A DNA stretch of 64,000 bases from the IMG/VR virus record IMGVR_UViG_3300048587_000389, positions 1-64,000 of that record; one strand, 5' to 3'. Below are positions 1 to 64,000 of the stretch, piece after piece (the stretch's first letter is position 1; each line of letters begins with the position of its first letter). The position numbers and the translations under genes were made by a program. Source of the DNA: a virus. Taxonomy: Duplodnaviria; Heunggongvirae; Uroviricota; Caudoviricetes. The notes under the pieces were generated by a model, which was not told the origin of the DNA, did not search any database, and was given only the letters and a program-made list of their open reading frames with translations.

Positions 1-19
1 ATAGCAAGGAGAATAGTGT

Positions 20-343
20 ATGATGCCGTGGCAGAAGAAAGAGAAAAAGGATTCACTAGACTTTGGCGCAAAACGAGCTCCAAGATCTGGAGGTGGGTGG
101 ACAAACAAAGGTGACATGAAGACTTTGGAATTCTCATTCGATTCTAAAGACACCAAACACAACAGCTTTAAGATTAGTCAAGAACTTTGGGACAAAATAA
201 CAGATGATGCATATAAGCATAAGCCAGTACGAACTCCGGCTTTATCAATACAACTAAAATCAGGTCTTGAGCTGGTTGTATTGACGAAGGCAGATTTCAT
301 GTATATGAAAGAGCTATTCGAAAGGTATTTAGACCTACAATAA
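20..343 (+). CDS. hypothetical protein
   Basis: 107-aa ORF, no recognisable motifs; window-edge gene. Confidence 0.4.
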   Translation: MMPWQKKEKKDSLDFGAKRAPRSGGGWTNKGDMKTLEFSFDSKDTKHNSFKISQELWDKITDDAYKHKPVRTPALSIQLKSGLELVVLTKADFMYMKELFERYLDLQ

Positions 344-360
344 AAGTGAAAGGAGACATT

Positions 361-579
361 ATGTCTGAAGCGCGGTACACATTGACAGGACACAAAGCTG
401 TCATGGACATGTATGACGTTAAGTTAAGCAAAACTCTACCAAACGTAGAAGTTGAACTTGCTAAACTAGCTAATGGACGATGGGCAGTCAAGGGAGTCAA
501 TCCCGAGACCGGCATGACCATGTTCAAGCTCGTCAGTAAAGCAAAAGCAGCTGAAATTAGTGGTGAAGTTACAATATAA
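361..579 (+). CDS. hypothetical small protein
   Basis: ORF with AAAGGAG RBS 8 nt upstream of ATG at 361 (track ORF 346 is in frame). Confidence 0.45.
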   Translation: MSEARYTLTGHKAVMDMYDVKLSKTLPNVEVELAKLANGRWAVKGVNPETGMTMFKLVSKAKAAEISGEVTI

Positions 580-581
580 CT

Positions 582-1046
582 ATGTCAGAGATGCACGCAA
601 GCACCACACAAGCTTTGCAATCTCTTGCATCACAAGGTATAACTGCACCCGGTGAGGTAAGCGAGATCACTGTCCCTTCAAATTATTCTGAGATTCCCGA
701 TCACGGGGAAGGAAACTTAGGTGATTTGATGGGGCAGCTCGCTAGTTTTCTTAGCTATCTTGAACATCAGTATTCTATTAGAGAATCAGAATATGATCTT
801 TGGTCGAATCAACTAGAGTTTGAGCGCAAGAGAGTCTTACTTACTCTTGAAAATGAGCGCAAAGATCTCATGGAGGCTAAGGTAGAAAGTGCAGTGGCTG
901 GTCTCAAAACAGTTGTTATGACCAAGTACACAGAGATGAAGCTCCTCAAAGCTATACTTGAGGGTAAGAAACGTATAGCCGAGAGCTTATCTCGAGAATT
1001 ATCACGAAGAAACTTAGTATTCCAGATGTCAAGAGGAGGGTTGTAA
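582..1046 (+). CDS. hypothetical protein (coiled-coil)
   Basis: 154-aa ORF, stop overlaps next start (ATGTTG). Confidence 0.45.
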
Positions 1047-2278
1047 TGTTGTCAGATTATTTTGAACGATTTGATCCAGACGTTGCTCGTATAATGGGTG
1101 ATGAAGAACAAAGACAAAAAGAAACTATCGAATTGATAGCATCAGAAAACTTTGCATCTCAACAGGTGATGCTGGCACAAGGAAGTATCTTCACAAACAA
1201 ATATGCGGAAGGATATCCGGGAAAGAGATACTATGGCGGTTGTGTTAACATGGATAGCGCAGAGTCTCTTGCTATTTCGCGTGCTTGCCAGCTGTTTGGC
1301 TGCTCGTTCGCTAATGTACAACCTCATTCTGGCTGTCAAGCCAATATGGCTGTGTATTTTGCTTTGCTTGAGCCTGGTGATACTATTCTCTCTATGGAGC
1401 TTGCTCATGGGGGACATCTATCACACGGTTCTAAAGTCAGCTTTTCTGGTAAGATGTACAATTTTGTGCACTATCCGCTAAATCCAGAAACAGAGGTAAT
1501 TGATTATGATGTGGTTGAAAAACTTGCTCAAGAGCACAAACCAAAACTCATATTATGCGGAGCATCTGCATATCCTCGCTTCATTGACTTCGTTCGTATT
1601 AGCAACATTGCCAAAAGTGTTGGAGCTATTAGCATGGCTGATATTGCTCACATTGCTGGTCTTATTGCGGCTGGACTACATCCAGATCCCTTCCCACATA
1701 TTGACGTGGTAACAAGCACTACACACAAGACATTGAGAGGCCCACGAGGAGGACTCATTCTCACGAATAATGAGGAATACATTAAGAAGATCAACAAAAC
1801 AATCTTTCCAGGCATTCAAGGCGGTCCACTCATGCATGTAATTCTTGCAAAGGCAGTAGCTTTTGGAGAAGCTTTGAAACCAGAGTTCTTAGTCTATCAA
1901 AGAAACGTCATTAAGAATACTCAAGCTCTCTGTGAGAGTCTTCAAAAGAATGGATGGAGAGTCGTATCAGGCGGAACAGACAATCATCTGCTTCTTGTTG
2001 ATCTACGATCTCATGCAGTTGAAGGTAAATGGGCACAAGATAGATTAGATGAGAGTAACATTACAGCTAACAAGAACGCTATTCCTTATGATCCTGCATC
2101 ACCAGCAAATCCAAGTGGTATGCGATTCGGTGCAGCAGCAATGACTACACGAGGCTTCGATCAAGAAGCATTCTCTAAAGTTGGTGATCTCATTACCCAG
2201 TCTCTTCTTAAATTACGTAGCACTTATGATGTCAGACAAGATGTTCGTAAGCTTCTCATTGAAAAAGCTCTTTTTTAG
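1046..2278 (+). CDS. glyA: serine hydroxymethyltransferase
   Basis: 410 aa; SHMT hallmark stretches [27 protein letters not shown] (PLP-Lys region). Confidence 0.9.
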
Positions 2279-2317
2279 TGATTTACTTTTGAATACAAAC
2301 TGAATATAATAAGTATA

Positions 2318-3964
2318 TTGCTGGAGGACAATATGCGCAACAAAAAAGTTATTGCTATTGACGTCAACACAGGTGTAAAAGAAACCATAGACGACAGTAT
2401 CAAAGCAAAACAACGATCTCAATCTAAAGAACAAAAAGATACTTTGATGCATATTCTGAAATATGCGCAGCAAAAGAATCTTCCTGTTCGAAGAGAAGGA
2501 GAAGACGGAGCTTTTGCAGAGAACATGGTCATCGTTGGCAGATTTGCATTGGGTACAAAGAAAGACGTAGAATATCTTTTTGCAATCCTCAAGACTACAC
2601 TCCATATAGAGAGAATGCGCCAATATAGAATCTTAGCTCTTGCTTTGGCTTCAATGAATCCGATTATAGAAGTTAAAGACTTGTTTAGAAGAGCATTTCA
2701 ATCACTTATTGTAACTGAAGAAGATCTTTGTGAGTTCACAACTGTCATTAAGTCGAACAACTTACGCGGATATGGCAAAGTAATTCAAAAAGCTACAACA
2801 GCAAAGCTCAAGACACTTCCTATAGATCAGTATCTATTTGCAGCTCAGCGGACAAGAGTTCAAGATCATGATATGAGCTCAAGAGATCAGAGAACTGACT
2901 CATTCAAATTGAGTGATGTCATCAAACTTGCTCATGTCAAACCAGAAACAGATCAAGAGAAAGCGTTGTTCAAAGCACTCATTAAGGGTGACATGACAGA
3001 TGCTAATCTCCCTCCTCAATACACACGATACATTGAATACACATTAGCACAAGATGAGCGCAAAGCACAGATACTCGAAGAGATCCCGTTCTCTGTTGAT
3101 CTTGTCATGGCAAACAGACCAGGCAAGAGAGCAGCAAAATGGGCTTGTCTCCATTCAAATGTTTTAGAGATTGTGCGATACTTCAAGATGTTCTATGATT
3201 TTGAGCTCATGACTCATGATGCAGAGTGTATTAGACATGTATGTCAAACATTGAGTGATGAAAACAAGGTCTTAGAAGCTAAGCTCATTCCAACAACATA
3301 TCTCTCTTTAACTGATTCATTTCCATATTGTAAGAATCAGATTTTAGCTGCATTGTATGGCGCAGGAGAAATATCTTACGCTAACATGCTTCCTATAGAT
3401 GGCAAGTTCTTGATGTTTGTCAATCAAAGCATTCCAATGGAGCATACAATTGGAGTAAGCATGACAAGACAAGTGAGCCTTAAGTTGCTTGCAAATACAA
3501 TGTGTTCAATTTTGTATAAAAAAGCATCAGATGCTGAAATAATCCCATACACTCGTAAGGTAGAATCCATAAGCTTAGACAAATCAATGTCAACAGTGGC
3601 CATCTCAGATCTTCTTACACAAGGATATAGGGGCGCAAGCGTAGATAATCTTGCTCCATTTAAGTATTTGAATGAGCACAGACCACAAGCAAAGCATATC
3701 TTGTTCATTAATGCTGATAGAGCATGGCCAAACTTCTTATTAGAAACAGAGGCTGGATTATTGCTCTCACAGTATCTATCTTCTCTTGATTATGCACCAA
3801 CGCTATACTTTATCAACATGGCAAATGGAAGTGCACCAAGAGCGAATAGCTTGCAGAACTCTTTCTTTGTACCGCAATACAGCAAAGATTTGATGCCACA
3901 CATACTTCAACATGTGTCAAATCACACAGAATACTCTGAAGAACTTGATACAATAGTCTTTTAG
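2318..3964 (+). CDS. hypothetical 548-aa protein
   Basis: long uninterrupted ORF, no motif I can assign; immediately followed by tRNA-Gly. Confidence 0.6.
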   Translation: MLEDNMRNKKVIAIDVNTGVKETIDDSIKAKQRSQSKEQKDTLMHILKYAQQKNLPVRREGEDGAFAENMVIVGRFALGTKKDVEYLFAILKTTLHIERMRQYRILALALASMNPIIEVKDLFRRAFQSLIVTEEDLCEFTTVIKSNNLRGYGKVIQKATTAKLKTLPIDQYLFAAQRTRVQDHDMSSRDQRTDSFKLSDVIKLAHVKPETDQEKALFKALIKGDMTDANLPPQYTRYIEYTLAQDERKAQILEEIPFSVDLVMANRPGKRAAKWACLHSNVLEIVRYFKMFYDFELMTHDAECIRHVCQTLSDENKVLEAKLIPTTYLSLTDSFPYCKNQILAALYGAGEISYANMLPIDGKFLMFVNQSIPMEHTIGVSMTRQVSLKLLANTMCSILYKKASDAEIIPYTRKVESISLDKSMSTVAISDLLTQGYRGASVDNLAPFKYLNEHRPQAKHILFINADRAWPNFLLETEAGLLLSQYLSSLDYAPTLYFINMANGSAPRANSLQNSFFVPQYSKDLMPHILQHVSNHTEYSEELDTIVF

Positions 3965-3966
3965 TT

Positions 3967-4041
3967 GGGGATATAGCTCAGTTGGTCAAGAGCGGAACAT
4001 TGCCAATGTTCAGGTCGAGAGTTCGAATCTCTTTATCCCCT
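3967..4041 (+). tRNA. tRNA-Gly (anticodon GCC)
   Basis: cloverleaf folded by hand: acceptor GGGGATA/TATCCCC, anticodon loop TTGCCAA, T-arm GAGAGTTCGAATCTCTT. Confidence 0.8.
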
Positions 4042-4049
4042 CATAATTC

Positions 4050-4081
4050 GTATTTACAATTCTGTGAATACTTGTTATAAT
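4050..4081 (+). promoter_or_regulatory. sigma70-like promoter (TATTTACAA -35, 17-nt spacer, TATAAT)
   Basis: TTTACA at 4053-4058, TATAAT at 4076-4081; member of recurring cCTATTTACAA family. Confidence 0.5.
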
Positions 4082-4262
4082 ATACACAGACAAACAGAAT
4101 AATATCAGAAAACGGCATATCATGCAGTTTGTTGAGAAAACTCTGTGACCGTAACATAGTTCGTGTCCGACATATCAAGGTACTATGCGGGAAAAAGTGT
4201 AAGCCCTTAAAAGCTGACATGGTAACCCTAAAAGTAGAGACGAGAAACAGGAAGTATTATCT

Positions 4263-4370
4263 ATGATTACAGTCCGTCTACTTATCGGTTCAATTGTTTT
4301 TCTTATAGTCGTCTTGGCATTTGTCTGGATGTTTATAGGAGAGCAAAGAATGGATAAGAAAAAACCTTAA
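4263..4370 (+). CDS. small hydrophobic peptide (35 aa, single TM)
   Basis: AGGAAG RBS 9 nt upstream; sequence MITVRLLIGSIVFLIVVLAFVWMFIGEQRMDKKKP. Confidence 0.35.
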   Translation: MITVRLLIGSIVFLIVVLAFVWMFIGEQRMDKKKP

Positions 4371-4730
4371 GGGTCTGTATTGATTCGACAGGAACTGATC
4401 TTTAACATCTGCATGTGAGTTTGAATATACTCTAAAAGATTCAAAACTTTAAATGTCATTCAAAATGTCATTGCTTACGTAAACACTAAGCTATCTCAAG
4501 CAAAGAACTTCGTTGCAAGTTTGTTTGAGGTATCAACCCCAGCAACTATTGCCTTCGCTTAAGCAAGAAAAACATCTAAGCAAACTTCAACTGTAGAAGT
4601 AAAATAGCAGTGGTGGAGGGAGCCAACAGCATCCCCAATTAAACATGTAGACGATGTTATTTACTTTCACTGGACAGGGGGTCATTCCCCCTCAGATCCA
4701 CAATGATCACCTACTTTCAGTAGGGTTCAT

Positions 4731-4803
4731 GGGCCTTTAGTATAATGGTCAATTACGGTTGCTTTGCAAGCATCGAATAGGAGTTCGATTCTCCTAAGGT
4801 CCA
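4731..4803 (+). tRNA. tRNA-Ala (anticodon UGC)
   Basis: acceptor GGGCCTT/AAGGTCC (one GU), loop TTTGCAA, T-arm AGGAGTTCGATTCTCCT. Confidence 0.6.
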
Positions 4804-4965
4804 CAGTCAGCGGAAAACATAAAACAGCAGGACCGCATCCTAGTCTCTTGGTAGCTTGCTACCGTCCGTTATATAGGAGACAAAACAGCAGAAGCTTACA
4901 ACCCTGAAAAGTCGTTGCTTCAGTCAAAAGGAGTTTCTTAATGGTTCTCCCTCCGCTGCTCGGAT

Positions 4966-5039
4966 GAGGGCATAGTGTCAACGGTTAAGCACGACAGTCT
5001 CCAAAACTGTTTGTCTTGGTTCGAATCCAAGTGTCCTCG
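4966..5039 (+). tRNA. tRNA-Trp (anticodon CCA)
   Basis: acceptor GAGGGCA/TGTCCTC, anticodon stem ACAGT/ACTGT, loop CTCCAAA, T-arm CTTGGTTCGAATCCAAG. Confidence 0.75.
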
Positions 5040-5280
5040 CAGAATCGGTGTGGCTGAACAAACTGCTACGCATGGTTAAAGCATTCCGGAAGCTTCGAGA
5101 GAAGTAGTTGGACGGCAATAATAATCAAAATGTCGCCTGACTTTCGCAAGAATGAAGGAAGTTGTGAGTCCAATTATTTGCAATATAATAATGCGGAGGA
5201 TTCAATACTTGGAGAGTTAAAGCAATAAGGAGGGAGAGAAGTCTTCTGAGTTATTGAGTCTCTCCCACCATTCTAAACTT

Positions 5281-5353
5281 TGTGGGGTAGTGTAATGGTT
5301 ACGCACAGAGGTCTCATAATCCTCTAGAAACAGTTCGAATCTGTTCCCCGCAA
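5281..5353 (+). tRNA. tRNA with CAU anticodon (Met or Ile2), atypical 9-nt anticodon loop
   Basis: acceptor TGTGGGG/CCCCGCA, T-arm AACAGTTCGAATCTGTT; best stem AGAGG/CCTCT leaves loop TCTCATAAT. Confidence 0.5.
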
Positions 5354-5366
5354 CAATACATGTCTT

Positions 5367-5400
5367 CCCTATTTACAATTTCCCCGAATAATGATATGAT
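5367..5400 (+). promoter_or_regulatory. sigma70-like promoter of family cCTATTTACAA
   Basis: CCCTATTTACAA then 16 nt then TATGAT, just upstream of secreted-protein gene. Confidence 0.5.
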
Positions 5401-5434
5401 GAAAACTATTATAAAGCATAGGAGGCTTTTTCGT

Positions 5435-6451
5435 ATGAAGAAACTACTAGTATGCGGAGCGCTACTTACAATCGCTCTAGTTGGAGGACTATTCCTCAAA
5501 CCGCCATTAGGCATCGTACGAGCTACGACCGGCTATAATGTGAGCATAAATGAGAGTATCTCTTGTTTAGAATCACAAAACCAGTCGAAAACTATTTCAG
5601 GTACTGCTTCGTACAATGGAGATTCAAGCACACGCTTAATAGTGTACTTCAATCCACCAGGTCCAGACAATACACAAACTGTAGTCAATAGTCAAAGTGA
5701 ACCAAGCACATGGGATTTCACACGTCCGTTTGCATCAACAGGTTCATATACTATTACTGCACGTTTGTATAGTAGCTCATTCCCTGACATTGAAGGACAA
5801 AGTCAGGATACACCGGTTGCGCAAGATGTATGGACATTCACTCCATCTCTTTGTCCCACTCCGACTCCATCACCGAGTCCTAGTCCGACACCAACCCCTA
5901 CTCCAAGTCCAAGCCCAACGGCTACTCCGAGTCCAAGTCCTACACCGACACCGACTCCTAGCCCAACGCCTGAACCAACAGTAGAACCGAGTCCAACACC
6001 GACTCCAAGTCCTTCACCATCACCAACTCCTGAGCCAACAGTGGAGCCAACTGCAACACCAAGCCCTACACCGGCTCCATGTACGCAGAATTGCGGTGAT
6101 CCAAACCCACATGTACCAGCACCTCAAATGCCGGTAGCACCACAATGTGGATTGACTCCACCAGTCAAGATTGGAGCAAACTTCCATATCTTGCGCAAAG
6201 GTGGAACAGCAATAGCTAAATGGCATCCAACTGAGGGTGACAAAGCTCATATCTACTACAAGCAGAATAACTCGCCATCATGGCAGTATTCACTTGCAGA
6301 TATAGATAATGACGGCTATGCAGTTATTGACCACCTTGGAAACAAGGACATCACATTTGCTCTTCAACAAGCAAACGGATGTGCAGGTGGACCACTTACT
6401 CTACCTTTGGTAGACGGTCCAACAGCTGGCTGGACAATGTTCAGATATTAA
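5435..6451 (+). CDS. secreted protein with signal peptide and long Pro/Thr/Ser linker
   Basis: GGAGG RBS; N-term [17 protein letters not shown] signal-like; about 75-aa PTPSPSP linker; Cys-containing C-terminal domain. Confidence 0.6.
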
Positions 6452-6480
6452 GCTGAATATTAGCTGAATAATGTTTAGGA

Positions 6481-6515
6481 AGGCCCTCGAAAGAGGGCTT
6501 TCTTATTTCTTTTTC
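6481..6515 (+). terminator. rho-independent terminator
   Basis: AGGCCCTCGAAAGAGGGCTT hairpin followed by T-rich run. Confidence 0.7.
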
Positions 6516-6569
6516 TCCTAAAACGTGTTATAATAAATCTTACAAATACTTCACATATTTGAAAAACTA

Positions 6570-6644
6570 CGGGATGTAGTTCAGATGGTCAAGAACGCGT
6601 GATTTGGGATCACGAGGTCGCAGGTTCGAGCCCTGTCATCCCGA
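6570..6644 (+). tRNA. tRNA-Pro (anticodon UGG)
   Basis: acceptor CGGGATG/CATCCCG, anticodon stem CGTGA/TCACG, loop TTTGGGA, T-arm GCAGGTTCGAGCCCTGT. Confidence 0.8.
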
Positions 6645-6833
6645 CTCTGGTGAGTTCATGTAATAAAGCTTTGTCAAGGGCTTAACATGGCGGTACCGCA
6701 CTGAGTGTGCATAGGGCCGGCTTCAGTACTTATACATGACTCTACTTGACGACTGATTAGGAGTAACAGTCCAGCTTGATCACTGGATTAAGAGAATCTC
6801 CTCTCACCAGACTAAGAATACAAGGAGCGAACA

Positions 6834-7214
6834 ATGACTTATATAACTATCTTATGGACAGAAGATGAGCCTAAATTTGACATCAGAGAACATGAGCAAC
6901 TAAAGAATGCGGTTCTCTATCTTATACAACATGGCGCTCAATATACAAATCAAAAGATAGTTACCGAAGTTGATTGGTTACCTGGAGACAACGCACAACC
7001 TAAAGCAGCACCTGCTCAAGTTACAACTGCTGCAAAAGAAGAAGATCCAGGTCCACCCCCAGGCACAGTCATGGCGGGTGTTGATCAACCTCAAGTCATG
7101 GACCCTACAGGAATGACATCAGGCGGGTATAGACCACCACGTCCTGGACAGAAGTCAATCTTCGAAGGAGTCCTTCCCCCTCACGTTCTGGGCATTGTTC
7201 AAAACGACGATTAG
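6834..7214 (+). CDS. hypothetical protein (Pro-rich C-terminus)
   Basis: 126-aa ORF with AAGGAG RBS. Confidence 0.5.
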   Translation: MTYITILWTEDEPKFDIREHEQLKNAVLYLIQHGAQYTNQKIVTEVDWLPGDNAQPKAAPAQVTTAAKEEDPGPPPGTVMAGVDQPQVMDPTGMTSGGYRPPRPGQKSIFEGVLPPHVLGIVQNDD

Positions 7215-7260
7215 TCGCTTGTTCAGTGCCCTTTTTACTAAATAAATTGATGACCATGCT

Positions 7261-7668
7261 ATGCAAAATACAGAGCTTGTTGTTGCCGACCTCTATGAGG
7301 CTGCATTTCTGCTCACAAAAGGAGCGAAATTCGGTAGGGTGTTGACAGCATTTAGAAATGCGCACCACAAAGTCTTTGCCACATTTTCTTTGACCGATGT
7401 CTCACCAGACATGATTAAAGAGATGCATGACAAGAATGCGACAGTTCATTTTGCAAAATTCAAGTATCATCGACAAAGAGTAAAAGAGAAAGTACAAAAG
7501 TACATGGAAGAGAACGGGTTTGGTGATATAGACTCGAAAACAATTTACAAAACACATAGGGAGGTACGTAAAGTTTATAAAGAGCTCATGAAGAGTGCAT
7601 ACAACGGACCGAAGCGAATCATCCCACAAGAAGGAGAAGAATATGATGATCCAGCAGTTTTTGTTTGA
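7261..7668 (+). CDS. hypothetical protein
   Basis: 135-aa ORF. Confidence 0.45.
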   Translation: MQNTELVVADLYEAAFLLTKGAKFGRVLTAFRNAHHKVFATFSLTDVSPDMIKEMHDKNATVHFAKFKYHRQRVKEKVQKYMEENGFGDIDSKTIYKTHREVRKVYKELMKSAYNGPKRIIPQEGEEYDDPAVFV

Positions 7669-8278
7669 TCAAGAAGTTTTTGAAGAAGCGTATATACGAG
7701 CTCAGAAACAAGTCGAAATAGCAGAAATAACAAATAGAAAAGATAGAAGAAGCAAAGAGCAGAAAATAGAAGATGCGCACTGCGGAAACATTTCAGAGAT
7801 AATGTTTAACAGATTCTGTCTAGAGAATCTCAAAACTCCATTCACATGGACAGGACGAAATATAGAAGATGATGAAATGCTATTCGCAACAAGCGATTTC
7901 ATTCTCCATCAATTCAACGGTAATTTGAAGATCAACATCAAATCATCACTCTTTAATGACAACCCGGTGTATGGTCCAATCGTTACCACAGAGAGATTCA
8001 ATCTTCCGTGTTCTTTGGCTGTCAAGCTAGAGTCTGACCTTTACATCTACTCGTTAGTAGACATGGAGAACAGAAAAATCTATTGGATGTCAATGATTAG
8101 CGGTAAGAAATTGCGCATGATCAGAGACAGTCAGCAACATGATACTCCGTGCCAATATGACGGCGTGCAACAGCCTTATCCATTCGGTAGACCGGGAACA
8201 TACATTCTCATAGATCCAAAGCATGCGGATTGTAACGATCAATTGCGCGAATTCTTGACTAATACTCGTGTGTCCTAA
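7643..8278 (+). CDS. hypothetical protein
   Basis: GAAGGAGAAG RBS before ATG 7643 (in frame with track ORF 7595). Confidence 0.5.
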   Translation: MMIQQFLFDQEVFEEAYIRAQKQVEIAEITNRKDRRSKEQKIEDAHCGNISEIMFNRFCLENLKTPFTWTGRNIEDDEMLFATSDFILHQFNGNLKINIKSSLFNDNPVYGPIVTTERFNLPCSLAVKLESDLYIYSLVDMENRKIYWMSMISGKKLRMIRDSQQHDTPCQYDGVQQPYPFGRPGTYILIDPKHADCNDQLREFLTNTRVS

Positions 8279-8339
8279 CTTTTCACAGTTTGTGTGTTAT
8301 TGTTTTTTACAATAGACATACTACCAACAAAGGAGATTC

Positions 8340-8819
8340 ATGTACTCATTAGAAGCTGTACGACCCATAGTCGTAGAACAAAATGCAAAGCGCAAGCACT
8401 GGGATACTCAAGACTCGTCATTCGTAGGGAACTATTTAAGGGAAGAATTTCATGAACTAGAGCAGGCTTTCTGGCCTGATCAATTAGATAGATGGGAAAT
8501 TGCAAGTGAGATTGGTGACATCGGTTATTTAATGATTCGTTATCAGGAGCAGATGAAAAAAGAGGGCATTGAAGAGATGCCGGCGGATCTCTTTTTCTTT
8601 TGGCGTCTTGCTCAAAATGTTTCACAATGCATGGATATAAACTTTGGTGACGCTATCTTCATGAAGGCAGTTCGTAATGATCTTAAATATCCGTTTGCAG
8701 TAACAAGCGGATTCGAATCGTATGAAGAAGGAAGAGCAGTAAGCAAAAATATGTGGGCGCAAATGGGAGGAGATAAAGCATTCTACAAGTGGTATGAATC
8801 GGCCTTTGGCAAAATATAG
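8340..8819 (+). CDS. putative MazG-like nucleoside triphosphate pyrophosphohydrolase
   Basis: REEFHELEQA (EExxE) and EIGDIGYLM motifs resembling all-alpha NTP-PPase. Confidence 0.4.
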   Translation: MYSLEAVRPIVVEQNAKRKHWDTQDSSFVGNYLREEFHELEQAFWPDQLDRWEIASEIGDIGYLMIRYQEQMKKEGIEEMPADLFFFWRLAQNVSQCMDINFGDAIFMKAVRNDLKYPFAVTSGFESYEEGRAVSKNMWAQMGGDKAFYKWYESAFGKI

Positions 8820-8828
8820 GAGAATGCC

Positions 8829-9272
8829 ATGGACCGTGAAACATTAAGAAAGCTTGAAACACTAGGAGGATATGCGGCTGTCACTTGGCTGCTATCTATC
8901 ATAGCAACAGGAGCTTTCTCAGATACAGTACGAGAAGCGATACTTAAAAGAGATAGATATAGAAGTGTAGAATCAGGTGCACGACAGCATCTTGAAGCTG
9001 CCCACATAGATCACAACAAAAAGAATCCGAACTACGATACTGTAGAAAACGGTGTAACTCTTACAAGAAGAGAACACTACAAAGATCACGTTAAAAGAGC
9101 TGGAGAGAATGGATTACATAGAGGCCACAACGAATGGGCTCTTAGATCTATTTGGAACAGATTAAGTGATCACGACAAAGCAATACTGCGTGAAGAAGGA
9201 TATACGGCACCACCAGGTGTTGAAGAAGAACACGATCAACTAAGTCTATTTGATACGGTTAGTACCCGTTAG
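8829..9272 (+). CDS. HNH endonuclease
   Basis: AAHIDHNKKNP ... LTRREHYKDH resembles HNH motif (HHIDxN ... CxxCHxxKH). Confidence 0.55.
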   Translation: MDRETLRKLETLGGYAAVTWLLSIIATGAFSDTVREAILKRDRYRSVESGARQHLEAAHIDHNKKNPNYDTVENGVTLTRREHYKDHVKRAGENGLHRGHNEWALRSIWNRLSDHDKAILREEGYTAPPGVEEEHDQLSLFDTVSTR

Positions 9273-9336
9273 ACATATTTCAAAAATGTTGAAAGCGTGA
9301 TAGAATATATCTATATCAGGAATCTAAAAGGAGCTT

Positions 9337-9723
9337 ATGAAAATACTTTTGTATGGCGTAGGAAACGAAACCAAACAATATCAGGAAAACGGCAAAGAAA
9401 CTCACGAATTTTTCACATCCGCAAAAGCAATGGGTAAAAATGTTGCAGAATGTGATATGATTATAGTTACGGAGCGCCAGGGGTGGGATTACTTTGATAC
9501 ATTAGTCAACGGATTAGAAGATTTCGAAGATCAATGTATTAAGCATGGTGTAGACTATCGTCCAATTGTATTGTTCGTCTCAGAGTCACTAGATAAACAT
9601 CTAAGGACACTTCGACAACTCTATAATGGATATACCTTCTACTCTTCAGCAGAGACAGCTGGTCTCGGAGATGTACTCAATCACTATGAATTTGAGTATG
9701 ACGTCTCTTTTCTGAAAATCTAA
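9337..9723 (+). CDS. hypothetical protein
   Basis: 128-aa ORF, AAAGGAG RBS. Confidence 0.5.
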   Translation: MKILLYGVGNETKQYQENGKETHEFFTSAKAMGKNVAECDMIIVTERQGWDYFDTLVNGLEDFEDQCIKHGVDYRPIVLFVSESLDKHLRTLRQLYNGYTFYSSAETAGLGDVLNHYEFEYDVSFLKI

Positions 9724-9787
9724 AAATCAGTTATTCAAACTACGGCTGCCAGTAAGACTGGCTTTCGTAGTCTCTAAGGACATTATT

Positions 9788-11866
9788 ATGGGAAGACAAC
9801 TTGCAAAAGGCATGGGCGAAGCAGTCGCCAAAAGAACAGTACTGCGCACTATTGACGGAGTTCTCGAGACATGGGATGATGTTGCTAAGCGAGTTGCGCT
9901 AGGTAATGTGTCACTGTTAGACTACAACGAAGAAGAGTATCAAAAACTATATGGGCACATAACAAATGCAAGTTTGTTGATGAGCGGTAGACATCTTCAG
10001 CACGGAGATAAAGATCAGCATACACGCAACATGGAAGTGTTCACAAACTGCAGCACCGCTGCGAGCAGCTTCTTACTATTCTATTTGCTCTTAAACGGTA
10101 GTGGAGTAGGCAGAGCTTACGATTCAGATCTCGGCGTTGTAAACTGGGACTTCACTCCAGTTTCTCACGCGGTTCTCTCTGATAAGCACCCAGACTTTAA
10201 GTTTGGTGAAGATCAAAGCGCAGAAGAAGCACGACGCAAATATAAGAATGCTGAATGGCACATGGTAGATGATAGTCGTGAAGGATGGGCAAAAGTAGTC
10301 GAGATCTTAGAAACATTGGCTTACGAAAAGATTCACAAAGACAGAGTTTTTGTTTTTGACTTCTCTAATGTCCGTGCAGCAGGTACTCCTATCGGAGGAA
10401 TGCAAGATAGACCAGCATCAGGTCCAAGACCTACAATGCGCGCAATTCAAAATGTTCTCTCTATCAAAGGCAGTGGATTAAAGCCATGGGAGCAAGCAAT
10501 GTGGGTAGATCACTATTTGGCAGAGTGTGTTCTTGTAGGTGGCGCAAGACGAAGTGCTCGTATGAGTACTAAATACTGGAAAGATGAAGATGTCATTGAT
10601 TTTATCAACATCAAGAGAGGCGGCTTTCTTTGGAGCTCAAACAATTCAATAACAGTTGATGAAGAGTTTTGGAAGCAAGAATCACCACATGCTCAAGCTG
10701 TTCTTAAGGCAGCACTAGAAGCTGCTTATAATGACGGAACTGGAGAGCCAGGATTCATCAATCAAGATAAGCTTGTGCAGAACAATGAAGGTTTAGATGA
10801 ATTCGCTACAGGTGATTTTGTTGGTTCAAAGAAATATCAACTAGAAGAACCTACTAAAAAGCTCATGGCACACCTATTAAAGGTTGCAAGCACAAAAGAA
10901 TACAGTCAAATCACAAATCCATGTGGAGAGATTAGTTTACATGCACTTGGCGGTTACTGTGTTATTGCAGATGTCGTTCCTTACTATGCAGACAATCTTG
11001 ATCATGCAGAAGAGGCATTTAGAGTTGCTACAAGAGCTTTAATGCGTGTCAACACAATGGATAGTTTGTATGCTAAAGAAGTAACTCGCACAAATAGAAT
11101 TGGTGTAGGAATCACAGGACTTCATGAATTTGCATGGAAGTTCTTTGGCTTGGGCTTTAGAGACATGATTGATGAATCAAAGAGTGCTGATTTTTGGGCA
11201 ACAATGAAAAGATTTAGTGATGCGGTCAAAGATGAAGCTAAAAAGTATGCAGAAGTGCTCGGAGTCAATGTGCCTCATACAGACACAACAATCAAGCCTG
11301 CAGGGACCACAAGCAAGCTTTTTGGTTTGACAGAAGGTGCTCATTTGCCTTCAATGAAAGAATACATTCGCTGGGTGCAATTCCGTAATGATGATCCTCT
11401 TGTCAAAAAATATGAAGATCTCGGTTACCCAATCAAAAAGCTTAAAGTCTATCACGGCTCAACAGCAGTTGGCTTCCCAACTCAGCCAGAAATTTGTAAA
11501 CTTGGTATGGGTGACAGATTAGTCACAGCCGGTGAAGCTACTCCAGAAGAGCAGTACAAGTATCTTATGCTTTTAGAGAAGTATTGGATAGGCGCAACAG
11601 GGAATCAAGTTTCTTACACATTAAAGTATGTGGCAGATAAAGTCTCTTTTGAAGACTTTGCTGAAATGATTACGAAGTATCAATCACAAGTTAGATGTTG
11701 CAGTGTTATGCCACAAGGTGATGCTACTGCTTATGAGTATCAGCCAGAAGAACCAGTCACAATTGATGAGTTCATAAGAATTGCAGAAAACATCAAAGAT
11801 TCTACTTTGATTGAAGATATTGACTTAGAATCACTAAAATGTGCGAGTGGGGCTTGTCCTATTTAA
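9788..11866 (+). CDS. nrdJ: class II (adenosylcobalamin-dependent) ribonucleotide reductase, monomeric NrdJ-like
   Basis: 692 aa; active-site region TNPCGEISL (thiyl-radical Cys motif NPCGE) typical of class II RNR. Confidence 0.75.
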   Translation: MGRQLAKGMGEAVAKRTVLRTIDGVLETWDDVAKRVALGNVSLLDYNEEEYQKLYGHITNASLLMSGRHLQHGDKDQHTRNMEVFTNCSTAASSFLLFYLLLNGSGVGRAYDSDLGVVNWDFTPVSHAVLSDKHPDFKFGEDQSAEEARRKYKNAEWHMVDDSREGWAKVVEILETLAYEKIHKDRVFVFDFSNVRAAGTPIGGMQDRPASGPRPTMRAIQNVLSIKGSGLKPWEQAMWVDHYLAECVLVGGARRSARMSTKYWKDEDVIDFINIKRGGFLWSSNNSITVDEEFWKQESPHAQAVLKAALEAAYNDGTGEPGFINQDKLVQNNEGLDEFATGDFVGSKKYQLEEPTKKLMAHLLKVASTKEYSQITNPCGEISLHALGGYCVIADVVPYYADNLDHAEEAFRVATRALMRVNTMDSLYAKEVTRTNRIGVGITGLHEFAWKFFGLGFRDMIDESKSADFWATMKRFSDAVKDEAKKYAEVLGVNVPHTDTTIKPAGTTSKLFGLTEGAHLPSMKEYIRWVQFRNDDPLVKKYEDLGYPIKKLKVYHGSTAVGFPTQPEICKLGMGDRLVTAGEATPEEQYKYLMLLEKYWIGATGNQVSYTLKYVADKVSFEDFAEMITKYQSQVRCCSVMPQGDATAYEYQPEEPVTIDEFIRIAENIKDSTLIEDIDLESLKCASGACPI

Positions 11867-11937
11867 GTGAATGGTGTATCTATAAGGCTCACATAACAGA
11901 AGCCTACTCAGTGTCACTAGTGATCCCATAAATAGAG

Positions 11938-11969
11938 CCTATTTACACACATCGAATACATGATATAAT
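11938..11969 (+). promoter_or_regulatory. sigma70-like promoter (CCTATTTACA -35, extended -10 TGATATAAT)
   Basis: TTTACA 11942-11947, TGaTATAAT 11961-11969. Confidence 0.5.
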
Positions 11970-11975
11970 AAACTC

Positions 11976-12227
11976 ATGAAAATCTTTGGACAATTCGCAA
12001 GCTGGCTCATAGAAGTAACGTGGAGTATCTTTGTCTTTTTAGTGACATTACCACTTGCTATCATTTTGATGCCGATCTTTGTGATATTTCTGATACCGTT
12101 TGTGATAATGTTCGTTTTGGTGTTTGGACTTATCATAGCACTTGTTATAATAGTCGTAAAGATAGCAATAGTTGTCGCAATTATTGTGGCAATTATGCAC
12201 CTCATAACAAAGATTCTTAAAAAATAG
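11976..12227 (+). CDS. extremely hydrophobic 83-aa membrane peptide
   Basis: three predicted TM spans, almost no charged residues; promoter directly upstream; the opposite-strand ORFs here look low-complexity and spurious. Confidence 0.4.
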   Translation: MKIFGQFASWLIEVTWSIFVFLVTLPLAIILMPIFVIFLIPFVIMFVLVFGLIIALVIIVVKIAIVVAIIVAIMHLITKILKK

Positions 12228-12228
12228 T

Positions 12229-12313
12229 GGAAGCGTAGCATAGTGGACGAATGCACCGGCTTTGAAACCCGGAGATCTGAAAGGGTTCGTGGGTCCGAAT
12301 CCCACCGCTTCCG
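12229..12313 (+). tRNA. tRNA-Ser (anticodon UGA), class II with long variable arm
   Basis: acceptor GGAAGCG/CGCTTCC, loop TTTGAAA (anticodon stem has 31-39 mismatch), long V-arm, T-arm GTGGGTCCGAATCCCAC. Confidence 0.55.
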
Positions 12314-12458
12314 CAGAGTAAATGATTTGCAGCCCGTATCCCGGTCTGGTTAAGACTGCAAAATCATGAGCCGTGGCTACCTTGCCCGTAAGGGTGCTGC
12401 AATCAGCTTAATTGTTATGACAACTGAATGGTGTTGGCAATCCGGCTCTACTCTAAAT
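12314..12458 (+). ncRNA. structured non-tRNA insert between tRNA-Ser and tRNA-Asp (candidate small RNA)
   Basis: long stem ATGATTTGCAG...CTGCAAAATCAT, CCCGTAAGGG GNRA-type hairpin, no T-arm consensus, no ORF. Confidence 0.3.
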
Positions 12459-12532
12459 GCTCTTGTAGCTTAGTGGTTAAAAGCGTCTCCCTGTCACGGA
12501 GAAGACCGAGGGTTCGAATCCCTTCAAGGGCG
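12459..12532 (+). tRNA. tRNA-Asp (anticodon GUC)
   Basis: acceptor GCTCTTG/CAAGGGC, anticodon stem TCTCC/GGAGA, loop CTGTCAC, T-arm CGAGGGTTCGAATCCCTTC. Confidence 0.75.
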
Positions 12533-12545
12533 CAAAAGGAAAAAT

Positions 12546-12797
12546 ATGATTCAAGTACTTAAGTTTTATGCAGATTGGTGTGGACCCTGCAAGATTCTCA
12601 AAAACGTTATAGATCAACTCAAAGAAGACTTCAAGGATGTAGAATTCATTGACGTCAACATTGAAGAACAACAAGATTATGTGGCACAGCATGGAGTTAT
12701 GTCTGTCCCTACAGTTTTGATCTTCAAAAACGGTGAGGAAATTGCTCGAAAAGTAGGCATTCAATCACGATCAGTTTACGAGCAGTTTCTCGTTTAA
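12546..12797 (+). CDS. trxA: thioredoxin
   Basis: 83 aa with WCGPC active site. Confidence 0.85.
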   Translation: MIQVLKFYADWCGPCKILKNVIDQLKEDFKDVEFIDVNIEEQQDYVAQHGVMSVPTVLIFKNGEEIARKVGIQSRSVYEQFLV

Positions 12798-12857
12798 TTT
12801 CTTCTATTTGGATTAGTTGTTTACAATCTCCTCAGATTGAGATATAATAGTGCTTAT

Positions 12858-13352
12858 ATGAAGAGGATTCTAGCAATAGACCCTTCTTCATCGGCAGCAG
12901 GATTTGCATTTTTCATAGGAGCAACACCACAATGGTGCAAGACAATAAAGCCAAAGGGTGCAACGCTTCTAGACAGGATGGCAAATCTATTACATGAGGC
13001 CGGAGGACTAATAGATGAAAACAAACCTGACTATATCGCTATCGAGACTCCTTATTTAGGATTCAGTAAGTCGACGTCGTTGAAGATGGGACAGATCTTT
13101 GGAATGATCTGTGCTTTGTGTGTGTTAAAATCATACACCAGCCAGACAATTTTAGAGATCCATACAATGTCAGCAAAGAAAGCAGTGGGCGCTGGTCATG
13201 TGACTAGCCGAGACGCTAGCAAGATTGCTGTATCACAAGCAACAAAAATACTCTTCCCCTTTTTAGAAATAGAAGATGACAATGCCTCAGATGCATTGGC
13301 AATTGGTGTCGCGGCATTAGGAATGCTGCCATCCCAAATAGAGACAAGTTAA
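12858..13352 (+). CDS. ruvC: RuvC-like Holliday junction resolvase
   Basis: ILAIDPS, YIAIETPY, DNASDALAIG motifs (RuvC catalytic acidic residues); track ORF starts at TTG 12837. Confidence 0.7.
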   Translation: MKRILAIDPSSSAAGFAFFIGATPQWCKTIKPKGATLLDRMANLLHEAGGLIDENKPDYIAIETPYLGFSKSTSLKMGQIFGMICALCVLKSYTSQTILEIHTMSAKKAVGAGHVTSRDASKIAVSQATKILFPFLEIEDDNASDALAIGVAALGMLPSQIETS

Positions 13353-13361
13353 CGGAGCAAT

Positions 13362-13736
13362 ATGAATGAGAATCCAACAAAATTCCACAAGAGCTTAGGC
13401 AATGTAAAAGATGAAGAAGTCACAGATGGTGAAATTCGCTTACTTCAAGCGTTGATCCAAGACAGTGAATTTTGTATTGTCAATTACAGACTCAAAGAAA
13501 TTAAAGCTGCTGAAAAGATCAAAAAGATCTGGGATAGTATTAAACCAGACAAAAAGCTTGCGCAAGAATCAAGAGAGTTTATTGATTCACACCCACTCTT
13601 TGAATCAATGTGTGTGGCATCAGGAATCACACCAAAAGAAGGGCGCAAAAAGTTTTACAAACGCGTCAATGATAAATTAAGTAAGAGAACAAAGAAAAAA
13701 TATGGAAGAAGTAAAAAAGAAACTGCCGAATCGTAA
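13362..13736 (+). CDS. hypothetical protein (basic C-terminus), upstream of terminase genes
   Basis: 124-aa ORF. Confidence 0.45.
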   Translation: MNENPTKFHKSLGNVKDEEVTDGEIRLLQALIQDSEFCIVNYRLKEIKAAEKIKKIWDSIKPDKKLAQESREFIDSHPLFESMCVASGITPKEGRKKFYKRVNDKLSKRTKKKYGRSKKETAES

Positions 13737-14430
13737 ATATGCTAAGCCTCAAAAGGTAACAAATCAAGAGGACGAGAGATACCAATGGCAGACTGTTGGA
13801 TTTAAGAAACTCCCATACGCATCTCATGTCAATCAGAATTTGTCTACTATCTCAGAAAAGAGATTGAAGCGCATTCGTAAGGTAATGTATCACTACAGCC
13901 ACGGCAAGTCTGCAAAAGACATTGCTGATATGATGGGCATCAATCAAGTTCTTGTAAAGCGTGATCTTACAACTGCAGTCGTGTTGACTGGCAAGAACAT
14001 GAAATATGTCCCAAAACTTGAAAGAAAAATTATGGAATACACAACAGGGTATACAAAAAAGGCAGAAGAACTGTTTGTTAGAGTTGAGAAGCTAGTCACA
14101 CAACTGGAAAATGAGAGTGCTCATTTAGATGCTAAAAAAGCAATTCCTTTTGTCATGATGCTTGGTGAACTAAGACAAACACTTGAGCTTGGAGCAAAGC
14201 TTACAGGTGAATTACAATCAGGAACACGTATCAATGTGGTAATGTTCTCTGGTCTTATCAAAAAAATCATCGGTATCTTGGAAAGCGAACTTCCAAGAGA
14301 ACAATTCGCACGAATCAGAGATCGTATCAAGCTAGAAATGCAAGGGCAAGAGCCGCTTGGTTCTAAGGGTGGTGCAATCGAGATAGATGAGAACACAGTC
14401 ATCGATGGAGAAATAGTGAGTCAAGAATAA
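13702..14430 (+). CDS. putative terminase small subunit (HTH)
   Basis: helix-turn-helix SAKDIADMMGINQVLVKRDL; sits directly before TerL. Confidence 0.45.
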   Translation: MEEVKKKLPNRKYAKPQKVTNQEDERYQWQTVGFKKLPYASHVNQNLSTISEKRLKRIRKVMYHYSHGKSAKDIADMMGINQVLVKRDLTTAVVLTGKNMKYVPKLERKIMEYTTGYTKKAEELFVRVEKLVTQLENESAHLDAKKAIPFVMMLGELRQTLELGAKLTGELQSGTRINVVMFSGLIKKIIGILESELPREQFARIRDRIKLEMQGQEPLGSKGGAIEIDENTVIDGEIVSQE

Positions 14431-14431
14431 T

Positions 14432-16027
14432 ATGTCACAACAGAATACAGAAAATGCGTTATTAGACATCTTTCTTAATGAGTTTGACGAAGTAATAGAG
14501 GGCGATCCAGAATGGAAAGAAGAACCAGTTGATTTGGACACTTATGTAACTAGTCCACTGTTTCAAGATCTGCCACCATTCTCACCGCGACAAAGAGCAG
14601 CTATTGTCAATCTCATTGGTGAAGATCCAAAGAAAATCTTTAGAAGAGAGAACGGTGTCACAACAGCTGTCTTGCTTTGGGGCAAGGGAAGCGGAAAAGA
14701 CTATGTCACTTCTGTGGTTATTTCATACTTAGCCTATGTGCTTTGTTGTATGAAGAGTCCACAAAAGTTTTTGGGTATTGCTCCAGGAGAGCCTTTAGAC
14801 GTTATCAACGTTGCTTATTCAGCTTCACAGGCTAATCTTGTCTTCTTCTCAAAACTTAAGCAGCGTATTGACAAGCCAATGTTCAACCGTTTTGATCCAC
14901 ATATTATTGAGGACAAGATTGAGTTTCCGAATCAAGTACGTCTTCACAGTCGTCACTCAGAAAATGAATCGTATGAAGGTTTTAACGTTCTCATGTGGGT
15001 TATGGACGAAGCTTCAGCATTTAGAGACAAAACAAAGAGAGCAAACGCAGACAACATTTATGCAACTCTCAAATCATCAGCAACTTCACGTTTTGGTCGC
15101 CAATGGCTTGGGTTGGTAATTTCTTACCCTCGTTATCAAGGTGACTTTACACTTAGAATGTATGAACAGTCAGCGACTCAGCCACACATCTATGGTGATA
15201 AGGGCGCAACATGGGAGATTCATCCAATTCGTACAAGAGAAGATTTCGATGACGACTATAGAACAGATCCAGAAGATGCTCGCACTAAGTATGAGTGTAT
15301 TCCGCCAGCTATTACAGATGCGTTCTTCTCACTGCCAGACAAAGTGTTCGAGTGTGATACAGAGATAGAACCTATTGCCTTTGTTGAGCAGACTACTACT
15401 TTGCGCAGTACAATGGATGGAGAGAGACAGTACACAGCTCTATCAACAGATATTCTCAAGAAAGACTTTACAAACACATATTACATTCATTGCGACCCAG
15501 GTCTTATGTCAGACAGTTTCGTATTATGTATGGGACATGTTGTTGAGGGAGAAGAAGCGGAAGTTAAGAAGGACGAAGTTGTAGTTATTTTGCCAAGAGT
15601 GCAAATTGACTTGGTGCTCAGATGGGTCCCTCAGCAATCAAAACCGGTTGACGTTCTTAATGTAAAGGATGTCATTATCCAATTGAGTACGTATTTCAAT
15701 ATCAAAAAGGTCACATTCGACAAATGGAATAGTGCAAGCACGATTCAAGAATTGATCAATAATGGAATACCAGCAGAAGACATGTCATTCTCTAGAGGTC
15801 AGCAGTTAGAAATGTATCGCAATTTGAGAGCTTTGATCTACAATAACTTGATCAAGTGGCCAAACAATCCGATTCTATGCGAGGAGTTGATTAAATTGCA
15901 ATTCTTAAATGGAGCGAAGATTGACCACCCTCCTGGTGGAAGCAAAGACGTAGCAGACGCTGTTGCAGGTGTAACATGGTGGGCTTGTGAAGAAAAGCCA
16001 CAAAACGCTTGGATATTCGGATTATAA
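14432..16027 (+). CDS. terL: terminase large subunit
   Basis: Walker A GKGSGKD, Walker B VMDEASAF, C-terminal RNaseH-like nuclease acidic residues; 531 aa. Confidence 0.75.
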   Translation: MSQQNTENALLDIFLNEFDEVIEGDPEWKEEPVDLDTYVTSPLFQDLPPFSPRQRAAIVNLIGEDPKKIFRRENGVTTAVLLWGKGSGKDYVTSVVISYLAYVLCCMKSPQKFLGIAPGEPLDVINVAYSASQANLVFFSKLKQRIDKPMFNRFDPHIIEDKIEFPNQVRLHSRHSENESYEGFNVLMWVMDEASAFRDKTKRANADNIYATLKSSATSRFGRQWLGLVISYPRYQGDFTLRMYEQSATQPHIYGDKGATWEIHPIRTREDFDDDYRTDPEDARTKYECIPPAITDAFFSLPDKVFECDTEIEPIAFVEQTTTLRSTMDGERQYTALSTDILKKDFTNTYYIHCDPGLMSDSFVLCMGHVVEGEEAEVKKDEVVVILPRVQIDLVLRWVPQQSKPVDVLNVKDVIIQLSTYFNIKKVTFDKWNSASTIQELINNGIPAEDMSFSRGQQLEMYRNLRALIYNNLIKWPNNPILCEELIKLQFLNGAKIDHPPGGSKDVADAVAGVTWWACEEKPQNAWIFGL

Positions 16028-16158
16028 CTATTTGTCTTTGTGGACAATGATAGTTTTGTTGCCACCGTTTAAGATCATAACACCGAGGATCCAGAAAAAC
16101 ACTCCGAATGGAAGTGTAAACAGACCTACGATGAAAAAGACCATGGCCCAAAGCTTTC

Positions 16159-16329
16159 TCATGCAATCTCCTTTACAGTTATAGATGGTAAGGGTGTTTC
16201 AAATCCGCATTCATCATCAAGTTCTTCAAGGTCTGTGATCACTCTGTTATACACATGTTCTGATAAAACGAGTTTTTTATCAAAATCGTCTGGTACACCG
16301 TATTCTAGCTGAACTATGATTGTTTTCAT
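16159..16329 (-). CDS. small acidic protein (56 aa)
   Basis: below track size cut-off; start overlaps stop of upstream gene in leftward operon. Confidence 0.4.
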   Translation of the reverse strand: MKTIIVQLEYGVPDDFDKKLVLSEHVYNRVITDLEELDDECGFETPLPSITVKEIA

Positions 16330-16330
16330 G

Positions 16331-16588
16331 CTATGCTCCTGTTGCTACTTTAATTTCTGATTCGATTTTAGCAACTTTCTTGTTAAGCTCAAAAGAAGTG
16401 AGATAAACAACGTATTGTCCATTCTCCATCTTTCCCATACCAAGTTCAGTAATACATTCATGCTTGTCAAGAACATCTTGAAGATCATTGATCAATTCAA
16501 ATGCTCCATCTGCATTACATGCCTTGAGGGTAATTACTGGTGAGTTTTGTGGAATGTCTGTCATATAGTTTTCTTCTTTTTGTGCCAT
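16331..16588 (-). CDS. hypothetical small protein
   Basis: 85-aa ORF in leftward operon. Confidence 0.5.
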   Translation of the reverse strand: MAQKEENYMTDIPQNSPVITLKACNADGAFELINDLQDVLDKHECITELGMGKMENGQYVVYLTSFELNKKVAKIESEIKVATGA

Positions 16589-16776
16589 CTTGATGAATGG
16601 CCGTATGTTGTGAATTCTGGAGAAGCTTCTGATTTATCAACTATGACGAGATTTGATTTACCAAACAAAGTTACGATTGTTGTGCGGCACATTACAATTG
16701 TTTCATCTTTGCCATATCTTCCGACAAAGTATTTTAGTGCCTCTGCAATTTGTTGTCTTGCTTGTTCATCTGTCAT
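16561..16776 (-). CDS. hypothetical small protein
   Basis: start moved to ATG 16776 with AGGAGGAACAACAA RBS. Confidence 0.45.
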   Translation of the reverse strand: MTDEQARQQIAEALKYFVGRYGKDETIVMCRTTIVTLFGKSNLVIVDKSEASPEFTTYGHSSRWHKKKKTI

Positions 16777-16829
16777 TTGTTGTTCCTCCTGTAAGTGATT
16801 ATAACACACTGAATACGGTTTGTAAACAG

Positions 16830-16982
16830 CTAATTACTATATCCGTTCATTTCATACCACAGATTTACAACAGTTTGATATGTGGCATCATATTTTTTAG
16901 CAAGTTTTCTGAATGATTCTTCATCAGGTTCATTAAATGTGTCAAGTTCTTCTATAAGTGCATTTTGATTTTTGCTTTTCAT
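16830..16982 (-). CDS. small protein (50 aa)
   Basis: ORF MKSKNQNALIEELD..., below track cut-off. Confidence 0.35.
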   Translation of the reverse strand: MKSKNQNALIEELDTFNEPDEESFRKLAKKYDATYQTVVNLWYEMNGYSN

Positions 16983-16991
16983 ACAATTTCC

Positions 16992-17201
16992 TTATGTGTA
17001 TATATGCGCTTCACCATTGCGCATTTCTATTGTCCATTGATCTTCACCGTATGTCTCATTTAGAAATGCTTCTAATACATCTTCATCAATATCTAAGACG
17101 TATGCATACGGTAATCCAATTAGTGGATCTTTTAACACCTGAAACTTATATTTGTTTATCAAATCATCTGTAACTTCTATAAGATCGATATGGACTATCA
17201 T
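16992..17201 (-). CDS. hypothetical small protein
   Basis: AAAGGAGAACATC RBS. Confidence 0.5.
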   Translation of the reverse strand: MIVHIDLIEVTDDLINKYKFQVLKDPLIGLPYAYVLDIDEDVLEAFLNETYGEDQWTIEMRNGEAHIYT

Positions 17202-17212
17202 GATGTTCTCCT

Positions 17213-17365
17213 TTAAACTTCTGTTTTTTGTATTCTGTACTTTTTAGTAGGGTTGTCTTTAATAAGCTGATCTCTCATTTTCTGTGCTTCTTCTAAGGTT
17301 GATACACTTACAATAATATCTGAATCCTTACTGAGATCGTAGATTCTGAATGCATACTTTTTCAT
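17213..17365 (-). CDS. small protein (50 aa)
   Basis: GGAGGCCAACATG RBS; directly downstream of leftward promoter 17393-17421. Confidence 0.45.
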   Translation of the reverse strand: MKKYAFRIYDLSKDSDIIVSVSTLEEAQKMRDQLIKDNPTKKYRIQKTEV

Positions 17366-17392
17366 GTTGGCCTCCTTGTTTATATTGAATAT

Positions 17393-17421
17393 AGTATATC
17401 ACACGGAAAAAGGTTTGTAAA
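17393..17421 (-). promoter_or_regulatory. leftward sigma70-like promoter (ACTATTTACAA -35, TATACT -10) with upstream GATATAGT element
   Basis: read on minus strand: TTTACA(17)TATACT; GATATAGTCTGT immediately upstream of -35. Confidence 0.5.
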
Positions 17422-17435
17422 TAGTACAGACTATA

Positions 17436-17735
17436 TCAAATCTTAGCCAATTCTTCTTTAGCAACTTTCTTTAAGTATGATGCTGCCAATTCTTTTGTTT
17501 CCCATGTGTAAGCTTCTTCTGACAAGAATTCGTTGTGCTCAAAGAGTCTGTATCTAATAACTGCCTTGTTAGCAAAGCCATCATAACAAATTGCAACTTC
17601 AACAATGTGACCAGAGATGAATTCAATTCTCTTGTTGTTAAGCATTGCATAAACTTTTTGTCCAACACAATACTTTGGAGTCATTTTTATGAGTCGCCAT
17701 TTCTTACGGTCCTCAAGTTTTACTTTTTTGTACAT
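17436..17735 (-). CDS. hypothetical protein
   Basis: start set at ATG 17735 (AAGGAGG RBS) because promoter 17772-17800 lies inside the longer track ORF. Confidence 0.5.
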   Translation of the reverse strand: MYKKVKLEDRKKWRLIKMTPKYCVGQKVYAMLNNKRIEFISGHIVEVAICYDGFANKAVIRYRLFEHNEFLSEEAYTWETKELAASYLKKVAKEELAKI

Positions 17736-17771
17736 ATTTGCCTCCTTCGGCTGTATTCGGTTAACAAGTGT

Positions 17772-17800
17772 AATATAACTCACATTGTTCTATTTGTAAA
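17772..17800 (-). promoter_or_regulatory. leftward promoter CCCTATTTACAAA(17)TATATT
   Basis: same family motif on minus strand. Confidence 0.5.
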
Positions 17801-17851
17801 TAGGGAAATGAGGATGTAAAATGTTGTGAAACTTTGATAAAATGTACAAAT

Positions 17852-18598
17852 ATGAACAAAATAATAGCGATTGGTGACATCCATGGTCATTTTGATCAGC
17901 TCATGGAGCTTTGGGAAAAGTTAGAAGCTGAGGGTGTAGACTTTGATAAAGATGAGTTTGTCTTTCTTGGAGACTATGTTGATGGCGGACCAGATGTAAA
18001 GAAAGTTCTTGATTTTCTTATTGAGCTTAAAGCCACAAAAAAGAACTATCACTTTCTGTATGGCAATCACGAAGATCTATTGTTAGATGCACTTAGACCG
18101 CATCACCCTATATACGGTAGCTTTGATCTTTGGTATCAGCAAGGCGGAAGAGAAACTGTTGATTCGTTTGTAAGAGACATGGATCTTGAGCCGTATGAAA
18201 GATCTCTTATTAGCCCTAAGAATGTAATTACCGAAGAGTATGTGAGATTCTTAGCTACACTCGAGTCATTCTATGACACAGAGAAGTACTTCTTTGTGCA
18301 TGGAGGTATATATCCTAATAAGTCGATTGAAGAGAACAAAGAGACCACTTCAAGATACGATATGATCTGGATAAGAGATGAGTTCATCTTGTCAAAATAT
18401 GATTGGGGCAAGAAAATAATCTTTGGTCATACGATCAATGACGGTAGATACAACCCAGGCTTTCTCTCTCCAATTGTGCGCAAAAACAAGATTGGTATCG
18501 ATACTATGATGCACAATACTGGACGTTTGACAGCGGTTATTCTGCCAGATGAAACGTTCGTTCAAACAGATTATGTAGAAGATCTCGAGAAGATCTGA
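17852..18598 (+). CDS. PPP-family Ser/Thr protein phosphatase (lambda phosphatase / ApaH-like)
   Basis: GDIHGH, GDYVDGG, GNHE metallophosphatase motifs. Confidence 0.7.
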   Translation: MNKIIAIGDIHGHFDQLMELWEKLEAEGVDFDKDEFVFLGDYVDGGPDVKKVLDFLIELKATKKNYHFLYGNHEDLLLDALRPHHPIYGSFDLWYQQGGRETVDSFVRDMDLEPYERSLISPKNVITEEYVRFLATLESFYDTEKYFFVHGGIYPNKSIEENKETTSRYDMIWIRDEFILSKYDWGKKIIFGHTINDGRYNPGFLSPIVRKNKIGIDTMMHNTGRLTAVILPDETFVQTDYVEDLEKI

Positions 18599-18756
18599 TG
18601 TACAAAATGATTTGCACATGTTAGAATAGATTTAGTCGCATGTGTAACCTCCTTGTACTAGCTTATACATGACACTAAATCACTGCTTATGGCGCTAAAA
18701 GTATGTCTGGATTAGTCTGGGCTAAACTTAGGCGCCATTAGTAGTATAATAAACGT

Positions 18757-18948
18757 ATGGAACTAGACACACATCTCTTTGCGCTTCAAGATAAAATGAT
18801 TGCGTACAAACCAAAAGATTATCGAGGAGACGACTTCAGTTGGGAACTCAACGTAATCTACTGGATGGCGATGGCTAGAGAAAAGCTGCTAAATGGCTCG
18901 ATAACTATGGGAGTCATTGAAGGTGTAGCTAACAACATTTCCAAATAA
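18757..18948 (+). CDS. hypothetical small protein
   Basis: 63-aa ORF preceded by TAGTATAAT-like -10. Confidence 0.35.
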   Translation: MELDTHLFALQDKMIAYKPKDYRGDDFSWELNVIYWMAMAREKLLNGSITMGVIEGVANNISK

Positions 18949-19089
18949 TTTTCAGTATTTCTTTTTATTCGAAAACGTGATAGAATTAACTTCTATGTAC
19001 AACAAGGAGCAAATTGAACTGTATTTTCTTACAGTGACATTCGCCTTCTTGTTCTTCATCTATTATTATTTAAAGCTGAAAGGAGCTTT

Positions 19090-19668
19090 ATGAAAGCATT
19101 GCTAATAGTCTTAGCGATCTTTGGTGTTTTCGGACTATGGATGTTCGGATCCATAAAAGGAACATACAACTCGTTGGTCACTCAACGAAGCGCTGTAGAC
19201 AGACAATATAGTGATATCCAGGCTCAACTGCAACGAAGAGCAGATCTTATTCCAAACTTAGTGGCAACCACTAAAGGCGCCATGAAGCATGAACAGGCAG
19301 TCTTTGAAGACATCTCAAAAGCTCAAGCAGCTTTTACGAGAGCACCTCAAGGATCTAGCGAACAGCTCGATGCATACAACGGTTTAGGAACAGCTCTCCG
19401 CGGTTACATGGTTGTTGCGCAGCAATATCCACAACTAGCTGCTCTAGATATTGTCAAAGATTTGAATACGAATCTTGATGGTAGTGAGAACAGAATTAGT
19501 GTGGCACGTCAGAGATATAATGAGGAAGTTGAGAAATACAATAACTCTCTCATGAAGTTCCCTGGCAATCTTATTGCTAACTTCTTTGACTTCGAGAAGA
19601 AAGATTACTTCGCAGTTCAGTCTCCTGAAGATGAAAAAGCTCCAGAGATTGATATGACATTGGAGTAA
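19090..19668 (+). CDS. lemA: LemA-family membrane protein
   Basis: N-terminal TM, RRADLIPNLV and YNNSLMKFPGNLIA motifs typical of LemA. Confidence 0.65.
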   Translation: MKALLIVLAIFGVFGLWMFGSIKGTYNSLVTQRSAVDRQYSDIQAQLQRRADLIPNLVATTKGAMKHEQAVFEDISKAQAAFTRAPQGSSEQLDAYNGLGTALRGYMVVAQQYPQLAALDIVKDLNTNLDGSENRISVARQRYNEEVEKYNNSLMKFPGNLIANFFDFEKKDYFAVQSPEDEKAPEIDMTLE

Positions 19669-19718
19669 CAAAAGCAGAAGAAGTCAAAACACGATTAACA
19701 AAATAAAAGGAGCAAAAT

Positions 19719-20984
19719 ATGATTAGCTACGTAGTTGTGGAGCCCAATAAGGCACACGTAGTAGTAACAATGGGGAGAGGACGCAAAGTTTATCACCCAT
19801 CAAAAGAAGGATCGGCAAGTGCTTATTGGTACATCGGTCTTTTAATGAGACGTATCATCGTATCTCTTGAGAACGTAAAGCATGAGATTAATGATATCGT
19901 TCTAAGAGACAAGAATGTGGCACCATTCAACTGTGACATCACATGTTGGTTTAAGATCACAGATCCTCAACTTGCAGCAGAAAAGCTTGATGTAGATGAA
20001 GATGGCAACATCATGCAGTCTATTCGAGAAACACTCAATGCTCAAGTTCAAGGTGTAGCAAGAGACGCTGCAATGAAACAAGAGATTCTTGAATTGATGC
20101 GTGACCGCAAAACATTCAGTGAGACTCTCAAATCAGTGGTCAACGGTGATCTTGATGAGTGGGGTGTCCAATTAGTGAAACTCGAAATCATTGACTTTAC
20201 TGATGTTCCAAACAGCAGTGTCATTAAAGATTACGAAGCACGAAGCCAAGCAGAGATCAGTTCTTTGACTCGTATTAAAGTTGCAGAACAAGATCAACTT
20301 GCTCAAGTTAAAGAAGCAGTAGCAAAGAAAACTGCTGAACAAGCAAATATCGATGCTGATCAAGTAATTGAGTTGCGTACCATTGAGAAAGAGCAAACAG
20401 TTGGTGAACGTAAAGAAGCTTCAAGACTTGAAGTTGCAAAGGCTGCTGAAAAAGCAAACACTCAAGAAGTTTTGGCGCAAAAGACCAAAGTTCTTGGTGA
20501 AGCTGAATACACTGCTTTGGCTTTGAAGAAGAAAGCAGAAGGTGAGAAAGACGCTACAATTGAAGAGGCAACAGGTAAAGCAGAGGCTGTTAAGCTTGAG
20601 GCAGAAGCACAAGCAGAAGCTAAGACAAAGACTGGTACTGCTGAAGCAGAAGTCATTCGTCAAACTGGTACTGCTGAAGCTGATGCTACTGAAAAGAAAG
20701 CTGAGGCTCAGAAGAAATTCACAGATGTGTCCAAAGATATTGAGTTGGCTAAACTTGCTGCTGAAGTCATCAAAGTCAAGTTCACCTCAATGGCTGCTGC
20801 AGTAGAAAAAGCTAATGTCAATGTGGTTACACCAGACATGAAGTTTATGGGCTTCGGAGCAGAAGAAGGTGCAGGAATTGGCGCAATGGTGAAAGCTCTT
20901 CAATCTGTATCAGGTATTGACTTACCAAAAGCAGTTGAAGCAGGTGCAAAAGCATTAGCAAAGCCAACCACAACAAAGGCTTAA
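19719..20984 (+). CDS. SPFH/band-7 (flotillin-like) protein with long A/E/K-rich coiled coil
   Basis: N-terminal SPFH-like domain then about 200 aa of AEAKT-type repeats. Confidence 0.5.
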   Translation: MISYVVVEPNKAHVVVTMGRGRKVYHPSKEGSASAYWYIGLLMRRIIVSLENVKHEINDIVLRDKNVAPFNCDITCWFKITDPQLAAEKLDVDEDGNIMQSIRETLNAQVQGVARDAAMKQEILELMRDRKTFSETLKSVVNGDLDEWGVQLVKLEIIDFTDVPNSSVIKDYEARSQAEISSLTRIKVAEQDQLAQVKEAVAKKTAEQANIDADQVIELRTIEKEQTVGERKEASRLEVAKAAEKANTQEVLAQKTKVLGEAEYTALALKKKAEGEKDATIEEATGKAEAVKLEAEAQAEAKTKTGTAEAEVIRQTGTAEADATEKKAEAQKKFTDVSKDIELAKLAAEVIKVKFTSMAAAVEKANVNVVTPDMKFMGFGAEEGAGIGAMVKALQSVSGIDLPKAVEAGAKALAKPTTTKA

Positions 20985-20985
20985 T

Positions 20986-21132
20986 ATGATGGTCTACAAG
21001 GTTATTATCATGGAAGATGAATATGTCCTTGAAGATCTCCTTAACGAGTGGGCCGCCGAAGGATGGCGGCTTCACTCTGTTGAGTCGGAGTATAGAACAA
21101 ACATTATAATTTTTGAAAAGGAGAAGGTATGA
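20986..21132 (+). CDS. small protein (48 aa)
   Basis: ATG overlaps previous stop; below track cut-off. Confidence 0.3.
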   Translation: MMVYKVIIMEDEYVLEDLLNEWAAEGWRLHSVESEYRTNIIIFEKEKV

Positions 21133-21320
21133 ATATAAATCGCATTGTACGATTTGTCAAACTGGTCATTACAGTAATTGACGACATTTGGAGAATAAGC
21201 GCTTGGGAGAATGTGACTTGGTCATTTAATGGTACAAATGATGCAACAACACATCAGAAAAAGAGAGCTAATATCAAAGCCAAAGCAACAAAAGAGCACG
21301 GCACATTCAAAGATAAATAA
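21129..21320 (+). CDS. hypothetical small protein
   Basis: ATGA overlap with previous ORF. Confidence 0.4.
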   Translation: MNINRIVRFVKLVITVIDDIWRISAWENVTWSFNGTNDATTHQKKRANIKAKATKEHGTFKDK

Positions 21321-21329
21321 GGAGCACCT

Positions 21330-22100
21330 ATGAAGAAAATCATAGTCTTAGTTGCCCTCTTTGCTTTGTCTGTTACAACAGCTTTCGCAAAGTTCTCAAC
21401 TGGACTTCCAAACCCAAAAGCGTATGTCAGTGACTTTGCAAATGTCATTAGTCAAGAAGCAGAAGATCGCATCAATGAGAAACTCGACTACACAAAGAAG
21501 ATGACCACAAACGAAGTGGCAGTCGTTACGATTAAGAATCTCGGAGATGCATCAATAGAAGAGTACGGAATTGCTTTGGCTGATGAATGGAAGCCTGGAA
21601 CGGAAGAGGCAGACAACGGTGTCATTATGTTGTTTGCAATGGAAAATAGAAAAATGCGCATAGAAGTCGGTCAAGGACTTGAAGGAAAGCTTACAGATGT
21701 CAAAGCAAAGCGCATTTTAGATGATGTCATCAGACCAGAGTTCAAAGCAGAAAATTATGATGCTGGTGTTGAAAAAGGTGTAGATGAGGTTCTCCGAATA
21801 ATAAACTCATCAGAATCGGCAACAGTTGCTGAGCAGGAGACCACACAGAGTCCCAAAAAAGGCATCGGATTCTGGGGGTGGATGGTTATTATAATCATAG
21901 TTTTTGTGATTTTGGGCATACTAGGAGCTATCCTAGATGATGGTTCAGGAGGCACAACATCTTTTGACAGTGGTGGAGGTGGATTCTCTGGAGGATCGTT
22001 TACAAGTTTTAGCAGTAGCGATTCATCTGACAGTGGAAGCAGCTTTGACGGCTTCTCAGGTGGAAGCTTTAGCGGAGGCGGAGCCTCAGGAGGATGGTAA
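21330..22100 (+). CDS. TPM-domain (TLP18.3/DUF477-type) membrane protein with Gly/Ser-rich tail
   Basis: signal/TM, YVSDFANVIS ... GVIMLFAMENRKMRIEVGQGLE pattern of TPM phosphatase domain, TM, C-terminal GFSGGSFSGGGASGGW. Confidence 0.55.
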   Translation: MKKIIVLVALFALSVTTAFAKFSTGLPNPKAYVSDFANVISQEAEDRINEKLDYTKKMTTNEVAVVTIKNLGDASIEEYGIALADEWKPGTEEADNGVIMLFAMENRKMRIEVGQGLEGKLTDVKAKRILDDVIRPEFKAENYDAGVEKGVDEVLRIINSSESATVAEQETTQSPKKGIGFWGWMVIIIIVFVILGILGAILDDGSGGTTSFDSGGGGFSGGSFTSFSSSDSSDSGSSFDGFSGGSFSGGGASGGW

Positions 22101-22101
22101 T

Positions 22102-22410
22102 ATGTTAGATGCATCATGTTTTATTTGTCATAGACACATCTTTAATGCTGAAGATCTTGTAGAACACTTTCAGGACTGGCATAGTGAAGAGTTTGATGAT
22201 ACACATATTCTCATCTTAGCAGGAATGTGTATTGAAGGCCTCAAAGAAGCTGTTCAAGAAAAGATGGACAACACAGATGACGGAGACGGAAGTGACTTTG
22301 ATCTTGGCAGTTCTATAGATGTATTCGATTCATTGAGTACTGCAAAGAAAGTATTCGACGGATTCAGTGGCGGCAAATTTAGTGGAGGTGGCGCAAAAAG
22401 TGATTGGTGA
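22102..22410 (+). CDS. Cys/His-containing small protein with C-terminal GFSGGKFSGGGAKSDW tail
   Basis: GGAGGATGG RBS; C-terminal tail paralogous to that of the TPM protein. Confidence 0.45.
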   Translation: MLDASCFICHRHIFNAEDLVEHFQDWHSEEFDDTHILILAGMCIEGLKEAVQEKMDNTDDGDGSDFDLGSSIDVFDSLSTAKKVFDGFSGGKFSGGGAKSDW

Positions 22411-22462
22411 AAAAGTATGTACAAATACACGAAAACGTGGTATAATGTACTAACAATCACAT

Positions 22463-22536
22463 TCCTAAGTAGCATAATGGGCAAATGCAAGCGGCTGTTA
22501 ACCGCAAGACTGAAGGTTCGAATCCTTCCTTAGGAG
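22463..22536 (+). tRNA. tRNA-Asn (anticodon GUU)
   Basis: acceptor TCCTAAG/CTTAGGA, loop CTGTTAA, T-arm GAAGGTTCGAATCCTTC. Confidence 0.65.
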
Positions 22537-22541
22537 CAGTC

Positions 22542-22615
22542 GGGAGTATAATGTTAGAGGTCTAGCATATCACTCTTCCAAAGTGAAAGGGCCAGTTCGA
22601 ATCTGGTTACTCCCT
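22542..22615 (+). tRNA. tRNA-Gly (anticodon UCC)
   Basis: acceptor GGGAGTA/TACTCCC, anticodon stem TCACT/AGTGA, loop CTTCCAA. Confidence 0.75.
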
Positions 22616-22813
22616 CAAGGTATATGGTGACAAAGGAAGAGCAGTCACCGGTTCTGCACAATGGAGGATGCTCTAAGTGACCGTGCAGCTAAGTTGCCAA
22701 CAAGCCATACCTTACTAGACCGGGCCTTAGGGTAAAATTGCGATTTTATCTCTGCTTTAAACCAAGGTCGTTTAGCAGTTGAGCGGGTGCAATTCCCGCA
22801 CCGGTATCAATAC
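22616..22813 (+). ncRNA. structured non-tRNA insert in tRNA array (candidate small RNA or degenerate tRNA)
   Basis: hairpins GGTGAC...GTCACC, CTGCAC...GTGCAG, GCGGGTGCAATTCCCGC; no canonical T-arm or acceptor pairing found. Confidence 0.25.
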
Positions 22814-22887
22814 GGGACATTAGTTCAGCGGTCAAGAACACCAAGCTTATACCTTGGGAGTCGTAGGTTCGAATCCTACATGTCCCA
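22814..22887 (+). tRNA. tRNA-Ile (anticodon UAU)
   Basis: acceptor GGGACAT/ATGTCCC, anticodon stem CCAAG/CTTGG, loop CTTATAC. Confidence 0.7.
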
Positions 22888-22954
22888 CACTGTCTTTTGG
22901 GAGTAACTGATACTACCGCAGGTACTTCAGCACAGCCTCACCATAAGACGGTAT

Positions 22955-23029
22955 GCAGAATTAGCTCAGTTGGTCAAGAGTACTTCATTGACATTGAAGG
23001 GGTCACAAGTTCGAATCTTGTATTCTGCA
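22955..23029 (+). tRNA. tRNA-Val (anticodon GAC)
   Basis: acceptor GCAGAAT/ATTCTGC, anticodon stem CTTCA/TGAAG, loop TTGACAT. Confidence 0.75.
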
Positions 23030-23184
23030 CACTGTATAGGTTTAGCGGCCTATACCTCGGTCCCTACCTCGAAAGAGCGTCCGAGTACCTTAGCGGGTTT
23101 TAAGATGGGTTGCCTGACGGGGCGTAAACACTGGTGTGACCTAAACTTCGGCGGTCGGTCGAAGCACGGTTATCACTGGCACAT
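23030..23184 (+). ncRNA. second structured non-tRNA insert (candidate small RNA)
   Basis: CTCGG...CCGAG stem and GC-rich hairpins, no tRNA consensus, no ORF of 30 aa or more. Confidence 0.2.
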
Positions 23185-23258
23185 GCTTGCTTAGCTCAGC
23201 GGTCAAGAGCGCCGGTGTTACATACCGGGCGTCACAGGTTCGAATCCTGTAGCGAGCA
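23185..23258 (+). tRNA. tRNA-Val (anticodon UAC)
   Basis: acceptor GCTTGCT/AGCGAGC, anticodon stem CCGGT/ACCGG, loop GTTACAT. Confidence 0.7.
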
Positions 23259-23342
23259 CACGATGCAGAGTTGCACGTCCTGTGGAGGGACTGGTCTAGT
23301 ATCGGTCCTGTTGAAGCAGGGAACGACAACTCTCATCCACAT

Positions 23343-23416
23343 TGCCAAGTGGAGTAACGGGTAATCTCGTCTGTCTCTGAAACAGAAGATTGATAGTTCG
23401 AATCTATCCTTGGCAG
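23343..23416 (+). tRNA. tRNA-Gln (anticodon CUG)
   Basis: acceptor TGCCAAG/CTTGGCA, anticodon stem TCTGT/ACAGA, loop CTCTGAA. Confidence 0.65.
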
Positions 23417-23424
23417 CTTAACAT

Positions 23425-23498
23425 TCCGGAGTCGTCTAATTGGTCGAGGACACAAGACTTTGAATCTTGGAATCTGGGTTCGAACCCTAGCACCGGAG
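23425..23498 (+). tRNA. tRNA-Gln (anticodon UUG)
   Basis: anticodon stem CAAGA/TCTTG, loop CTTTGAA; acceptor TCCGGAG/CACCGGA has one mismatch. Confidence 0.55.
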
Positions 23499-23530
23499 CA
23501 TAGGAGCACAAAATAAACGAAAGGAAGATT

Positions 23531-23650
23531 ATGTTATACCAGATTGGTCTAATAGTTGTAGGAGTAGTTTATGTAGCAAGAACACGCAAGTTCGATGAAT
23601 TTGTGGCTCTTGATTTAGTATTGGTTTTGAGAGCTTTCGGGCTTATCTAA
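23531..23650 (+). CDS. small membrane peptide (39 aa)
   Basis: GAAAGGAAG RBS; MLYQIGLIVVGVVYVARTRKFDEFVALDLVLVLRAFGLI. Confidence 0.4.
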   Translation: MLYQIGLIVVGVVYVARTRKFDEFVALDLVLVLRAFGLI

Positions 23651-23658
23651 ACAGAAGA

Positions 23659-23732
23659 CGACCAGTAACTCAACGGATTAGAGTACCTGTCTTCGAAACA
23701 GTTTGTTGCAGGTTCGAATCCTGCCTGGTCGA
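23659..23732 (+). tRNA. tRNA-Arg (anticodon UCG)
   Basis: acceptor CGACCAG/CTGGTCG, loop CTTCGAA, T-arm GCAGGTTCGAATCCTGC. Confidence 0.65.
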
Positions 23733-23785
23733 CGAAAGATGTGGATCGCAATTATAACCACAGTGAAATAAAAAGATTGCGTCAA

Positions 23786-23859
23786 GCTTGTGTATATCAT
23801 CGGTCAAGATAGCTTCTCTGATAAAGAAGAGGTAGAAGGTTCGATTCCTTCCACAAGCA
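23786..23859 (+). tRNA. tRNA-Ile (anticodon GAU)
   Basis: acceptor GCTTGTG/CACAAGC, anticodon stem CTTCT/AGAAG, loop CTGATAA. Confidence 0.75.
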
Positions 23860-23986
23860 CCGCAGGTGGAGACTTTGATCTGAAGGTCTCATAAATGCAG
23901 TAATGCTAAGCAGTTGTAGATGTGAGGTTGCGATGTATCAGGTATGCTACAAGAATCAGTCCTGAACACAACCAGCCTGTGACAAT

Positions 23987-24063
23987 GATCGGGTAGCTTA
24001 ACGGACTAGAGCAGGTCCCTTCTAAGGACAAGGTTGAGGGTTCGATTCCCTCCCCGATCACCA
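23987..24063 (+). tRNA. tRNA-Arg (anticodon UCU), CCA encoded
   Basis: acceptor GATCGGG/CCCGATC, loop CTTCTAA, T-arm GAGGGTTCGATTCCCTC, then ACCA. Confidence 0.7.
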
Positions 24064-24064
24064 T

Positions 24065-24139
24065 GGGTCCTTAGCTCAGTTGGACTAGAGCAATCGGCTT
24101 TTAACCGATGTGTCCCGGGTTCGAGCCCCGGAGGACTCA
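24065..24139 (+). tRNA. tRNA-Lys (anticodon UUU)
   Basis: acceptor GGGTCCT/AGGACTC (GU), anticodon stem ATCGG/CCGAT, loop CTTTTAA. Confidence 0.75.
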
Positions 24140-24171
24140 CTATTTACAAACGCTGTATTCAATGATATAAT
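24140..24171 (+). promoter_or_regulatory. promoter ACTATTTACAA(16)TGaTATAAT
   Basis: family motif with extended -10. Confidence 0.5.
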
Positions 24172-24180
24172 CATGAGTAT

Positions 24181-24324
24181 ATGTGGAAAAAGATAGAACA
24201 ATTATTTGAATACATAAACAAACTGCTTGAACCAAAGTGTTGGCGATGTGGAGGATCAAACATGTACTACGGCGGATACTATCAAGAGAAACGATATTGT
24301 TCTGATTGCGGTAAAAGCGCATAA
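24181..24324 (+). CDS. zinc-ribbon small protein (47 aa)
   Basis: CWRCGG ... CSDCG paired CxxC. Confidence 0.4.
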   Translation: MWKKIEQLFEYINKLLEPKCWRCGGSNMYYGGYYQEKRYCSDCGKSA

Positions 24325-24326
24325 AT

Positions 24327-24402
24327 GGTGTCTGTAGTGTAGCGGTCAAACACGTCTGCTTGTGGAGCAGAAATTCGCGAGTTCGAATCTCGTCAGACAC
24401 CC
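24327..24402 (+). tRNA. tRNA-His (anticodon GUG)
   Basis: acceptor GGTGTCT/AGACACC, anticodon stem TCTGC/GCAGA, loop TTGTGGA. Confidence 0.75.
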
Positions 24403-24404
24403 TA

Positions 24405-24550
24405 TGAAAGACAGTGCACTCTTTAGTCTGTATTTGAAGCTGAATACGAAGTATCCTTGGTCGAAAGATCCTGAGAAACATCAAAAGAAGCTCAAATGGA
24501 TCAAGAATTTGATGATCAAAAGAGGTACAAAGAATAACAAGGCGCATTAG
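24405..24550 (+). CDS. possible small basic protein (48 aa)
   Basis: ATG just after tRNA-His; the longer track ORF 24362 starts inside the tRNA. Confidence 0.25.
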
Positions 24551-24614
24551 ATTAGCGGTAAAAATCGACTCCCTCTCAAGGAGTAGACCATCGGTTCGAA
24601 TCCGATATGCGTCA
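24541..24614 (+). tRNA. tRNA-Glu (anticodon CUC)
   Basis: acceptor GGCGCAT/ATGCGTC (GU), anticodon stem ACTCC/GGAGT, loop CTCTCAA. Confidence 0.65.
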
Positions 24615-24619
24615 CCCAT

Positions 24620-24692
24620 TGCTCTGTAGTTCAACGGATCAGAACACATCCCTGCGAAGGATGAAATGAGAGTTCGATTCTCTCTGGAGCAA
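24620..24692 (+). tRNA. tRNA-Arg (anticodon GCG)
   Basis: anticodon stem CATCC/GGATG, loop CTGCGAA; acceptor has two GU pairs. Confidence 0.5.
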
Positions 24693-24789
24693 CAAAGACA
24701 GATATAAAAGCGTTATGAGTCTCCGTAATGAGCCTCATCTGTGCACAAAAACAAAACTACAAGTTGCAACGAAGCTTGTCTGTCAAAAT

Positions 24790-24864
24790 GGCGCTATAGA
24801 ATAATTGGAATAGTTCGCTTGGTTTTCACCCAGGATGATACGGGTTCGAATCCCGTTAGCGTCA
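24790..24864 (+). tRNA. tRNA-Glu (anticodon UUC)
   Basis: acceptor GGCGCTA/TAGCGTC, anticodon stem CTTGG/CCAGG (GU), loop TTTTCAC, irregular D-arm. Confidence 0.5.
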
Positions 24865-24877
24865 CAGAGGAGCAAAT

Positions 24878-25204
24878 ATGACACTTAATGATTATCAAAA
24901 GAAGGCTATCATAACAGCAATCTACCCTTCTTTGTATGCAGTAGTCTACCCAGCACTCGGATTGAGTGGCGAAGCAGGTGAAGTAGCAGAGAAAGTCAAA
25001 AAGATAATCAGAGACAAGTCAGGTGTGGTTGATGAGGCCACAAAAGAAGCTATCAAAAAAGAACTTGGTGATGTGCTTTGGTATGTAAGTGCACTCTCTA
25101 GAGATCTCGGATTCACACTAGAGGAAGTAGCACAAGCTAATATAGATAAACTAACCAAAAGACATCAAGAAAACAAGATTCATGGCGAAGGCGATGATCG
25201 TTGA
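24878..25204 (+). CDS. MazG-like nucleotide pyrophosphohydrolase
   Basis: LGLSGEAGEVAEKVKK and ELGDVLWYVSALSRDLGFTLEEV, all-alpha NTP-PPase signature. Confidence 0.65.
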   Translation: MTLNDYQKKAIITAIYPSLYAVVYPALGLSGEAGEVAEKVKKIIRDKSGVVDEATKEAIKKELGDVLWYVSALSRDLGFTLEEVAQANIDKLTKRHQENKIHGEGDDR

Positions 25205-25276
25205 TACGGTGCCAGAATGGACAAATGGAGCTGCCTGCAAAGCAGCGTTGTAAGAGTTCGAGTCTCTTCCGTATCT
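25203..25276 (+). tRNA. tRNA-Cys (anticodon GCA)
   Basis: acceptor GATACGG/CCGTATC, anticodon stem GCTGC/GCAGC, loop CTGCAAA. Confidence 0.65.
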
Positions 25277-25280
25277 CAAT

Positions 25281-25355
25281 GGGTCTGTAGCTCAGTTGGT
25301 CCAGAGCAGCTCCCTCTTAAGGAGATTGTCGGTGGTTCGAGTCCACTCAGACTCA
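25281..25355 (+). tRNA. tRNA-Lys (anticodon CUU)
   Basis: acceptor GGGTCTG/CAGACTC (GU), loop CTCTTAA, T-arm GGTGGTTCGAGTCCACT. Confidence 0.7.
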
Positions 25356-25374
25356 CAAAGTATACAGTATACAG

Positions 25375-25403
25375 TTTACAGTATACTATAAACGTGATAT
25401 AAT
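25375..25403 (+). promoter_or_regulatory. promoter TTTACA(17)TGaTATAAT, followed by 15-codon mini-ORF and terminator
   Basis: preceded by three direct GTATACA repeats. Confidence 0.45.
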
Positions 25404-25494
25404 CAGATTATGCAAAACGCAACAACATTACTATATACCTTGTTTAGTCTCACATAATGTGGGCTTAGGTATAGTGTTTTGTTTGAACATACTT

Positions 25495-25518
25495 AAGCCT
25501 CACTTAGAGGCTTTTTTA
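25495..25518 (+). terminator. rho-independent terminator (or attenuator) before tRNA-Tyr
   Basis: AAGCCTCACTTAGAGGCTT hairpin then TTTTTT. Confidence 0.55.
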
Positions 25519-25528
25519 GTATCTATAT

Positions 25529-25612
25529 GCTGTGTTGGCCGAGTGGATAAAGGCGGCAGACTGTAAATCTGTCACTCATAGAGTTACGGGAGTTCGAATC
25601 TCTCACACAGCA
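25529..25612 (+). tRNA. tRNA-Tyr (anticodon GUA), class II
   Basis: acceptor GCTGTGT/ACACAGC, loop CTGTAAA, long variable arm, T-arm GGGAGTTCGAATCTCTC. Confidence 0.75.
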
Positions 25613-25695
25613 CAAAGTGTAGTATGGGCAACTGAAACGTGGAGCGCAATAGCTTGAAAAGCTACCACTAAGACGCCGAACGCACTACACCTAAT

Positions 25696-25768
25696 GCCGA
25701 TCTAGCCAAGTTGGTCAAGGCGCTGGATTGAAAACCCAGAGATCTCGGTTCGAGCCCGGGGGTCGGCA
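25696..25768 (+). tRNA. tRNA-Phe (anticodon GAA)
   Basis: acceptor GCCGATC/GGTCGGC, loop TTGAAAA, D-arm GCCAAGTTGGTCAAGGC. Confidence 0.6.
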
Positions 25769-25839
25769 CAATGAGACGGTGTATTATCCTTGTCCGGACG
25801 AGGGTGGGAGTAAAAACCCGTAAACAAGTGTCTCAGCAT

Positions 25840-25913
25840 GTCCGTGTGGCCAAATGGGTAAAGGCTCTAGTCTTAGAAACTAGGATGTGCGAGTTCGAAT
25901 CTCGCCATGGACA
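25840..25913 (+). tRNA. atypical tRNA, anticodon UAG (Leu), Leu-type 3-bp D-stem and 11-nt D-loop but short variable arm
   Basis: acceptor GTCCGTG/CATGGAC, D GCC-AAATGGGTAAA-GGC, anticodon stem CTAGT/ACTAG, loop CTTAGAA, 5-nt V region, discriminator A. Confidence 0.5.
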
Positions 25914-25917
25914 CAAT

Positions 25918-25997
25918 GCCGAAGTGGTGGAATTGGAATACACGTATGCCTAAGGAGCATATTCTTCGGATTGAGAGTTCGAGTCTCTCCTTCGGCA
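25918..25997 (+). tRNA. tRNA-Leu (anticodon AAG) with 11-nt variable arm
   Basis: acceptor GCCGAAG/CTTCGGC, D GTG-GAATTGGAATA-CAC, anticodon stem TATGC/GCATA, loop CTAAGGA, V-arm TTCTTCGGATT. Confidence 0.55.
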
Positions 25998-26071
25998 CAT
26001 TGTATTGAAAGTCAGAAAGCCTCTACTGCGGTGAAATAACGATGGGGAATGGCGTCCCCCAATACAACCAT

Positions 26072-26145
26072 GCCCGTATGGTGAAATGGGTAAACACAAC
26101 CGCCTCAAAAGCGGCAAGCTACAGGTTCGAGTCCTGTTATGGGCA
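26072..26145 (+). tRNA. atypical tRNA, anticodon CAA (Leu), same short-variable-arm architecture
   Basis: acceptor GCCCGTA/TATGGGC, D GTG-AAATGGGTAAA-CAC, loop CTCAAAA, discriminator A. Confidence 0.5.
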
Positions 26146-26196
26146 CAAGGAAAGGAGGTCACCATGAAATAGGTACAACTATTTTAAGGAGACTAT

Positions 26197-26364
26197 ATGT
26201 CTAAATGGAAGAGAAGGAAAGGTCACCGCATCTCAAGGAAAGATGAGAAGTGGGGCAAATCCGCGGATTGGTCAAGAATGATTCACAAATGGTGGGTTAT
26301 TGACTTATCAAAAAGAATGGAGCTTAGAAATAAGCTTCACCGATTAGACCTCAGCAATTATTGA
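26197..26364 (+). CDS. small basic protein (55 aa)
   Basis: AAGGAG RBS; MSKWKRRKGHRISRKDEKWGK..., Lys/Arg/Trp-rich. Confidence 0.4.
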   Translation: MSKWKRRKGHRISRKDEKWGKSADWSRMIHKWWVIDLSKRMELRNKLHRLDLSNY

Positions 26365-26452
26365 GGAGAGTTGGCAGAGTCTGGGTTATTGCAGCATCCT
26401 GCTAAGATGTCTGGTGAAAGCCACGCAGGTTCGAATCCTGTACTCTCCGCCA
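26365..26452 (+). tRNA. tRNA-Ser (anticodon GCU), class II, CCA encoded
   Basis: acceptor GGAGAGT/ACTCTCC, loop CTGCTAA, long V-arm, T-arm GCAGGTTCGAATCCTGT, GCCA 3' end. Confidence 0.75.
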
Positions 26453-26453
26453 A

Positions 26454-26527
26454 GCCGATGTAGCCAAACGGGTAAAGGCAGCGAGCTTAAACCTCGTAAT
26501 CTGTGGGTTCGAATCCCACCATCGGCA
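26454..26527 (+). tRNA. atypical tRNA, anticodon UAA (Leu), same short-variable-arm architecture
   Basis: acceptor GCCGATG/CATCGGC, D GCC-AAACGGGTAAA-GGC, anticodon stem GCGAG/CTCGT, loop CTTAAAC, discriminator A. Confidence 0.5.
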
Positions 26528-26531
26528 CCTG

Positions 26532-26563
26532 CTATTTACAATAGTATTCGAGTATGTTATAAT
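26532..26563 (+). promoter_or_regulatory. promoter GCTATTTACAA(17)TATAAT before tRNA-Thr
   Basis: family motif. Confidence 0.5.
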
Positions 26564-26571
26564 ACAATTAT

Positions 26572-26645
26572 GGCCGATTAGTTCAGTTGGACTAGAACAG
26601 ATCCCTTGTAACGATCAGACCAGAGTTCGAATCTCTGATTGGCCT
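26572..26645 (+). tRNA. tRNA-Thr (anticodon UGU)
   Basis: acceptor GGCCGAT/ATTGGCC (GU), loop CTTGTAA, T-arm CAGAGTTCGAATCTCTG. Confidence 0.65.
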
Positions 26646-26669
26646 CAGTATACTAACAAAAGGAGCACA

Positions 26670-26876
26670 ATGACTAGAATACTACGATTTATTGATTTGA
26701 TATTGCGACATATCCCAAAAGCATGGGCAATGTCAGAATATCCCTACTCATTCTTCATTGATGCTGGCTTTAAAGATGCCAAGCTTTTCAAAAATACTCA
26801 ACAATACGTAGAGAGTGCAATTATTTCTTTTGGGAGGAAGAATTATGATGTCACAATCACAACGAAAAGCAATTAA
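26670..26876 (+). CDS. hypothetical small protein
   Basis: AAAGGAG RBS. Confidence 0.45.
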   Translation: MTRILRFIDLILRHIPKAWAMSEYPYSFFIDAGFKDAKLFKNTQQYVESAIISFGRKNYDVTITTKSN

Positions 26877-26950
26877 CACCTTTGCTCTTTGGGCATTCGT
26901 CCCAGAGTTTATGGTCGTTCGGAAATTTGTAAACTTCATAAAGGATATGT

Positions 26951-27382
26951 ATGAGAACTATAAGACATTCAGTCTTCGAGACAAATAGCAGCAGCTCACA
27001 TTCAATTTCTATTTCAAAAGAGACAGCAGTCATGCAGACACTTCCTGTTGGTGCAGACGGTGTACTTCGTTTTAGCGGTGGAGAATTTGGATGGGAGTTT
27101 GAGCACTACTCTAGTGCAATGAGCAAAGCAATATACGCTCTTACTTGGGCTAAGCAATACGGCACAAAAGAAGATGTAGCAATGCTTAGAAAAGTTCTCA
27201 AAGAGCAAACTGGCGCAAAGAAAGTCTTGTTTGAGAGTGTAAGCGATGAGTACTATCCATGGGGATACATTGATCATCAGAGTGATGACGTCTGTAAAGA
27301 AGCTTTTGTCGATGAAGAGACACTAAGAATGTTTATATTCAACCCACAAAGTAATTTCACAACAGACAATGACAACCACTAA
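26951..27382 (+). CDS. hypothetical protein
   Basis: 143-aa ORF preceding radical SAM gene. Confidence 0.45.
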   Translation: MRTIRHSVFETNSSSSHSISISKETAVMQTLPVGADGVLRFSGGEFGWEFEHYSSAMSKAIYALTWAKQYGTKEDVAMLRKVLKEQTGAKKVLFESVSDEYYPWGYIDHQSDDVCKEAFVDEETLRMFIFNPQSNFTTDNDNH

Positions 27383-28277
27383 ACTCTACCAATACCGCAA
27401 CGGAAACTATGATGTGACCATCATGAAAGATGGCACAAAGATTAGAGACTATGATGAGTTTCCTCTTCCTGTTGTTCCTGAATCTATAGATCTCAAGATT
27501 ACGAACTATTGCGATGCTGGATGTGCTTTTTGTCATGAAATGAGCACCAAAGAAGGCAAACATTGTGAAATAGACCGCACTATCTCTTTGATGCACACTT
27601 TTGCTCCACACAATGCAGAAATAGCTATTGGCGGAGGCAATCCCCTTTCGCATCCAGACCTCAACTACTTCCTCCATGCAGTTAGAAGCATGGATCTTAT
27701 TGCTAACATCACAGTCAATCAGCTTCACATCAAGAAATTTGAGCATGAAATCAAGTTCTATCAAGAGCAGAATCTCATTAAAGGACTTGGTATCTCTTGG
27801 TTCCCACATAGAATTGAAGATTTAGACACTTTCATGGGTGAGAATGTGGTAATCCATATCATTATGGGAGTTCATCCTATCAGTGACATCGAGAGACTTC
27901 TGGAGCGGTTTAAGAAGGTGAAGATTTTAGTCCTCGGATACAAAACGTTTGGAAGAGGTGAGCATTACTATGATAAGCTCAATGAAGTTGTAGAAAAGAA
28001 CAAGTACGATTGGTTTACAAACATTGGCAGATTGATGCACAAAGAAGGATTGACACTTTCATTTGACAACTTAGCTATTGAACAACTCAAGATGAAACGA
28101 TTCTTCATAAAAGAGAATTGGGACAAGTTTTATATGGGTGATGACGGTCATTTTACAATGTATATAGATGCTGTCAAAGAAGAATATGCACGATCTTCTA
28201 CAAGTAAAAAGCGCTACAAATATAAAGATACTATCCCACAAATGTTTAACCACATAAGGAGTTTATATGTCAAATGA
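27369..28277 (+). CDS. radical SAM domain protein
   Basis: CDAGCAFC (CxxxCxxC) cluster motif and IAIGGGNPL glycine-rich SAM motif. Confidence 0.55.
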   Translation: MTTTKLYQYRNGNYDVTIMKDGTKIRDYDEFPLPVVPESIDLKITNYCDAGCAFCHEMSTKEGKHCEIDRTISLMHTFAPHNAEIAIGGGNPLSHPDLNYFLHAVRSMDLIANITVNQLHIKKFEHEIKFYQEQNLIKGLGISWFPHRIEDLDTFMGENVVIHIIMGVHPISDIERLLERFKKVKILVLGYKTFGRGEHYYDKLNEVVEKNKYDWFTNIGRLMHKEGLTLSFDNLAIEQLKMKRFFIKENWDKFYMGDDGHFTMYIDAVKEEYARSSTSKKRYKYKDTIPQMFNHIRSLYVK

Positions 28278-28461
28278 CACAGTCAACAACATGGTAGATG
28301 AGCAGCTCAAGAATCTGTTACTTGAATCAGTAAGAGCTAATCTCAATTTTATGAAGAAAAGTATCTCCTATTCTGAATTGGAAAACTTAATTGCCACATC
28401 AATATTGGCGGCAAGAACAAATATCATAAAGATAGTGGAGACAAAAGGTAATGCAGAGTAA
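28267..28461 (+). CDS. hypothetical small protein
   Basis: 64-aa ORF overlapping neighbours. Confidence 0.35.
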   Translation: MSNDTVNNMVDEQLKNLLLESVRANLNFMKKSISYSELENLIATSILAARTNIIKIVETKGNAE

Positions 28462-28825
28462 AGCCCCTTTCGAATCACGTCTGTTCAGTTTGGAAAACAA
28501 AAATGGCCTTAGAGAATACTGGCCCATACTCAATCGTGACAAGATCAAAGTGATTCAGGAGCAAATTGGTGTCGATTATGCAGAGCCCAAAAAATTACTT
28601 GCACGGTTTTACAGAAGTATCACAACATCAGTTGATCAATGTGTCTGTTTTGTAGACAAATGCATCAAATCTGAAGCTAAAAAGAAGCAAAAGGCCACAA
28701 AAGGTGAGATCATCCTTCTCTTTGCTCTCATACTAGTACTCTGGATGTTTATCGGTATCGAAGTAGCAGCTATAACTAGTCTCTTAGGCATCGTTACAAG
28801 TCTGTTGATGCACTCAAGAAAATAG
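28451..28825 (+). CDS. hypothetical protein with C-terminal TM
   Basis: 124-aa ORF. Confidence 0.4.
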   Translation: MQSKAPFESRLFSLENKNGLREYWPILNRDKIKVIQEQIGVDYAEPKKLLARFYRSITTSVDQCVCFVDKCIKSEAKKKQKATKGEIILLFALILVLWMFIGIEVAAITSLLGIVTSLLMHSRK

Positions 28826-28878
28826 ACTCTCCAACACTCTCAGCTCATCTCACATTCTCTCTCATTACAAAAGCAGAC

Positions 28879-28915
28879 AAGAAAAAAGCCACCGGTCTGG
28901 GCAGACGGCGGCGGC
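28879..28915 (-). terminator. leftward rho-independent terminator
   Basis: GCCGCCGTCT-GCCC-AGACCGGTGGC hairpin followed by TTTTTTCTT on minus strand. Confidence 0.55.
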
Positions 28916-28981
28916 TAATTTCTTATTTCTTGCAGTTGTTTCAGTTTTGCAGACAGTCTGCCGAAAACGGCCGACTCTGTT

Positions 28982-29113
28982 TTAGAGATCCAAGAAAGTT
29001 CTTTTGTGAATTCGTGGTCTTCCTGGGCGGTTGCGGATGCCCATTCGATATCGATACTCTTTCACAATCGGTTTAAGTGCCGATCTCACTAAGTTACGAA
29101 TTTGCTTCGCCAT
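28982..29113 (-). CDS. small basic protein (43 aa)
   Basis: GAAAGGAGACAAC RBS; MAKQIRNLVRSALKPIVKEYRYRMGIRNRPGRPRIHKRTFLDL. Confidence 0.4.
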   Translation of the reverse strand: MAKQIRNLVRSALKPIVKEYRYRMGIRNRPGRPRIHKRTFLDL

Positions 29114-29404
29114 GTTGTCTCCTTTCATAGTATTTTTACGTAGTAAAATCGTATTCATAAAGTATTTATAACGTATAATAAATTTGTAATAGATTTGTTA
29201 AAGTTATTTTCTCCTTTCCAATATTTGTTTTGTATTTATGAGTGGATCTTATATCATTTTTCTTAGTTTGTAAATAGGCAATAAGTGTATCAAAGTATAT
29301 CGCCCAGTATGTCACAAAATAGGATTTGTTTTGGGTAACCTTATAGATACACCATTTAACCGAATACATGTCAAATCAATTTTGGTATAGTTTGATATAG
29401 TTTT

Positions 29405-29438
29405 CCCTATTTACAAAGGTATAAAAAGATGGTATAAT
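29405..29438 (+). promoter_or_regulatory. promoter CCCTATTTACAAA(17)TGGTATAAT with upstream TTTGATATAGTTT
   Basis: first copy of duplicated promoter-leader cassette. Confidence 0.55.
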
Positions 29439-29472
29439 CAACTTAATATAAAAAATTAAATAGGAGCACCAA

Positions 29473-29727
29473 ATGAAAGTACCAAACTTGAACGAATTTG
29501 AAAAATACGTATACGACAACATTCGATCAATTGAAAAATATATCATCACTTACGGATTGCAAGATAGCATGATCACCTTAATTGAAGAGCCAAAAGCATT
29601 CAACTACTTTGACTTCAATCACATGGTTGGAAACCCTGATTGGGATTTTGCAGAAGCAGAAATTAAAGTTTACGGTGGAATTCTTTACGAAATCTGGAGT
29701 TCATACCAAGAAGAAGACGAGGAATAA
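29473..29727 (+). CDS. acidic small protein
   Basis: ATAGGAGCACCAAATG RBS. Confidence 0.5.
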   Translation: MKVPNLNEFEKYVYDNIRSIEKYIITYGLQDSMITLIEEPKAFNYFDFNHMVGNPDWDFAEAEIKVYGGILYEIWSSYQEEDEE

Positions 29728-29730
29728 ACT

Positions 29731-29764
29731 CCCTATTTACAAACATAAAAAACAATGGTATAAT
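29731..29764 (+). promoter_or_regulatory. second copy of promoter-leader cassette
   Basis: near-identical about 70-bp cassette. Confidence 0.55.
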
Positions 29765-29797
29765 CAACTTAATAAATAAATATAAAAGGAGGACAAA

Positions 29798-29950
29798 ATG
29801 AAAGCAATCGAATTTTACATCAACGGAGGACTCACCAACATCTTCCCAAATGAGACTGAAAATGATCAAAAGCTCATTGAAAGATACGAAAAGATCGTCT
29901 TACAACAAGATCCTACTCGAAAGATCACAAAAGTCGAGATAACCCTCTAA
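29798..29950 (+). CDS. small protein (50 aa)
   Basis: AAAGGAGGACAAAATG RBS; below track cut-off. Confidence 0.4.
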   Translation: MKAIEFYINGGLTNIFPNETENDQKLIERYEKIVLQQDPTRKITKVEITL

Positions 29951-29973
29951 TCTTCAAACTCTTCAATAGTTAT

Positions 29974-30000
29974 GGCCCCTGGAAACAGGGGTCTTTTTTG
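29974..30000 (+). terminator. rho-independent terminator
   Basis: GGCCCCTGGAAACAGGGGTC hairpin then TTTTTTG. Confidence 0.7.
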
Positions 30001-30333
30001 TATTCAGAGAGGTGTTCACTCAGTGCCCAAAATAGGACTCTCTCTTTGATGCTTATAGTATATACCTTCTCTCTGTATACCCCTACTCTGTGACAGCCCA
30101 TTCTGTTTTGGATAGCCCTACCGTACAGGCTACCATCAGTCAGCATAGGTACTGAGTACTGTATGGGCGCAAAAAGATAACCACTCCAGACTACCTTAGT
30201 CTATATAAGCTATACACACAACATCCTATAACACACATTAGAGAGTTTGTAAACAGTACTACTATTACTACATACTGCTGCTGCATATACACAGCACAGG
30301 ACTCAGACTGCTGAATACGAGACGGAGGGCGAC

Positions 30334-30571
30334 AGTATATCGTAGTATATCAGACGTTAACACACCGTATACCAGTGTATCGCAGTGTATCACACTGTAT
30401 AACACTATATCGCCTAATAAGAGAGTAGGGGTAGGGGGTAAGGGAGTAGCCTAACTATATAACACTATATCACTATATATCTTAGTATATCAAAGTATAA
30501 CAAAGTATATTCAAGAGTATCTTTGTGCGCCACAGCTAATAACACTATATCAGACTATATCGCACTATATC
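30334..30571. repeat. iteron array: about 20 copies of 8-bp motif A(G/C)T(A/G)TAT(C/A) at 10-bp phasing in three blocks, split by G-tract spacer
   Basis: AGTATATC/AGTGTATC/ACTATATC at 30334, 30344, 30364, 30374, 30384, 30394, 30404; 30454-30523; 30544, 30554, 30564; spacer GGGGTAGGGGGTAAGGGAG; no ORF in 29950-30868. Confidence 0.7.
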
Positions 30572-30868
30572 AAAAGGGGGTGGACCGCAATTCTTTCATG
30601 GCTTTGTGCGCTGCTAGGCGCTGGTAAGTCTCTAGCTCTGCAGAGAGACTAGACTATGAGCCCACCGTATTGCAAGTGTTTTTCTGGAGTATACGGCTAC
30701 ACTCATACGTTCGTTACACACAGTGTTAGGATAATCTATAGGCTGTATACGAGCAATGTCAAAGTGTGACTTGTAGTTACCTGCAGAGTGTAACGACTAT
30801 TAGCCCATGGGGGACTAGGGGGACAAAAAGTAGGCCTGCGTAGCAAAGTGATGTGGCGCAAAATGTAT

Positions 30869-31051
30869 TCGCAAGTGTCACTTGACACGCCCCCTAGAGA
30901 CACTGTCACCATGTGTCCTAATGTACCACTCAAACCACCGCTCTAGCACTGCAGCTGCAGCAACGCGATCTAAACCGATGCGCCCAAAAGCTGTCCATGT
31001 GAGACATGCGTTGAGTTGGGATATGAGTTCATTCACCTGGGTAGCGGTCAT
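30869..31051 (-). CDS. small protein (60 aa), last gene of leftward operon
   Basis: GGAGGCCACATG start context shared with several operon members. Confidence 0.35.
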
Positions 31052-31386
31052 GTGGCCTCCTTGTGACTGCTTTCTTGATGTTGGATGTGCATGTGGCTAG
31101 TGCCGTACTTGTGCTCTTGTGTGATGCGCCTTTTGACCGCATCTGATGGCTCGCGCAACATGTACACTGAGCTAAGTTGTAGGTGGCAAAAGGGACAGTG
31201 TATGGTGCCTCCCGCTGGCGGATGCATGCCGTTGGGATAGTACGCATTAGAAGCCAAAAGCGCATCACCTAACTTGGGTGTCTTGAGCAAGTAGACTGCT
31301 GCAGAGTTGCAGTTGAAGCACCAGATGCAAGGAAGCTGATAGACTGGCAAGTCTGCAACAATGAGCTGCGAAATGTCAACTTTCAC
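31048..31386 (-). CDS. Cys-rich small protein, member of DISQLIVA N-terminal family
   Basis: MKVDISQLIVADLP; CIWCFNCN and HCPFCH zinc-binding-like pairs. Confidence 0.5.
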   Translation of the reverse strand: MKVDISQLIVADLPVYQLPCIWCFNCNSAAVYLLKTPKLGDALLASNAYYPNGMHPPAGGTIHCPFCHLQLSSVYMLREPSDAVKRRITQEHKYGTSHMHIQHQESSHKEAT

Positions 31387-31724
31387 TTGGCCTCCGCAAG
31401 TGACTCTCTTTTGATGCGCTCTTTAAGCACATCTAGAGTATTATAGTAACTATTGTCCGCATCCTCAAAGTCTTTCTGATACTTCTCGTATCTCAGAGCA
31501 TAACACACAGGGCAATACCGATCTGGATAGTCTCCCGGTTCGTAGGGATCGTATCTAGTACAACTGTTCATCCAAGAACGACAGACTAACCGCTCGCAAA
31601 TAGTGCACTTACAGAATTTGTTGAGGTCATTAGATTCATGGGCGCAAAAGTCGCATTGATAGATGTCGATCTCCTTCTTCTGTGCCTCTACTGCTGGTAT
31701 GTCAATAATTTTCTTTTTGAGCAT
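31383..31724 (-). CDS. Cys-rich zinc-finger-like protein
   Basis: multiple CxxC pairs (CDFC, CKCTIC, CPVC). Confidence 0.5.
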   Translation of the reverse strand: MLKKKIIDIPAVEAQKKEIDIYQCDFCAHESNDLNKFCKCTICERLVCRSWMNSCTRYDPYEPGDYPDRYCPVCYALRYEKYQKDFEDADNSYYNTLDVLKERIKRESLAEAK

Positions 31725-31733
31725 GTTGTCTCA

Positions 31734-31967
31734 TCACATAGTCCTGTTGTACAAACTTCTCATGTGTTCGTCGAGAGACTCTAGACCGTAGGTCATGTCT
31801 CGCGTCGGAAAAAGTGTCTCACTAAAAGCCTGTCCTCCGTGCATCACAGTCAATAAGAGCTTGTCCTCATAGATAGAAACTATGTATACTGCCGGGCAGG
31901 GATCGCCTTCATTGTGCTCAGCTGCAAGTCTGTTGACTTCTTTTTGTATAGTGCTTTGTATTGTCAT
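31734..31967 (-). CDS. hypothetical small protein
   Basis: 77-aa ORF. Confidence 0.45.
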   Translation of the reverse strand: MTIQSTIQKEVNRLAAEHNEGDPCPAVYIVSIYEDKLLLTVMHGGQAFSETLFPTRDMTYGLESLDEHMRSLYNRTM

Positions 31968-32200
31968 GTGGCCTTTGGTAGTAGTACGAAGTGTACTTTG
32001 TCGTCGTAACCTTGTTGTGCCCTTAATCTGTCCATAAACTCATCAAGCGGTATGTCTTTGCATTCTGGATATTTCTCTAAGATTGTTTGTATTATCTCTT
32101 GTGCTCCCATTTTTACATACTCTTGCGCGCTTATGTCAAAAGTTAGAGACCGCGCTCCTTCTGGCTCTGCTACAATAAGCTGGCTAATATCAATTCTCAT
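31964..32200 (-). CDS. small protein, DISQLIVA family
   Basis: MRIDISQLIVAEPE. Confidence 0.5.
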   Translation of the reverse strand: MRIDISQLIVAEPEGARSLTFDISAQEYVKMGAQEIIQTILEKYPECKDIPLDEFMDRLRAQQGYDDKVHFVLLPKAT

Positions 32201-32378
32201 AGTTTCTCATCGGAGTCACAGTTGCGTGTGTGAGATGCAATCCACTGTCATCAAAATAGAGTTCTAGACTTAGCTGATCTCCTGCTCGCACGTTCATACC
32301 ATCAGGAAGCTTTACTCGAAATGAGTTGTCTTCTTCTAGTTTAATGAGTTTTTTGACGTCTATTCTAAGAGACTGCAT
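32190..32378 (-). CDS. small protein, DISQLIVA family (divergent)
   Basis: LRIDVKKLIKL. Confidence 0.45.
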   Translation of the reverse strand: MQSLRIDVKKLIKLEEDNSFRVKLPDGMNVRAGDQLSLELYFDDSGLHLTHATVTPMRNYEN

Positions 32379-32637
32379 GTCTCATCTCCATTACGTATCT
32401 ATTGTTTTGTTCTAGCGCTCTAATACCCTGCTGTATAGTTTCAAGTGTCAATGCTCTTCCTGCAGCTGGTGTCTCAGATAGCGTTGGCTGCGCATCTTCT
32501 TCCCATTCTATATTCTCTGGCCAAAAGAACTTGCGCTCTTTGATCATTGCAATCATGTCGTCAACATAAGTTTTCGGGAGAAACTCAGTCTGCGGAACAA
32601 CTAGCTTGCGGACATCAACTCTCAGTGGCTGGCTCAT
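32365..32637 (-). CDS. small protein, DISQLIVA family (divergent)
   Basis: LRVDVRKLVVP. Confidence 0.45.
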   Translation of the reverse strand: MSQPLRVDVRKLVVPQTEFLPKTYVDDMIAMIKERKFFWPENIEWEEDAQPTLSETPAAGRALTLETIQQGIRALEQNNRYVMEMRHAVS

Positions 32638-32902
32638 AGAAATATGAAACTCCAGCTAAGAGTGCATTCTGTTGAAGTGCTCGCAAAACTCCAGTTTCAT
32701 CCTTTGCGCTTATCATGCCTAGAAAACTAACTACGCATTGCTTTTCTGGCCAGTGTGCTGGAACATGTATTCCGGGCTCAAGAACTATTTCTTCTTGCTC
32801 AAATAAATTGATGTACTTGCCTTCAGCATCTTTGATGGGACATTCATAAAATGTGAATGTTACCTGCCCATTATAGAATGCTGCGATCAATAAACCTTCC
32901 AT
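32615..32902 (-). CDS. hypothetical small protein
   Basis: GGAGGCCACATGGAAGG start context. Confidence 0.45.
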   Translation of the reverse strand: MEGLLIAAFYNGQVTFTFYECPIKDAEGKYINLFEQEEIVLEPGIHVPAHWPEKQCVVSFLGMISAKDETGVLRALQQNALLAGVSYFYEPATES

Positions 32903-32910
32903 GTGGCCTC

Positions 32911-33168
32911 CTATATTTCTACATGCTCTTCAAAAGCTTTGTCATATACTTTCCAGCTGACTATGCATTTGAAATGTGCTAATCCTGTTTTTACTTTAAG
33001 CAATTCTATTGCGCTTTTCTTCATTTGTTCTACAACTGCATCAACTCTCTTTGGTTCCGTTTCACCTGGAATCTCAATAAGTACTTGTTTTGAAGTTCTG
33101 TAGTATGTGTCTAGCGAAATAGATTTTGTCATATTATTCTTGCGGTCTTTTAAAGACTGCGATTGCAT
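32911..33168 (-). CDS. hypothetical small protein
   Basis: 85-aa ORF. Confidence 0.45.
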   Translation of the reverse strand: MQSQSLKDRKNNMTKSISLDTYYRTSKQVLIEIPGETEPKRVDAVVEQMKKSAIELLKVKTGLAHFKCIVSWKVYDKAFEEHVEI

Positions 33169-33285
33169 AGCCGTTGTGATACGAGTAGTAAACTAACTCC
33201 CACCCCAAAGCCCCTTGCTCACTAAGCTTTGCTTGAAGCTCTTGAGTGCTAATCATCTGGTCAAGAACGTTGTATTCCCATTTTG

Positions 33286-33519
33286 TCATTTGTGTCTCCT
33301 CGATTGCTTATTACGCTTGTTTGCCGCGCGTCTTTTTTCTAATTGCTTCTGCTTGTGTCTGTCTTGATCAATTCTGTATTGTCCCATACGTTCACTAGGT
33401 TGAAGTTTACCGTACTGCTCTGCTTGGCGCAAAGTAAGAGGGACGTGTTTCTCTTGCTCTTCTGGCGGCAAAGTGTTAAGCAATTCTTCAGTTATGATCT
33501 CGCCTGTGTCTACATGCAT
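33286..33519 (-). CDS. small protein with highly basic C-terminus
   Basis: 77-aa ORF, KR-rich tail. Confidence 0.45.
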   Translation of the reverse strand: MHVDTGEIITEELLNTLPPEEQEKHVPLTLRQAEQYGKLQPSERMGQYRIDQDRHKQKQLEKRRAANKRNKQSRRHK

Positions 33520-33549
33520 ATAGTATCCTTTATCTTCTCAAAGCAAAGC

Positions 33550-33768
33550 CTATTTCTTGGCCTTGCATGTTCTTCCGCAGAGTTTGTTTACCACATTTTG
33601 TTCAAAAGCCTTATTCAGCGGACCAATTGTCACTAAAAGCGCAAATGCCCAGGAGATTGTCGTAGCTGCTACTGCCAGCCACCCATAAAATGAGTAAGAC
33701 CAAAACGTGTTGAGCCCAATAAGTGCTAACAAGGCTAGATATTTTGTTTTTCCTCTGAGATGGGCCAT
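33550..33768 (-). CDS. small membrane protein
   Basis: two hydrophobic spans. Confidence 0.4.
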   Translation of the reverse strand: MAHLRGKTKYLALLALIGLNTFWSYSFYGWLAVAATTISWAFALLVTIGPLNKAFEQNVVNKLCGRTCKAKK

Positions 33769-33947
33769 AATGGCTTTCCTTTTAATGTTAGTGACTTGTC
33801 TTCGCGATCTGCTCTGACTGAGTACTGAATCTTTATTTTTCCTGTGAGCAGCGCTTTCAAGATGAACAGCCTCTTGATTGGGAGTATGACTTCATACGTG
33901 TCCCACCTATTCCAAGTTACTGCTGGATATGTGACTGCTTTCTTCAC
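33735..33947 (-). CDS. hypothetical small protein
   Basis: 70-aa ORF. Confidence 0.4.
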   Translation of the reverse strand: MKKAVTYPAVTWNRWDTYEVILPIKRLFILKALLTGKIKIQYSVRADREDKSLTLKGKPLWPISEEKQNI

Positions 33948-33949
33948 TG

Positions 33950-34222
33950 TTACTCCTTATCTGGTATAAGACTGTAATATCGTGCTTCACCATTTACTGT
34001 GGCACACATATCTGGACTTTTATATCCACTGACATATTTGTATTCTTGTCCGTAAAATCCCTTACAAGCTTCATCTTGTGTCCAATATCCTTTATGCTGC
34101 GGACGAGTAGATGAATGCCATGCGCCAAAAATAACAATTATGATAACTGCTAGAATGACAAATACAAAGAACTTGTCATCGCCATCAGATTCTGTGTATT
34201 CCCATGATGAGCTGGTTGTCAT
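33950..34222 (-). CDS. small membrane protein
   Basis: FFVFVILAVIIIVIFGAW TM. Confidence 0.45.
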   Translation of the reverse strand: MTTSSSWEYTESDGDDKFFVFVILAVIIIVIFGAWHSSTRPQHKGYWTQDEACKGFYGQEYKYVSGYKSPDMCATVNGEARYYSLIPDKE

Positions 34223-34425
34223 ATCTCTTCCTCCATAAAGTCTTTGACTGCTGCTTGCATCATTTCACCACATACATACTTGATGAAGTGCATAAAATCT
34301 TCTGGATTAGAAAAGCGAGCAATAGTTTTTCCTGTGCTTTTCTCTATGAGGTCATACCAGTCTGCATGAGCTTTCGGGCCATGTGCAGTTGTCTTTCTAA
34401 CCTCGTAATTTATGTTGTTGAACAT
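34219..34425 (-). CDS. hypothetical small protein
   Basis: 68-aa ORF, ATGA overlap. Confidence 0.45.
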   Translation of the reverse strand: MFNNINYEVRKTTAHGPKAHADWYDLIEKSTGKTIARFSNPEDFMHFIKYVCGEMMQAAVKDFMEEEI

Positions 34426-34471
34426 ATTGCTCCTGTATGTCTATTATATTCGGAAATTATGCAAAAGTATA

Positions 34472-35080
34472 CTAGAGTTTTCGGTCAGATCCGTCTTTCC
34501 AAAACTTTGTCTTGCGCAGATAATGTTCTCTTCTGGCAATGTCCCATGCCTCCATACGGCTAATATTGCTCAATCTATCTGCTAACTTGATCATTATTCC
34601 GTGCTGTGACTTCAATCTAGGAAAATATCTTCCGTACGAGTCTTTTTCACCTTCATGAGTCACCTCCATCACTAAATCTGCAATTTCTTTCCCAAAATTG
34701 TCCAATAACTCATCATACGATGTATTTGTGTCCTCAATTGTGTCATGCAGTAACCCTGCAGCTAAAACAGCCTCATTTTTTGTTACTTTTTGCAAAATAT
34801 TGAACACGTTGAGTAAATGCGCATCAAAATATGACTTTCCTTCATCATCTAGTTGATCTTTGTGCTTACTTTGCGCAAAACGATATGCTCTGCCTACTAC
34901 CATGGGCAAAGAACCAACATATTCAGCATCTCTGCATATATCACACCCTTCTGGGTAATGAACATGGTTGCAGAAGCCGCTCGGGTTAGCAAGCTCTTTC
35001 TGAAAGCCGCAGTGCTTACAAAATAGATCTGGGCGCATTATTTTAAGTCTGCGCTCTTCACTTTTGCTATGGATTTTCAT
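34472..35080 (-). CDS. SpoT/Mesh1-like HD-domain (p)ppGpp hydrolase with N-terminal zinc ribbon (small alarmone hydrolase)
   Basis: AAGLLHDTIEDT and KLADRLSN motifs of RelA/SpoT hydrolase domain; CKHCG ... CDIC ribbon. Confidence 0.6.
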   Translation of the reverse strand: MKIHSKSEERRLKIMRPDLFCKHCGFQKELANPSGFCNHVHYPEGCDICRDAEYVGSLPMVVGRAYRFAQSKHKDQLDDEGKSYFDAHLLNVFNILQKVTKNEAVLAAGLLHDTIEDTNTSYDELLDNFGKEIADLVMEVTHEGEKDSYGRYFPRLKSQHGIMIKLADRLSNISRMEAWDIARREHYLRKTKFWKDGSDRKL

Positions 35081-35086
35081 GTTGTC

Positions 35087-35593
35087 CTAATCAGTTGTAT
35101 ATCTAATGAATTTGTTTCTTTGCATATCATTAAGATAAAATCTGAGATACTGAATACAAGCCAGCGTTTCATCTTCTGTCAAATTCTGTTTCCAGTATTT
35201 TTCTTTGAGCTCAATTCTGAACCATACACTTCCGTGTTTTGGGCCCATAAAATGTCCGCAACTTACTCTTTGTGAGTTCCATCCAGAGTATGATTTGACT
35301 CCGATGTATTCTTCTTTAAGTGTTTTTGCGCCGTTTCTTAAATCTTTAATTGCTTCGTTAATAGCATCAATGCACTCTTTTGTGAAATAGTCATTTGAAT
35401 TTCTCACCTCTATAATATGCACTCCAGCATCTGCAGCATCGTCGTTCAAGCCATCTTCTATAAGATTTCGTGCTTTGATAAGCTCATTAAGTGATTTATC
35501 AACACTTGCCATGTCTAGATCAAACTTTGTTTTGAGTCGCAATTTCATATCTTGTCTGATACTGATTTGCTTGTTTAGTTCTTCGTATGTCAT
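35087..35593 (-). CDS. hypothetical protein
   Basis: 168-aa ORF. Confidence 0.5.
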   Translation of the reverse strand: MTYEELNKQISIRQDMKLRLKTKFDLDMASVDKSLNELIKARNLIEDGLNDDAADAGVHIIEVRNSNDYFTKECIDAINEAIKDLRNGAKTLKEEYIGVKSYSGWNSQRVSCGHFMGPKHGSVWFRIELKEKYWKQNLTEDETLACIQYLRFYLNDMQRNKFIRYTTD

Positions 35594-35611
35594 TTGTCCT
35601 CCCTCAAAAGA

Positions 35612-35890
35612 CTAATTTAGTATTTGTGGAATAATAAAATCCACATCATCGTAAGAAATAATGCAATCTCTTTCAAGTTGAGGTGCCATTTTAAGCAACT
35701 GATCTTTGATTTTCTCAAAGTCTGTGCCCCACTCTTCTTCCATGACATCATCTAGTTTACATTTGATAACAAATTTTATGATGTTGGGCCCGTAAGTGTA
35801 TTCTCCCTCAGTCCATGCTTTAGAAAGATAGTAGATCAAAAATGTTACTTCATTAGACATATTTCTCCTTAATCTAGATGTGATGCACAT
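35612..35890 (-). CDS. hypothetical small protein
   Basis: 92-aa ORF. Confidence 0.45.
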   Translation of the reverse strand: MCITSRLRRNMSNEVTFLIYYLSKAWTEGEYTYGPNIIKFVIKCKLDDVMEEEWGTDFEKIKDQLLKMAPQLERDCIISYDDVDFIIPQILN

Positions 35891-36102
35891 TGGTATGTTA
35901 TACCGAATATGCCCTTGTTTTCTAATAGCACTCCACCACGCTTATCACAGTTTGTCTTGAATTGCGCAACCATCTCTTCACCTCTCCATATTGGCTGTGA
36001 CATCGCAATAAAAAGAAGTATGCCAAGCAAAATTGCTGTTGCTGTCCAAACACGCTCGCCTGCTTTTGTTGTAAAGAAGCCTCCGCCTATGACATCACCC
36101 AT
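35869..36102 (-). CDS. small membrane protein
   Basis: TM AILLGILLFIAM. Confidence 0.4.
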   Translation of the reverse strand: MGDVIGGGFFTTKAGERVWTATAILLGILLFIAMSQPIWRGEEMVAQFKTNCDKRGGVLLENKGIFGITYQCASHLD

Positions 36103-36103
36103 G

Positions 36104-36340
36104 TTACTCCTTTATTTTTTGGTCGTGGACCAAATTTGTAAACTTAGCCATTGCGCCATCAAATTGTTCTGCAATTTCGTTGATCTTTTTCTGATCAACA
36201 CCAATGTGAAGAGCCATGTCAGTTGCTTCTTTGAAAGTTTTGACAAATTGTGTTAACGCACTTCTCTGTTTGTCGTAAATGCGCTTCTTCCAGTATTCAG
36301 ATTTCTGTTCTGGTGTAAAAACTGTTCGAGTCTTACTCAT
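36104..36340 (-). CDS. hypothetical small protein
   Basis: 78-aa ORF. Confidence 0.45.
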   Translation of the reverse strand: MSKTRTVFTPEQKSEYWKKRIYDKQRSALTQFVKTFKEATDMALHIGVDQKKINEIAEQFDGAMAKFTNLVHDQKIKE

Positions 36341-36348
36341 ATTTCCTC

Positions 36349-37503
36349 CTAATCCTTGTAGGGATCATAAATATCTTTGCCGGCCATAGCAACTCCGACC
36401 GGTGTGAGCTGATGAAGTATTTCGATAGTGCCTTCATGATATGCAAGCACTTCGTTTAATTTTTTGTAAGCGTCTGGAGCCTCATCTGCTCCGCCACCCT
36501 TGAGGATGACTCCTCTTTCTCCAGCTTCCCACTGTACGACTTCCCAATCAATCTTTTTCTTAGCTTGACTGCGACTTAGAGCTCTTCCGGCACCATGTAC
36601 TGTAGTATATAGCGCTTCTTTAGAAGTGTCAGAGTCGATTCCACGGAGTATCACAGAGTTGTCCATCATATTCGAGCCAACAAATCCGAGCTGTCCAGGG
36701 AATGCCGGAGTACATCCTTTGCGGACTACCCAATACTTTTTCCCATAATGCTCTTCCTGCCAAGCAAAGTTGTGATGGTTGTGAATCTCTTCTACTGCTC
36801 TTGTCTGTAATATGTCCAAAACTTCTTCAACAACTGCATTACGGCCTGCATAAGCATATTCGCCAGCAAGTGTCATTGCTTCAATGTAAGCCTGACCTAA
36901 GTCAGTGCGCACATCAAAGAGAATAGGTGGACTGTCCATCTCTCCTTCATTTGCATGTTCATGGAATTCTTTTCCTTGATTAAGTGCTATAAATCCTGAA
37001 GCTGTCTTGTGGCCGAATCCTCTTGAACCGAAGTGTACTCCGATCCAGACAAATCCGTTCTCGTCTTTGAAGAGGTCAACATAATGGTTTCCACTACCAA
37101 CTGTTCCCAGCTGGTTAACCGCAAGATCATAAAGTTTACGTTGCGGCTCAAATTTAGCATCTTTGATGTGTTGTAAGACAATGTCATCCACTTTTTTCTT
37201 ATTTGTGCGACCAACGCCGAAGGATACTCTTTCAACAATTTCGTCCATAATCTTTCGAATGTCACCAAGATCTTCGATCTTAATATCAGTTCGAACGGCT
37301 TTGTTACCACACCCAATGTCATATCCCACACCGCTTGGAGAAATGAAATACTCATACGCAACAGTTCCGCCAATAGGCATTGAATAACCCACATGATGAT
37401 CAGCTGAAAGAACTGCATATTCGGCGTCTCCTGCTTCTGTGCATCTTATAAGTTGAGCATGTGCTCGCTGGTCTAATGGACCAAATGTTTTTACTTTTGT
37501 CAT
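36349..37503 (-). CDS. rtcB: RtcB-family RNA 3'-phosphate/5'-OH ligase
   Basis: GYDIGCGN, GSGNHYVDLF, HFGSRGFGHKTA, HNHHNF, VVRKGCT, TVHGAGR (RtcB metal and GTP-binding motifs). Confidence 0.8.
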   Translation of the reverse strand: MTKVKTFGPLDQRAHAQLIRCTEAGDAEYAVLSADHHVGYSMPIGGTVAYEYFISPSGVGYDIGCGNKAVRTDIKIEDLGDIRKIMDEIVERVSFGVGRTNKKKVDDIVLQHIKDAKFEPQRKLYDLAVNQLGTVGSGNHYVDLFKDENGFVWIGVHFGSRGFGHKTASGFIALNQGKEFHEHANEGEMDSPPILFDVRTDLGQAYIEAMTLAGEYAYAGRNAVVEEVLDILQTRAVEEIHNHHNFAWQEEHYGKKYWVVRKGCTPAFPGQLGFVGSNMMDNSVILRGIDSDTSKEALYTTVHGAGRALSRSQAKKKIDWEVVQWEAGERGVILKGGGADEAPDAYKKLNEVLAYHEGTIEILHQLTPVGVAMAGKDIYDPYKD

Positions 37504-37515
37504 ACGTGTATATTC

Positions 37516-37544
37516 ATTATAAACTTTTTATATTCGCTCGTAAA
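37516..37544 (-). promoter_or_regulatory. leftward promoter TTTACG(17)TATAAT immediately upstream of rtcB
   Basis: -10 ends about 6 nt before rtcB ATG, no SD, so possibly a leaderless transcript. Confidence 0.4.
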
Positions 37545-37571
37545 CTGCAAAAAGGCCCTCCGAAGAGGGCC
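37545..37571 (-). terminator. leftward rho-independent terminator after homing-endonuclease gene
   Basis: GGCCCTCTTCGGAGGGCC hairpin then TTTTT on minus strand. Confidence 0.6.
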
Positions 37572-37759
37572 GATTCTGCTAACCGTTGTATTGGATGTTC
37601 GTGAGCATTTTCTTTAGTGACCATGCTTCGTACTCAAGGAATGCGCTCAATACTTCATGTCCATGTAGCTCAAGGATCTCAGAGAATTTCTCTTTGAAAC
37701 TCTTGCGTGATAGTACATAACTTCGTAAAATCTTGTGAATATCTTCCATAAACTCTCCT

Positions 37760-38278
37760 TTAATCGTTCATTAATAAATCTGCGTTTTCTGTTTCCCATC
37801 GCAGTCGGGCTTGGTAAGCTTCTTCCTCGGTGAGGTGCAAGCCTAAGTTGTATTCGACACCGCGGACGGTGATGTAAGCTTGCCACTTACCATTACGAGT
37901 TTCGCAGACACCGTTGTACATGCTTGTAGCATCGTATGTCTTCTCTTCTCGTTCTCGGAATGATTTACCAATGTGATACCACCATGTGCGCCATTCAAGA
38001 TTCTGGATGCGCAAATCATCTTTGTCTCCATTGATGAAGCCCGGAGTCTGATGCTCATGATCAGGTGGAAGGCCGCGGAAGGTGATCAACATGAGGTATG
38101 GAACACTAAATGTCGCTGCTCTGCCCCTCTTAGAAAGAGAAACAAGGTGAAGTCCATTCTCATTGATCTGGTGCTTCAACAGCCGAATACCATTGCGGTA
38201 AACATGCCCCTTGGTGGACACTTCATAGCGGTAACCGGGAAGTGGAACCGGTTTGATGATTGCGACATTGTCGTTCAT
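37760..38278 (-). CDS. HNH homing endonuclease with C-terminal AP2 DNA-binding domain
   Basis: N-terminal HNH_3-type region (GYRYEVSTKGHVY ... HLVSLSKRG), C-terminal YNGVCETRNGKWQAYI ... EEEAYQARL AP2 signature. Confidence 0.6.
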   Translation of the reverse strand: MNDNVAIIKPVPLPGYRYEVSTKGHVYRNGIRLLKHQINENGLHLVSLSKRGRAATFSVPYLMLITFRGLPPDHEHQTPGFINGDKDDLRIQNLEWRTWWYHIGKSFREREEKTYDATSMYNGVCETRNGKWQAYITVRGVEYNLGLHLTEEEAYQARLRWETENADLLMND

Positions 38279-38376
38279 ACATCCTCCTTGTTATTTTGTA
38301 ACATATTCAGTATATTACAAAAACACAGGAGAAGTAAACTATATCTTTTGGGAACAAACTATATCAAATACAAGGG

Positions 38377-38550
38377 TTATTCAGCAGATTGCTGCTGTTT
38401 AATGAAGGTTTCTGCTTCTTCTTTTGTGGTAAACCAGCTGATAGACTGACCACTGTGTTGTTTCTTAGTATTGCCTGACGCAATTTCTTTGAATACAGTT
38501 ACACACCATGAATTAGCACGCTTTACCCATTTAGGTCCTAGAATTCTCAT
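38377..38550 (-). CDS. small protein (57 aa)
   Basis: TAAGGAGATAATATG RBS. Confidence 0.35.
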   Translation of the reverse strand: MRILGPKWVKRANSWCVTVFKEIASGNTKKQHSGQSISWFTTKEEAETFIKQQQSAE

Positions 38551-38559
38551 ATTATCTCC

Positions 38560-38724
38560 TTATATGTCCCATGACATTTGCTCAAGGCATTCGTCACAAA
38601 ACCAATGCTTTTTATCCCAATCACCTTCTTGATATTCATGAAGATATGGGTTGTATGTCCACTCACACATTTTCTTGTGTTTGCAAGAGTGACATTTGTG
38701 TAATTTCTTTTGTGGTTCTTTCAT
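38560..38724 (-). CDS. small zinc-ribbon protein (54 aa)
   Basis: CHSC ... CDEC; ATGA coupling with upstream gene. Confidence 0.35.
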   Translation of the reverse strand: MKEPQKKLHKCHSCKHKKMCEWTYNPYLHEYQEGDWDKKHWFCDECLEQMSWDI

Positions 38725-38894
38725 ACGTACACCTTTACGTATATTCCAGTTATATCACCAAAACGACGAAAAAGAAACTCCAAAAGTTCTGCTTTCTCTT
38801 CTTCGGGTAAGGCTACTCGAAGCTCTCTCGTGCCAATTTTGTCTGCGCCAAAGGTTTCTATAGCCTCATTTTCAATCATCTCAAATATGTTCAT
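38721..38894 (-). CDS. small protein (57 aa)
   Basis: ORF MNIFEMIENEA... Confidence 0.3.
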   Translation of the reverse strand: MNIFEMIENEAIETFGADKIGTRELRVALPEEEKAELLEFLFRRFGDITGIYVKVYV

Positions 38895-39088
38895 GGGATG
38901 TCCCTCCGAAGTATAAGGTTTATTGTTTTTGCTATGATTGCACTAAATCCTATAAACCAGAATGGCGGAAAGAATGAAAGCACAATCCAAAGATACATCT
39001 CTTCTGGATCTATGTCAAAGTTCCACCAATAGAGAAGCGCAAAGATATTAAGCCCGACTAGTGCAAAGTATATTGCTAAGAAATTCAT
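38891..39088 (-). CDS. small membrane protein
   Basis: two TM spans. Confidence 0.4.
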   Translation of the reverse strand: MNFLAIYFALVGLNIFALLYWWNFDIDPEEMYLWIVLSFFPPFWFIGFSAIIAKTINLILRRDIP

Positions 39089-39507
39089 GAGTTGAGTTCT
39101 TTCTTATGTGCAAAGTAGTGGTCTGTGCAACAGTAGTCTTTCTTCTTGGTAAACTTCCAGTTGCGATTTGCAAAGAAGCCTATGCCGCAAGAAGGGTATT
39201 GACATGTGCATTCTTCATCTAGATCATAATTCTTGCCAATCTTTTCACAGTCTGGACTACAGAACATCAATGCGCTTCTCTTTTTTGATGCTAGACTGTG
39301 CACATTAATGGGATCGCCACAAATGACACATCTAAACTTCTCGTTGACAAAAGCTTGCTTGACAAAGGAGTAATTAGCACCAATGCATTGCTCAAAAATA
39401 GCCTTAACTCGCTGGCGAGTAATGCCATAAGCGTCACCGATGCTTTCAAGAGTTGCCTCCGGCATCAATAACTTGCCAATGATTTCTCCTTTTATGTCTT
39501 CTGCCAT
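39085..39507 (-). CDS. HTH plus Cys-rich zinc-finger protein (possible transcription regulator)
   Basis: sigma region-4-like HTH ATLESIGDAYGITRQRVKAIF; CVIC ... CSPDC ... CTCQYPSC. Confidence 0.45.
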   Translation of the reverse strand: MAEDIKGEIIGKLLMPEATLESIGDAYGITRQRVKAIFEQCIGANYSFVKQAFVNEKFRCVICGDPINVHSLASKKRSALMFCSPDCEKIGKNYDLDEECTCQYPSCGIGFFANRNWKFTKKKDYCCTDHYFAHKKELNS

Positions 39508-39508
39508 A

Positions 39509-39793
39509 TTAGTAACTGATCATCTTTTCAGTGATCACCTTATCTTTATATTCAGCTAAAAAACGGTTTGCTAGCTCCTTTTTAGGAATGCGATTGTGGA
39601 AGTAAGCGTCTACTTTTCTGCTAATTGATCTGAGTGTTGTTTTGTGATCATCGTCATAGTCTATTGAATAGATATGTACTTTGAACTTATATCCTTCAGA
39701 CTCTATATCAACAACGTATTGTGATGAATCGAGCGAGAAGAACTTCTCAATCTCTGATTTTGAGCGCATATTCAAGACTTTAAATGTGTGCAT
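39509..39793 (-). CDS. hypothetical small protein
   Basis: 94-aa ORF. Confidence 0.45.
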   Translation of the reverse strand: MHTFKVLNMRSKSEIEKFFSLDSSQYVVDIESEGYKFKVHIYSIDYDDDHKTTLRSISRKVDAYFHNRIPKKELANRFLAEYKDKVITEKMISY

Positions 39794-39997
39794 ACATCCT
39801 CCGTATATGTTTTATATTTGAGTTGATTGTATCACAAAAATGGGAAGTTGTAAATATGAAAAAAGCTACCAATTGCTGAGTTTGAGGAACTTACGTTTGT
39901 AGGGGAGGACGTATGTCTCAGCAGCTTGGTAGCTTATGTTGTAATTATATCAAACTATATCGTACTATAACATCCCCAGATTTGTAGCACGAGGCCC

Positions 39998-40474
39998 TCA
40001 GTTTCCCAGTAAAGGCACTGAAGTATGGGGTTGGATATTATATCCATCCACTTTTTCAAGGTATTTTCCCAAGTATTCGAGATAAGTGTTCCGGTCATCT
40101 CCGGGTGGCATGTCAATAAGTTCATCCGCGATACATAAACTCTTCACTATGCGTGGATATAACGACTGTTCTACAGCATTTAAGTGAACACGAAGTGAAG
40201 TATAGTTTTGCGGGTTAAGAATCTCTAGTTCTTTAGCTAGTTTCTTGTCAATGTCTTCAAGGAAAAATACAACATCTCTAGCATATCCTCCGCTAGCTAC
40301 ATGATGATAATCGTGTAACCAACACAAAGCAACAATCTCGTTATTGTATCCTTTAGCAATTGCTCGCTGGACTACACGCTTTACGTGAAAGATTATTGGT
40401 CTGTCGTACAGAGACTTGTGCTCGTAGAGACTAAGCCCCAGTTGTACTGTCTGCTGGAGCTGAAGGGATGTCAG
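39998..40474 (-). CDS. putative HD-domain hydrolase
   Basis: IFHVKRV ... ALCWLHDYHH His-Asp signature; start uncertain (track ORF extends to 40561, overlapping upstream gene). Confidence 0.35.
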   Translation of the reverse strand: MTSLQLQQTVQLGLSLYEHKSLYDRPIIFHVKRVVQRAIAKGYNNEIVALCWLHDYHHVASGGYARDVVFFLEDIDKKLAKELEILNPQNYTSLRVHLNAVEQSLYPRIVKSLCIADELIDMPPGDDRNTYLEYLGKYLEKVDGYNIQPHTSVPLLGN

Positions 40475-40805
40475 CATAAACTTGAAGCTCCTCTTTAGCG
40501 GCATTTTCTTTGTTAGATGATGGCATGACGTCCAAGAACACGAAACCAATTCCTTTGTCAAATTCTTTCTTTGTCATTTTTGCCCATCCTTCAGCCTTAG
40601 AAAGTGATCGCCAGTTTTTGTTTACCCAAGCTTCGAACTCTTCCTGCACTTCTTGGGGCGCATAAAAAGCTCTTACATTCCATTGAATGCCTGGGAGCAT
40701 AAGTTGATCAAGGTCAATGCCGAATTGTCGATACATATTCCAGCCAATAGACTTGTTAGGGTCTAGCAGAGATGTATCTAGTTGTGTAATTTCTCTAGTT
40801 GTCAT
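40431..40805 (-). CDS. hypothetical protein
   Basis: GAGGAGGAAAATG RBS at internal Met. Confidence 0.45.
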   Translation of the reverse strand: MTTREITQLDTSLLDPNKSIGWNMYRQFGIDLDQLMLPGIQWNVRAFYAPQEVQEEFEAWVNKNWRSLSKAEGWAKMTKKEFDKGIGFVFLDVMPSSNKENAAKEELQVYADIPSAPADSTTGA

Positions 40806-40954
40806 TTTCCTCCTCATCTTCTATGCTATGCATAGCGTCTTCAAATCCTTGCCAATTATCTACTCCGTACTCTTCAAGAGCTTCTAATTCTCTTGAGCGT
40901 CGTTTCAATCCATTGTACTCGGACATTGAAATTGTAATTGTTTCTTCTGGCATG

Positions 40955-41437
40955 TTACTCCTTTTCGTCGAACTCACCTTTAATAGCTCGCATAACTTGA
41001 TCTACAATTGTTGTGAGATGCTCTGGCGTAGTATCTAAGTGCGCATCAAGAACTTCTCTCACTCTTCGTCTATCTTCAAGACTGTCCCAAATAACTGTTC
41101 CGAAACATTCCTGTATCTTTCCGCCTTTGAGAACAACAATCCAGTATGAATCATCTGTAATGTCAGTTACTTCTACATTGCAATCAAGATCTGGAACTAT
41201 TGCTGCCACCGCTCGTAAATAATTGAGAAATGCTTCGTAATACTCTATTTTTGTGAAGTATATTTGATCTAGACTTTTTGAGTATGTAGCAAAGCCGTAT
41301 GCTTGGTGCTTGTTAAGACCTTCAAGTCTTTTAACTTGATTCTCATTAAGGTCAACTGAATCAAGCTCAATACTTGAAGCATCAAGATTTTCTTTTTCAG
41401 CAGACTCGATGATAGCCCTATTAGGATTCTTTTTCAT
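40955..41437 (-). CDS. hypothetical acidic protein
   Basis: GGAGGAGCGTATG RBS at internal Met of track ORF. Confidence 0.4.
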   Translation of the reverse strand: MKKNPNRAIIESAEKENLDASSIELDSVDLNENQVKRLEGLNKHQAYGFATYSKSLDQIYFTKIEYYEAFLNYLRAVAAIVPDLDCNVEVTDITDDSYWIVVLKGGKIQECFGTVIWDSLEDRRRVREVLDAHLDTTPEHLTTIVDQVMRAIKGEFDEKE

Positions 41438-41453
41438 ACGCTCCTCCTTACTA

Positions 41454-41996
41454 TTATATTCTAGATTGTTTTCGAAGTACATCAGCAACATGGGACTGGA
41501 TCTTACTAAGTTGTACTGGCGTGTAGTTGATTTGCTCAACACACACATTGTAAAAAGATTTAGGGTTCGGGACTGGTCCTACTCCTTTCGAGTGCACATG
41601 ACCGTGGACATTAAAGAAGTTACTCGGCAATCCTCGAATAGGATAGTGTGAGAAAATGATTTTATACTTATCAAACTCTTTGAAAATAGGCTCACCAATA
41701 ACACGGAATCCCATTTCTTCATAGAGAGCTATACTCTTTGTGTCGTGGTTACCGAGTATCAGCCATTTATTGCCATTTAGTTGTTTGATGTATTCTCTGG
41801 CTTCTTCAATGGGACACAAAAAGACGTCTCCTAAATGGAGAATATTGGAATGCTTTGAAACTGTATTGTTCCAGTTTCGCACCATCATTTCATTGTGATT
41901 TTCAGGCCTATTTTCGTACTTGACTATATTTTTGTGACCAAAGTGTGTGTCCGATATAATCCAAGTGTTACTGTTTAGCCAGTTCTGTCGACTCAT
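41454..41996 (-). CDS. calcineurin-like metallophosphoesterase
   Basis: ISDTHFGH, GDVF, GNHD, HGHVH motifs. Confidence 0.6.
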   Translation of the reverse strand: MSRQNWLNSNTWIISDTHFGHKNIVKYENRPENHNEMMVRNWNNTVSKHSNILHLGDVFLCPIEEAREYIKQLNGNKWLILGNHDTKSIALYEEMGFRVIGEPIFKEFDKYKIIFSHYPIRGLPSNFFNVHGHVHSKGVGPVPNPKSFYNVCVEQINYTPVQLSKIQSHVADVLRKQSRI

Positions 41997-42180
41997 ACAG
42001 ATATGCTTTCTTTAATGCATCTTCAAGATCTGCACCGATAAAGGTGCGGCGAGTATCTTGACGTACTTCGCCATATTTTGTAATGTTGTACACGTCAACA
42101 ACAGAATCTTGTGCCGGTGAAAACTCCATGAATACGTAAAAACGCATTGATAACCACTGTAACATTTCTGTCGTTGTCAT
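41968..42180 (-). CDS. hypothetical small protein
   Basis: 70-aa ORF. Confidence 0.4.
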   Translation of the reverse strand: MTTTEMLQWLSMRFYVFMEFSPAQDSVVDVYNITKYGEVRQDTRRTFIGADLEDALKKAYLYESTELAKQ

Positions 42181-42197
42181 GCAACCTCCTTATTTTT

Positions 42198-42407
42198 TTA
42201 TTTGTACTCGATTTGTATTCTTTGTGATGGATACATTGTTTCGTCTAAGCAAGAGGCTGGGAGGTCATTAAGAGTCATTGTTCGGCGAGCTATGTCGCAA
42301 AACTGCTCTGGGTTATAGATCTGGAAAAGTATAGAACCAATCATTGCGAGCATGACAGTAGCAATGATAGTCATAACAAGAATTTCAACTAGTGTTAGGT
42401 TTCGCAT
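42198..42407 (-). CDS. small protein with pilin-like hydrophobic N-terminus
   Basis: MRNLTLVEILVMTIIATVMLAM resembles prepilin-type N-terminal helix; start inferred at internal Met. Confidence 0.3.
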   Translation of the reverse strand: MRNLTLVEILVMTIIATVMLAMIGSILFQIYNPEQFCDIARRTMTLNDLPASCLDETMYPSQRIQIEYK

Positions 42408-42423
42408 ATACTCTCTTTTTTTT

Positions 42424-42458
42424 GTAAAAATGTGGGGGAGAGATATTTCACCCTCCCC
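42424..42458 (-). terminator. possible leftward terminator
   Basis: GGGGGAGAGATATTTCACCCTCCCCC hairpin with T-run on minus strand. Confidence 0.35.
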
Positions 42459-42468
42459 CTCCATTTCT

Positions 42469-42882
42469 TTAGTTACTGTAACAGTAGTCTGAGAAGCTGT
42501 AAGATCTGCGGATCTTAGCAACAGTTGATTCAGAAATACCGTAATCAAACTCTTCTGCGATGTAAGCATCGGATACACCTTTGTTCGCCTGAGCTTTGAT
42601 GTAGTCAAAGACTTCTGAGGTTACTTTTCGGCGTCCTGTGCCTAACTCTGGACGAGGAGCTTGGTATTCTTCGTAAGTCAAGGTGACAGTTACGAGCAAC
42701 CAGTTAGAGCCATCGTCTTCTACATAAGCAGAGTGAGCAACTTGAACAGAACCAAACTTGTCGTTTTCACCGACTTGTTCCGTCAAACTTGCAACAGCCT
42801 CTTCAATACTCTCCTCAATGGCGAGGTCAGTTGAGTTACTGAGATCTACCGAGAAGGTTGCCACTTTTACTTGTGTCAACAT
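42469..42882 (-). CDS. hypothetical acidic protein, first gene of leftward operon
   Basis: GGAGGAACTATG RBS, promoter about 40 nt upstream. Confidence 0.5.
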   Translation of the reverse strand: MLTQVKVATFSVDLSNSTDLAIEESIEEAVASLTEQVGENDKFGSVQVAHSAYVEDDGSNWLLVTVTLTYEEYQAPRPELGTGRRKVTSEVFDYIKAQANKGVSDAYIAEEFDYGISESTVAKIRRSYSFSDYCYSN

Positions 42883-42924
42883 AGTTCCTCCTTTGCGGTT
42901 TTCCGCATATTTTATGTTAGTTCA

Positions 42925-42953
42925 AGTATATTCCAGTTTTCTGGGCTTGTAAA
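42925..42953 (-). promoter_or_regulatory. leftward promoter CATATTTACAAG(17)TATACT with upstream GATATAGTTTGT
   Basis: family motif on minus strand. Confidence 0.5.
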
Positions 42954-42962
42954 TATGACAAA

Positions 42963-43208
42963 CTATATCAAATCTTCAAGCTGATCAGGTGATGGAATAT
43001 TTGTGATTTTCTTGAGAATGGCTGCCTGCTTGACAACGTTATAATCTACTCTACGATCGTCGTAGCTGTAATAACCTTTGTCAAGTTTTTTAAGCTGGGG
43101 GAATTGAGAGAGAAACTGCTGAAAAGTAGGGGCAGGAGCAGCAGATGCTGTCTTTGTATCCTCTACTACAGTATTCTTTAATTGGGTATCTTCGTTAAAC
43201 TTCTTCAT
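42963..43208 (-). CDS. hypothetical small protein
   Basis: 81-aa ORF upstream of promoter 42925-42953. Confidence 0.4.
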   Translation of the reverse strand: MKKFNEDTQLKNTVVEDTKTASAAPAPTFQQFLSQFPQLKKLDKGYYSYDDRRVDYNVVKQAAILKKITNIPSPDQLEDLI

Positions 43209-43372
43209 ATATTATTCCTTCATTATAACATAATTAAGACTGCATGTAAACACTAAAACTTGCAGTAGTTGTATTGTATCATTACTGCGATTCTGTAATT
43301 CTGCGATTCTATCTCTAACTAACTAATTCGATACTGCTTTCTGCATTCTGCTATCTGCTTAATAATACTGCA

Positions 43373-43440
43373 TAATTGGCGTGTTGCGGGCGATTGGCGT
43401 GTGTACGGAATACGTATCGCGCAATTGGCGTGTGCTCGCG
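43373..43440. promoter_or_regulatory. three direct repeats AATTGGCGTGTG in divergent intergenic region (candidate operator)
   Basis: copies at about 43374, 43393, 43423; GC-rich islands in AT-rich DNA between leftward and rightward operons. Confidence 0.4.
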
Positions 43441-43517
43441 GGAAATTAGTAAATAATTATGCGAAAAATATGATACAATAAGCTCTATCTTCAATTAAAG
43501 GATTTAAGGAGCAAGCT

Positions 43518-43895
43518 ATGTTGATTACACGTGATGTATTTGCAAGTGATTTTGATGCATTCATTGATAAAATGAGAAGCATCCTTTTGAAGAAAAATCA
43601 TGACTACACGGCTGGTGCCGGGGCGGCGGACCCACTTCACAACTTCCGTCGATCAGAGAACTTCGGAGTACCAGGATGGAAAGGTGCTTTAGTACGATTC
43701 TCTGACAAATTCTCAAGATTAGAAACATTTGCGAAAAAAGAACATTTTGAAGTCAATGATGAAAACTTCCAAGACACACTCATTGATGCAGCAAACTATC
43801 TCTTCCTCATATCTGAACTTTACAAGGAGTACAAAAATGCCAAAGATAGTGAAAGCACTAAAGATAGCAATCGACCTTCAGTCGTTACTGGATAA
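43518..43895 (+). CDS. hypothetical protein
   Basis: AAGGAGCAAGCTATG RBS. Confidence 0.5.
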   Translation: MLITRDVFASDFDAFIDKMRSILLKKNHDYTAGAGAADPLHNFRRSENFGVPGWKGALVRFSDKFSRLETFAKKEHFEVNDENFQDTLIDAANYLFLISELYKEYKNAKDSESTKDSNRPSVVTG

Positions 43896-44370
43896 GAGTG
43901 CAAAAGATAAAAAAATTGAACTCATAAAAGCGTTTAAGGGAGCACTTGGAGCAATCACAGTGTTTTCTGATGTGTTTGATTTGTATCTAATTAACCCGTA
44001 TTCTCACGTAAATACAGATGATGTATTAGACTGGCTTAAAGATGCTGACTGTCAAGGGACGTTCAGAAAGATCATTCCTTTTGACGAACAGCTTAAAAAC
44101 TTCTACTTAGACAACGGTATTAGTGTTACAATAACTTCAAGCAGACAAATTGCTTCTGCAACAAAAGACATCTCTAATGTGTACTTTTTGAAAAAGGCGC
44201 ATGTTAAAGATGATATTGATACTCAAATACTAAAAGTTGTTAGATGGCGTGACATAATAAGAGATGTCACTAAGTTTGCATCTACAGAGATAAACTATGA
44301 TATTAGACCAGATCAAGTCAACATGGAACAATCTGACAACAAAGAGTCAGAAAGCCCAATACAGCCTTAG
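43837..44370 (+). CDS. hypothetical protein
   Basis: CAAGGAG RBS at ATG 43837 (in frame with track ORF 43729). Confidence 0.45.
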   Translation: MPKIVKALKIAIDLQSLLDKSAKDKKIELIKAFKGALGAITVFSDVFDLYLINPYSHVNTDDVLDWLKDADCQGTFRKIIPFDEQLKNFYLDNGISVTITSSRQIASATKDISNVYFLKKAHVKDDIDTQILKVVRWRDIIRDVTKFASTEINYDIRPDQVNMEQSDNKESESPIQP

Positions 44371-45946
44371 CGCTGCAGGTAATAGAGATGATGTAGGGCA
44401 AGAAGTTCCAGCTCGTTACTCTCCAGAAATTAGAGAAAAAATCTATAAGACACCAATTGTATTTGCTGCGCTTAGTCGTATTGCAGATCAGGTATCTAAA
44501 GTAGACTGGGAGTTAGTCCCTAAAAAAGATCTACTAACTGAGTTTGGTTATGCATCTGGTGAAGATGGCAAGAGCATTTTTGTTATGACTCGTAAGGATT
44601 ACGGTCGCTTCCGCACTAAATATACAGGTGAAGACAAAGCTAAAATCTCATCAAAGACTAAACAACATATTGAGAAAGTCTATAATCTCTTTGCAAATCC
44701 AAACGAAAATACAGAGAGTTTCACTTCACTTCGAAAGAAACTTGCGTTAGACCTTAAGATACATGACGCAGCTGCACTCGAGAAGACTAGAAATGGTCTT
44801 GGAGAAGTTGTAGAACTGTACACAGCACCAGCCCCATACATTAGAATGAATTACGACAAAAATGGAAGACTCTTGTCTCCTGCGTACATTCAATATGATC
44901 CAAAGCTTCCAACAACTAAAGTAGCAACATGGGAAAAGAACGAGCTTGCTTACATGATGATGAATCCAATTTCAACAAGCATGTACGGTGTCTCACCTCT
45001 TGATGTTATTGCGCAAATAGTTGCTACTCTTATTAACGCACTCAACTACAACGGAAAATACTTTGAATCAGCAGCTCTTCCAGAAGGTTACTTTACTCTT
45101 CCTGGTCTCACTGAAGTACAAGCAAGACGCTTGATGCAAAAGTGGGAACAAGACATTAAGCAGAAGCATCACAAAGTAGTCTTCATGCCTGAAGGTGCTA
45201 CATTCCACCAATTCCGCTTCTCAAACGTAGAAATGCAATGGCTGCAAGGTCAAAAGTTCTACATGGAAATTGTGATGGCTGTTCTTGGTATCACAAAAAT
45301 TGAGCTTGGCTTCACAGAAGATGTAAACCGAGCAACCTCAGACAACCAATCATTCGTATTCAAAAACGGTACAATCATCCCAATGCTCAACTTGATTGCT
45401 GAAAAGATCAATCAAGAAGTGATCGGTGAACTAGGTTTTGGATATGATGATGTAAGTTTTGTGTTCAAGAACGTAGACTTGGCTGATAAAGAGACCATGG
45501 ACAAAATTCATGATCGAGCAGTCAAATCAGGACGTATGACAATCAACGAAACAAGAGAAGAAGCAGGCTATCCTCCATACGAAAAAATGGGTGACAAACC
45601 TGTTATTGCTACATCACAGGGTCTAGTCTTCCTTGAACAGTTTGATATGCAGTTCCAAGAGTATGAAGAAGAATTCACATTCTTGCAGGATCTTGCTAAG
45701 AAGCTTAACTTACCGATGGCAGAAGTTCGAAGAAGACTTAAATCTAATCAAATGGACAGCGAAGGAAAACCTATCGCTTCACAGCAACCTCAACAGCCTA
45801 AGACTCCACCAAGCGCTCCTAAGCCTGCCGCAGACCAAACACCTGCAGTAGATGAATCTAAAAAAGATGCTAATTCAGTGCTACTAGTTGAAGGTCTCCA
45901 AAAGATTGCTGATGCTGTCGATAAAGCAATCAATGAAGAAAACTAG
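44297..45946 (+). CDS. putative portal protein
   Basis: 549 aa; position before minor-head, protease, scaffold, MCP; start uncertain. Confidence 0.4.
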   Translation: MILDQIKSTWNNLTTKSQKAQYSLSAAGNRDDVGQEVPARYSPEIREKIYKTPIVFAALSRIADQVSKVDWELVPKKDLLTEFGYASGEDGKSIFVMTRKDYGRFRTKYTGEDKAKISSKTKQHIEKVYNLFANPNENTESFTSLRKKLALDLKIHDAAALEKTRNGLGEVVELYTAPAPYIRMNYDKNGRLLSPAYIQYDPKLPTTKVATWEKNELAYMMMNPISTSMYGVSPLDVIAQIVATLINALNYNGKYFESAALPEGYFTLPGLTEVQARRLMQKWEQDIKQKHHKVVFMPEGATFHQFRFSNVEMQWLQGQKFYMEIVMAVLGITKIELGFTEDVNRATSDNQSFVFKNGTIIPMLNLIAEKINQEVIGELGFGYDDVSFVFKNVDLADKETMDKIHDRAVKSGRMTINETREEAGYPPYEKMGDKPVIATSQGLVFLEQFDMQFQEYEEEFTFLQDLAKKLNLPMAEVRRRLKSNQMDSEGKPIASQQPQQPKTPPSAPKPAADQTPAVDESKKDANSVLLVEGLQKIADAVDKAINEEN

Positions 45947-46703
45947 CCTCCAAAAACTATCTGAGATTCTTAAAACGTTTATCAAAGCTTCCAAGTCTAA
46001 AGACTGGATAGAACCTGATGATGAGCGCTATCAAAAGATCTTGCGTAAATATGAAAAAGAACTGTCAAAGGTTTGGAATCGTGAGCGCAATGATTATGCA
46101 AAGCGCATAAAGAAAAAAGATCTCGACATTGATGAAACAATAGAAGATTATCCAGACCAAGAGTTAGATCACTCAGACTACATAGACGATGCTCTAGCAA
46201 TTTTAGCTTTAGCTTTCGGAGCAGGCGTCCTCGTCGGTTTTGAAGAGATTCAGAACAGAGGAATAACTGTTGAAATTCCCTCAAATCCGTGGCAATACTT
46301 TGAAGAAGCTGGTGAAATACACGACTATTCTCATGCTGCGCTCTCTAAAGAACAACAAGACTTTAACGATGCCTTCGAACAGTATAATAAAATTGAAAAT
46401 GGGAAACAACAACTCAAAGATTGGTTTGATAAGAACAAATATCGTCTTACAGATTTAATGCTTGGCGGCGTTGTTTGGTACGGCATAAACTACGGCTTTG
46501 CAAAAGCAGCTATCGTGGCTCAAGATGAAACTTTTTTATATTGGCTCACAGAAAAAGATAGCAAAGTGTGTAGTAATTGCAAATTATTAGAAAGCAACAA
46601 TCCATATTCGAAAGACAACCCGCTCACGACTCTCCCAGGAGGAGGAAAAACTATCTGCGGAAGTCGATGTAGATGCATAATAGATACAAAAGAGAGAGAG
46701 TAA
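45933..46703 (+). CDS. putative head morphogenesis (minor head) protein
   Basis: about 256 aa following portal; C-terminal CSNC ... CGSRCRC; start uncertain. Confidence 0.3.
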   Translation: MKKTSLQKLSEILKTFIKASKSKDWIEPDDERYQKILRKYEKELSKVWNRERNDYAKRIKKKDLDIDETIEDYPDQELDHSDYIDDALAILALAFGAGVLVGFEEIQNRGITVEIPSNPWQYFEEAGEIHDYSHAALSKEQQDFNDAFEQYNKIENGKQQLKDWFDKNKYRLTDLMLGGVVWYGINYGFAKAAIVAQDETFLYWLTEKDSKVCSNCKLLESNNPYSKDNPLTTLPGGGKTICGSRCRCIIDTKERE

Positions 46704-46704
46704 C

Positions 46705-46962
46705 ATGAACTTATCAAGCTTAATGCCACTCGTTCTCCCGATCGTTTCGTACGTCTCTGGCTTTTTAAGCGGGTGGATCATACGCGACATGGTAAAACAA
46801 AAAACAGCAAGTAAGTCTGGTTTCGTTTTAACTGTAGTAACAACGATATGGGCAATTTCAATGTTTGTCGACATTGTGAGTTCCCAATACGAAACATCAC
46901 CACTTGTCCACGGTTTGATGGGGGCTATTGTAGGATTTTTCTACAGACCTAAGGGAGACTAA
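46705..46962 (+). CDS. small membrane protein
   Basis: three hydrophobic spans. Confidence 0.4.
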   Translation: MNLSSLMPLVLPIVSYVSGFLSGWIIRDMVKQKTASKSGFVLTVVTTIWAISMFVDIVSSQYETSPLVHGLMGAIVGFFYRPKGD

Positions 46963-46963
46963 T

Positions 46964-47737
46964 ATGATGGACGTAGTACAAAGACATTCAAGCACGTTCT
47001 TTGAGCGTGTAAAACAGCAATTCTTCTATATGGTAGCTATGGCTACAATGTTCACACTCATAGGGTGGGGCTTGCCACAGATCTACTATCAGTACTTAGA
47101 CAAGACACAATACTATTCACTGTCACAACCAGTGTCTGTAGACAAACCTGTTTACGAACCATGTGACAGTGTCAATATAATAGCGAAGCGTGTAGCACTA
47201 GCACCTCTTGTAGTTGATATTGATAACAGTCTTATTTTAGTAGAGACAGCGACTGATTCATCTAAGCTATTACGAGTGTATGAATTGCCACGAAGAGAAA
47301 ATCTTGTAATTCAAGAAACAGACGGTGCTATAGTAAGTGCAGAACTAGTACTTCCATGTACTTTAGTAGACGGCACATATTTTTGGCAAGGCGCAGTTGA
47401 GTATGAGCACAACGGCAAAGCAACTACATACATCTACGCAACTGATCAATTTGAAGTAAAGAATGCTTCTGAGGCAGCTCAACTTTCACCAGCCAGAGCA
47501 AGATCACTGCAGTCTACCCCAAAGCCAGCACCAACTCAAGTTCCAGCATCAACACAGCAGCCACAGCAACAAAGCTCTCAGCCAAGTCAGCAGACAATAA
47601 ATGTTGTCAATCAACAGCCTGCCCAACAGCCACAGCAGAGCCAGCAACCACAACATACACCAGCACCAACACAGCAACCTTCTGTTATAGAAACAGTTGG
47701 TGACACTGTTGGTGATATTTTAGACGGACTACTATAA
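46964..47737 (+). CDS. protein with N-terminal TM and C-terminal Gln/Pro-rich low-complexity region
   Basis: PKPAPTQVPASTQQPQQQSSQPSQQ. Confidence 0.45.
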   Translation: MMDVVQRHSSTFFERVKQQFFYMVAMATMFTLIGWGLPQIYYQYLDKTQYYSLSQPVSVDKPVYEPCDSVNIIAKRVALAPLVVDIDNSLILVETATDSSKLLRVYELPRRENLVIQETDGAIVSAELVLPCTLVDGTYFWQGAVEYEHNGKATTYIYATDQFEVKNASEAAQLSPARARSLQSTPKPAPTQVPASTQQPQQQSSQPSQQTINVVNQQPAQQPQQSQQPQHTPAPTQQPSVIETVGDTVGDILDGLL

Positions 47738-47738
47738 T

Positions 47739-48104
47739 ATGCGCCAAAAAAGAAGAGCAACAAGTGAAGAAATGTATATCATCGAAGAGCTCGAAAAGAT
47801 CTTCGGTAAAGGAAGAGTTCGTATTGATTACGATATCATGAGCGAACCATGTATTTTCTTTGCATACAAAGGACCACATGACGTCGTCTATAAGCTAACA
47901 CCTGACGGTCGTTATTCTAGAAATGCAGGACATTACATAGTCCAAGCACGAGATGCCATTATAGAGTACATTAAACAAAGAGATTTAGAGATCTATAATG
48001 CTGAGAAAGAAAGACAGTATCAGCAAAATATGAATACAACCCGTGAGCGAGTTGCACAAGGAAACTTGAGTGACATGCCTACAGGAGAGGAGCAAGATGA
48101 GTGA
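47739..48104 (+). CDS. hypothetical protein
   Basis: 121-aa ORF. Confidence 0.45.
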   Translation: MRQKRRATSEEMYIIEELEKIFGKGRVRIDYDIMSEPCIFFAYKGPHDVVYKLTPDGRYSRNAGHYIVQARDAIIEYIKQRDLEIYNAEKERQYQQNMNTTRERVAQGNLSDMPTGEEQDE

Positions 48105-48297
48105 GTTAGACACAGAGCTATATAGTTCTCAAACAGAGATACTCGGTATAGAACAAGTAGATTTTGCATTGAGTGAGCCAGTTTTCATTCGACTTCAAGT
48201 CATCAACAGCGGAACTAATCACAAAATGCCAAACGATCTTATACAACAGATTGCTGAATGTATAAGAAAATATGAAGTCAACAAGGAGACAAAATGA
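48070..48297 (+). CDS. hypothetical small protein
   Basis: 75-aa ORF. Confidence 0.35.
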   Translation: MTCLQERSKMSELDTELYSSQTEILGIEQVDFALSEPVFIRLQVINSGTNHKMPNDLIQQIAECIRKYEVNKETK

Positions 48298-48420
48298 AAG
48301 AAGACACACAATTACTCTTGGAGCTAAGAGCTGATCAAGAGAAGGCAGAACGTGAAGCATACGCTGCTGAGACTCAAGAGAGTCAAGATAGATATCACTA
48401 TGCGGCACAGACTTTAGGGT

Positions 48421-48615
48421 TTGAGCCTAAGGAGGAAAATGAAAAATAAGAAAAAGCAAGAAGAAAAAGTAGTAGTAGAAGCTGCTGAAGTTGTTGAAAA
48501 AGAAGAAGTTGTAGCATCACCACATGATCCAGTTCTTCGTCCAACAATTGGGCGCAGAAATAAACCAGAAGATGACGGAAAAATTCGTGACTGCTGGGGA
48601 ACTGTAATGGGCTAA
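48421..48615 (+). CDS. hypothetical small protein
   Basis: AAGGAGG RBS. Confidence 0.4.
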   Translation: MSLRRKMKNKKKQEEKVVVEAAEVVEKEEVVASPHDPVLRPTIGRRNKPEDDGKIRDCWGTVMG

Positions 48616-48616
48616 T

Positions 48617-48814
48617 ATGAAAATCGAAATAACAACGAACGATACATTTGATCCTGAATCTACGGTCATTGTTGTCAATGGCAACAAGTACAAGAATACC
48701 GTGGGATTACAATTAAAAATAGCAAAGGATGCTCATGGTTCGTTAGTTATTGAGCACGAATCAGGCTACCTCGAAGCATATCAAGCCAAGGAGGAAAAGA
48801 AAGACTATGAATAA
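48617..48814 (+). CDS. hypothetical small protein
   Basis: 65-aa ORF. Confidence 0.4.
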   Translation: MKIEITTNDTFDPESTVIVVNGNKYKNTVGLQLKIAKDAHGSLVIEHESGYLEAYQAKEEKKDYE

Positions 48815-49832
48815 AAACACTTTTAAGTTCTTCACTGGAACTTTGAAGGCAGTCAAAGAAGACAATGCTAGATACATTGTCGGTATCGCATCATCTACAT
48901 CAATTGATAGAGACAACGATAGAATGTCCAAAGATGCTCTTCATACAATGAAGGCAACAGCTGAAAGTAACTTAACAATTTTCACAAACCATGAATATAG
49001 AGTACCTGACGATCTCTTCGGAAACGTCGTTGATGCTGAAATTCATGCTAAAAAAGATGCAGAGCCAATCGTAATTAAGTCAGATGATGATGAAGTTTCG
49101 GTTGTTACGTATGATCCAACAGACTTTCAAATTAAAGTCAAGGTTGTTTCAGACGAAGTAAATCCAAAAGCAGGGCAAATTTATAAAGCTATTGAAGAAG
49201 GTCTCAATCTAGGATTTTCAATAGGTGGCGCAGTACGTAAAGTATCTCGTGTTGTAGATGATGTAACTCAAAAAGCATTCAATCTTATTGAAGCTATTGA
49301 TTTGTACGAAATCTCAATTGTCGGTATCCCATCTAATGTAGATGCCATGAACCTCGCAATCTCTAAGTCGCTCAAAGGAGTACAAGCTCCCGAGATTAGC
49401 AAAGAAGAAATTGTAGAGATCCTCACTAAAGCAAAAGAAATTGCATCTGAACCAAAAATCACTGATGAAGCAGTTCTCAAGCACTATGTCAAAATACTCA
49501 AGTCAATGTATGACGATGAGTATTGTTATGATTGTGTACAAGAGCCAACTGAAGAGCAGAAAGAAGAATGGGCAGAAGAAGATCGTCAATGGGCAAAAGC
49601 ACAAGCTGAAAATGCTCTCATGGCAGTTTCTGAAGCAGTTTCTGTTTCAAAATACGATGATGACGTCATTCACTTGCGATCACATGCTAGCGAAATGCAA
49701 TATGCATTAATGATTGGCGCAGACACAACTGCGCTCGCAGCTCATATTCAAGAGCACCTTACACAACTTGAAAAAGTTATGAAGGCAGATGCCAAAGAAG
49801 AAGAGAACAAATCACCTTATCAAATGAGTTAA
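48807..49832 (+). CDS. prohead protease (HK97-type) with C-terminal extension
   Basis: GIASSTSIDRDNDRMSKDAL resembles prohead protease GxASxxxxDxxGD motif; AAGGAGG RBS. Confidence 0.5.
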   Translation: MNKNTFKFFTGTLKAVKEDNARYIVGIASSTSIDRDNDRMSKDALHTMKATAESNLTIFTNHEYRVPDDLFGNVVDAEIHAKKDAEPIVIKSDDDEVSVVTYDPTDFQIKVKVVSDEVNPKAGQIYKAIEEGLNLGFSIGGAVRKVSRVVDDVTQKAFNLIEAIDLYEISIVGIPSNVDAMNLAISKSLKGVQAPEISKEEIVEILTKAKEIASEPKITDEAVLKHYVKILKSMYDDEYCYDCVQEPTEEQKEEWAEEDRQWAKAQAENALMAVSEAVSVSKYDDDVIHLRSHASEMQYALMIGADTTALAAHIQEHLTQLEKVMKADAKEEENKSPYQMS

Positions 49833-49845
49833 CTGAGGCACAAAT

Positions 49846-50082
49846 ATGAATGACAATCAAGTTCTATTGGATAAAATAAACACAGAACATCGATACATGC
49901 AAGTTGGTGATGCAGTACCAGTCAACATGTTTGATGATCATGACTCAGAAATTGTAGAACATACTAAGCAACTTGAGATTCTCAAATCACAAGAAAATGA
50001 TAATGTTTTGCAATCTCGCAGTATATCTCTTTTGGAGGCTCACATAGCTTTACATAAAGAGTACAAAGAGTCAAAATTATAA
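49846..50082 (+). CDS. hypothetical small protein
   Basis: 78-aa ORF. Confidence 0.4.
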   Translation: MNDNQVLLDKINTEHRYMQVGDAVPVNMFDDHDSEIVEHTKQLEILKSQENDNVLQSRSISLLEAHIALHKEYKESKL

Positions 50083-50138
50083 TTTTTGAATGCACATAAC
50101 ATAAATGTGTGTAATAATAAACAGGAAGGTAACTAACA

Positions 50139-50660
50139 ATGTCTGAAGATAAATCATTACTTGAAAAAGTAAACAAAACTCTTGAAGCTATAACTGCACT
50201 CAAGACCGGTGAACCAACACAAAAAGTTGAAGAAGTTGCGGAGGTTAAAGATGAAGCTGTTGAAGAAGTTAAAGCAGAATCTACTGAAACAGAAGCAAAA
50301 GAAACAGAAGCAGCTGAAGAAGTTGCAGAAGTGGAAGCAGTTGCAGAAGCAACTGAAGCTGGCGAAGAGGAAGTTAGCAAAGAGGATGAGGGGAAAGAAG
50401 CATCAGTCGAAACTCCAGTCGTTAAAGCAGCTGAAGTAAAAGTTGATGTATCCGCTCAAATTTCTGAAAAAGTACTGGAAGCAGTTACTGGTTTAGCATC
50501 AGTCGTTAAAGGACTTGCACAAGACGTTGAAGCATTGAAGAATGCTAAGACATCTAAGAAAAGTGTAATGCCTGACGAAGTTAAATCTGAGGAAGCTCAA
50601 GAAGATACAGAGCAAGCAAAAGCTCTTAAACACGCAAATTACATTTTCGGGAATAAATAA
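50139..50660 (+). CDS. acidic scaffold-like protein
   Basis: E/A/K-rich alpha-helical low complexity, located between protease and MCP. Confidence 0.5.
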   Translation: MSEDKSLLEKVNKTLEAITALKTGEPTQKVEEVAEVKDEAVEEVKAESTETEAKETEAAEEVAEVEAVAEATEAGEEEVSKEDEGKEASVETPVVKAAEVKVDVSAQISEKVLEAVTGLASVVKGLAQDVEALKNAKTSKKSVMPDEVKSEEAQEDTEQAKALKHANYIFGNK

Positions 50661-50752
50661 CCGAACAACCGCTATCCGCGGTTGCTAGGAGATTAAACAG
50701 TCTCTTAACAATCGCGGATAACGCGACAATAATAGTACAAGGAGGTTTACAC

Positions 50753-51697
50753 ATGTCAGAAGTCGACGTAAAGAAGGCTTTGGGTGGTGTTAACACTAGC
50801 GCAGGTCAAGGTGGAGATTTTATCCCTCGTGATCTTGCTGCAGAACTTATTGAATACGTAAAATGGAACTCTGTTGGACGTAATCTTTGGGATCAAGTGG
50901 TAATGCCAACTCCAGTTTTCGATATACCTAAACTCACTGGCGTCAACTCTATCTACTTTGTAGGTGAAGGCTCACAACCAACTCAATCTGGAATGGCAAC
51001 TGCACAAGTTACCCTTACAGCTAAGAAGTTGATGGGTATCCTTACAGTAGACGCAGAAATTGACGAAGACTCAAAGATTGCTCTTCTCCCACTTATCAAA
51101 CAGGACTTCGGTACTGAAATTGGTTTGGCAGAGACAGACGCATTTTTCAATGGAGACACAGATTTTGCAGTCAGTGATCACCCAAGAAAAGCATTTGATG
51201 GTTTGAGAAAACTTGCTACTGGTTCAGCAGTTGATGCTGCCGGTTCAAGAATTACTCTCCGTCACTTGAATCAAGGTCTTGTGAATCTTGGCCGATACGG
51301 TCAGAACCCAATGATGATTGACGTCTTTGGCGCTCCTGTTGTTATTGGTGAGCTTCGTAAGCTGTATGCAGACTTTGATAAATACACTGTATTTAACCAA
51401 GGCGCACTTAAGACTGGACAAGTCGGTGCAATTTGGGGAATGAACGTGTATGTCAATGGTTTGATTCCTACAGATCTTACATACGGCGGTTCAACTGGTT
51501 CAGGTTACACTGAAGCCCTTTTGGTCCATCGCAAGACACCAATCATCGGAGACCGAAGAGCAATTAAGTTCAAAACATTCGATCAGATCTGGACAGACCA
51601 GACTCTCATCGTTCCGTCAGAACGTATTGCATTCAATGTTCGTTGGAGAGACGCTATCGTCAAGATCACTAACTTAGAGGCAACTCTCAGTGCGTAA
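50753..51697 (+). CDS. major capsid protein (HK97 fold)
   Basis: 314 aa after scaffold; AAGGAGG RBS; composition and length typical. Confidence 0.6.
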   Translation: MSEVDVKKALGGVNTSAGQGGDFIPRDLAAELIEYVKWNSVGRNLWDQVVMPTPVFDIPKLTGVNSIYFVGEGSQPTQSGMATAQVTLTAKKLMGILTVDAEIDEDSKIALLPLIKQDFGTEIGLAETDAFFNGDTDFAVSDHPRKAFDGLRKLATGSAVDAAGSRITLRHLNQGLVNLGRYGQNPMMIDVFGAPVVIGELRKLYADFDKYTVFNQGALKTGQVGAIWGMNVYVNGLIPTDLTYGGSTGSGYTEALLVHRKTPIIGDRRAIKFKTFDQIWTDQTLIVPSERIAFNVRWRDAIVKITNLEATLSA

Positions 51698-51733
51698 TTG
51701 ATATAGTTAACAATTGCTAAAAAAGGAGCAGCA

Positions 51734-52684
51734 ATGTCTGATCTTATACAGATCAAGCATCTCGAGAGTCCCAACATTACAACATTTGTAAATGGGAAAC
51801 AAATCGAGATTCGGAACCATTCAGCGTTTGTCGATCGTGAGACCGCAAAAGCTATGATGGAAGGACCGTTTGGATACGAGTTGGTTGGCATTTATGACAA
51901 CTTTCTCGAATTCACAAACAACATCCCCGTAAACTTGACTGAATTTGAAGGACTAGCTGCTCCTGATAGCACGGTAATTGTGGCAACTCCGTTAGCAGGC
52001 CACAAACTCTATTCATGGGCTCGTTTAACCGAGTCTTTTTTAGCGTCAGAATCTAAAAGACGCTTACATATTGTATTCACAATAGATGATCCAAATGCTG
52101 AGTGGCGCAAGTCTGTAGAAGATTGGGCGCAAGCAAATGTTCATAATTTCAAAAAGATCACAATAATTATCTGGGACCACGATGCAATCATGGCATGGAA
52201 TCGTGTGTTCAAAATTACAGTAGGACGACAACTCATTTTCAACTATGCTCGTACCACTGATGCTTCTCATCTTTGGTTTGTTGATTCAGACACTATTCAC
52301 AAAGGTGATGCTCTTCCAAAACTGCTTTCACACAACAGAGACTGTGTATCAGGACTCTATCATTTTAAGAGTGTTATGGGTGGCGGTCCTGTAGTATTTG
52401 ACGGACAGGGTGACAGAACAATGCCACCTTCATGTTTAGGAAAACAACGTGTAGAAGTGAAGCCAAATTCAGGACTTTATGAAGTAGATTGGACCGGAGC
52501 GGGGAGTTTGCTAGTTACTAAAAAGATATTTTCAAGATATAATTTTAACTGGAGCAAATGGATTCAACGCAATGGTGAAGACGCCTGGCTTTGTATGATG
52601 GCGCAACACGAAACTAAACAAAAAACTCTCGTAGATACTTCAGTGCATGCGGTACATCTTGATGAATCAGGAAGGGAATGGTAA
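51734..52684 (+). CDS. glycosyltransferase-like protein with N-terminal PNIxTFxxGKQI domain
   Basis: N-terminal about 50 aa paralogous to next gene; FVDSDT DxD-like motif. Confidence 0.45.
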   Translation: MSDLIQIKHLESPNITTFVNGKQIEIRNHSAFVDRETAKAMMEGPFGYELVGIYDNFLEFTNNIPVNLTEFEGLAAPDSTVIVATPLAGHKLYSWARLTESFLASESKRRLHIVFTIDDPNAEWRKSVEDWAQANVHNFKKITIIIWDHDAIMAWNRVFKITVGRQLIFNYARTTDASHLWFVDSDTIHKGDALPKLLSHNRDCVSGLYHFKSVMGGGPVVFDGQGDRTMPPSCLGKQRVEVKPNSGLYEVDWTGAGSLLVTKKIFSRYNFNWSKWIQRNGEDAWLCMMAQHETKQKTLVDTSVHAVHLDESGREW

Positions 52685-53925
52685 TGAACGTAAAAGTAAG
52701 ACACCCAAATCACCCTAATATCATGACGTTTATTGATGGTAAGCAAATCACCATCAAAGACCATGAGGGATGGACAGATTTTGATACAGCAGTCAAACTT
52801 ATTGATGCGCCCTTCGGTTATGAATGGTGCCCAGGATCACTTCCTTTCAATCCAGAAACTTGGACAAAAGAACACAAGATAATCACTTGGAATCACATTA
52901 TGCCGTATTATGAAGGATACGGATATGTTGGACAAATGATGCTTAAAGGCTTGACAAATATCGGAATCGATGCTAGAGTTTTCTACAAATCTGATGCTTC
53001 ATACATCAACCGTGAGGCTTTAGAAGCTCTTTGGAAGGATCGTTCATTTGACAGTTGGGGTATATGGCATCACTTCTGGATGAAGCCTAATATGATGCCA
53101 CACAAGAAAAGAGCAATGTACACAATGTGGGAGAGCACCAAGCTCAATGAGGGCTGGGTATCTGCATGCAATGAAGTAAACTTGCTTTTTGTTCCATGTC
53201 AAGAAAATGTAGAGATATTTCAAAAGAACGGTGTCACGACTCAGATTGAAGTTGTAGAACACGGCGTAGATCAAGAATACTACTACTATCGTCCAAAAGT
53301 AAAGAAAGACAAATTCCGTATTGGTACAATGGGAAGTCTGGTTCCGCGCAAAGATCCTGAACTTCTTATTAGAGCATTCCTAGACGAGTTTAAAGATCAA
53401 GATGATGTTGAACTCTATCTCAAAGACACAAACGAAGATACAGAAATTGAGCGCAAGTACAAAGACGAAAAACAGCTTATTTTCAATGGCAAAAAATTAT
53501 CACCACTAGAGGTAGGAGAGATCCTCGCTTCTTTTGATATTGCAGTGTTTCCATCACACGGAGAAGGATTCGGCTTGGGAGGATTACAGGCAATGGGGTG
53601 CGGAACAACATGTATCTGCACTGGTTGGTGTGGCTACAAACAATATTTGAATCCGGAGTATAACTATGAACTTAAATACAAGCTCGTCGATATTGACAAG
53701 GTTGCATCAAACAACACAACATATAGTGGACAGTGGGCACAAGGTGATTATGAACATCTACGTCAGCTTCTCCGTTATGCTTATGATCATCAAGATGAGA
53801 TTCATGACAAAGGAAGAAGAGCTGCGCAGTGGGTTAAAGAGCATTGGACTTGGGAAAGAGCAGCCAAACAAATAGTAGACGCAATTGACAAATGGGAGAG
53901 ACAGCATGGCAACAGTAGCTGCTAA
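52684..53925 (+). CDS. GT4-family glycosyltransferase with same N-terminal domain
   Basis: FPSHGEGFGLGGLQAMGCG (E-x7-E region). Confidence 0.55.
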   Translation: MNVKVRHPNHPNIMTFIDGKQITIKDHEGWTDFDTAVKLIDAPFGYEWCPGSLPFNPETWTKEHKIITWNHIMPYYEGYGYVGQMMLKGLTNIGIDARVFYKSDASYINREALEALWKDRSFDSWGIWHHFWMKPNMMPHKKRAMYTMWESTKLNEGWVSACNEVNLLFVPCQENVEIFQKNGVTTQIEVVEHGVDQEYYYYRPKVKKDKFRIGTMGSLVPRKDPELLIRAFLDEFKDQDDVELYLKDTNEDTEIERKYKDEKQLIFNGKKLSPLEVGEILASFDIAVFPSHGEGFGLGGLQAMGCGTTCICTGWCGYKQYLNPEYNYELKYKLVDIDKVASNNTTYSGQWAQGDYEHLRQLLRYAYDHQDEIHDKGRRAAQWVKEHWTWERAAKQIVDAIDKWERQHGNSSC

Positions 53926-54619
53926 CATCATTGTTGGACAGAAATACGAGCAATATTTTCAATTCACACTTCAATCAATAAAGTGGGTGGATGAAATTGT
54001 CATAGTCAATACTGGAGACAGTAACAACCCCAACCTCAAAACAATAAGAGACTTTGCACCAAATGCAAAAGTTATTCAATTTGAAGGAGCATTCACATTT
54101 AGTGCAGCAAGAAACAAGGCACTTGAGAATACTAAAAGTCTTTGGATTTTGTGGGTAGATGCAGATGAAGTACACTTCAATGATTTTGAGCGAGTAGTAA
54201 GAGAAATTATAGCAGCTCCCAAAGGGGACGCATATCAGTTTGGCTTCCACCACTTCATTCTTGATATGTTCCATTATCAAAATATAGATTTGCGTCTCAA
54301 TCTCTTTATGAATGTAGATAAGAGATGGCATGGCAATGTGCATGAATATGTGCATCCAATTCAAAAAGCAGTTCCTCACGAATATCGCTATCACCACTAC
54401 GGATATACAAAGCCACAAAGAGAGATCTATGAAAACTGGCGTCTCTATTGGAGTCTCAACCCAGATGAATTGTCAAAACTCAATGAAGAGCGTGATCCTG
54501 ACGGTATCATATCTGATAGAGTAACAGTTGCGCACCCGTACATCGGGCCGTATCCTGAAGTGATACAATCTTATATACAACAACAGCCTATGAAAGTAGA
54601 TGGATACAAATTTCTATGA
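53906..54619 (+). CDS. GT2-family glycosyltransferase
   Basis: IVIVNTGDSN, ARNKALE, WVDADE. Confidence 0.5.
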   Translation: MATVAANIIVGQKYEQYFQFTLQSIKWVDEIVIVNTGDSNNPNLKTIRDFAPNAKVIQFEGAFTFSAARNKALENTKSLWILWVDADEVHFNDFERVVREIIAAPKGDAYQFGFHHFILDMFHYQNIDLRLNLFMNVDKRWHGNVHEYVHPIQKAVPHEYRYHHYGYTKPQREIYENWRLYWSLNPDELSKLNEERDPDGIISDRVTVAHPYIGPYPEVIQSYIQQQPMKVDGYKFL

Positions 54620-55275
54620 CAAAGACAGGAATAATTCTCACAACTTACAACAATTTAGAAATGACCAAAAAAGCTCTCAAAAGCTTGATGGAGAATACTA
54701 AAAACTTTGAGCTTGTCATAGTTGATTGCGCATCAACAGATGGAACTGTAGAATGGGTAGAACAACAAGGCATTCAAATGATTCACTTTGACAAGTATGT
54801 GTCTTTAACAGAAGCTCTTAACGCAGGCATTCGCCACTTTTTTGATAAAGAAAAGCCAGATCTCTACTACAATATTTGTTGGATTCACAATGACATGACT
54901 TTTGAGAAGGGATGGTTAGAAGCTCTTGAAGTTTATCTTGATCACAATCCAAAATGCGGCAGAGTCTCATCACAGAATACAAGAGATTCAATTGAGCCAG
55001 AGAGACCAGGAAATGAATTACCTTGCTTGATACGAGGTCACGTGTTGAAACAGATAGGACTTTTTGATGAGAGGTTTATTGGTATAGGTGGCCGAGAAGA
55101 TTGGGATCTGAATAAAAGAATACTAGACAACGGTTTCAGTGTAATGATTACACCAACGAGTAGAGTGTATCATGTAGGTATGGCAACACGCAGCCAGAGA
55201 AACACTGATGCAGAGGCTGATCATAATGCAGCTGTGTATTTTCAGAAATGGGGCACATATAATGGATTCGTCTAA
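54616..55275 (+). CDS. GT2-family glycosyltransferase
   Basis: GIILTTYNNLEMTKKALKSL, VIVDCASTDGT. Confidence 0.55.
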   Translation: MTKTGIILTTYNNLEMTKKALKSLMENTKNFELVIVDCASTDGTVEWVEQQGIQMIHFDKYVSLTEALNAGIRHFFDKEKPDLYYNICWIHNDMTFEKGWLEALEVYLDHNPKCGRVSSQNTRDSIEPERPGNELPCLIRGHVLKQIGLFDERFIGIGGREDWDLNKRILDNGFSVMITPTSRVYHVGMATRSQRNTDAEADHNAAVYFQKWGTYNGFV

Positions 55276-56029
55276 GAAGATTACGGTCATCATGCCGTGC
55301 TATAAAAATACTGAGTACACAGACAGAGCTATTGCTAGTTTATTGCGCACAAGCAAGAGACTTAAAGAGATCATCATAATTGAGAATGACCCAGAAGGAT
55401 CTACTCTCATGATGCTCAAAGAGCGAGGCTACACGTGCAGTATTCTTTGGAATAAAGAAAATGCAGGCGTATCAAAGTCATGGAATGCAGGCATTTATAT
55501 GTCATCAACTGATTTAGTTGCAGTTGCTAACAACGACATTGAAATGATTACGGAAGGATGGGATGATATTGCTGTTCAGTATTTTGAGAAGAATGAAAAA
55601 GCAGCAATAGTATGTTCATGGCCGGTAGGACACAGAGACGAGTTTCTGAATCCGAACAATGATCCTGTTGAAGGGTTGAACGGAAGCTTCTTTGTTGTCA
55701 GCAAAGAGAAGGTACGAGAAACAGCTAACTTCAAACTCAAAAGAGAGTATATCGATACAGAATACACACCAGCATATTGGGAAGATGCAGATCTTTTAGT
55801 ACAGGTAAGAGCGCAGAAATATGAATCATACGTTCTTCCAAGTATAAAAATGGTGCACTTCTCAAATACTACAGCAAGACAAATACTTCCTTCACACAAA
55901 GGAATGGACAACCCTTACTGGAAAAACTTAGACTACTTTAATAAAAAATACGGAGTTCATATCTGGGACTATTTTAAGGTTCACCTTAGTAATGTCTTAG
56001 ACGAAAATACAAATGCCAGACTCATCTAA
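55262..56029 (+). CDS. GT2-family glycosyltransferase
   Basis: ITVIMPCYKNTEYTDRAIASL. Confidence 0.55.
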   Translation: MDSSKKITVIMPCYKNTEYTDRAIASLLRTSKRLKEIIIIENDPEGSTLMMLKERGYTCSILWNKENAGVSKSWNAGIYMSSTDLVAVANNDIEMITEGWDDIAVQYFEKNEKAAIVCSWPVGHRDEFLNPNNDPVEGLNGSFFVVSKEKVRETANFKLKREYIDTEYTPAYWEDADLLVQVRAQKYESYVLPSIKMVHFSNTTARQILPSHKGMDNPYWKNLDYFNKKYGVHIWDYFKVHLSNVLDENTNARLI

Positions 56030-56549
56030 ACTACAACCAAAAGAAGAGATAGAACAGTTTTACGAGACTCCTGACCCATGGGGTTACAAGACTCGTGAAG
56101 ATGATGCTATTCGTAAAGCACTGATTATCGGTGCTATTCCAGTTGATGATTACGAGTCTGTTCTTGATATTGGCTGCGGTGAAGGATTCATCACAGAAAC
56201 ACTTCCTGGAGAAAAAGTTCTTGGTATTGATATTTCAGAAAAAGCAATAGAACGAACAAAGCCAACACCACGTATTAGATACATTGCTGGCGACATCAAT
56301 GAAATGCATTTAAGTCCACGAAGCGTAGATCTTGTTATTGCAACAGGAGCTCTCTATCCGCATTATGTGACTAAAGAAACAATTGATAAAATTATAAAAG
56401 CCACAAACAAGTATCTTGTGACATGTCATATTGAAACGGTTGGGAAAGTAGAGATACCGTTAGAGCCAATTAAACGCGGCTTCTTCAAATACAACGGCAT
56501 GGTAGAAGAGCTTTGTGTTTATGATTTAAGAACAAATCTCATTCTATGA
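56013..56549 (+). CDS. SAM-dependent methyltransferase
   Basis: VLDIGCGEGF motif I. Confidence 0.55.
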   Translation: MPDSSKLQPKEEIEQFYETPDPWGYKTREDDAIRKALIIGAIPVDDYESVLDIGCGEGFITETLPGEKVLGIDISEKAIERTKPTPRIRYIAGDINEMHLSPRSVDLVIATGALYPHYVTKETIDKIIKATNKYLVTCHIETVGKVEIPLEPIKRGFFKYNGMVEELCVYDLRTNLIL

Positions 56550-57049
56550 TTTACGTAGCACATGAACTAAAACAGAAACATATTGACTTCATACGAAGCA
56601 AACAGAATTGGGTATTCTTAAACGACTACACTGATCCTGTAAATCAGAATGTGATGACTTTTGATGGTCCTTACACTTCTCTTCTTGAAGGTGCAGATCA
56701 ACTTAAGATCCCGTTTGAGGTGTTTGTCTTTTGGGGCAATCTCGGAACAGATCGTCTTAAGAATACAGATCAGCGATTCTGTACATGGGATGAAACAAAG
56801 CAATTAGAAAAATATGGTGCAAGATTACAGTGGCACACAAGAACACATCGAAGACTAACTGAGATTGATGCGCAAGAACAAGAATTTGACATCATACCAG
56901 CATTTGAATGTGAGTGGTTCGCTTATCCATACGGAGACTTCAACGAATCAGCAAAAGAGATAACAAAAAAGTATTATAGAGGAGCAGTATCGGTTATTCA
57001 AGGTAACGACACAGATGTGTATTGTTTAAACCGATCAGACATATCATGA
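56546..57049 (+). CDS. polysaccharide deacetylase (NodB/CE4-like)
   Basis: MTFDGP (TFDDG motif), LQWHTRTHRRL His motif. Confidence 0.5.
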   Translation: MIYVAHELKQKHIDFIRSKQNWVFLNDYTDPVNQNVMTFDGPYTSLLEGADQLKIPFEVFVFWGNLGTDRLKNTDQRFCTWDETKQLEKYGARLQWHTRTHRRLTEIDAQEQEFDIIPAFECEWFAYPYGDFNESAKEITKKYYRGAVSVIQGNDTDVYCLNRSDIS

Positions 57050-57732
57050 CAGTCGGTGTAGCAATATCAAGTTATAAGTACGGAATGTATCTGGCAAATT
57101 GCCTTGATTCTGTATTTGCGCAAACAAAGAAGCCTGATCAAATCATCGTAGTAGATGATGCTTCAGATGATGGTGGCTTGACTAAACACATAGCTGACAT
57201 GTGGGGCGTTGAGTGTATAGTTCGTGAAAAGAACATGGGCACAAGAGACAACTTTCAAGACATTCTTGTAAATCACATGAAGACTGATCTTATGTTCTTT
57301 CTTGGAGCAGACAACTGGCTTCACCCTCAATACATAGAGCGTACATACGAGCAAATCAACGACAGAGTAAAGTTAGTTGGTACTAACACATACATTGTTG
57401 GAGAATTTGGAAACATGGTTTGTCACATTGCTCCTGACTGGTACAATGATTCTAGAGATCTTCCGATGTGGGATTACAAAGAGAAGAATCTCGAATATGA
57501 CAACTGGATTCATGGGTCTGCATTATTTGATAGAAAAATTGCTATTGAACTCGGCGGCTTTTATCCAAGTGTTGTGACACAGCTTTCTGATCACGATATG
57601 TGGAGAGCATTTTACAAAGCAGGATGGGAAGTAAGAAAATCAGATCTTCCACTTCTTTATTATAGAAAGCACAGATTTAATTTCAATCAAAGTGAAGTGA
57701 AACTGGGCATTGAACAACGAGGACAAAAATAG
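57046..57732 (+). CDS. GT2-family glycosyltransferase
   Basis: VGVAISSYKYGMYLANCLDSVFAQT, IIVVDDASDDG. Confidence 0.55.
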   Translation: MTVGVAISSYKYGMYLANCLDSVFAQTKKPDQIIVVDDASDDGGLTKHIADMWGVECIVREKNMGTRDNFQDILVNHMKTDLMFFLGADNWLHPQYIERTYEQINDRVKLVGTNTYIVGEFGNMVCHIAPDWYNDSRDLPMWDYKEKNLEYDNWIHGSALFDRKIAIELGGFYPSVVTQLSDHDMWRAFYKAGWEVRKSDLPLLYYRKHRFNFNQSEVKLGIEQRGQK

Positions 57733-57733
57733 T

Positions 57734-58009
57734 ATGAACATCTCACAAATACATCCAGTAGCAGGTTATGTTATTGTCAAAGAGCAAGAAGAGGGTGAAG
57801 TAAAAACAGCATCAGGCTTGATTCTTACAACAGGAACAGAAAAACAGAGCGATGGAACAATTGTAGCTCTTGCTGATGATCTTAAAGAAACATACAAGAT
57901 TGGTGACAAAATCATCTTCAAGAGATGGACTGTCAATGAGTATAAGATCAGCGATAAAACATATCAATTTGTTAAGCATGAAGATGTCCTAGCGCTTATT
58001 AAGGAATAA
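57734..58009 (+). CDS. groES: GroES-like co-chaperonin
   Basis: 91 aa; VKTASGLILT, mobile-loop and GDKIIFKRW pattern of Hsp10. Confidence 0.55.
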   Translation: MNISQIHPVAGYVIVKEQEEGEVKTASGLILTTGTEKQSDGTIVALADDLKETYKIGDKIIFKRWTVNEYKISDKTYQFVKHEDVLALIKE

Positions 58010-58010
58010 C

Positions 58011-58895
58011 ATGAACATAGCAATAATGTCAACATATAATCAGGTATGCGGCATAGCAGACTATACTGCATCGCTTGTTCGTCATATTCCTGAAGAACAC
58101 GAAGTTAAGATCATTGCGCCGTATCTTACAGAAGTGCACCCATCAGTGTGTGCTGTCGGTCCAGAAGATCCAAGAACACATCGCTATTTTAACGCCACAA
58201 TATGGGACGGGCGCATAGGAATAGAAGCTGATAAAATCACAGAGATAGCAGAGTGGGCTGATGTACTACACATCCAGTTTCAAGATGCGCTCTATCACCA
58301 TGACTGGTTTTTGATTCTCTTAAAACGACTACACGGAAAGTGCAAACTAGTAGTAACTCTCCACGATACATGTCTTGGAAAGATCTGGCCGCTCATGGAT
58401 TTCTTTGATGAAGTCTTTACAATGAAGCCAGAGGTAAAAGCACAAGCTCCAAGAGCTCAGCTCATCCCGATGCCTATCTACAACCGCAAGCCGCTTTTGA
58501 AAGGGTTTGGTCTCGGCAGAAGTAAACACGATGTCATCAGTAGGATTTGTAATGACTTAAGGATAGATTACCAATACACAAAGGCTGATGACAACTGGAT
58601 GCCCATCGATGAACTGCTTGTATGGTTAAGGGATTCAGACGGTATCGTACTGTTCTATGATGAAGTTTCTACAGCTGGTTCATCTGCAGGTGCGCGTACA
58701 GCGCTCTCTACACGTAGACCAGTCTTTGTCAATAGAGTAACATGGTTCAACGACATCCCAGAAGATGCAGTCATCAAATTCAATGACGAATTAGATCTTA
58801 AGCGTGTGCTTGAGGAGCATTTTTCTAACGACTATATGGAAAAGTGTTCGTATGAAAACGTCATCTCGCAGCATTTAGAAGCATATTCTAGATAA
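58011..58895 (+). CDS. possible GT4-like glycosyltransferase
   Basis: N-terminus MNIAIMSTYNQVCGIADYT resembles GT4 N-domain. Confidence 0.3.
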   Translation: MNIAIMSTYNQVCGIADYTASLVRHIPEEHEVKIIAPYLTEVHPSVCAVGPEDPRTHRYFNATIWDGRIGIEADKITEIAEWADVLHIQFQDALYHHDWFLILLKRLHGKCKLVVTLHDTCLGKIWPLMDFFDEVFTMKPEVKAQAPRAQLIPMPIYNRKPLLKGFGLGRSKHDVISRICNDLRIDYQYTKADDNWMPIDELLVWLRDSDGIVLFYDEVSTAGSSAGARTALSTRRPVFVNRVTWFNDIPEDAVIKFNDELDLKRVLEEHFSNDYMEKCSYENVISQHLEAYSR

Positions 58896-58997
58896 CTTCA
58901 ATCTCCATTTTTTCTCACAAAACAACAGTGCGCAAAAATTATAATAAACTTAAACCAGTTTAGTGCTGGTTAGAATAATGTATTATAGGAGATCATA

Positions 58998-59519
58998 ATG
59001 GCAGCAACATATAACTGGGCTCAAAGATACGGTGCCCCTGCGGGTACTGAAGTTGATCTTGGTGCTTCAGGAAACTTGTTTAACTTTAAGACTGCTGATG
59101 ATGCTACTGCAGCTAACTATTCCTCAAACCCTATCACTGCTTCAGATGCAGCTGATGGTGGTAACTCATACGAGGTATGGCTACGTGCTCACTTTACCGG
59201 AACATTCAACCAGATTGATAACCTTCAATTCTGGATGAGTACAAACTTCTCTCCATCAACAGGTTTAACTGTTAACTGGAAGGGAAATAACTCTGGTTCA
59301 TACGCAGCACCAACTACAGATGATTCAACTGTAGCAACTGCATCAGTACCAACATCAGATCCAGGTACAGCAAACGTGTCAATTGGCACATCACTATCAG
59401 GCAACCTTACAGCCGCAGGCTACTCAGACTATATTGTCTTGCAGCTTCATGTCGGTACTACGGCTGCTTCTGGTGATACGTCACTTGCAACATTTACTTT
59501 GCAGTACGACGAGCAATAA
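58998..59519 (+). CDS. Ser/Thr/Ala-rich virion-associated protein (candidate glycosylation substrate or tail tube)
   Basis: strong RBS ATAGGAGATCATAATG; composition. Confidence 0.45.
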   Translation: MAATYNWAQRYGAPAGTEVDLGASGNLFNFKTADDATAANYSSNPITASDAADGGNSYEVWLRAHFTGTFNQIDNLQFWMSTNFSPSTGLTVNWKGNNSGSYAAPTTDDSTVATASVPTSDPGTANVSIGTSLSGNLTAAGYSDYIVLQLHVGTTAASGDTSLATFTLQYDEQ

Positions 59520-59536
59520 AATGAAAGGGCAATACA

Positions 59537-59848
59537 ATGCTACAAACAAATCCAGATAATCAAGAATTCATAAACGCAATCAAGAACCTTCAAGAAGGTG
59601 AAACGATTGAAGTAGCAGACGGCACACTCTTAGTAGAAGCCGTCTTTTCAGTGCCTACTCATTTTAGATGGCATCAAAACATATTCAAACCAGGCATGAT
59701 CCTCAAGAAACAAGACTCTAATGCTAGAGTTTATGTAAGTGCAACACAGCTTGGATGGACTCTGGAATCATATCCAGAAGATTACTTTGAGGACAGACAA
59801 ATAGTTGATGGTGAGGTGCTTTCAGCACAAGGTCACCCAACAGAATAA
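59537..59848 (+). CDS. hypothetical protein
   Basis: 103-aa ORF. Confidence 0.45.
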   Translation: MLQTNPDNQEFINAIKNLQEGETIEVADGTLLVEAVFSVPTHFRWHQNIFKPGMILKKQDSNARVYVSATQLGWTLESYPEDYFEDRQIVDGEVLSAQGHPTE

Positions 59849-59863
59849 AAATTAAGGAGCAAT

Positions 59864-60289
59864 ATGAGTGACATACAAGTCAATCACAAATACGACGTAA
59901 ATTGGGAATGGATCGCTGAATATCAAGATGGAAGCATTCTAAATGAAGACTTCTACTCTGAAGATCCAAAGAATTACGGTCACATAGATCACGAAAGATT
60001 AGTGTGGCTTTGGTTAGTACCAGTTGGTCAAAGACAAATGCGCAGATTTGGAGTTAACTTAAAGACAGGAATGTTTTTGATTAACGGTGTAGAAGTACAC
60101 ACTGCGTTGCCAGAAGGTGAACGACGCTTGATCAACTTTAAGCGAGTTCAGCAACAGTTTGGACCTGATGCACAGCCTGCATCTTGCAGACACGGAATAG
60201 GATTCCAAGTTACAATTGATGACGTAAACTATCAGCAGTTTATGCTTATTGATCCAGATGGCAAAATTACAATAAGCAACAAGAAATAA
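59864..60289 (+). CDS. hypothetical protein
   Basis: AAGGAGCAATATG RBS. Confidence 0.5.
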   Translation: MSDIQVNHKYDVNWEWIAEYQDGSILNEDFYSEDPKNYGHIDHERLVWLWLVPVGQRQMRRFGVNLKTGMFLINGVEVHTALPEGERRLINFKRVQQQFGPDAQPASCRHGIGFQVTIDDVNYQQFMLIDPDGKITISNKK

Positions 60290-60336
60290 AGACGAATTAC
60301 ATCGGCTTGAGTTCAATACAATGAGCGCAATGAAGA

Positions 60337-60363
60337 AGCTAGCCGATGTGCTAGCTTTTTTCG
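60337..60363 (+). terminator. rho-independent terminator
   Basis: AGCTAGC-CGATGT-GCTAGCT then TTTTTTC. Confidence 0.65.
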
Positions 60364-60376
60364 TATAGGGATCAAT

Positions 60377-63300
60377 ATGGCAATTGCATTAGATGCAGCC
60401 TCTAGTCAAAGCACAGCTACAGCGACATCTCTGACATTCTCTCACACAGTGAGTGCAGATGCGGATCGTTACCTTGTAGTTGGCGTGCACTGGGAAGGTG
60501 ATTCTGATGACATCACAGGCGTTACATTTAATGGTGACGCAATGGAGAGAATCGGAATGGTTGCAGGCTATTCTGGTTGGATCTATGCTTACGGTCTTGT
60601 AAACCCAGATTCAGGAACACACGATGTTGTAGTTTCTGCTGGCACTTCAGATAAAATTGTAGCCGGTGCTGTATCATACGAAGGTGTTCACCAAACAGTT
60701 CCTGTTGACAACAAAGTTTCAGATTTCAATTCAGGTATTTCATCTGGCTCTTGGAATGGTGCTGAAGTTCTCACACGTGTTACAGATTCATGGGGTGTTC
60801 TCATGTCAGACAAGACAGCAGGCGGAACAATGTCTGCTGGTGGTGGATCAACACACAGATCTTCAGGTAACGGCTTCGGTATCTTTGACTCTAATGGTGC
60901 TCTTGGTGCCCCTGCGCTAGAAAGAATGAATGCTTATGCATCAGACGGTACACAAAACTGGGCACACATGCTGTTCAATCTTATTCCATCTGGCGCTACT
61001 CTCCCTGCCGGTATTCTGATTCACAATACAACTAACGGAAACAACACAGACTTTTCACACGTTCATCCAGCAGATTTAACAAATGATGCTCTTATCGTTA
61101 TGATAGGAACTCATCAGGGTGTCATCACAGGAGTTACGTACGGTGGCGAAGCAATGACTAAGCTTGCTGAAGGTAGCTCATCAAATGACGAAGACGGCTC
61201 TATTTGGATGCTTCTTGATCCACCTACTGGATCAAACACAGTTGACATCACTCGATCAGGTGGCTCATGGCATGGAGCTACTGCACTTTCAATATCAAAC
61301 GTAAGACAGTCTACAACACCTATCACATCTGCTTCTACTGAGGGTGGAAATGAGTCAAGCCCAGATATTGACATTACTCCTCTTTCAAATAACAACCTGA
61401 TTCTTACTGCAATCGGTGCTGAAGCTTACACATATACTGACGATCCTCAGGTTACCCTTGCTGGTATTCACGGTCAGTCTTATGAAGCAATGGCTGCGTC
61501 AATGTACATTCAGCAAAAAGCTGCTACATTCAACTCACAAACATATTTAGCATCAGGCCAGAGATATGGTTTAGCAGTAGTTGCTCTAGAACCAGAGTAC
61601 GCTTACGGAATCAACTCTGTCAGCCAAGCAACTGCAGCAGCAACAACAATCACTATCCCAGCACATCAAACAGGAGACTTGCTTGTTATATACGCTGCTA
61701 GAAATGGTAGCACAACAGCACCTACAGTTCCTTCAGGATGGACAACAGCCGGTGTCAATACTGGAACAACGACATCATGTGTGTCAGCATACAAGACTGC
61801 AGCTTCTGGTTCAGAGACATCAGGAACATGGACAAATGCAGGTTTATTAGCTTGTCATGTATACCGTGGCGCAGGAATGGCTGTTCGTCATGCCGGTGCT
61901 AATGGATCAAGCACAACTGTTAACTACTCAGGTGTAACAACAATGTCATTACCGGGACAATCACATGGTGTCCGTTTCTCAATGACTTCTGTTACAAATG
62001 CTTCTCTAGAAACAGCCCCATCAGGATTCTATAACAAAACAAATCTATCAAGCGGTTTTGAGATTGCTGGTCATGATACTCATTATCCAACATCATCAAT
62101 AGCATTTGCGGGTGTGTCTGTCGGTGGAACAAGCGGTAACTGGATTTCACAGTCTCTTGAACTTCTACCATCATTCGGTAACCCAGTTATTGAGGCCTCA
62201 ACGGGAAACAACTCAGGCAACGTTCTTGGTAATGTATCTACATCATCACATGCAGGTTACATTGGAAGTATCACTGCTTATCTTGATGCTTCTGCTGCTT
62301 CAAGAGTCGGTAAGTTTGCGCTTTATGATGCAACATCAGATGCACTGCTTGGTGTTACAGCAGAAATAGCTGTTTCTGAAACAGCAAGCTGGCAAACAGC
62401 AAGCTTTACTACTCCGATTGCTGTTACTGCTGCGACAAACTACTATGTTCTTGCTTTATGTGACGGAAGTACTCAAGTCACAATAGCTCGTACAGCTGCT
62501 ACAGACGCAGGTAGATTTGTAGCACAATCATACGCATCAGGATTCCCTGACCCAAGTGGAACATCAACAAACAACTTCCGCTATTCTATATTTGCTAACT
62601 ACACAACATATACACCACCTGCGTCAACAACGTATACTGTCACGGTAACTGCAAAAGCTAGAGTTAAAGCAACACAAACAAAAACAGTAACTGCTAAAGC
62701 TCGTGTTAAGAGTGCAGGTACTACACGCACTGTTACAGCTAAAGCGCGTGTTAAGTTCTTGCGAACTGTAACTGTTACTGCTAAGGCAAGAGTTAAAAAT
62801 GCGCAAACAAAAACTGTTACAGCTAAAGCAAAAGTTGTTCACAAAGCAGAGACATTATCTGATAACTTCAATGACAATTCAATTGATGGCGCAAAATGGA
62901 CTGGTGATGATGCAAGCATTGATGAGGTAAACAACCAGCTAGAGATTACACTCGGAACTGGATCAAGCTATCACCAATTAGAAACAGTCAACAAGTATTC
63001 ACTTGTTGGATCACGATTCTCAGCTCAAGTAGTATCAGCAGGCAATCAGGCAACATACCCATCACACAGTGCAATTATTTATGCTCGCTTTGGTGATGAT
63101 CACAACAACAAGATTTACATCTCAATTGCTGATGAAGAAATAGTCATCCACAAAATTGTTGGTGGTGTAGGTACAAGTGTAGGAACACCTCTAGCATACG
63201 ATCCTGATGTGCACAAATATGTTGCTATCAGTGAGCTTGCTGGTGAAACTTACTTTGAGTACTCTACAGACACTACAAGCTGGTCAAACATCATTGATCC

Positions 63301-64000
63301 AGTTACAAGCCCAATTGATACTCGCGAGCTTACATTTGCTATCCAAGGTGGTAAGTGGCAGACAGAAGCTGCGGGTGACACAATTATATTTGACAATGTC
63401 AACCTTGGCACACTCACACGTACTGTTCAAGCAAAAGCTAGAGTCAAGAAATTAGCACAGACAGTTACTGTCCAATCTAAAGCAAGAGTTAAGAAGCTTG
63501 CTCAGACAGTCACTGTAACCGCTAAAGCTCGTGTTAAGTCATCTGGTACAATAAGAACTGTTACAGCAAAAGCTCGTGTCAAAACAACACAGACAGCAAC
63601 AGTCAGTGCAAGAGCATTTGTTGTATCTGCAACAAGTACAGAAACAGTTACTGTAACTGCAAAAGCTCGTATTAAAGTTGTACAAACTGCAACAGTTACT
63701 GCAAAAGCCAGAGTTAAAGTTACACAGACTCAGACTGTTACTGCTAAAGCAAGAGTTAAATCACTTGGCACAACAAGAACTGTGACTGCTAGAGCTCGTG
63801 TTAAACAGATCAACAACACTGTTACTGTAACTGCTCGTGCTAGAGTAAATGTTATTCAGACAGTTACTATCACAGCAAAAGCTAGAGTTAAGAATGCGCA
63901 AACTCAAACTGTCACATCAAAAGCTCGTGTAAAACGACTTGGTATGACTCAGACAGTTACTGCAAGAGCACGTATTGCTGGTGCAGGTACTCCTGTGACT
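60377..64000 (+). CDS. very large repeat-containing structural protein (more than 1208 aa, 3' end beyond window); candidate tail fibre or receptor-binding protein
   Basis: open frame from ATG 60377 to window end, not in ORF track because no stop; three N-terminal about 190-aa domain repeats and about 19 tandem 13-aa TVTAKARVKxxQT repeats in two blocks. Confidence 0.65.
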   Translation, partial: MAIALDAASSQSTATATSLTFSHTVSADADRYLVVGVHWEGDSDDITGVTFNGDAMERIGMVAGYSGWIYAYGLVNPDSGTHDVVVSAGTSDKIVAGAVSYEGVHQTVPVDNKVSDFNSGISSGSWNGAEVLTRVTDSWGVLMSDKTAGGTMSAGGGSTHRSSGNGFGIFDSNGALGAPALERMNAYASDGTQNWAHMLFNLIPSGATLPAGILIHNTTNGNNTDFSHVHPADLTNDALIVMIGTHQGVITGVTYGGEAMTKLAEGSSSNDEDGSIWMLLDPPTGSNTVDITRSGGSWHGATALSISNVRQSTTPITSASTEGGNESSPDIDITPLSNNNLILTAIGAEAYTYTDDPQVTLAGIHGQSYEAMAASMYIQQKAATFNSQTYLASGQRYGLAVVALEPEYAYGINSVSQATAAATTITIPAHQTGDLLVIYAARNGSTTAPTVPSGWTTAGVNTGTTTSCVSAYKTAASGSETSGTWTNAGLLACHVYRGAGMAVRHAGANGSSTTVNYSGVTTMSLPGQSHGVRFSMTSVTNASLETAPSGFYNKTNLSSGFEIAGHDTHYPTSSIAFAGVSVGGTSGNWISQSLELLPSFGNPVIEASTGNNSGNVLGNVSTSSHAGYIGSITAYLDASAASRVGKFALYDATSDALLGVTAEIAVSETASWQTASFTTPIAVTAATNYYVLALCDGSTQVTIARTAATDAGRFVAQSYASGFPDPSGTSTNNFRYSIFANYTTYTPPASTTYTVTVTAKARVKATQTKTVTAKARVKSAGTTRTVTAKARVKFLRTVTVTAKARVKNAQTKTVTAKAKVVHKAETLSDNFNDNSIDGAKWTGDDASIDEVNNQLEITLGTGSSYHQLETVNKYSLVGSRFSAQVVSAGNQATYPSHSAIIYARFGDDHNNKIYISIADEEIVIHKIVGGVGTSVGTPLAYDPDVHKYVAISELAGETYFEYSTDTTSWSNIIDPVTSPIDTRELTFAIQGGKWQTEAAGDTIIFDNVNLGTLTRTVQAKARVKKLAQTVTVQSKARVKKLAQTVTVTAKARVKSSGTIRTVTAKARVKTTQTATVSARAFVVSATSTETVTVTAKARIKVVQTATVTAKARVKVTQTQTVTAKARVKSLGTTRTVTARARVKQINNTVTVTARARVNVIQTVTITAKARVKNAQTQTVTSKARVKRLGMTQTVTARARIAGAGTPVT

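What the first reader, a model, noticed from the sequence alone, without database searches (positions are those of the whole stretch)
51734..58895. Glycosylation island directly after the major capsid gene: 6-7 glycosyltransferases, methyltransferase, CE4 deacetylase, GroES
Eight to nine consecutive rightward genes starting 37 nt after the capsid gene encode GT2/GT4-type glycosyltransferases, a SAM methyltransferase, a NodB-type deacetylase and a GroES homologue. A carbohydrate-building cluster in the head-gene operon points to post-translational glycosylation of virion proteins rather than host-polysaccharide metabolism. Two GT proteins (51734, 52684) share a paralogous about 50-aa N-terminal domain (HxxxPNIxTFxxGKQIxIxxH ... 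PFGYE), a possible targeting or substrate-recognition module. Candidate acceptor proteins lie nearby: the S/T/A-rich 58998 protein, the Q/P-rich 46964 protein, and the PT-linker secreted protein at 5435.
Basis: partly seen in the sequence, partly recalled or inferred. Interest (0 to 1): 0.75.

Follow-up and report, generated by a model that had tools for sequence, protein, structure and literature searches.

The report
Sugar-adding gene cluster beside phage capsid gene
An uncultured ~94-kb phage carries ten tightly packed genes right after its capsid gene, seven of them sugar-transferring enzymes, which most likely coat the virus particle with a sugar layer, something so far shown only for phages of mycobacteria.

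Summary
Ten abutting + strand genes (51734-58895) start 36 nt after an HK97-type capsid gene. Seven have a glycosyltransferase (GT) fold: B (GT4) and C, D, E, H (GT2) pass Pfam thresholds, while A (GT-A) and J (GT-B) are shown only by confident structure models. The other three are a NodS-like SAM methyltransferase, a short CE4 deacetylase that has lost its metal-binding Asp (TFDG, not TFDD), and a GroES. A and B share a roughly 50-aa N-terminal domain (44% identity, E 2e-12), found in no other protein family among 1.84 billion representatives.

In five related phage loci, A-E follow the capsid gene, and in the three that reach the far end J closes the island. The middle is a swappable cassette, and methyltransferase-CE4-GT2 travels as one unit.

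No island protein has a membrane segment. No flippase, polymerase, priming transferase or DNA hydroxymethylase was found.

The best reading is glycosylation of virion proteins in the cytoplasm late in infection, analogous to mycobacteriophage Corndog but not homologous to it. No glycan or acceptor is shown. GroES is probably a passenger that helps head assembly. I rate this a new variant of a known kind, of moderate interest.

The parts
50753..51697 (+). Major capsid protein (HK97 fold family). It is the upstream anchor of the island and a candidate glycan acceptor.
   Evidence: phrog_10 3.4e-20; PF05065 in orthologues. It is 81-88% identical in relatives, and the C-terminus ...ITNLEATLSA is conserved.
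51734..52684 (+). A: orphan N-terminal domain (aa 1-50) plus a GT-A fold glycosyltransferase with a D184-x-D186 motif
   Evidence: No Pfam, PHROG, NCBIfam or PDB sequence hit. AF2 pLDDT 91.9. The best Foldseek PDB matches are ColGalT1 (3e-11), the LH3 GT domain, Mimivirus R699, Mnn9 and ppGalNAc-transferases. Only 18 close homologues in 5.8e9 proteins, and none in 50,697 deposited phage records.
52678..53925 (+). B: the same N-terminal domain (aa 1-50) plus a GT4-type GT-B glycosyltransferase
   Evidence: PF13692 1.6e-13, PF00534 3.9e-13; phrog_2170 2.4e-38. N-domain is 44% identical to A's, E 2e-12.
53906..54619 (+). C: GT2 glycosyltransferase (the ORF list starts it at 53885 TTG; ATG 53906 has a GGGAGAG Shine-Dalgarno site)
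   Evidence: PF00535 6.3e-11. The best NCBIfam hit is SunS peptide S-glycosyltransferase, 5e-6 and far below its cut-off. Start-codon analysis.
54616..55275 (+). D: GT2 glycosyltransferase
   Evidence: PF00535 1.6e-15
55262..56029 (+). E: GT2 glycosyltransferase (likely start 55262; the ORF list gives 55208)
   Evidence: PF00535 7.4e-16. Orthologues are 252-256 aa. Start analysis.
56013..56549 (+). F: SAM-dependent methyltransferase, NodS-like; first gene of the variable cassette
   Evidence: PF13649 2.8e-13, PF05401 NodS 9.3e-6. Shared only with L006 (58%) and L096 (53%).
56546..57049 (+). G: short CE4 / NodB-type deacetylase homologue lacking the metal-ligand Asp (TFDG)
   Evidence: PF01522 1e-7, above cut-off. 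PDB 6go1 E 6e-4. The alignment shows H97/H101/D40 kept and TFDD changed to TFDG in both phage members.
57046..57732 (+). H: GT2 glycosyltransferase (likely start ATG 57046, overlapping G's stop by 4 nt)
   Evidence: PF00535 9.9e-17. Travels with F and G in L096.
57734..58009 (+). I: GroES / Cpn10 co-chaperonin. Positionally in the island but probably a head-folding helper.
   Evidence: PF00166 5.7e-15, phrog_3188; NCBIfam GroES models 1e-12. No orthologue detected in the relatives sampled; relative L003 has a distant Cpn10 at another position.
58011..58895 (+). J: compact GT-B fold protein that closes the island
   Evidence: Pfam only sub-threshold (PF13439, 21.1 bits vs cut-off 28.5). AF2 pLDDT 92.4. 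Foldseek finds BshA 3e-11, the GT4 protein BA1558 and PimA. Cellular homologues lie in polysaccharide loci. 64-68% identical in the three relatives whose loci reach this far (L001, L003/L091, L005).
58998..59519 (+). K: S/T-rich (24%) orphan protein directly downstream; a possible acceptor or decoration protein (speculative)
   Evidence: No Pfam, PHROG or PDB hit. No homologue in relatives. The first protein after J is 24-29% S+T in the window and the three relatives that extend that far, against a background of 9-13%.
60377..64000 (+). Giant S/T-rich ORF (>1207 aa, runs off the window) with 17 'TVTAKARVK' units; a possible fibre or decoration protein and acceptor (speculative)

Best explanation
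The island is a phage-encoded, cytoplasmic system that builds an oligosaccharide directly on virion proteins late in infection.

Shown:
- It is transcribed with the head genes.
- It encodes seven soluble GT-fold proteins. Six of them (A-E and J) are conserved in related phages and frame a replaceable middle cassette.
- A and B, which have unrelated catalytic folds, share an N-terminal domain found nowhere else.

Inferred:
- The transferases use host nucleotide-sugars, since the island has no sugar-activation genes.
- They add sugars one at a time to Ser/Thr (or other) residues of the capsid protein and/or the S/T-rich proteins encoded just downstream.
- A and B, the first two genes after the capsid gene, use their shared domain to dock on a common partner (acceptor, scaffold or procapsid). 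A, whose fold is closest to GT-A enzymes that glycosylate proteins, is the best candidate for the first, protein-linked sugar.
- C, D, E and J extend the chain.
- The middle cassette decides the outer structure. In this phage the unit GT2 (H), CE4 (G) and NodS-like methyltransferase (F) would add a HexNAc, remove its acetyl group and methylate the freed amine, if G is still active.
- In other relatives a GT1_2-GT2-methyltransferase cassette takes the place of F-G-H, giving a different glycan, much as serotype cassettes do in bacterial polysaccharide loci.
- The resulting glycan coat would change virion surface properties such as shielding, stability or adhesion.
- The GroES gene is a co-chaperonin for folding the capsid protein. 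It happens to sit in the variable cassette.
For: - Operon fusion to the capsid gene: 36-nt gap with a Shine-Dalgarno site and no terminator, and overlapping genes throughout.
- Family and fold assignments.
- Conservation: capsid gene followed by A-B-C-D-E in five related loci (L001, L002, L003/L091, L005, L006); A-C are also seen in L097 before its contig ends, and J is present in the three loci that extend far enough. Identities of 48-71% resemble portal (65-67%) and protease (52-59%), so the island is inherited with the head module.
- GC content of the island equals the genome average.
- No hydrophobic segment in any island protein (19-residue hydropathy maximum 1.17). No Wzx, Wzy, ABC-transporter or priming-transferase family among the Pfam hits.
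- A's nearest solved structures are collagen galactosyltransferase, LH3, Mimivirus R699 and polypeptide GalNAc-transferases.
- A relative carries an extra GT2-TPR fusion just downstream.
- Cassette modularity, with F-G-H linked in L096.
- The N-domain is restricted to A and B, two copies per genome, and absent from 1.84e9 other representatives.
- S/T-rich proteins lie directly downstream in the window and in the three relatives that extend that far.
- Precedent: Corndog has portal, O-methyltransferase, three GT-like genes, protease, capsid. These enzymes modify capsid and tail tube (PMC11600133; PMC12363180).
- Independent recurrence of GT-A-like genes between coat and adaptor genes in P22-like phages.
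Against: - No glycan, acceptor or enzyme activity is demonstrated, and the phage is uncultured.
- Soluble GT2/GT4 enzymes also act on lipid-linked intermediates in ordinary polysaccharide pathways, so the lack of membrane segments is not decisive.
- J's cellular homologues sit in Wzx-type polysaccharide loci.
- A's fold matches have only modest TM-scores (about 0.5), and the GT-A fold does not predict the acceptor.
- There is no sequence homology to the proven Corndog enzymes.
- The CE4 lacks a metal ligand, so the deacetylation step may not occur.
- The MCP itself is not S/T-rich (12%).
- About 30 kb of the genome lies outside the window and was not examined.
Confidence: 0.55

Rival explanations
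1. The enzymes remodel a host envelope glycan (O-antigen, teichoic acid, capsule or S-layer glycan) during infection by acting on host lipid-linked intermediates. This would block superinfection or stop progeny from sticking to cell debris.
For: - Phage GT2/GT4 PHROG families are catalogued as 'moron / host takeover', including GtrB-like O-antigen conversion hits for E and H.
- J's cellular homologues lie in Wzx-type polysaccharide loci.
- The best NCBIfam hits are exopolysaccharide or teichuronic-acid GTs, though all fall far below their cut-offs.
- This interpretation was published for a GT between portal and capsid genes in 'Gratiaviridae' (PMC8008677).
Against: - No flippase, polymerase, priming phosphoglycosyl-transferase or GtrA/GtrC-type membrane partner was found in the island or in the window ORFs scanned.
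- Expression coupled to the capsid gene comes late for changing the cell surface before lysis.
- The phage shows no lysogeny genes in the window, and its 31 tRNAs fit a lytic style. Seroconversion is typical of temperate phages.
- The position after the capsid gene is kept across relatives, and the same placement arose independently in P22-like phages.
Confidence: 0.22
2. The transferases glycosylate the phage DNA, hypermodifying hydroxymethyl-pyrimidines to evade restriction.
For: - Phage GTs that hypermodify DNA with multi-sugar glycans are known (bioRxiv 10.1101/2023.12.21.572611, listed; cited in PMC12619734).
- J's GT-B fold also matches T4 alpha-glucosyltransferase, E about 1e-8, among many GT-B hits.
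- The phage encodes a serine hydroxymethyltransferase that could supply one-carbon units.
Against: - No thymidylate-synthase-like hydroxymethylase, 5mC dioxygenase, DNA methyltransferase or base-kinase was found among the window ORFs scanned.
- The island lies in the late head operon, not with the replication or nucleotide genes.
- Seven GTs plus a deacetylase exceed known DNA glycan systems.
- A's closest folds act on proteins.
- About 30 kb of the genome is unseen, so this is not fully excluded.
Confidence: 0.07
3. The island makes a free or secreted oligosaccharide or glycoconjugate. The NodS-like, NodB-like and GT2 genes suggest a Nod-factor-like methylated, deacetylated chito-oligosaccharide. 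It would act as a signal or metabolite and would not be attached to the virion.
For: F, G and H resemble NodS, NodB and a GT2, and they are inherited as a unit.
Against: - H is a small soluble GT2, not a processive membrane NodC-type synthase.
- There is no NodA-like acyltransferase or exporter.
- The CE4 has lost a metal ligand.
- The cassette is optional within a conserved island fused to the capsid gene.
Confidence: 0.05

Closest known systems
Mycobacteriophage virion glycosylation (Che8, Corndog, Myrna; Freeman et al. 2023, Cell Host Microbe 31:1216; not held in the library, known here through PMC11600133, PMC12363180, PMC12619734 and PMC11256854)
   Same: Both have phage-encoded GTs plus a methyltransferase. 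In Corndog the cassette (O-methyltransferase gp35, then gp36-38) is embedded in the head operon between portal and protease. The acceptors there are virion proteins. The enzymes are soluble and there is no export machinery.
   Different: - There is no detectable sequence homology to Corndog gp36-38 (BLAST; hhalign for gp37/gp38 gives probability <1%).
- This island has 7 GT-fold genes against 2-4 there.
- It adds a CE4 homologue and a conserved-flank / variable-cassette layout.
- It carries an orphan N-terminal domain shared by two GTs.
- It lies after the capsid gene rather than before the protease.
- The phage has 40% GC and probably does not infect an actinobacterium.
- Glycosylation is not demonstrated here.
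Giant-virus capsid and fibril glycosylation (chlorovirus PBCV-1 Vp54 with A64R / A111/114R; Mimivirus fibril glycans and R699)
   Same: Virus-encoded cytoplasmic GT-A enzymes, together with methyltransferases, build unusual glycans on structural proteins independently of host glycosylation machinery (PMC7826918 and PMC9614988, abstracts listed). Mimivirus R699 is among A's best fold matches.
   Different: Those viruses infect eukaryotes, their GT genes are dispersed rather than fused to the capsid operon, and they often encode nucleotide-sugar synthesis. None of that is seen here.
Bacterial O-antigen and capsule loci with conserved flanks and a variable serotype cassette
   Same: The architecture matches: conserved outer genes (A-E, J) around an exchangeable central block of GTs and modifying enzymes. 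J's homologues live in such loci.
   Different: There is no Wzx, Wzy, ABC transporter or priming transferase, no nucleotide-sugar genes and no membrane proteins. The location is a phage head operon.
T4 gp31 and other phage-encoded GroES homologues
   Same: Gene I is a Cpn10-family protein encoded among head genes. By established knowledge, T4 gp31 replaces GroES to fold the major capsid protein.
   Different: Gene I is a bona fide Cpn10 by sequence, whereas gp31 is highly divergent. Its role here is untested, and it is not conserved across the clade.

Membership tests
Phage virion glycosylation system (mycobacteriophage Che8/Corndog type) | Phage-encoded glycosyltransferase(s), often with a methyltransferase | tested here: met
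   seven GT-fold proteins plus one SAM methyltransferase.
Phage virion glycosylation system (mycobacteriophage Che8/Corndog type) | Glycans covalently attached to capsid and/or tail-tube subunits | not testable with these tools
   This needs virions or recombinant proteins plus mass spectrometry or glycostaining.
Phage virion glycosylation system (mycobacteriophage Che8/Corndog type) | Homology to the essential GTs (Corndog gp38 / Che8 gp110 structural cluster) | tested here: not met
   hhalign of the A profile against Corndog gp38 and gp37 gives probability 0.1-0.2%. BLASTP of Corndog gp35-38 against all island proteins finds nothing at 1e-3. Only A's profile was compared by hhalign, and a structure-level comparison was not possible.
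Phage virion glycosylation system (mycobacteriophage Che8/Corndog type) | GT cassette embedded in the virion structural operon (Corndog arrangement) | tested here: met
   Window: capsid gene followed by A...J with overlaps. Corndog: portal, methyltransferase, GTs, protease, capsid.
CAZy GT2 / Pfam PF00535 (C, D, E, H) | Score above Pfam's gathering threshold for Glycos_transf_2 | tested here: met
   42.9, 57.9, 59.0 and 61.8 bits against a cut-off of 23.3.
CAZy GT4 / GT-B (B, J) | Glycos_transf_1-type C-terminal domain above threshold; two-Rossmann GT-B fold | tested here: inconclusive
   B is met: PF13692 51.6 bits and PF00534 49.8 bits. J has only a sub-threshold N-domain hit (21.1 < 28.5), although its model is a GT-B fold matching GT4 enzymes at E 3e-11. 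No canonical E-x7-E motif is seen among J's invariant residues.
GT-A fold, GT25-like protein glycosyltransferases (A) | GT-A Rossmann-like fold with a DxD metal site; family-level sequence match | tested here: inconclusive
   The fold and an invariant D184-x-D186 are met. No Pfam or NCBIfam family match. The best fold hits are GT25 ColGalT1, but with a TM-score of only about 0.53.
CE4 / NodB-homology deacetylases (G) | PF01522 above threshold and an Asp-His-His metal triad with a catalytic Asp (motifs TFDD, H-x3-H, R/A-x-P-Y) | tested here: inconclusive
   Pfam gives 32.3 bits against a cut-off of 23.1. H97-x3-H101, AYPYG and the first Asp are present. The second (metal-ligand) Asp is Gly in both phage members, while the nine aligned cellular homologues keep TFDD. 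The protein is shortened to 167 aa.
GroES / Cpn10 (I) | PF00166 above threshold over the full length | tested here: met
   55.6 bits against a cut-off of 21.1, covering profile positions 2-93 of 93. No NCBIfam GroES model reaches its curated cut-off, so this is a divergent member.
Lipid-carrier-dependent surface polysaccharide pathway (Wzx/Wzy or ABC type) | Priming phosphoglycosyl-transferase, flippase or transporter, polymerase; membrane proteins | tested here: not met
   No such Pfam family appears in the island or in the window ORFs scanned. No hydrophobic segment in island proteins. Genome outside the window was not seen.
Phage DNA glycosylation (T4 alpha/beta-GT; 5hmC/5hmU glycan hypermodification) | A pyrimidine hydroxymethylase or 5mC-dioxygenase that makes the acceptor base, with GTs among early or DNA-metabolism genes | tested here: not met
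   None was found among the window ORFs scanned, and the island is in the late head operon. This holds within the window only.

The most novel reading that the evidence does not exclude
A clade of large uncultured phages, probably not infecting actinobacteria, builds a complex 'glyco-serotype' coat on its virions. Two initiating transferases of unrelated folds are brought to the assembling capsid by a shared, otherwise unknown 50-residue docking domain. A swappable cassette between conserved flanks changes the outer glycan, as bacterial O-antigen loci do. Together with the GT genes next to coat genes in unrelated P22-like phages, this would mean capsid glycosylation is a widespread and diversifying phage trait rather than a mycobacteriophage curiosity.
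Probability: 0.3. Interest if true: 0.75.

Novelty: new variant of a known kind. Interest (0 to 1): 0.55.

Why it matters
Glycosylated phage particles have so far been shown only for a few actinobacteriophages, and a recent genome announcement states that bacteriophages are not typically glycosylated (PMC11256854).

If this island does coat virions, several things follow:
- It extends the phenomenon to a different and much more elaborate system, with seven transferases plus modifying enzymes.
- Glycan structure would vary between closely related phages through cassette exchange.
- It offers a candidate protein-targeting domain for cytoplasmic glycosylation, which could be useful for glyco-engineering of protein nanoparticles.

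A glycan coat would affect phage stability, adhesion to mucus or particles, recognition by immune systems and grazers, and possibly host range. The recurrence of GT genes beside coat genes in unrelated phages gives a simple genomic marker for surveying how common the trait is.

Tried and rejected
- Close cultured relatives: megablast of the capsid-plus-island region against 50,697 phage records found nothing. The capsid protein reaches only about 25-30% identity to deposited phages. Gene A has no tblastn match even at E 0.01.
- Sequence-only identification of A and J: Pfam, PHROGs, NCBIfam and PDB sequence or profile searches gave nothing usable. Structure prediction was needed.
- N-domain elsewhere: a profile search of 1.84e9 representatives found only the A and B families. 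The third hit, P0069, is a 13-fold tandem-repeat protein matching 22 positions repeatedly, and I rejected it as spurious.
- Homology to Corndog's proven enzymes: rejected.
- Streptomyces phage GT context (BoomerJR): that GT sits beside RNR and lysis genes, not the capsid gene, so it is uninformative.
- Host assignment through the phage SHMT: the best hits, 60-64% identity, are spread over Bacillota and many other phyla. This is only a weak hint.
- Retrieving the rest of the window's own contig failed, because proteins M and J are not in the gene-position index.
- K as an identifiable structural protein: no hit in Pfam, PHROGs or PDB.
- A terminator between the capsid gene and A: none found.
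- DNA-modification genes in the window: none found.
- Freeman et al. 2023 itself could not be read. Its content is cited second-hand.

Full report
**Setting.** The window is part of an uncultured tailed phage whose own contig is 94,156 bp. It has about 40% GC throughout, including the island. It carries 31 tRNA genes, a full-length serine hydroxymethyltransferase, a class II ribonucleotide reductase, RtcB and other accessory genes. The late operon on the + strand runs as follows:
- portal, 44297-45946
- small genes
- S78-type prohead protease, 48750-49832
- an acidic scaffold-like protein, 50139-50660
- an HK97-family major capsid protein, 50753-51697

The large terminase lies far away at 14432-16027.

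**Checking the observation.** Ten genes (A-J here) fill 51734-58895 without a break.
- A starts 36 nt after the capsid stop codon, behind an AAGGAG ribosome-binding site, with no hairpin between them.
- All later junctions overlap or abut. Start-codon inspection moves C to 53906, E to 55262, H to 57046 and I to 57734.
- Pfam places B in Glycos_transf_1 / GT4 and C, D, E, H in Glycos_transf_2. It places F in SAM methyltransferases (including NodS), G in Polysacc_deac_1 (CE4) and I in Cpn10, all above the curated thresholds. PHROGs agrees.
- A had no hit in any profile library or in PDB sequence searches. J had only a sub-threshold Glyco_transf_4 hit.
- An AlphaFold2 model of A, built on 18 homologues, is confident (pLDDT 91.9). 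It is a GT-A fold. The best PDB matches are human collagen galactosyltransferase ColGalT1 (E 3e-11), the GT domain of lysyl hydroxylase LH3, Mimivirus R699, yeast Mnn9, STIV A197 and polypeptide GalNAc-transferases. D184-x-D186 and H308 are invariant in the family.
- A model of J (pLDDT 92.4) is a compact GT-B fold matching the GT4 enzymes BshA, BA1558 and PimA.
- The island therefore holds seven GT-fold proteins, a methyltransferase, a CE4 homologue and a GroES.
- A and B share their first 50 or so residues: 20 of 45 identical, E 2e-12.

**The CE4 protein.** G is 167 aa. It keeps the catalytic Asp, the H-x3-H pair and the AYPYG motif. In G and in its one close phage relative the motif reads TFDG, whereas the nine aligned cellular homologues read TFDD. 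The Asp that normally binds the metal is therefore missing. G belongs to the family, but its activity is uncertain.

**Comparative anatomy.** Only 18 close homologues of A exist among 5.8 billion clustered proteins, and none among 50,697 deposited phage genomes.
- Five related phage loci were compared directly (L001, L002, L003/L091, L005, L006). In each, A-B-C-D-E follow the capsid gene. Three of them come from contigs of 78-94 kb; L002 and L006 end before the far side of the island. A further relative, L097, shows the same portal-protease-capsid-A-B-C order by Pfam annotation before its contig ends.
- J closes the island in the three loci that extend far enough (L001, L003/L091, L005).
- Identities are 48-71% for A-E and J. 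Portal is 65-67%, protease 52-59% and the capsid protein 81-88%. The island has therefore been inherited along with the head module.
- Between E and J the content changes. This phage carries F-G-H-I: methyltransferase, CE4, GT2 and GroES. L006 shares F.
- A small contig, L096, carries F-G-H in the same order at 46-53% identity behind a different GT. These three genes move as a unit.
- L001, L003/L091 and L005 instead carry a Glyco_trans_1_2 protein, a GT2, a Methyltransf_23 protein and a ~115-aa unknown protein. L001 adds a TylF-like Methyltransf_24, an HNH endonuclease and an Acb2/Tad1-hairpin protein, and L003 adds a distant Cpn10.
- The layout is thus conserved flanks around an exchangeable cassette.
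- Downstream of J the genomes diverge completely. K, L, M and the giant ORF have no homologue in the relatives.
- Even so, the first protein after J is 24-29% Ser+Thr in the window and in the three relatives that reach that far, against 9-13% for other proteins of this phage.

**The shared N-terminal domain.** In the six-frame translations of the window and of relatives L001-L006, an HMM of the domain finds exactly two copies per genome, on A and on B. A profile search of 1.84 billion representatives finds only the A and B families, plus one spurious tandem-repeat protein. In the model of A it forms four short strands and a helix. One orphan module on two enzymes with unrelated catalytic folds points to a shared partner. 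What that partner is remains untested.

**What the island acts on.** No island protein has a hydrophobic segment. The ORFs scanned contain no flippase, polymerase, ABC transporter, priming phosphoglycosyl-transferase or nucleotide-sugar enzyme. The enzymes must therefore work in the cytoplasm on host-made sugar donors.

Four lines of evidence favour virion proteins as acceptors:
- The island is physically and translationally coupled to the capsid gene, and this coupling is conserved.
- The proven case of mycobacteriophage Corndog also places its cassette inside the head operon. I confirmed the order portal (gp34), TylF-like O-methyltransferase (gp35), gp36, GT2-like gp37, GT25-like gp38, protease (gp39), capsid (gp41). 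The literature states that these enzymes modify capsid and tail-tube proteins (PMC11600133; PMC12363180; PMC12619734).
- A's nearest folds are protein-glycosylating GT-A enzymes. C's best, though weak, NCBIfam match is the peptide S-glycosyltransferase SunS. A relative carries a GT2-TPR fusion just downstream.
- The same placement arose independently. In the P22-like podovirus contigs L093/L094, two A-like GT-A genes lie between the major head protein and the head-tail adaptor. In deposited genome MW202691, a homologue annotated 'polysaccharide biosynthesis' lies between the P22 coat protein and the tail accessory factor.

**Proposed mechanism.** Steps beyond gene content and context are inferred.
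1. Late in infection the island is transcribed with the head genes.
2. A and B dock through their shared domain. A is the best candidate for the first, protein-linked sugar.
3. C, D, E and J extend the chain.
4. The cassette finishes it. Here H would add a HexNAc, G would deacetylate it (if still active) and F would methylate the free amine. This follows the established chemistry of NodB and NodS.
5. Relatives with the other cassette would make a different outer glycan.
6. GroES is best read as a capsid-folding helper, by analogy with T4 gp31 (established knowledge).

It sits in the variable cassette and is not conserved across the clade.

**Rivals.**
- Host-envelope remodelling is the main alternative. 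It has been proposed for a late-operon GT in gut phages (PMC8008677). Soluble GT2/GT4 enzymes do act on lipid-linked sugars, and J's cellular relatives lie in Wzx-type loci. Against it stand the lack of any membrane partner, the late timing, and the conserved and recurrent capsid linkage.
- DNA glycosylation is unlikely. No hydroxymethylase or related gene was found in the window and the island is in the head operon. About 30 kb of the genome is unseen, however.
- A free Nod-factor-like product is the least likely.

**Comparison and novelty.** The island works like the mycobacteriophage virion-glycosylation system but is not homologous to it. BLAST and hhalign against Corndog gp35-38 are negative. 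It is larger and modular, and it has an orphan domain shared by two GTs. It sits in a 40%-GC phage that is probably not an actinobacteriophage; the host is unknown, and SHMT gives only a weak Bacillota hint. I classify it as a new variant of a known kind.

**Limits.**
- No glycan or acceptor is demonstrated.
- Freeman et al. 2023 could not be read directly.
- The rest of this phage's genome could not be fetched.
- The roles given to individual enzymes are inferences from fold and context.

Noticed in passing
window 3967-26646 (+): There are 31 tRNA genes covering nearly all amino acids, most of them in a dense array at 22463-26646. That is unusually many for a ~94-kb phage.
   Followed up: no
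window 1046-2278 (+): A full-length serine hydroxymethyltransferase (PF00464, E 9e-162). The best cellular matches are only 60-64% identical and are spread over Bacillota and many other phyla. It is an uncommon phage metabolic gene and gives at most a weak host hint.
   Followed up: partly
window 60377-64000 (+), runs off the end: A giant ORF of more than 1207 aa with 24% Ser+Thr. It has 17 copies of a ~14-15-residue 'TVTAKARVK' unit in two blocks and a weak DUF4082 hit. It may be a fibre or decoration protein.
   Followed up: partly
window 58998-64000 versus L001, L091, L005: Everything downstream of J (K, L, M, giant ORF) has no homologue in relatives whose capsid proteins are 81-88% identical. 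The island sits at the edge of a hypervariable region whose first protein is always S/T-rich.
   Followed up: partly
L001 17567-18311: In one relative, an HNH homing-type endonuclease (with NUMOD3) and a protein with an Acb2/Tad1 hairpin domain (anti-CBASS/Thoeris sponge family) are inserted inside the variable cassette of the glycosylation island.
   Followed up: no
L091 12224-17848: The 94-kb relative has several extra genes downstream of its island: a GT2-TPR fusion, a WD40 beta-propeller protein, and a 1057-aa protein with a weak BclA C-terminal-domain hit.
   Followed up: no
L093 6061-11255; MW202691 24971-28707 (L095): Unrelated P22-like podoviruses carry GT-A-like genes between the coat gene and the tail-accessory or adaptor genes. 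In L093 these belong to phrog_1574, listed as 'unknown function'. In MW202691 the gene is annotated 'polysaccharide biosynthesis'. phrog_1574 may deserve re-annotation as a glycosyltransferase family.
   Followed up: partly
window 19090-22100 (+): A LemA, SPFH/Band 7 and TPM-domain gene trio, a membrane-associated module usually found in bacteria.
   Followed up: no
window 34472-37503 (-) and 27369-28277 (+): An RtcB RNA ligase with an HD-domain protein nearby, a possible tRNA-repair counter-defence alongside the tRNA array. There is also a radical-SAM protein of unknown role.
   Followed up: no
window 14432-16027 versus 44297-45946: The large terminase gene lies about 28 kb from the portal gene, separated by the tRNA array and a leftward gene block. 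This is a non-canonical arrangement of the packaging and head genes.
   Followed up: no
window 46964-47737 (+): Between portal and protease lies a protein with a moderately hydrophobic N-terminal stretch (possibly a membrane anchor) and a Q/P-rich tail. It is only 25-30% identical in relatives. Its role in the head operon is unexplained.
   Followed up: no
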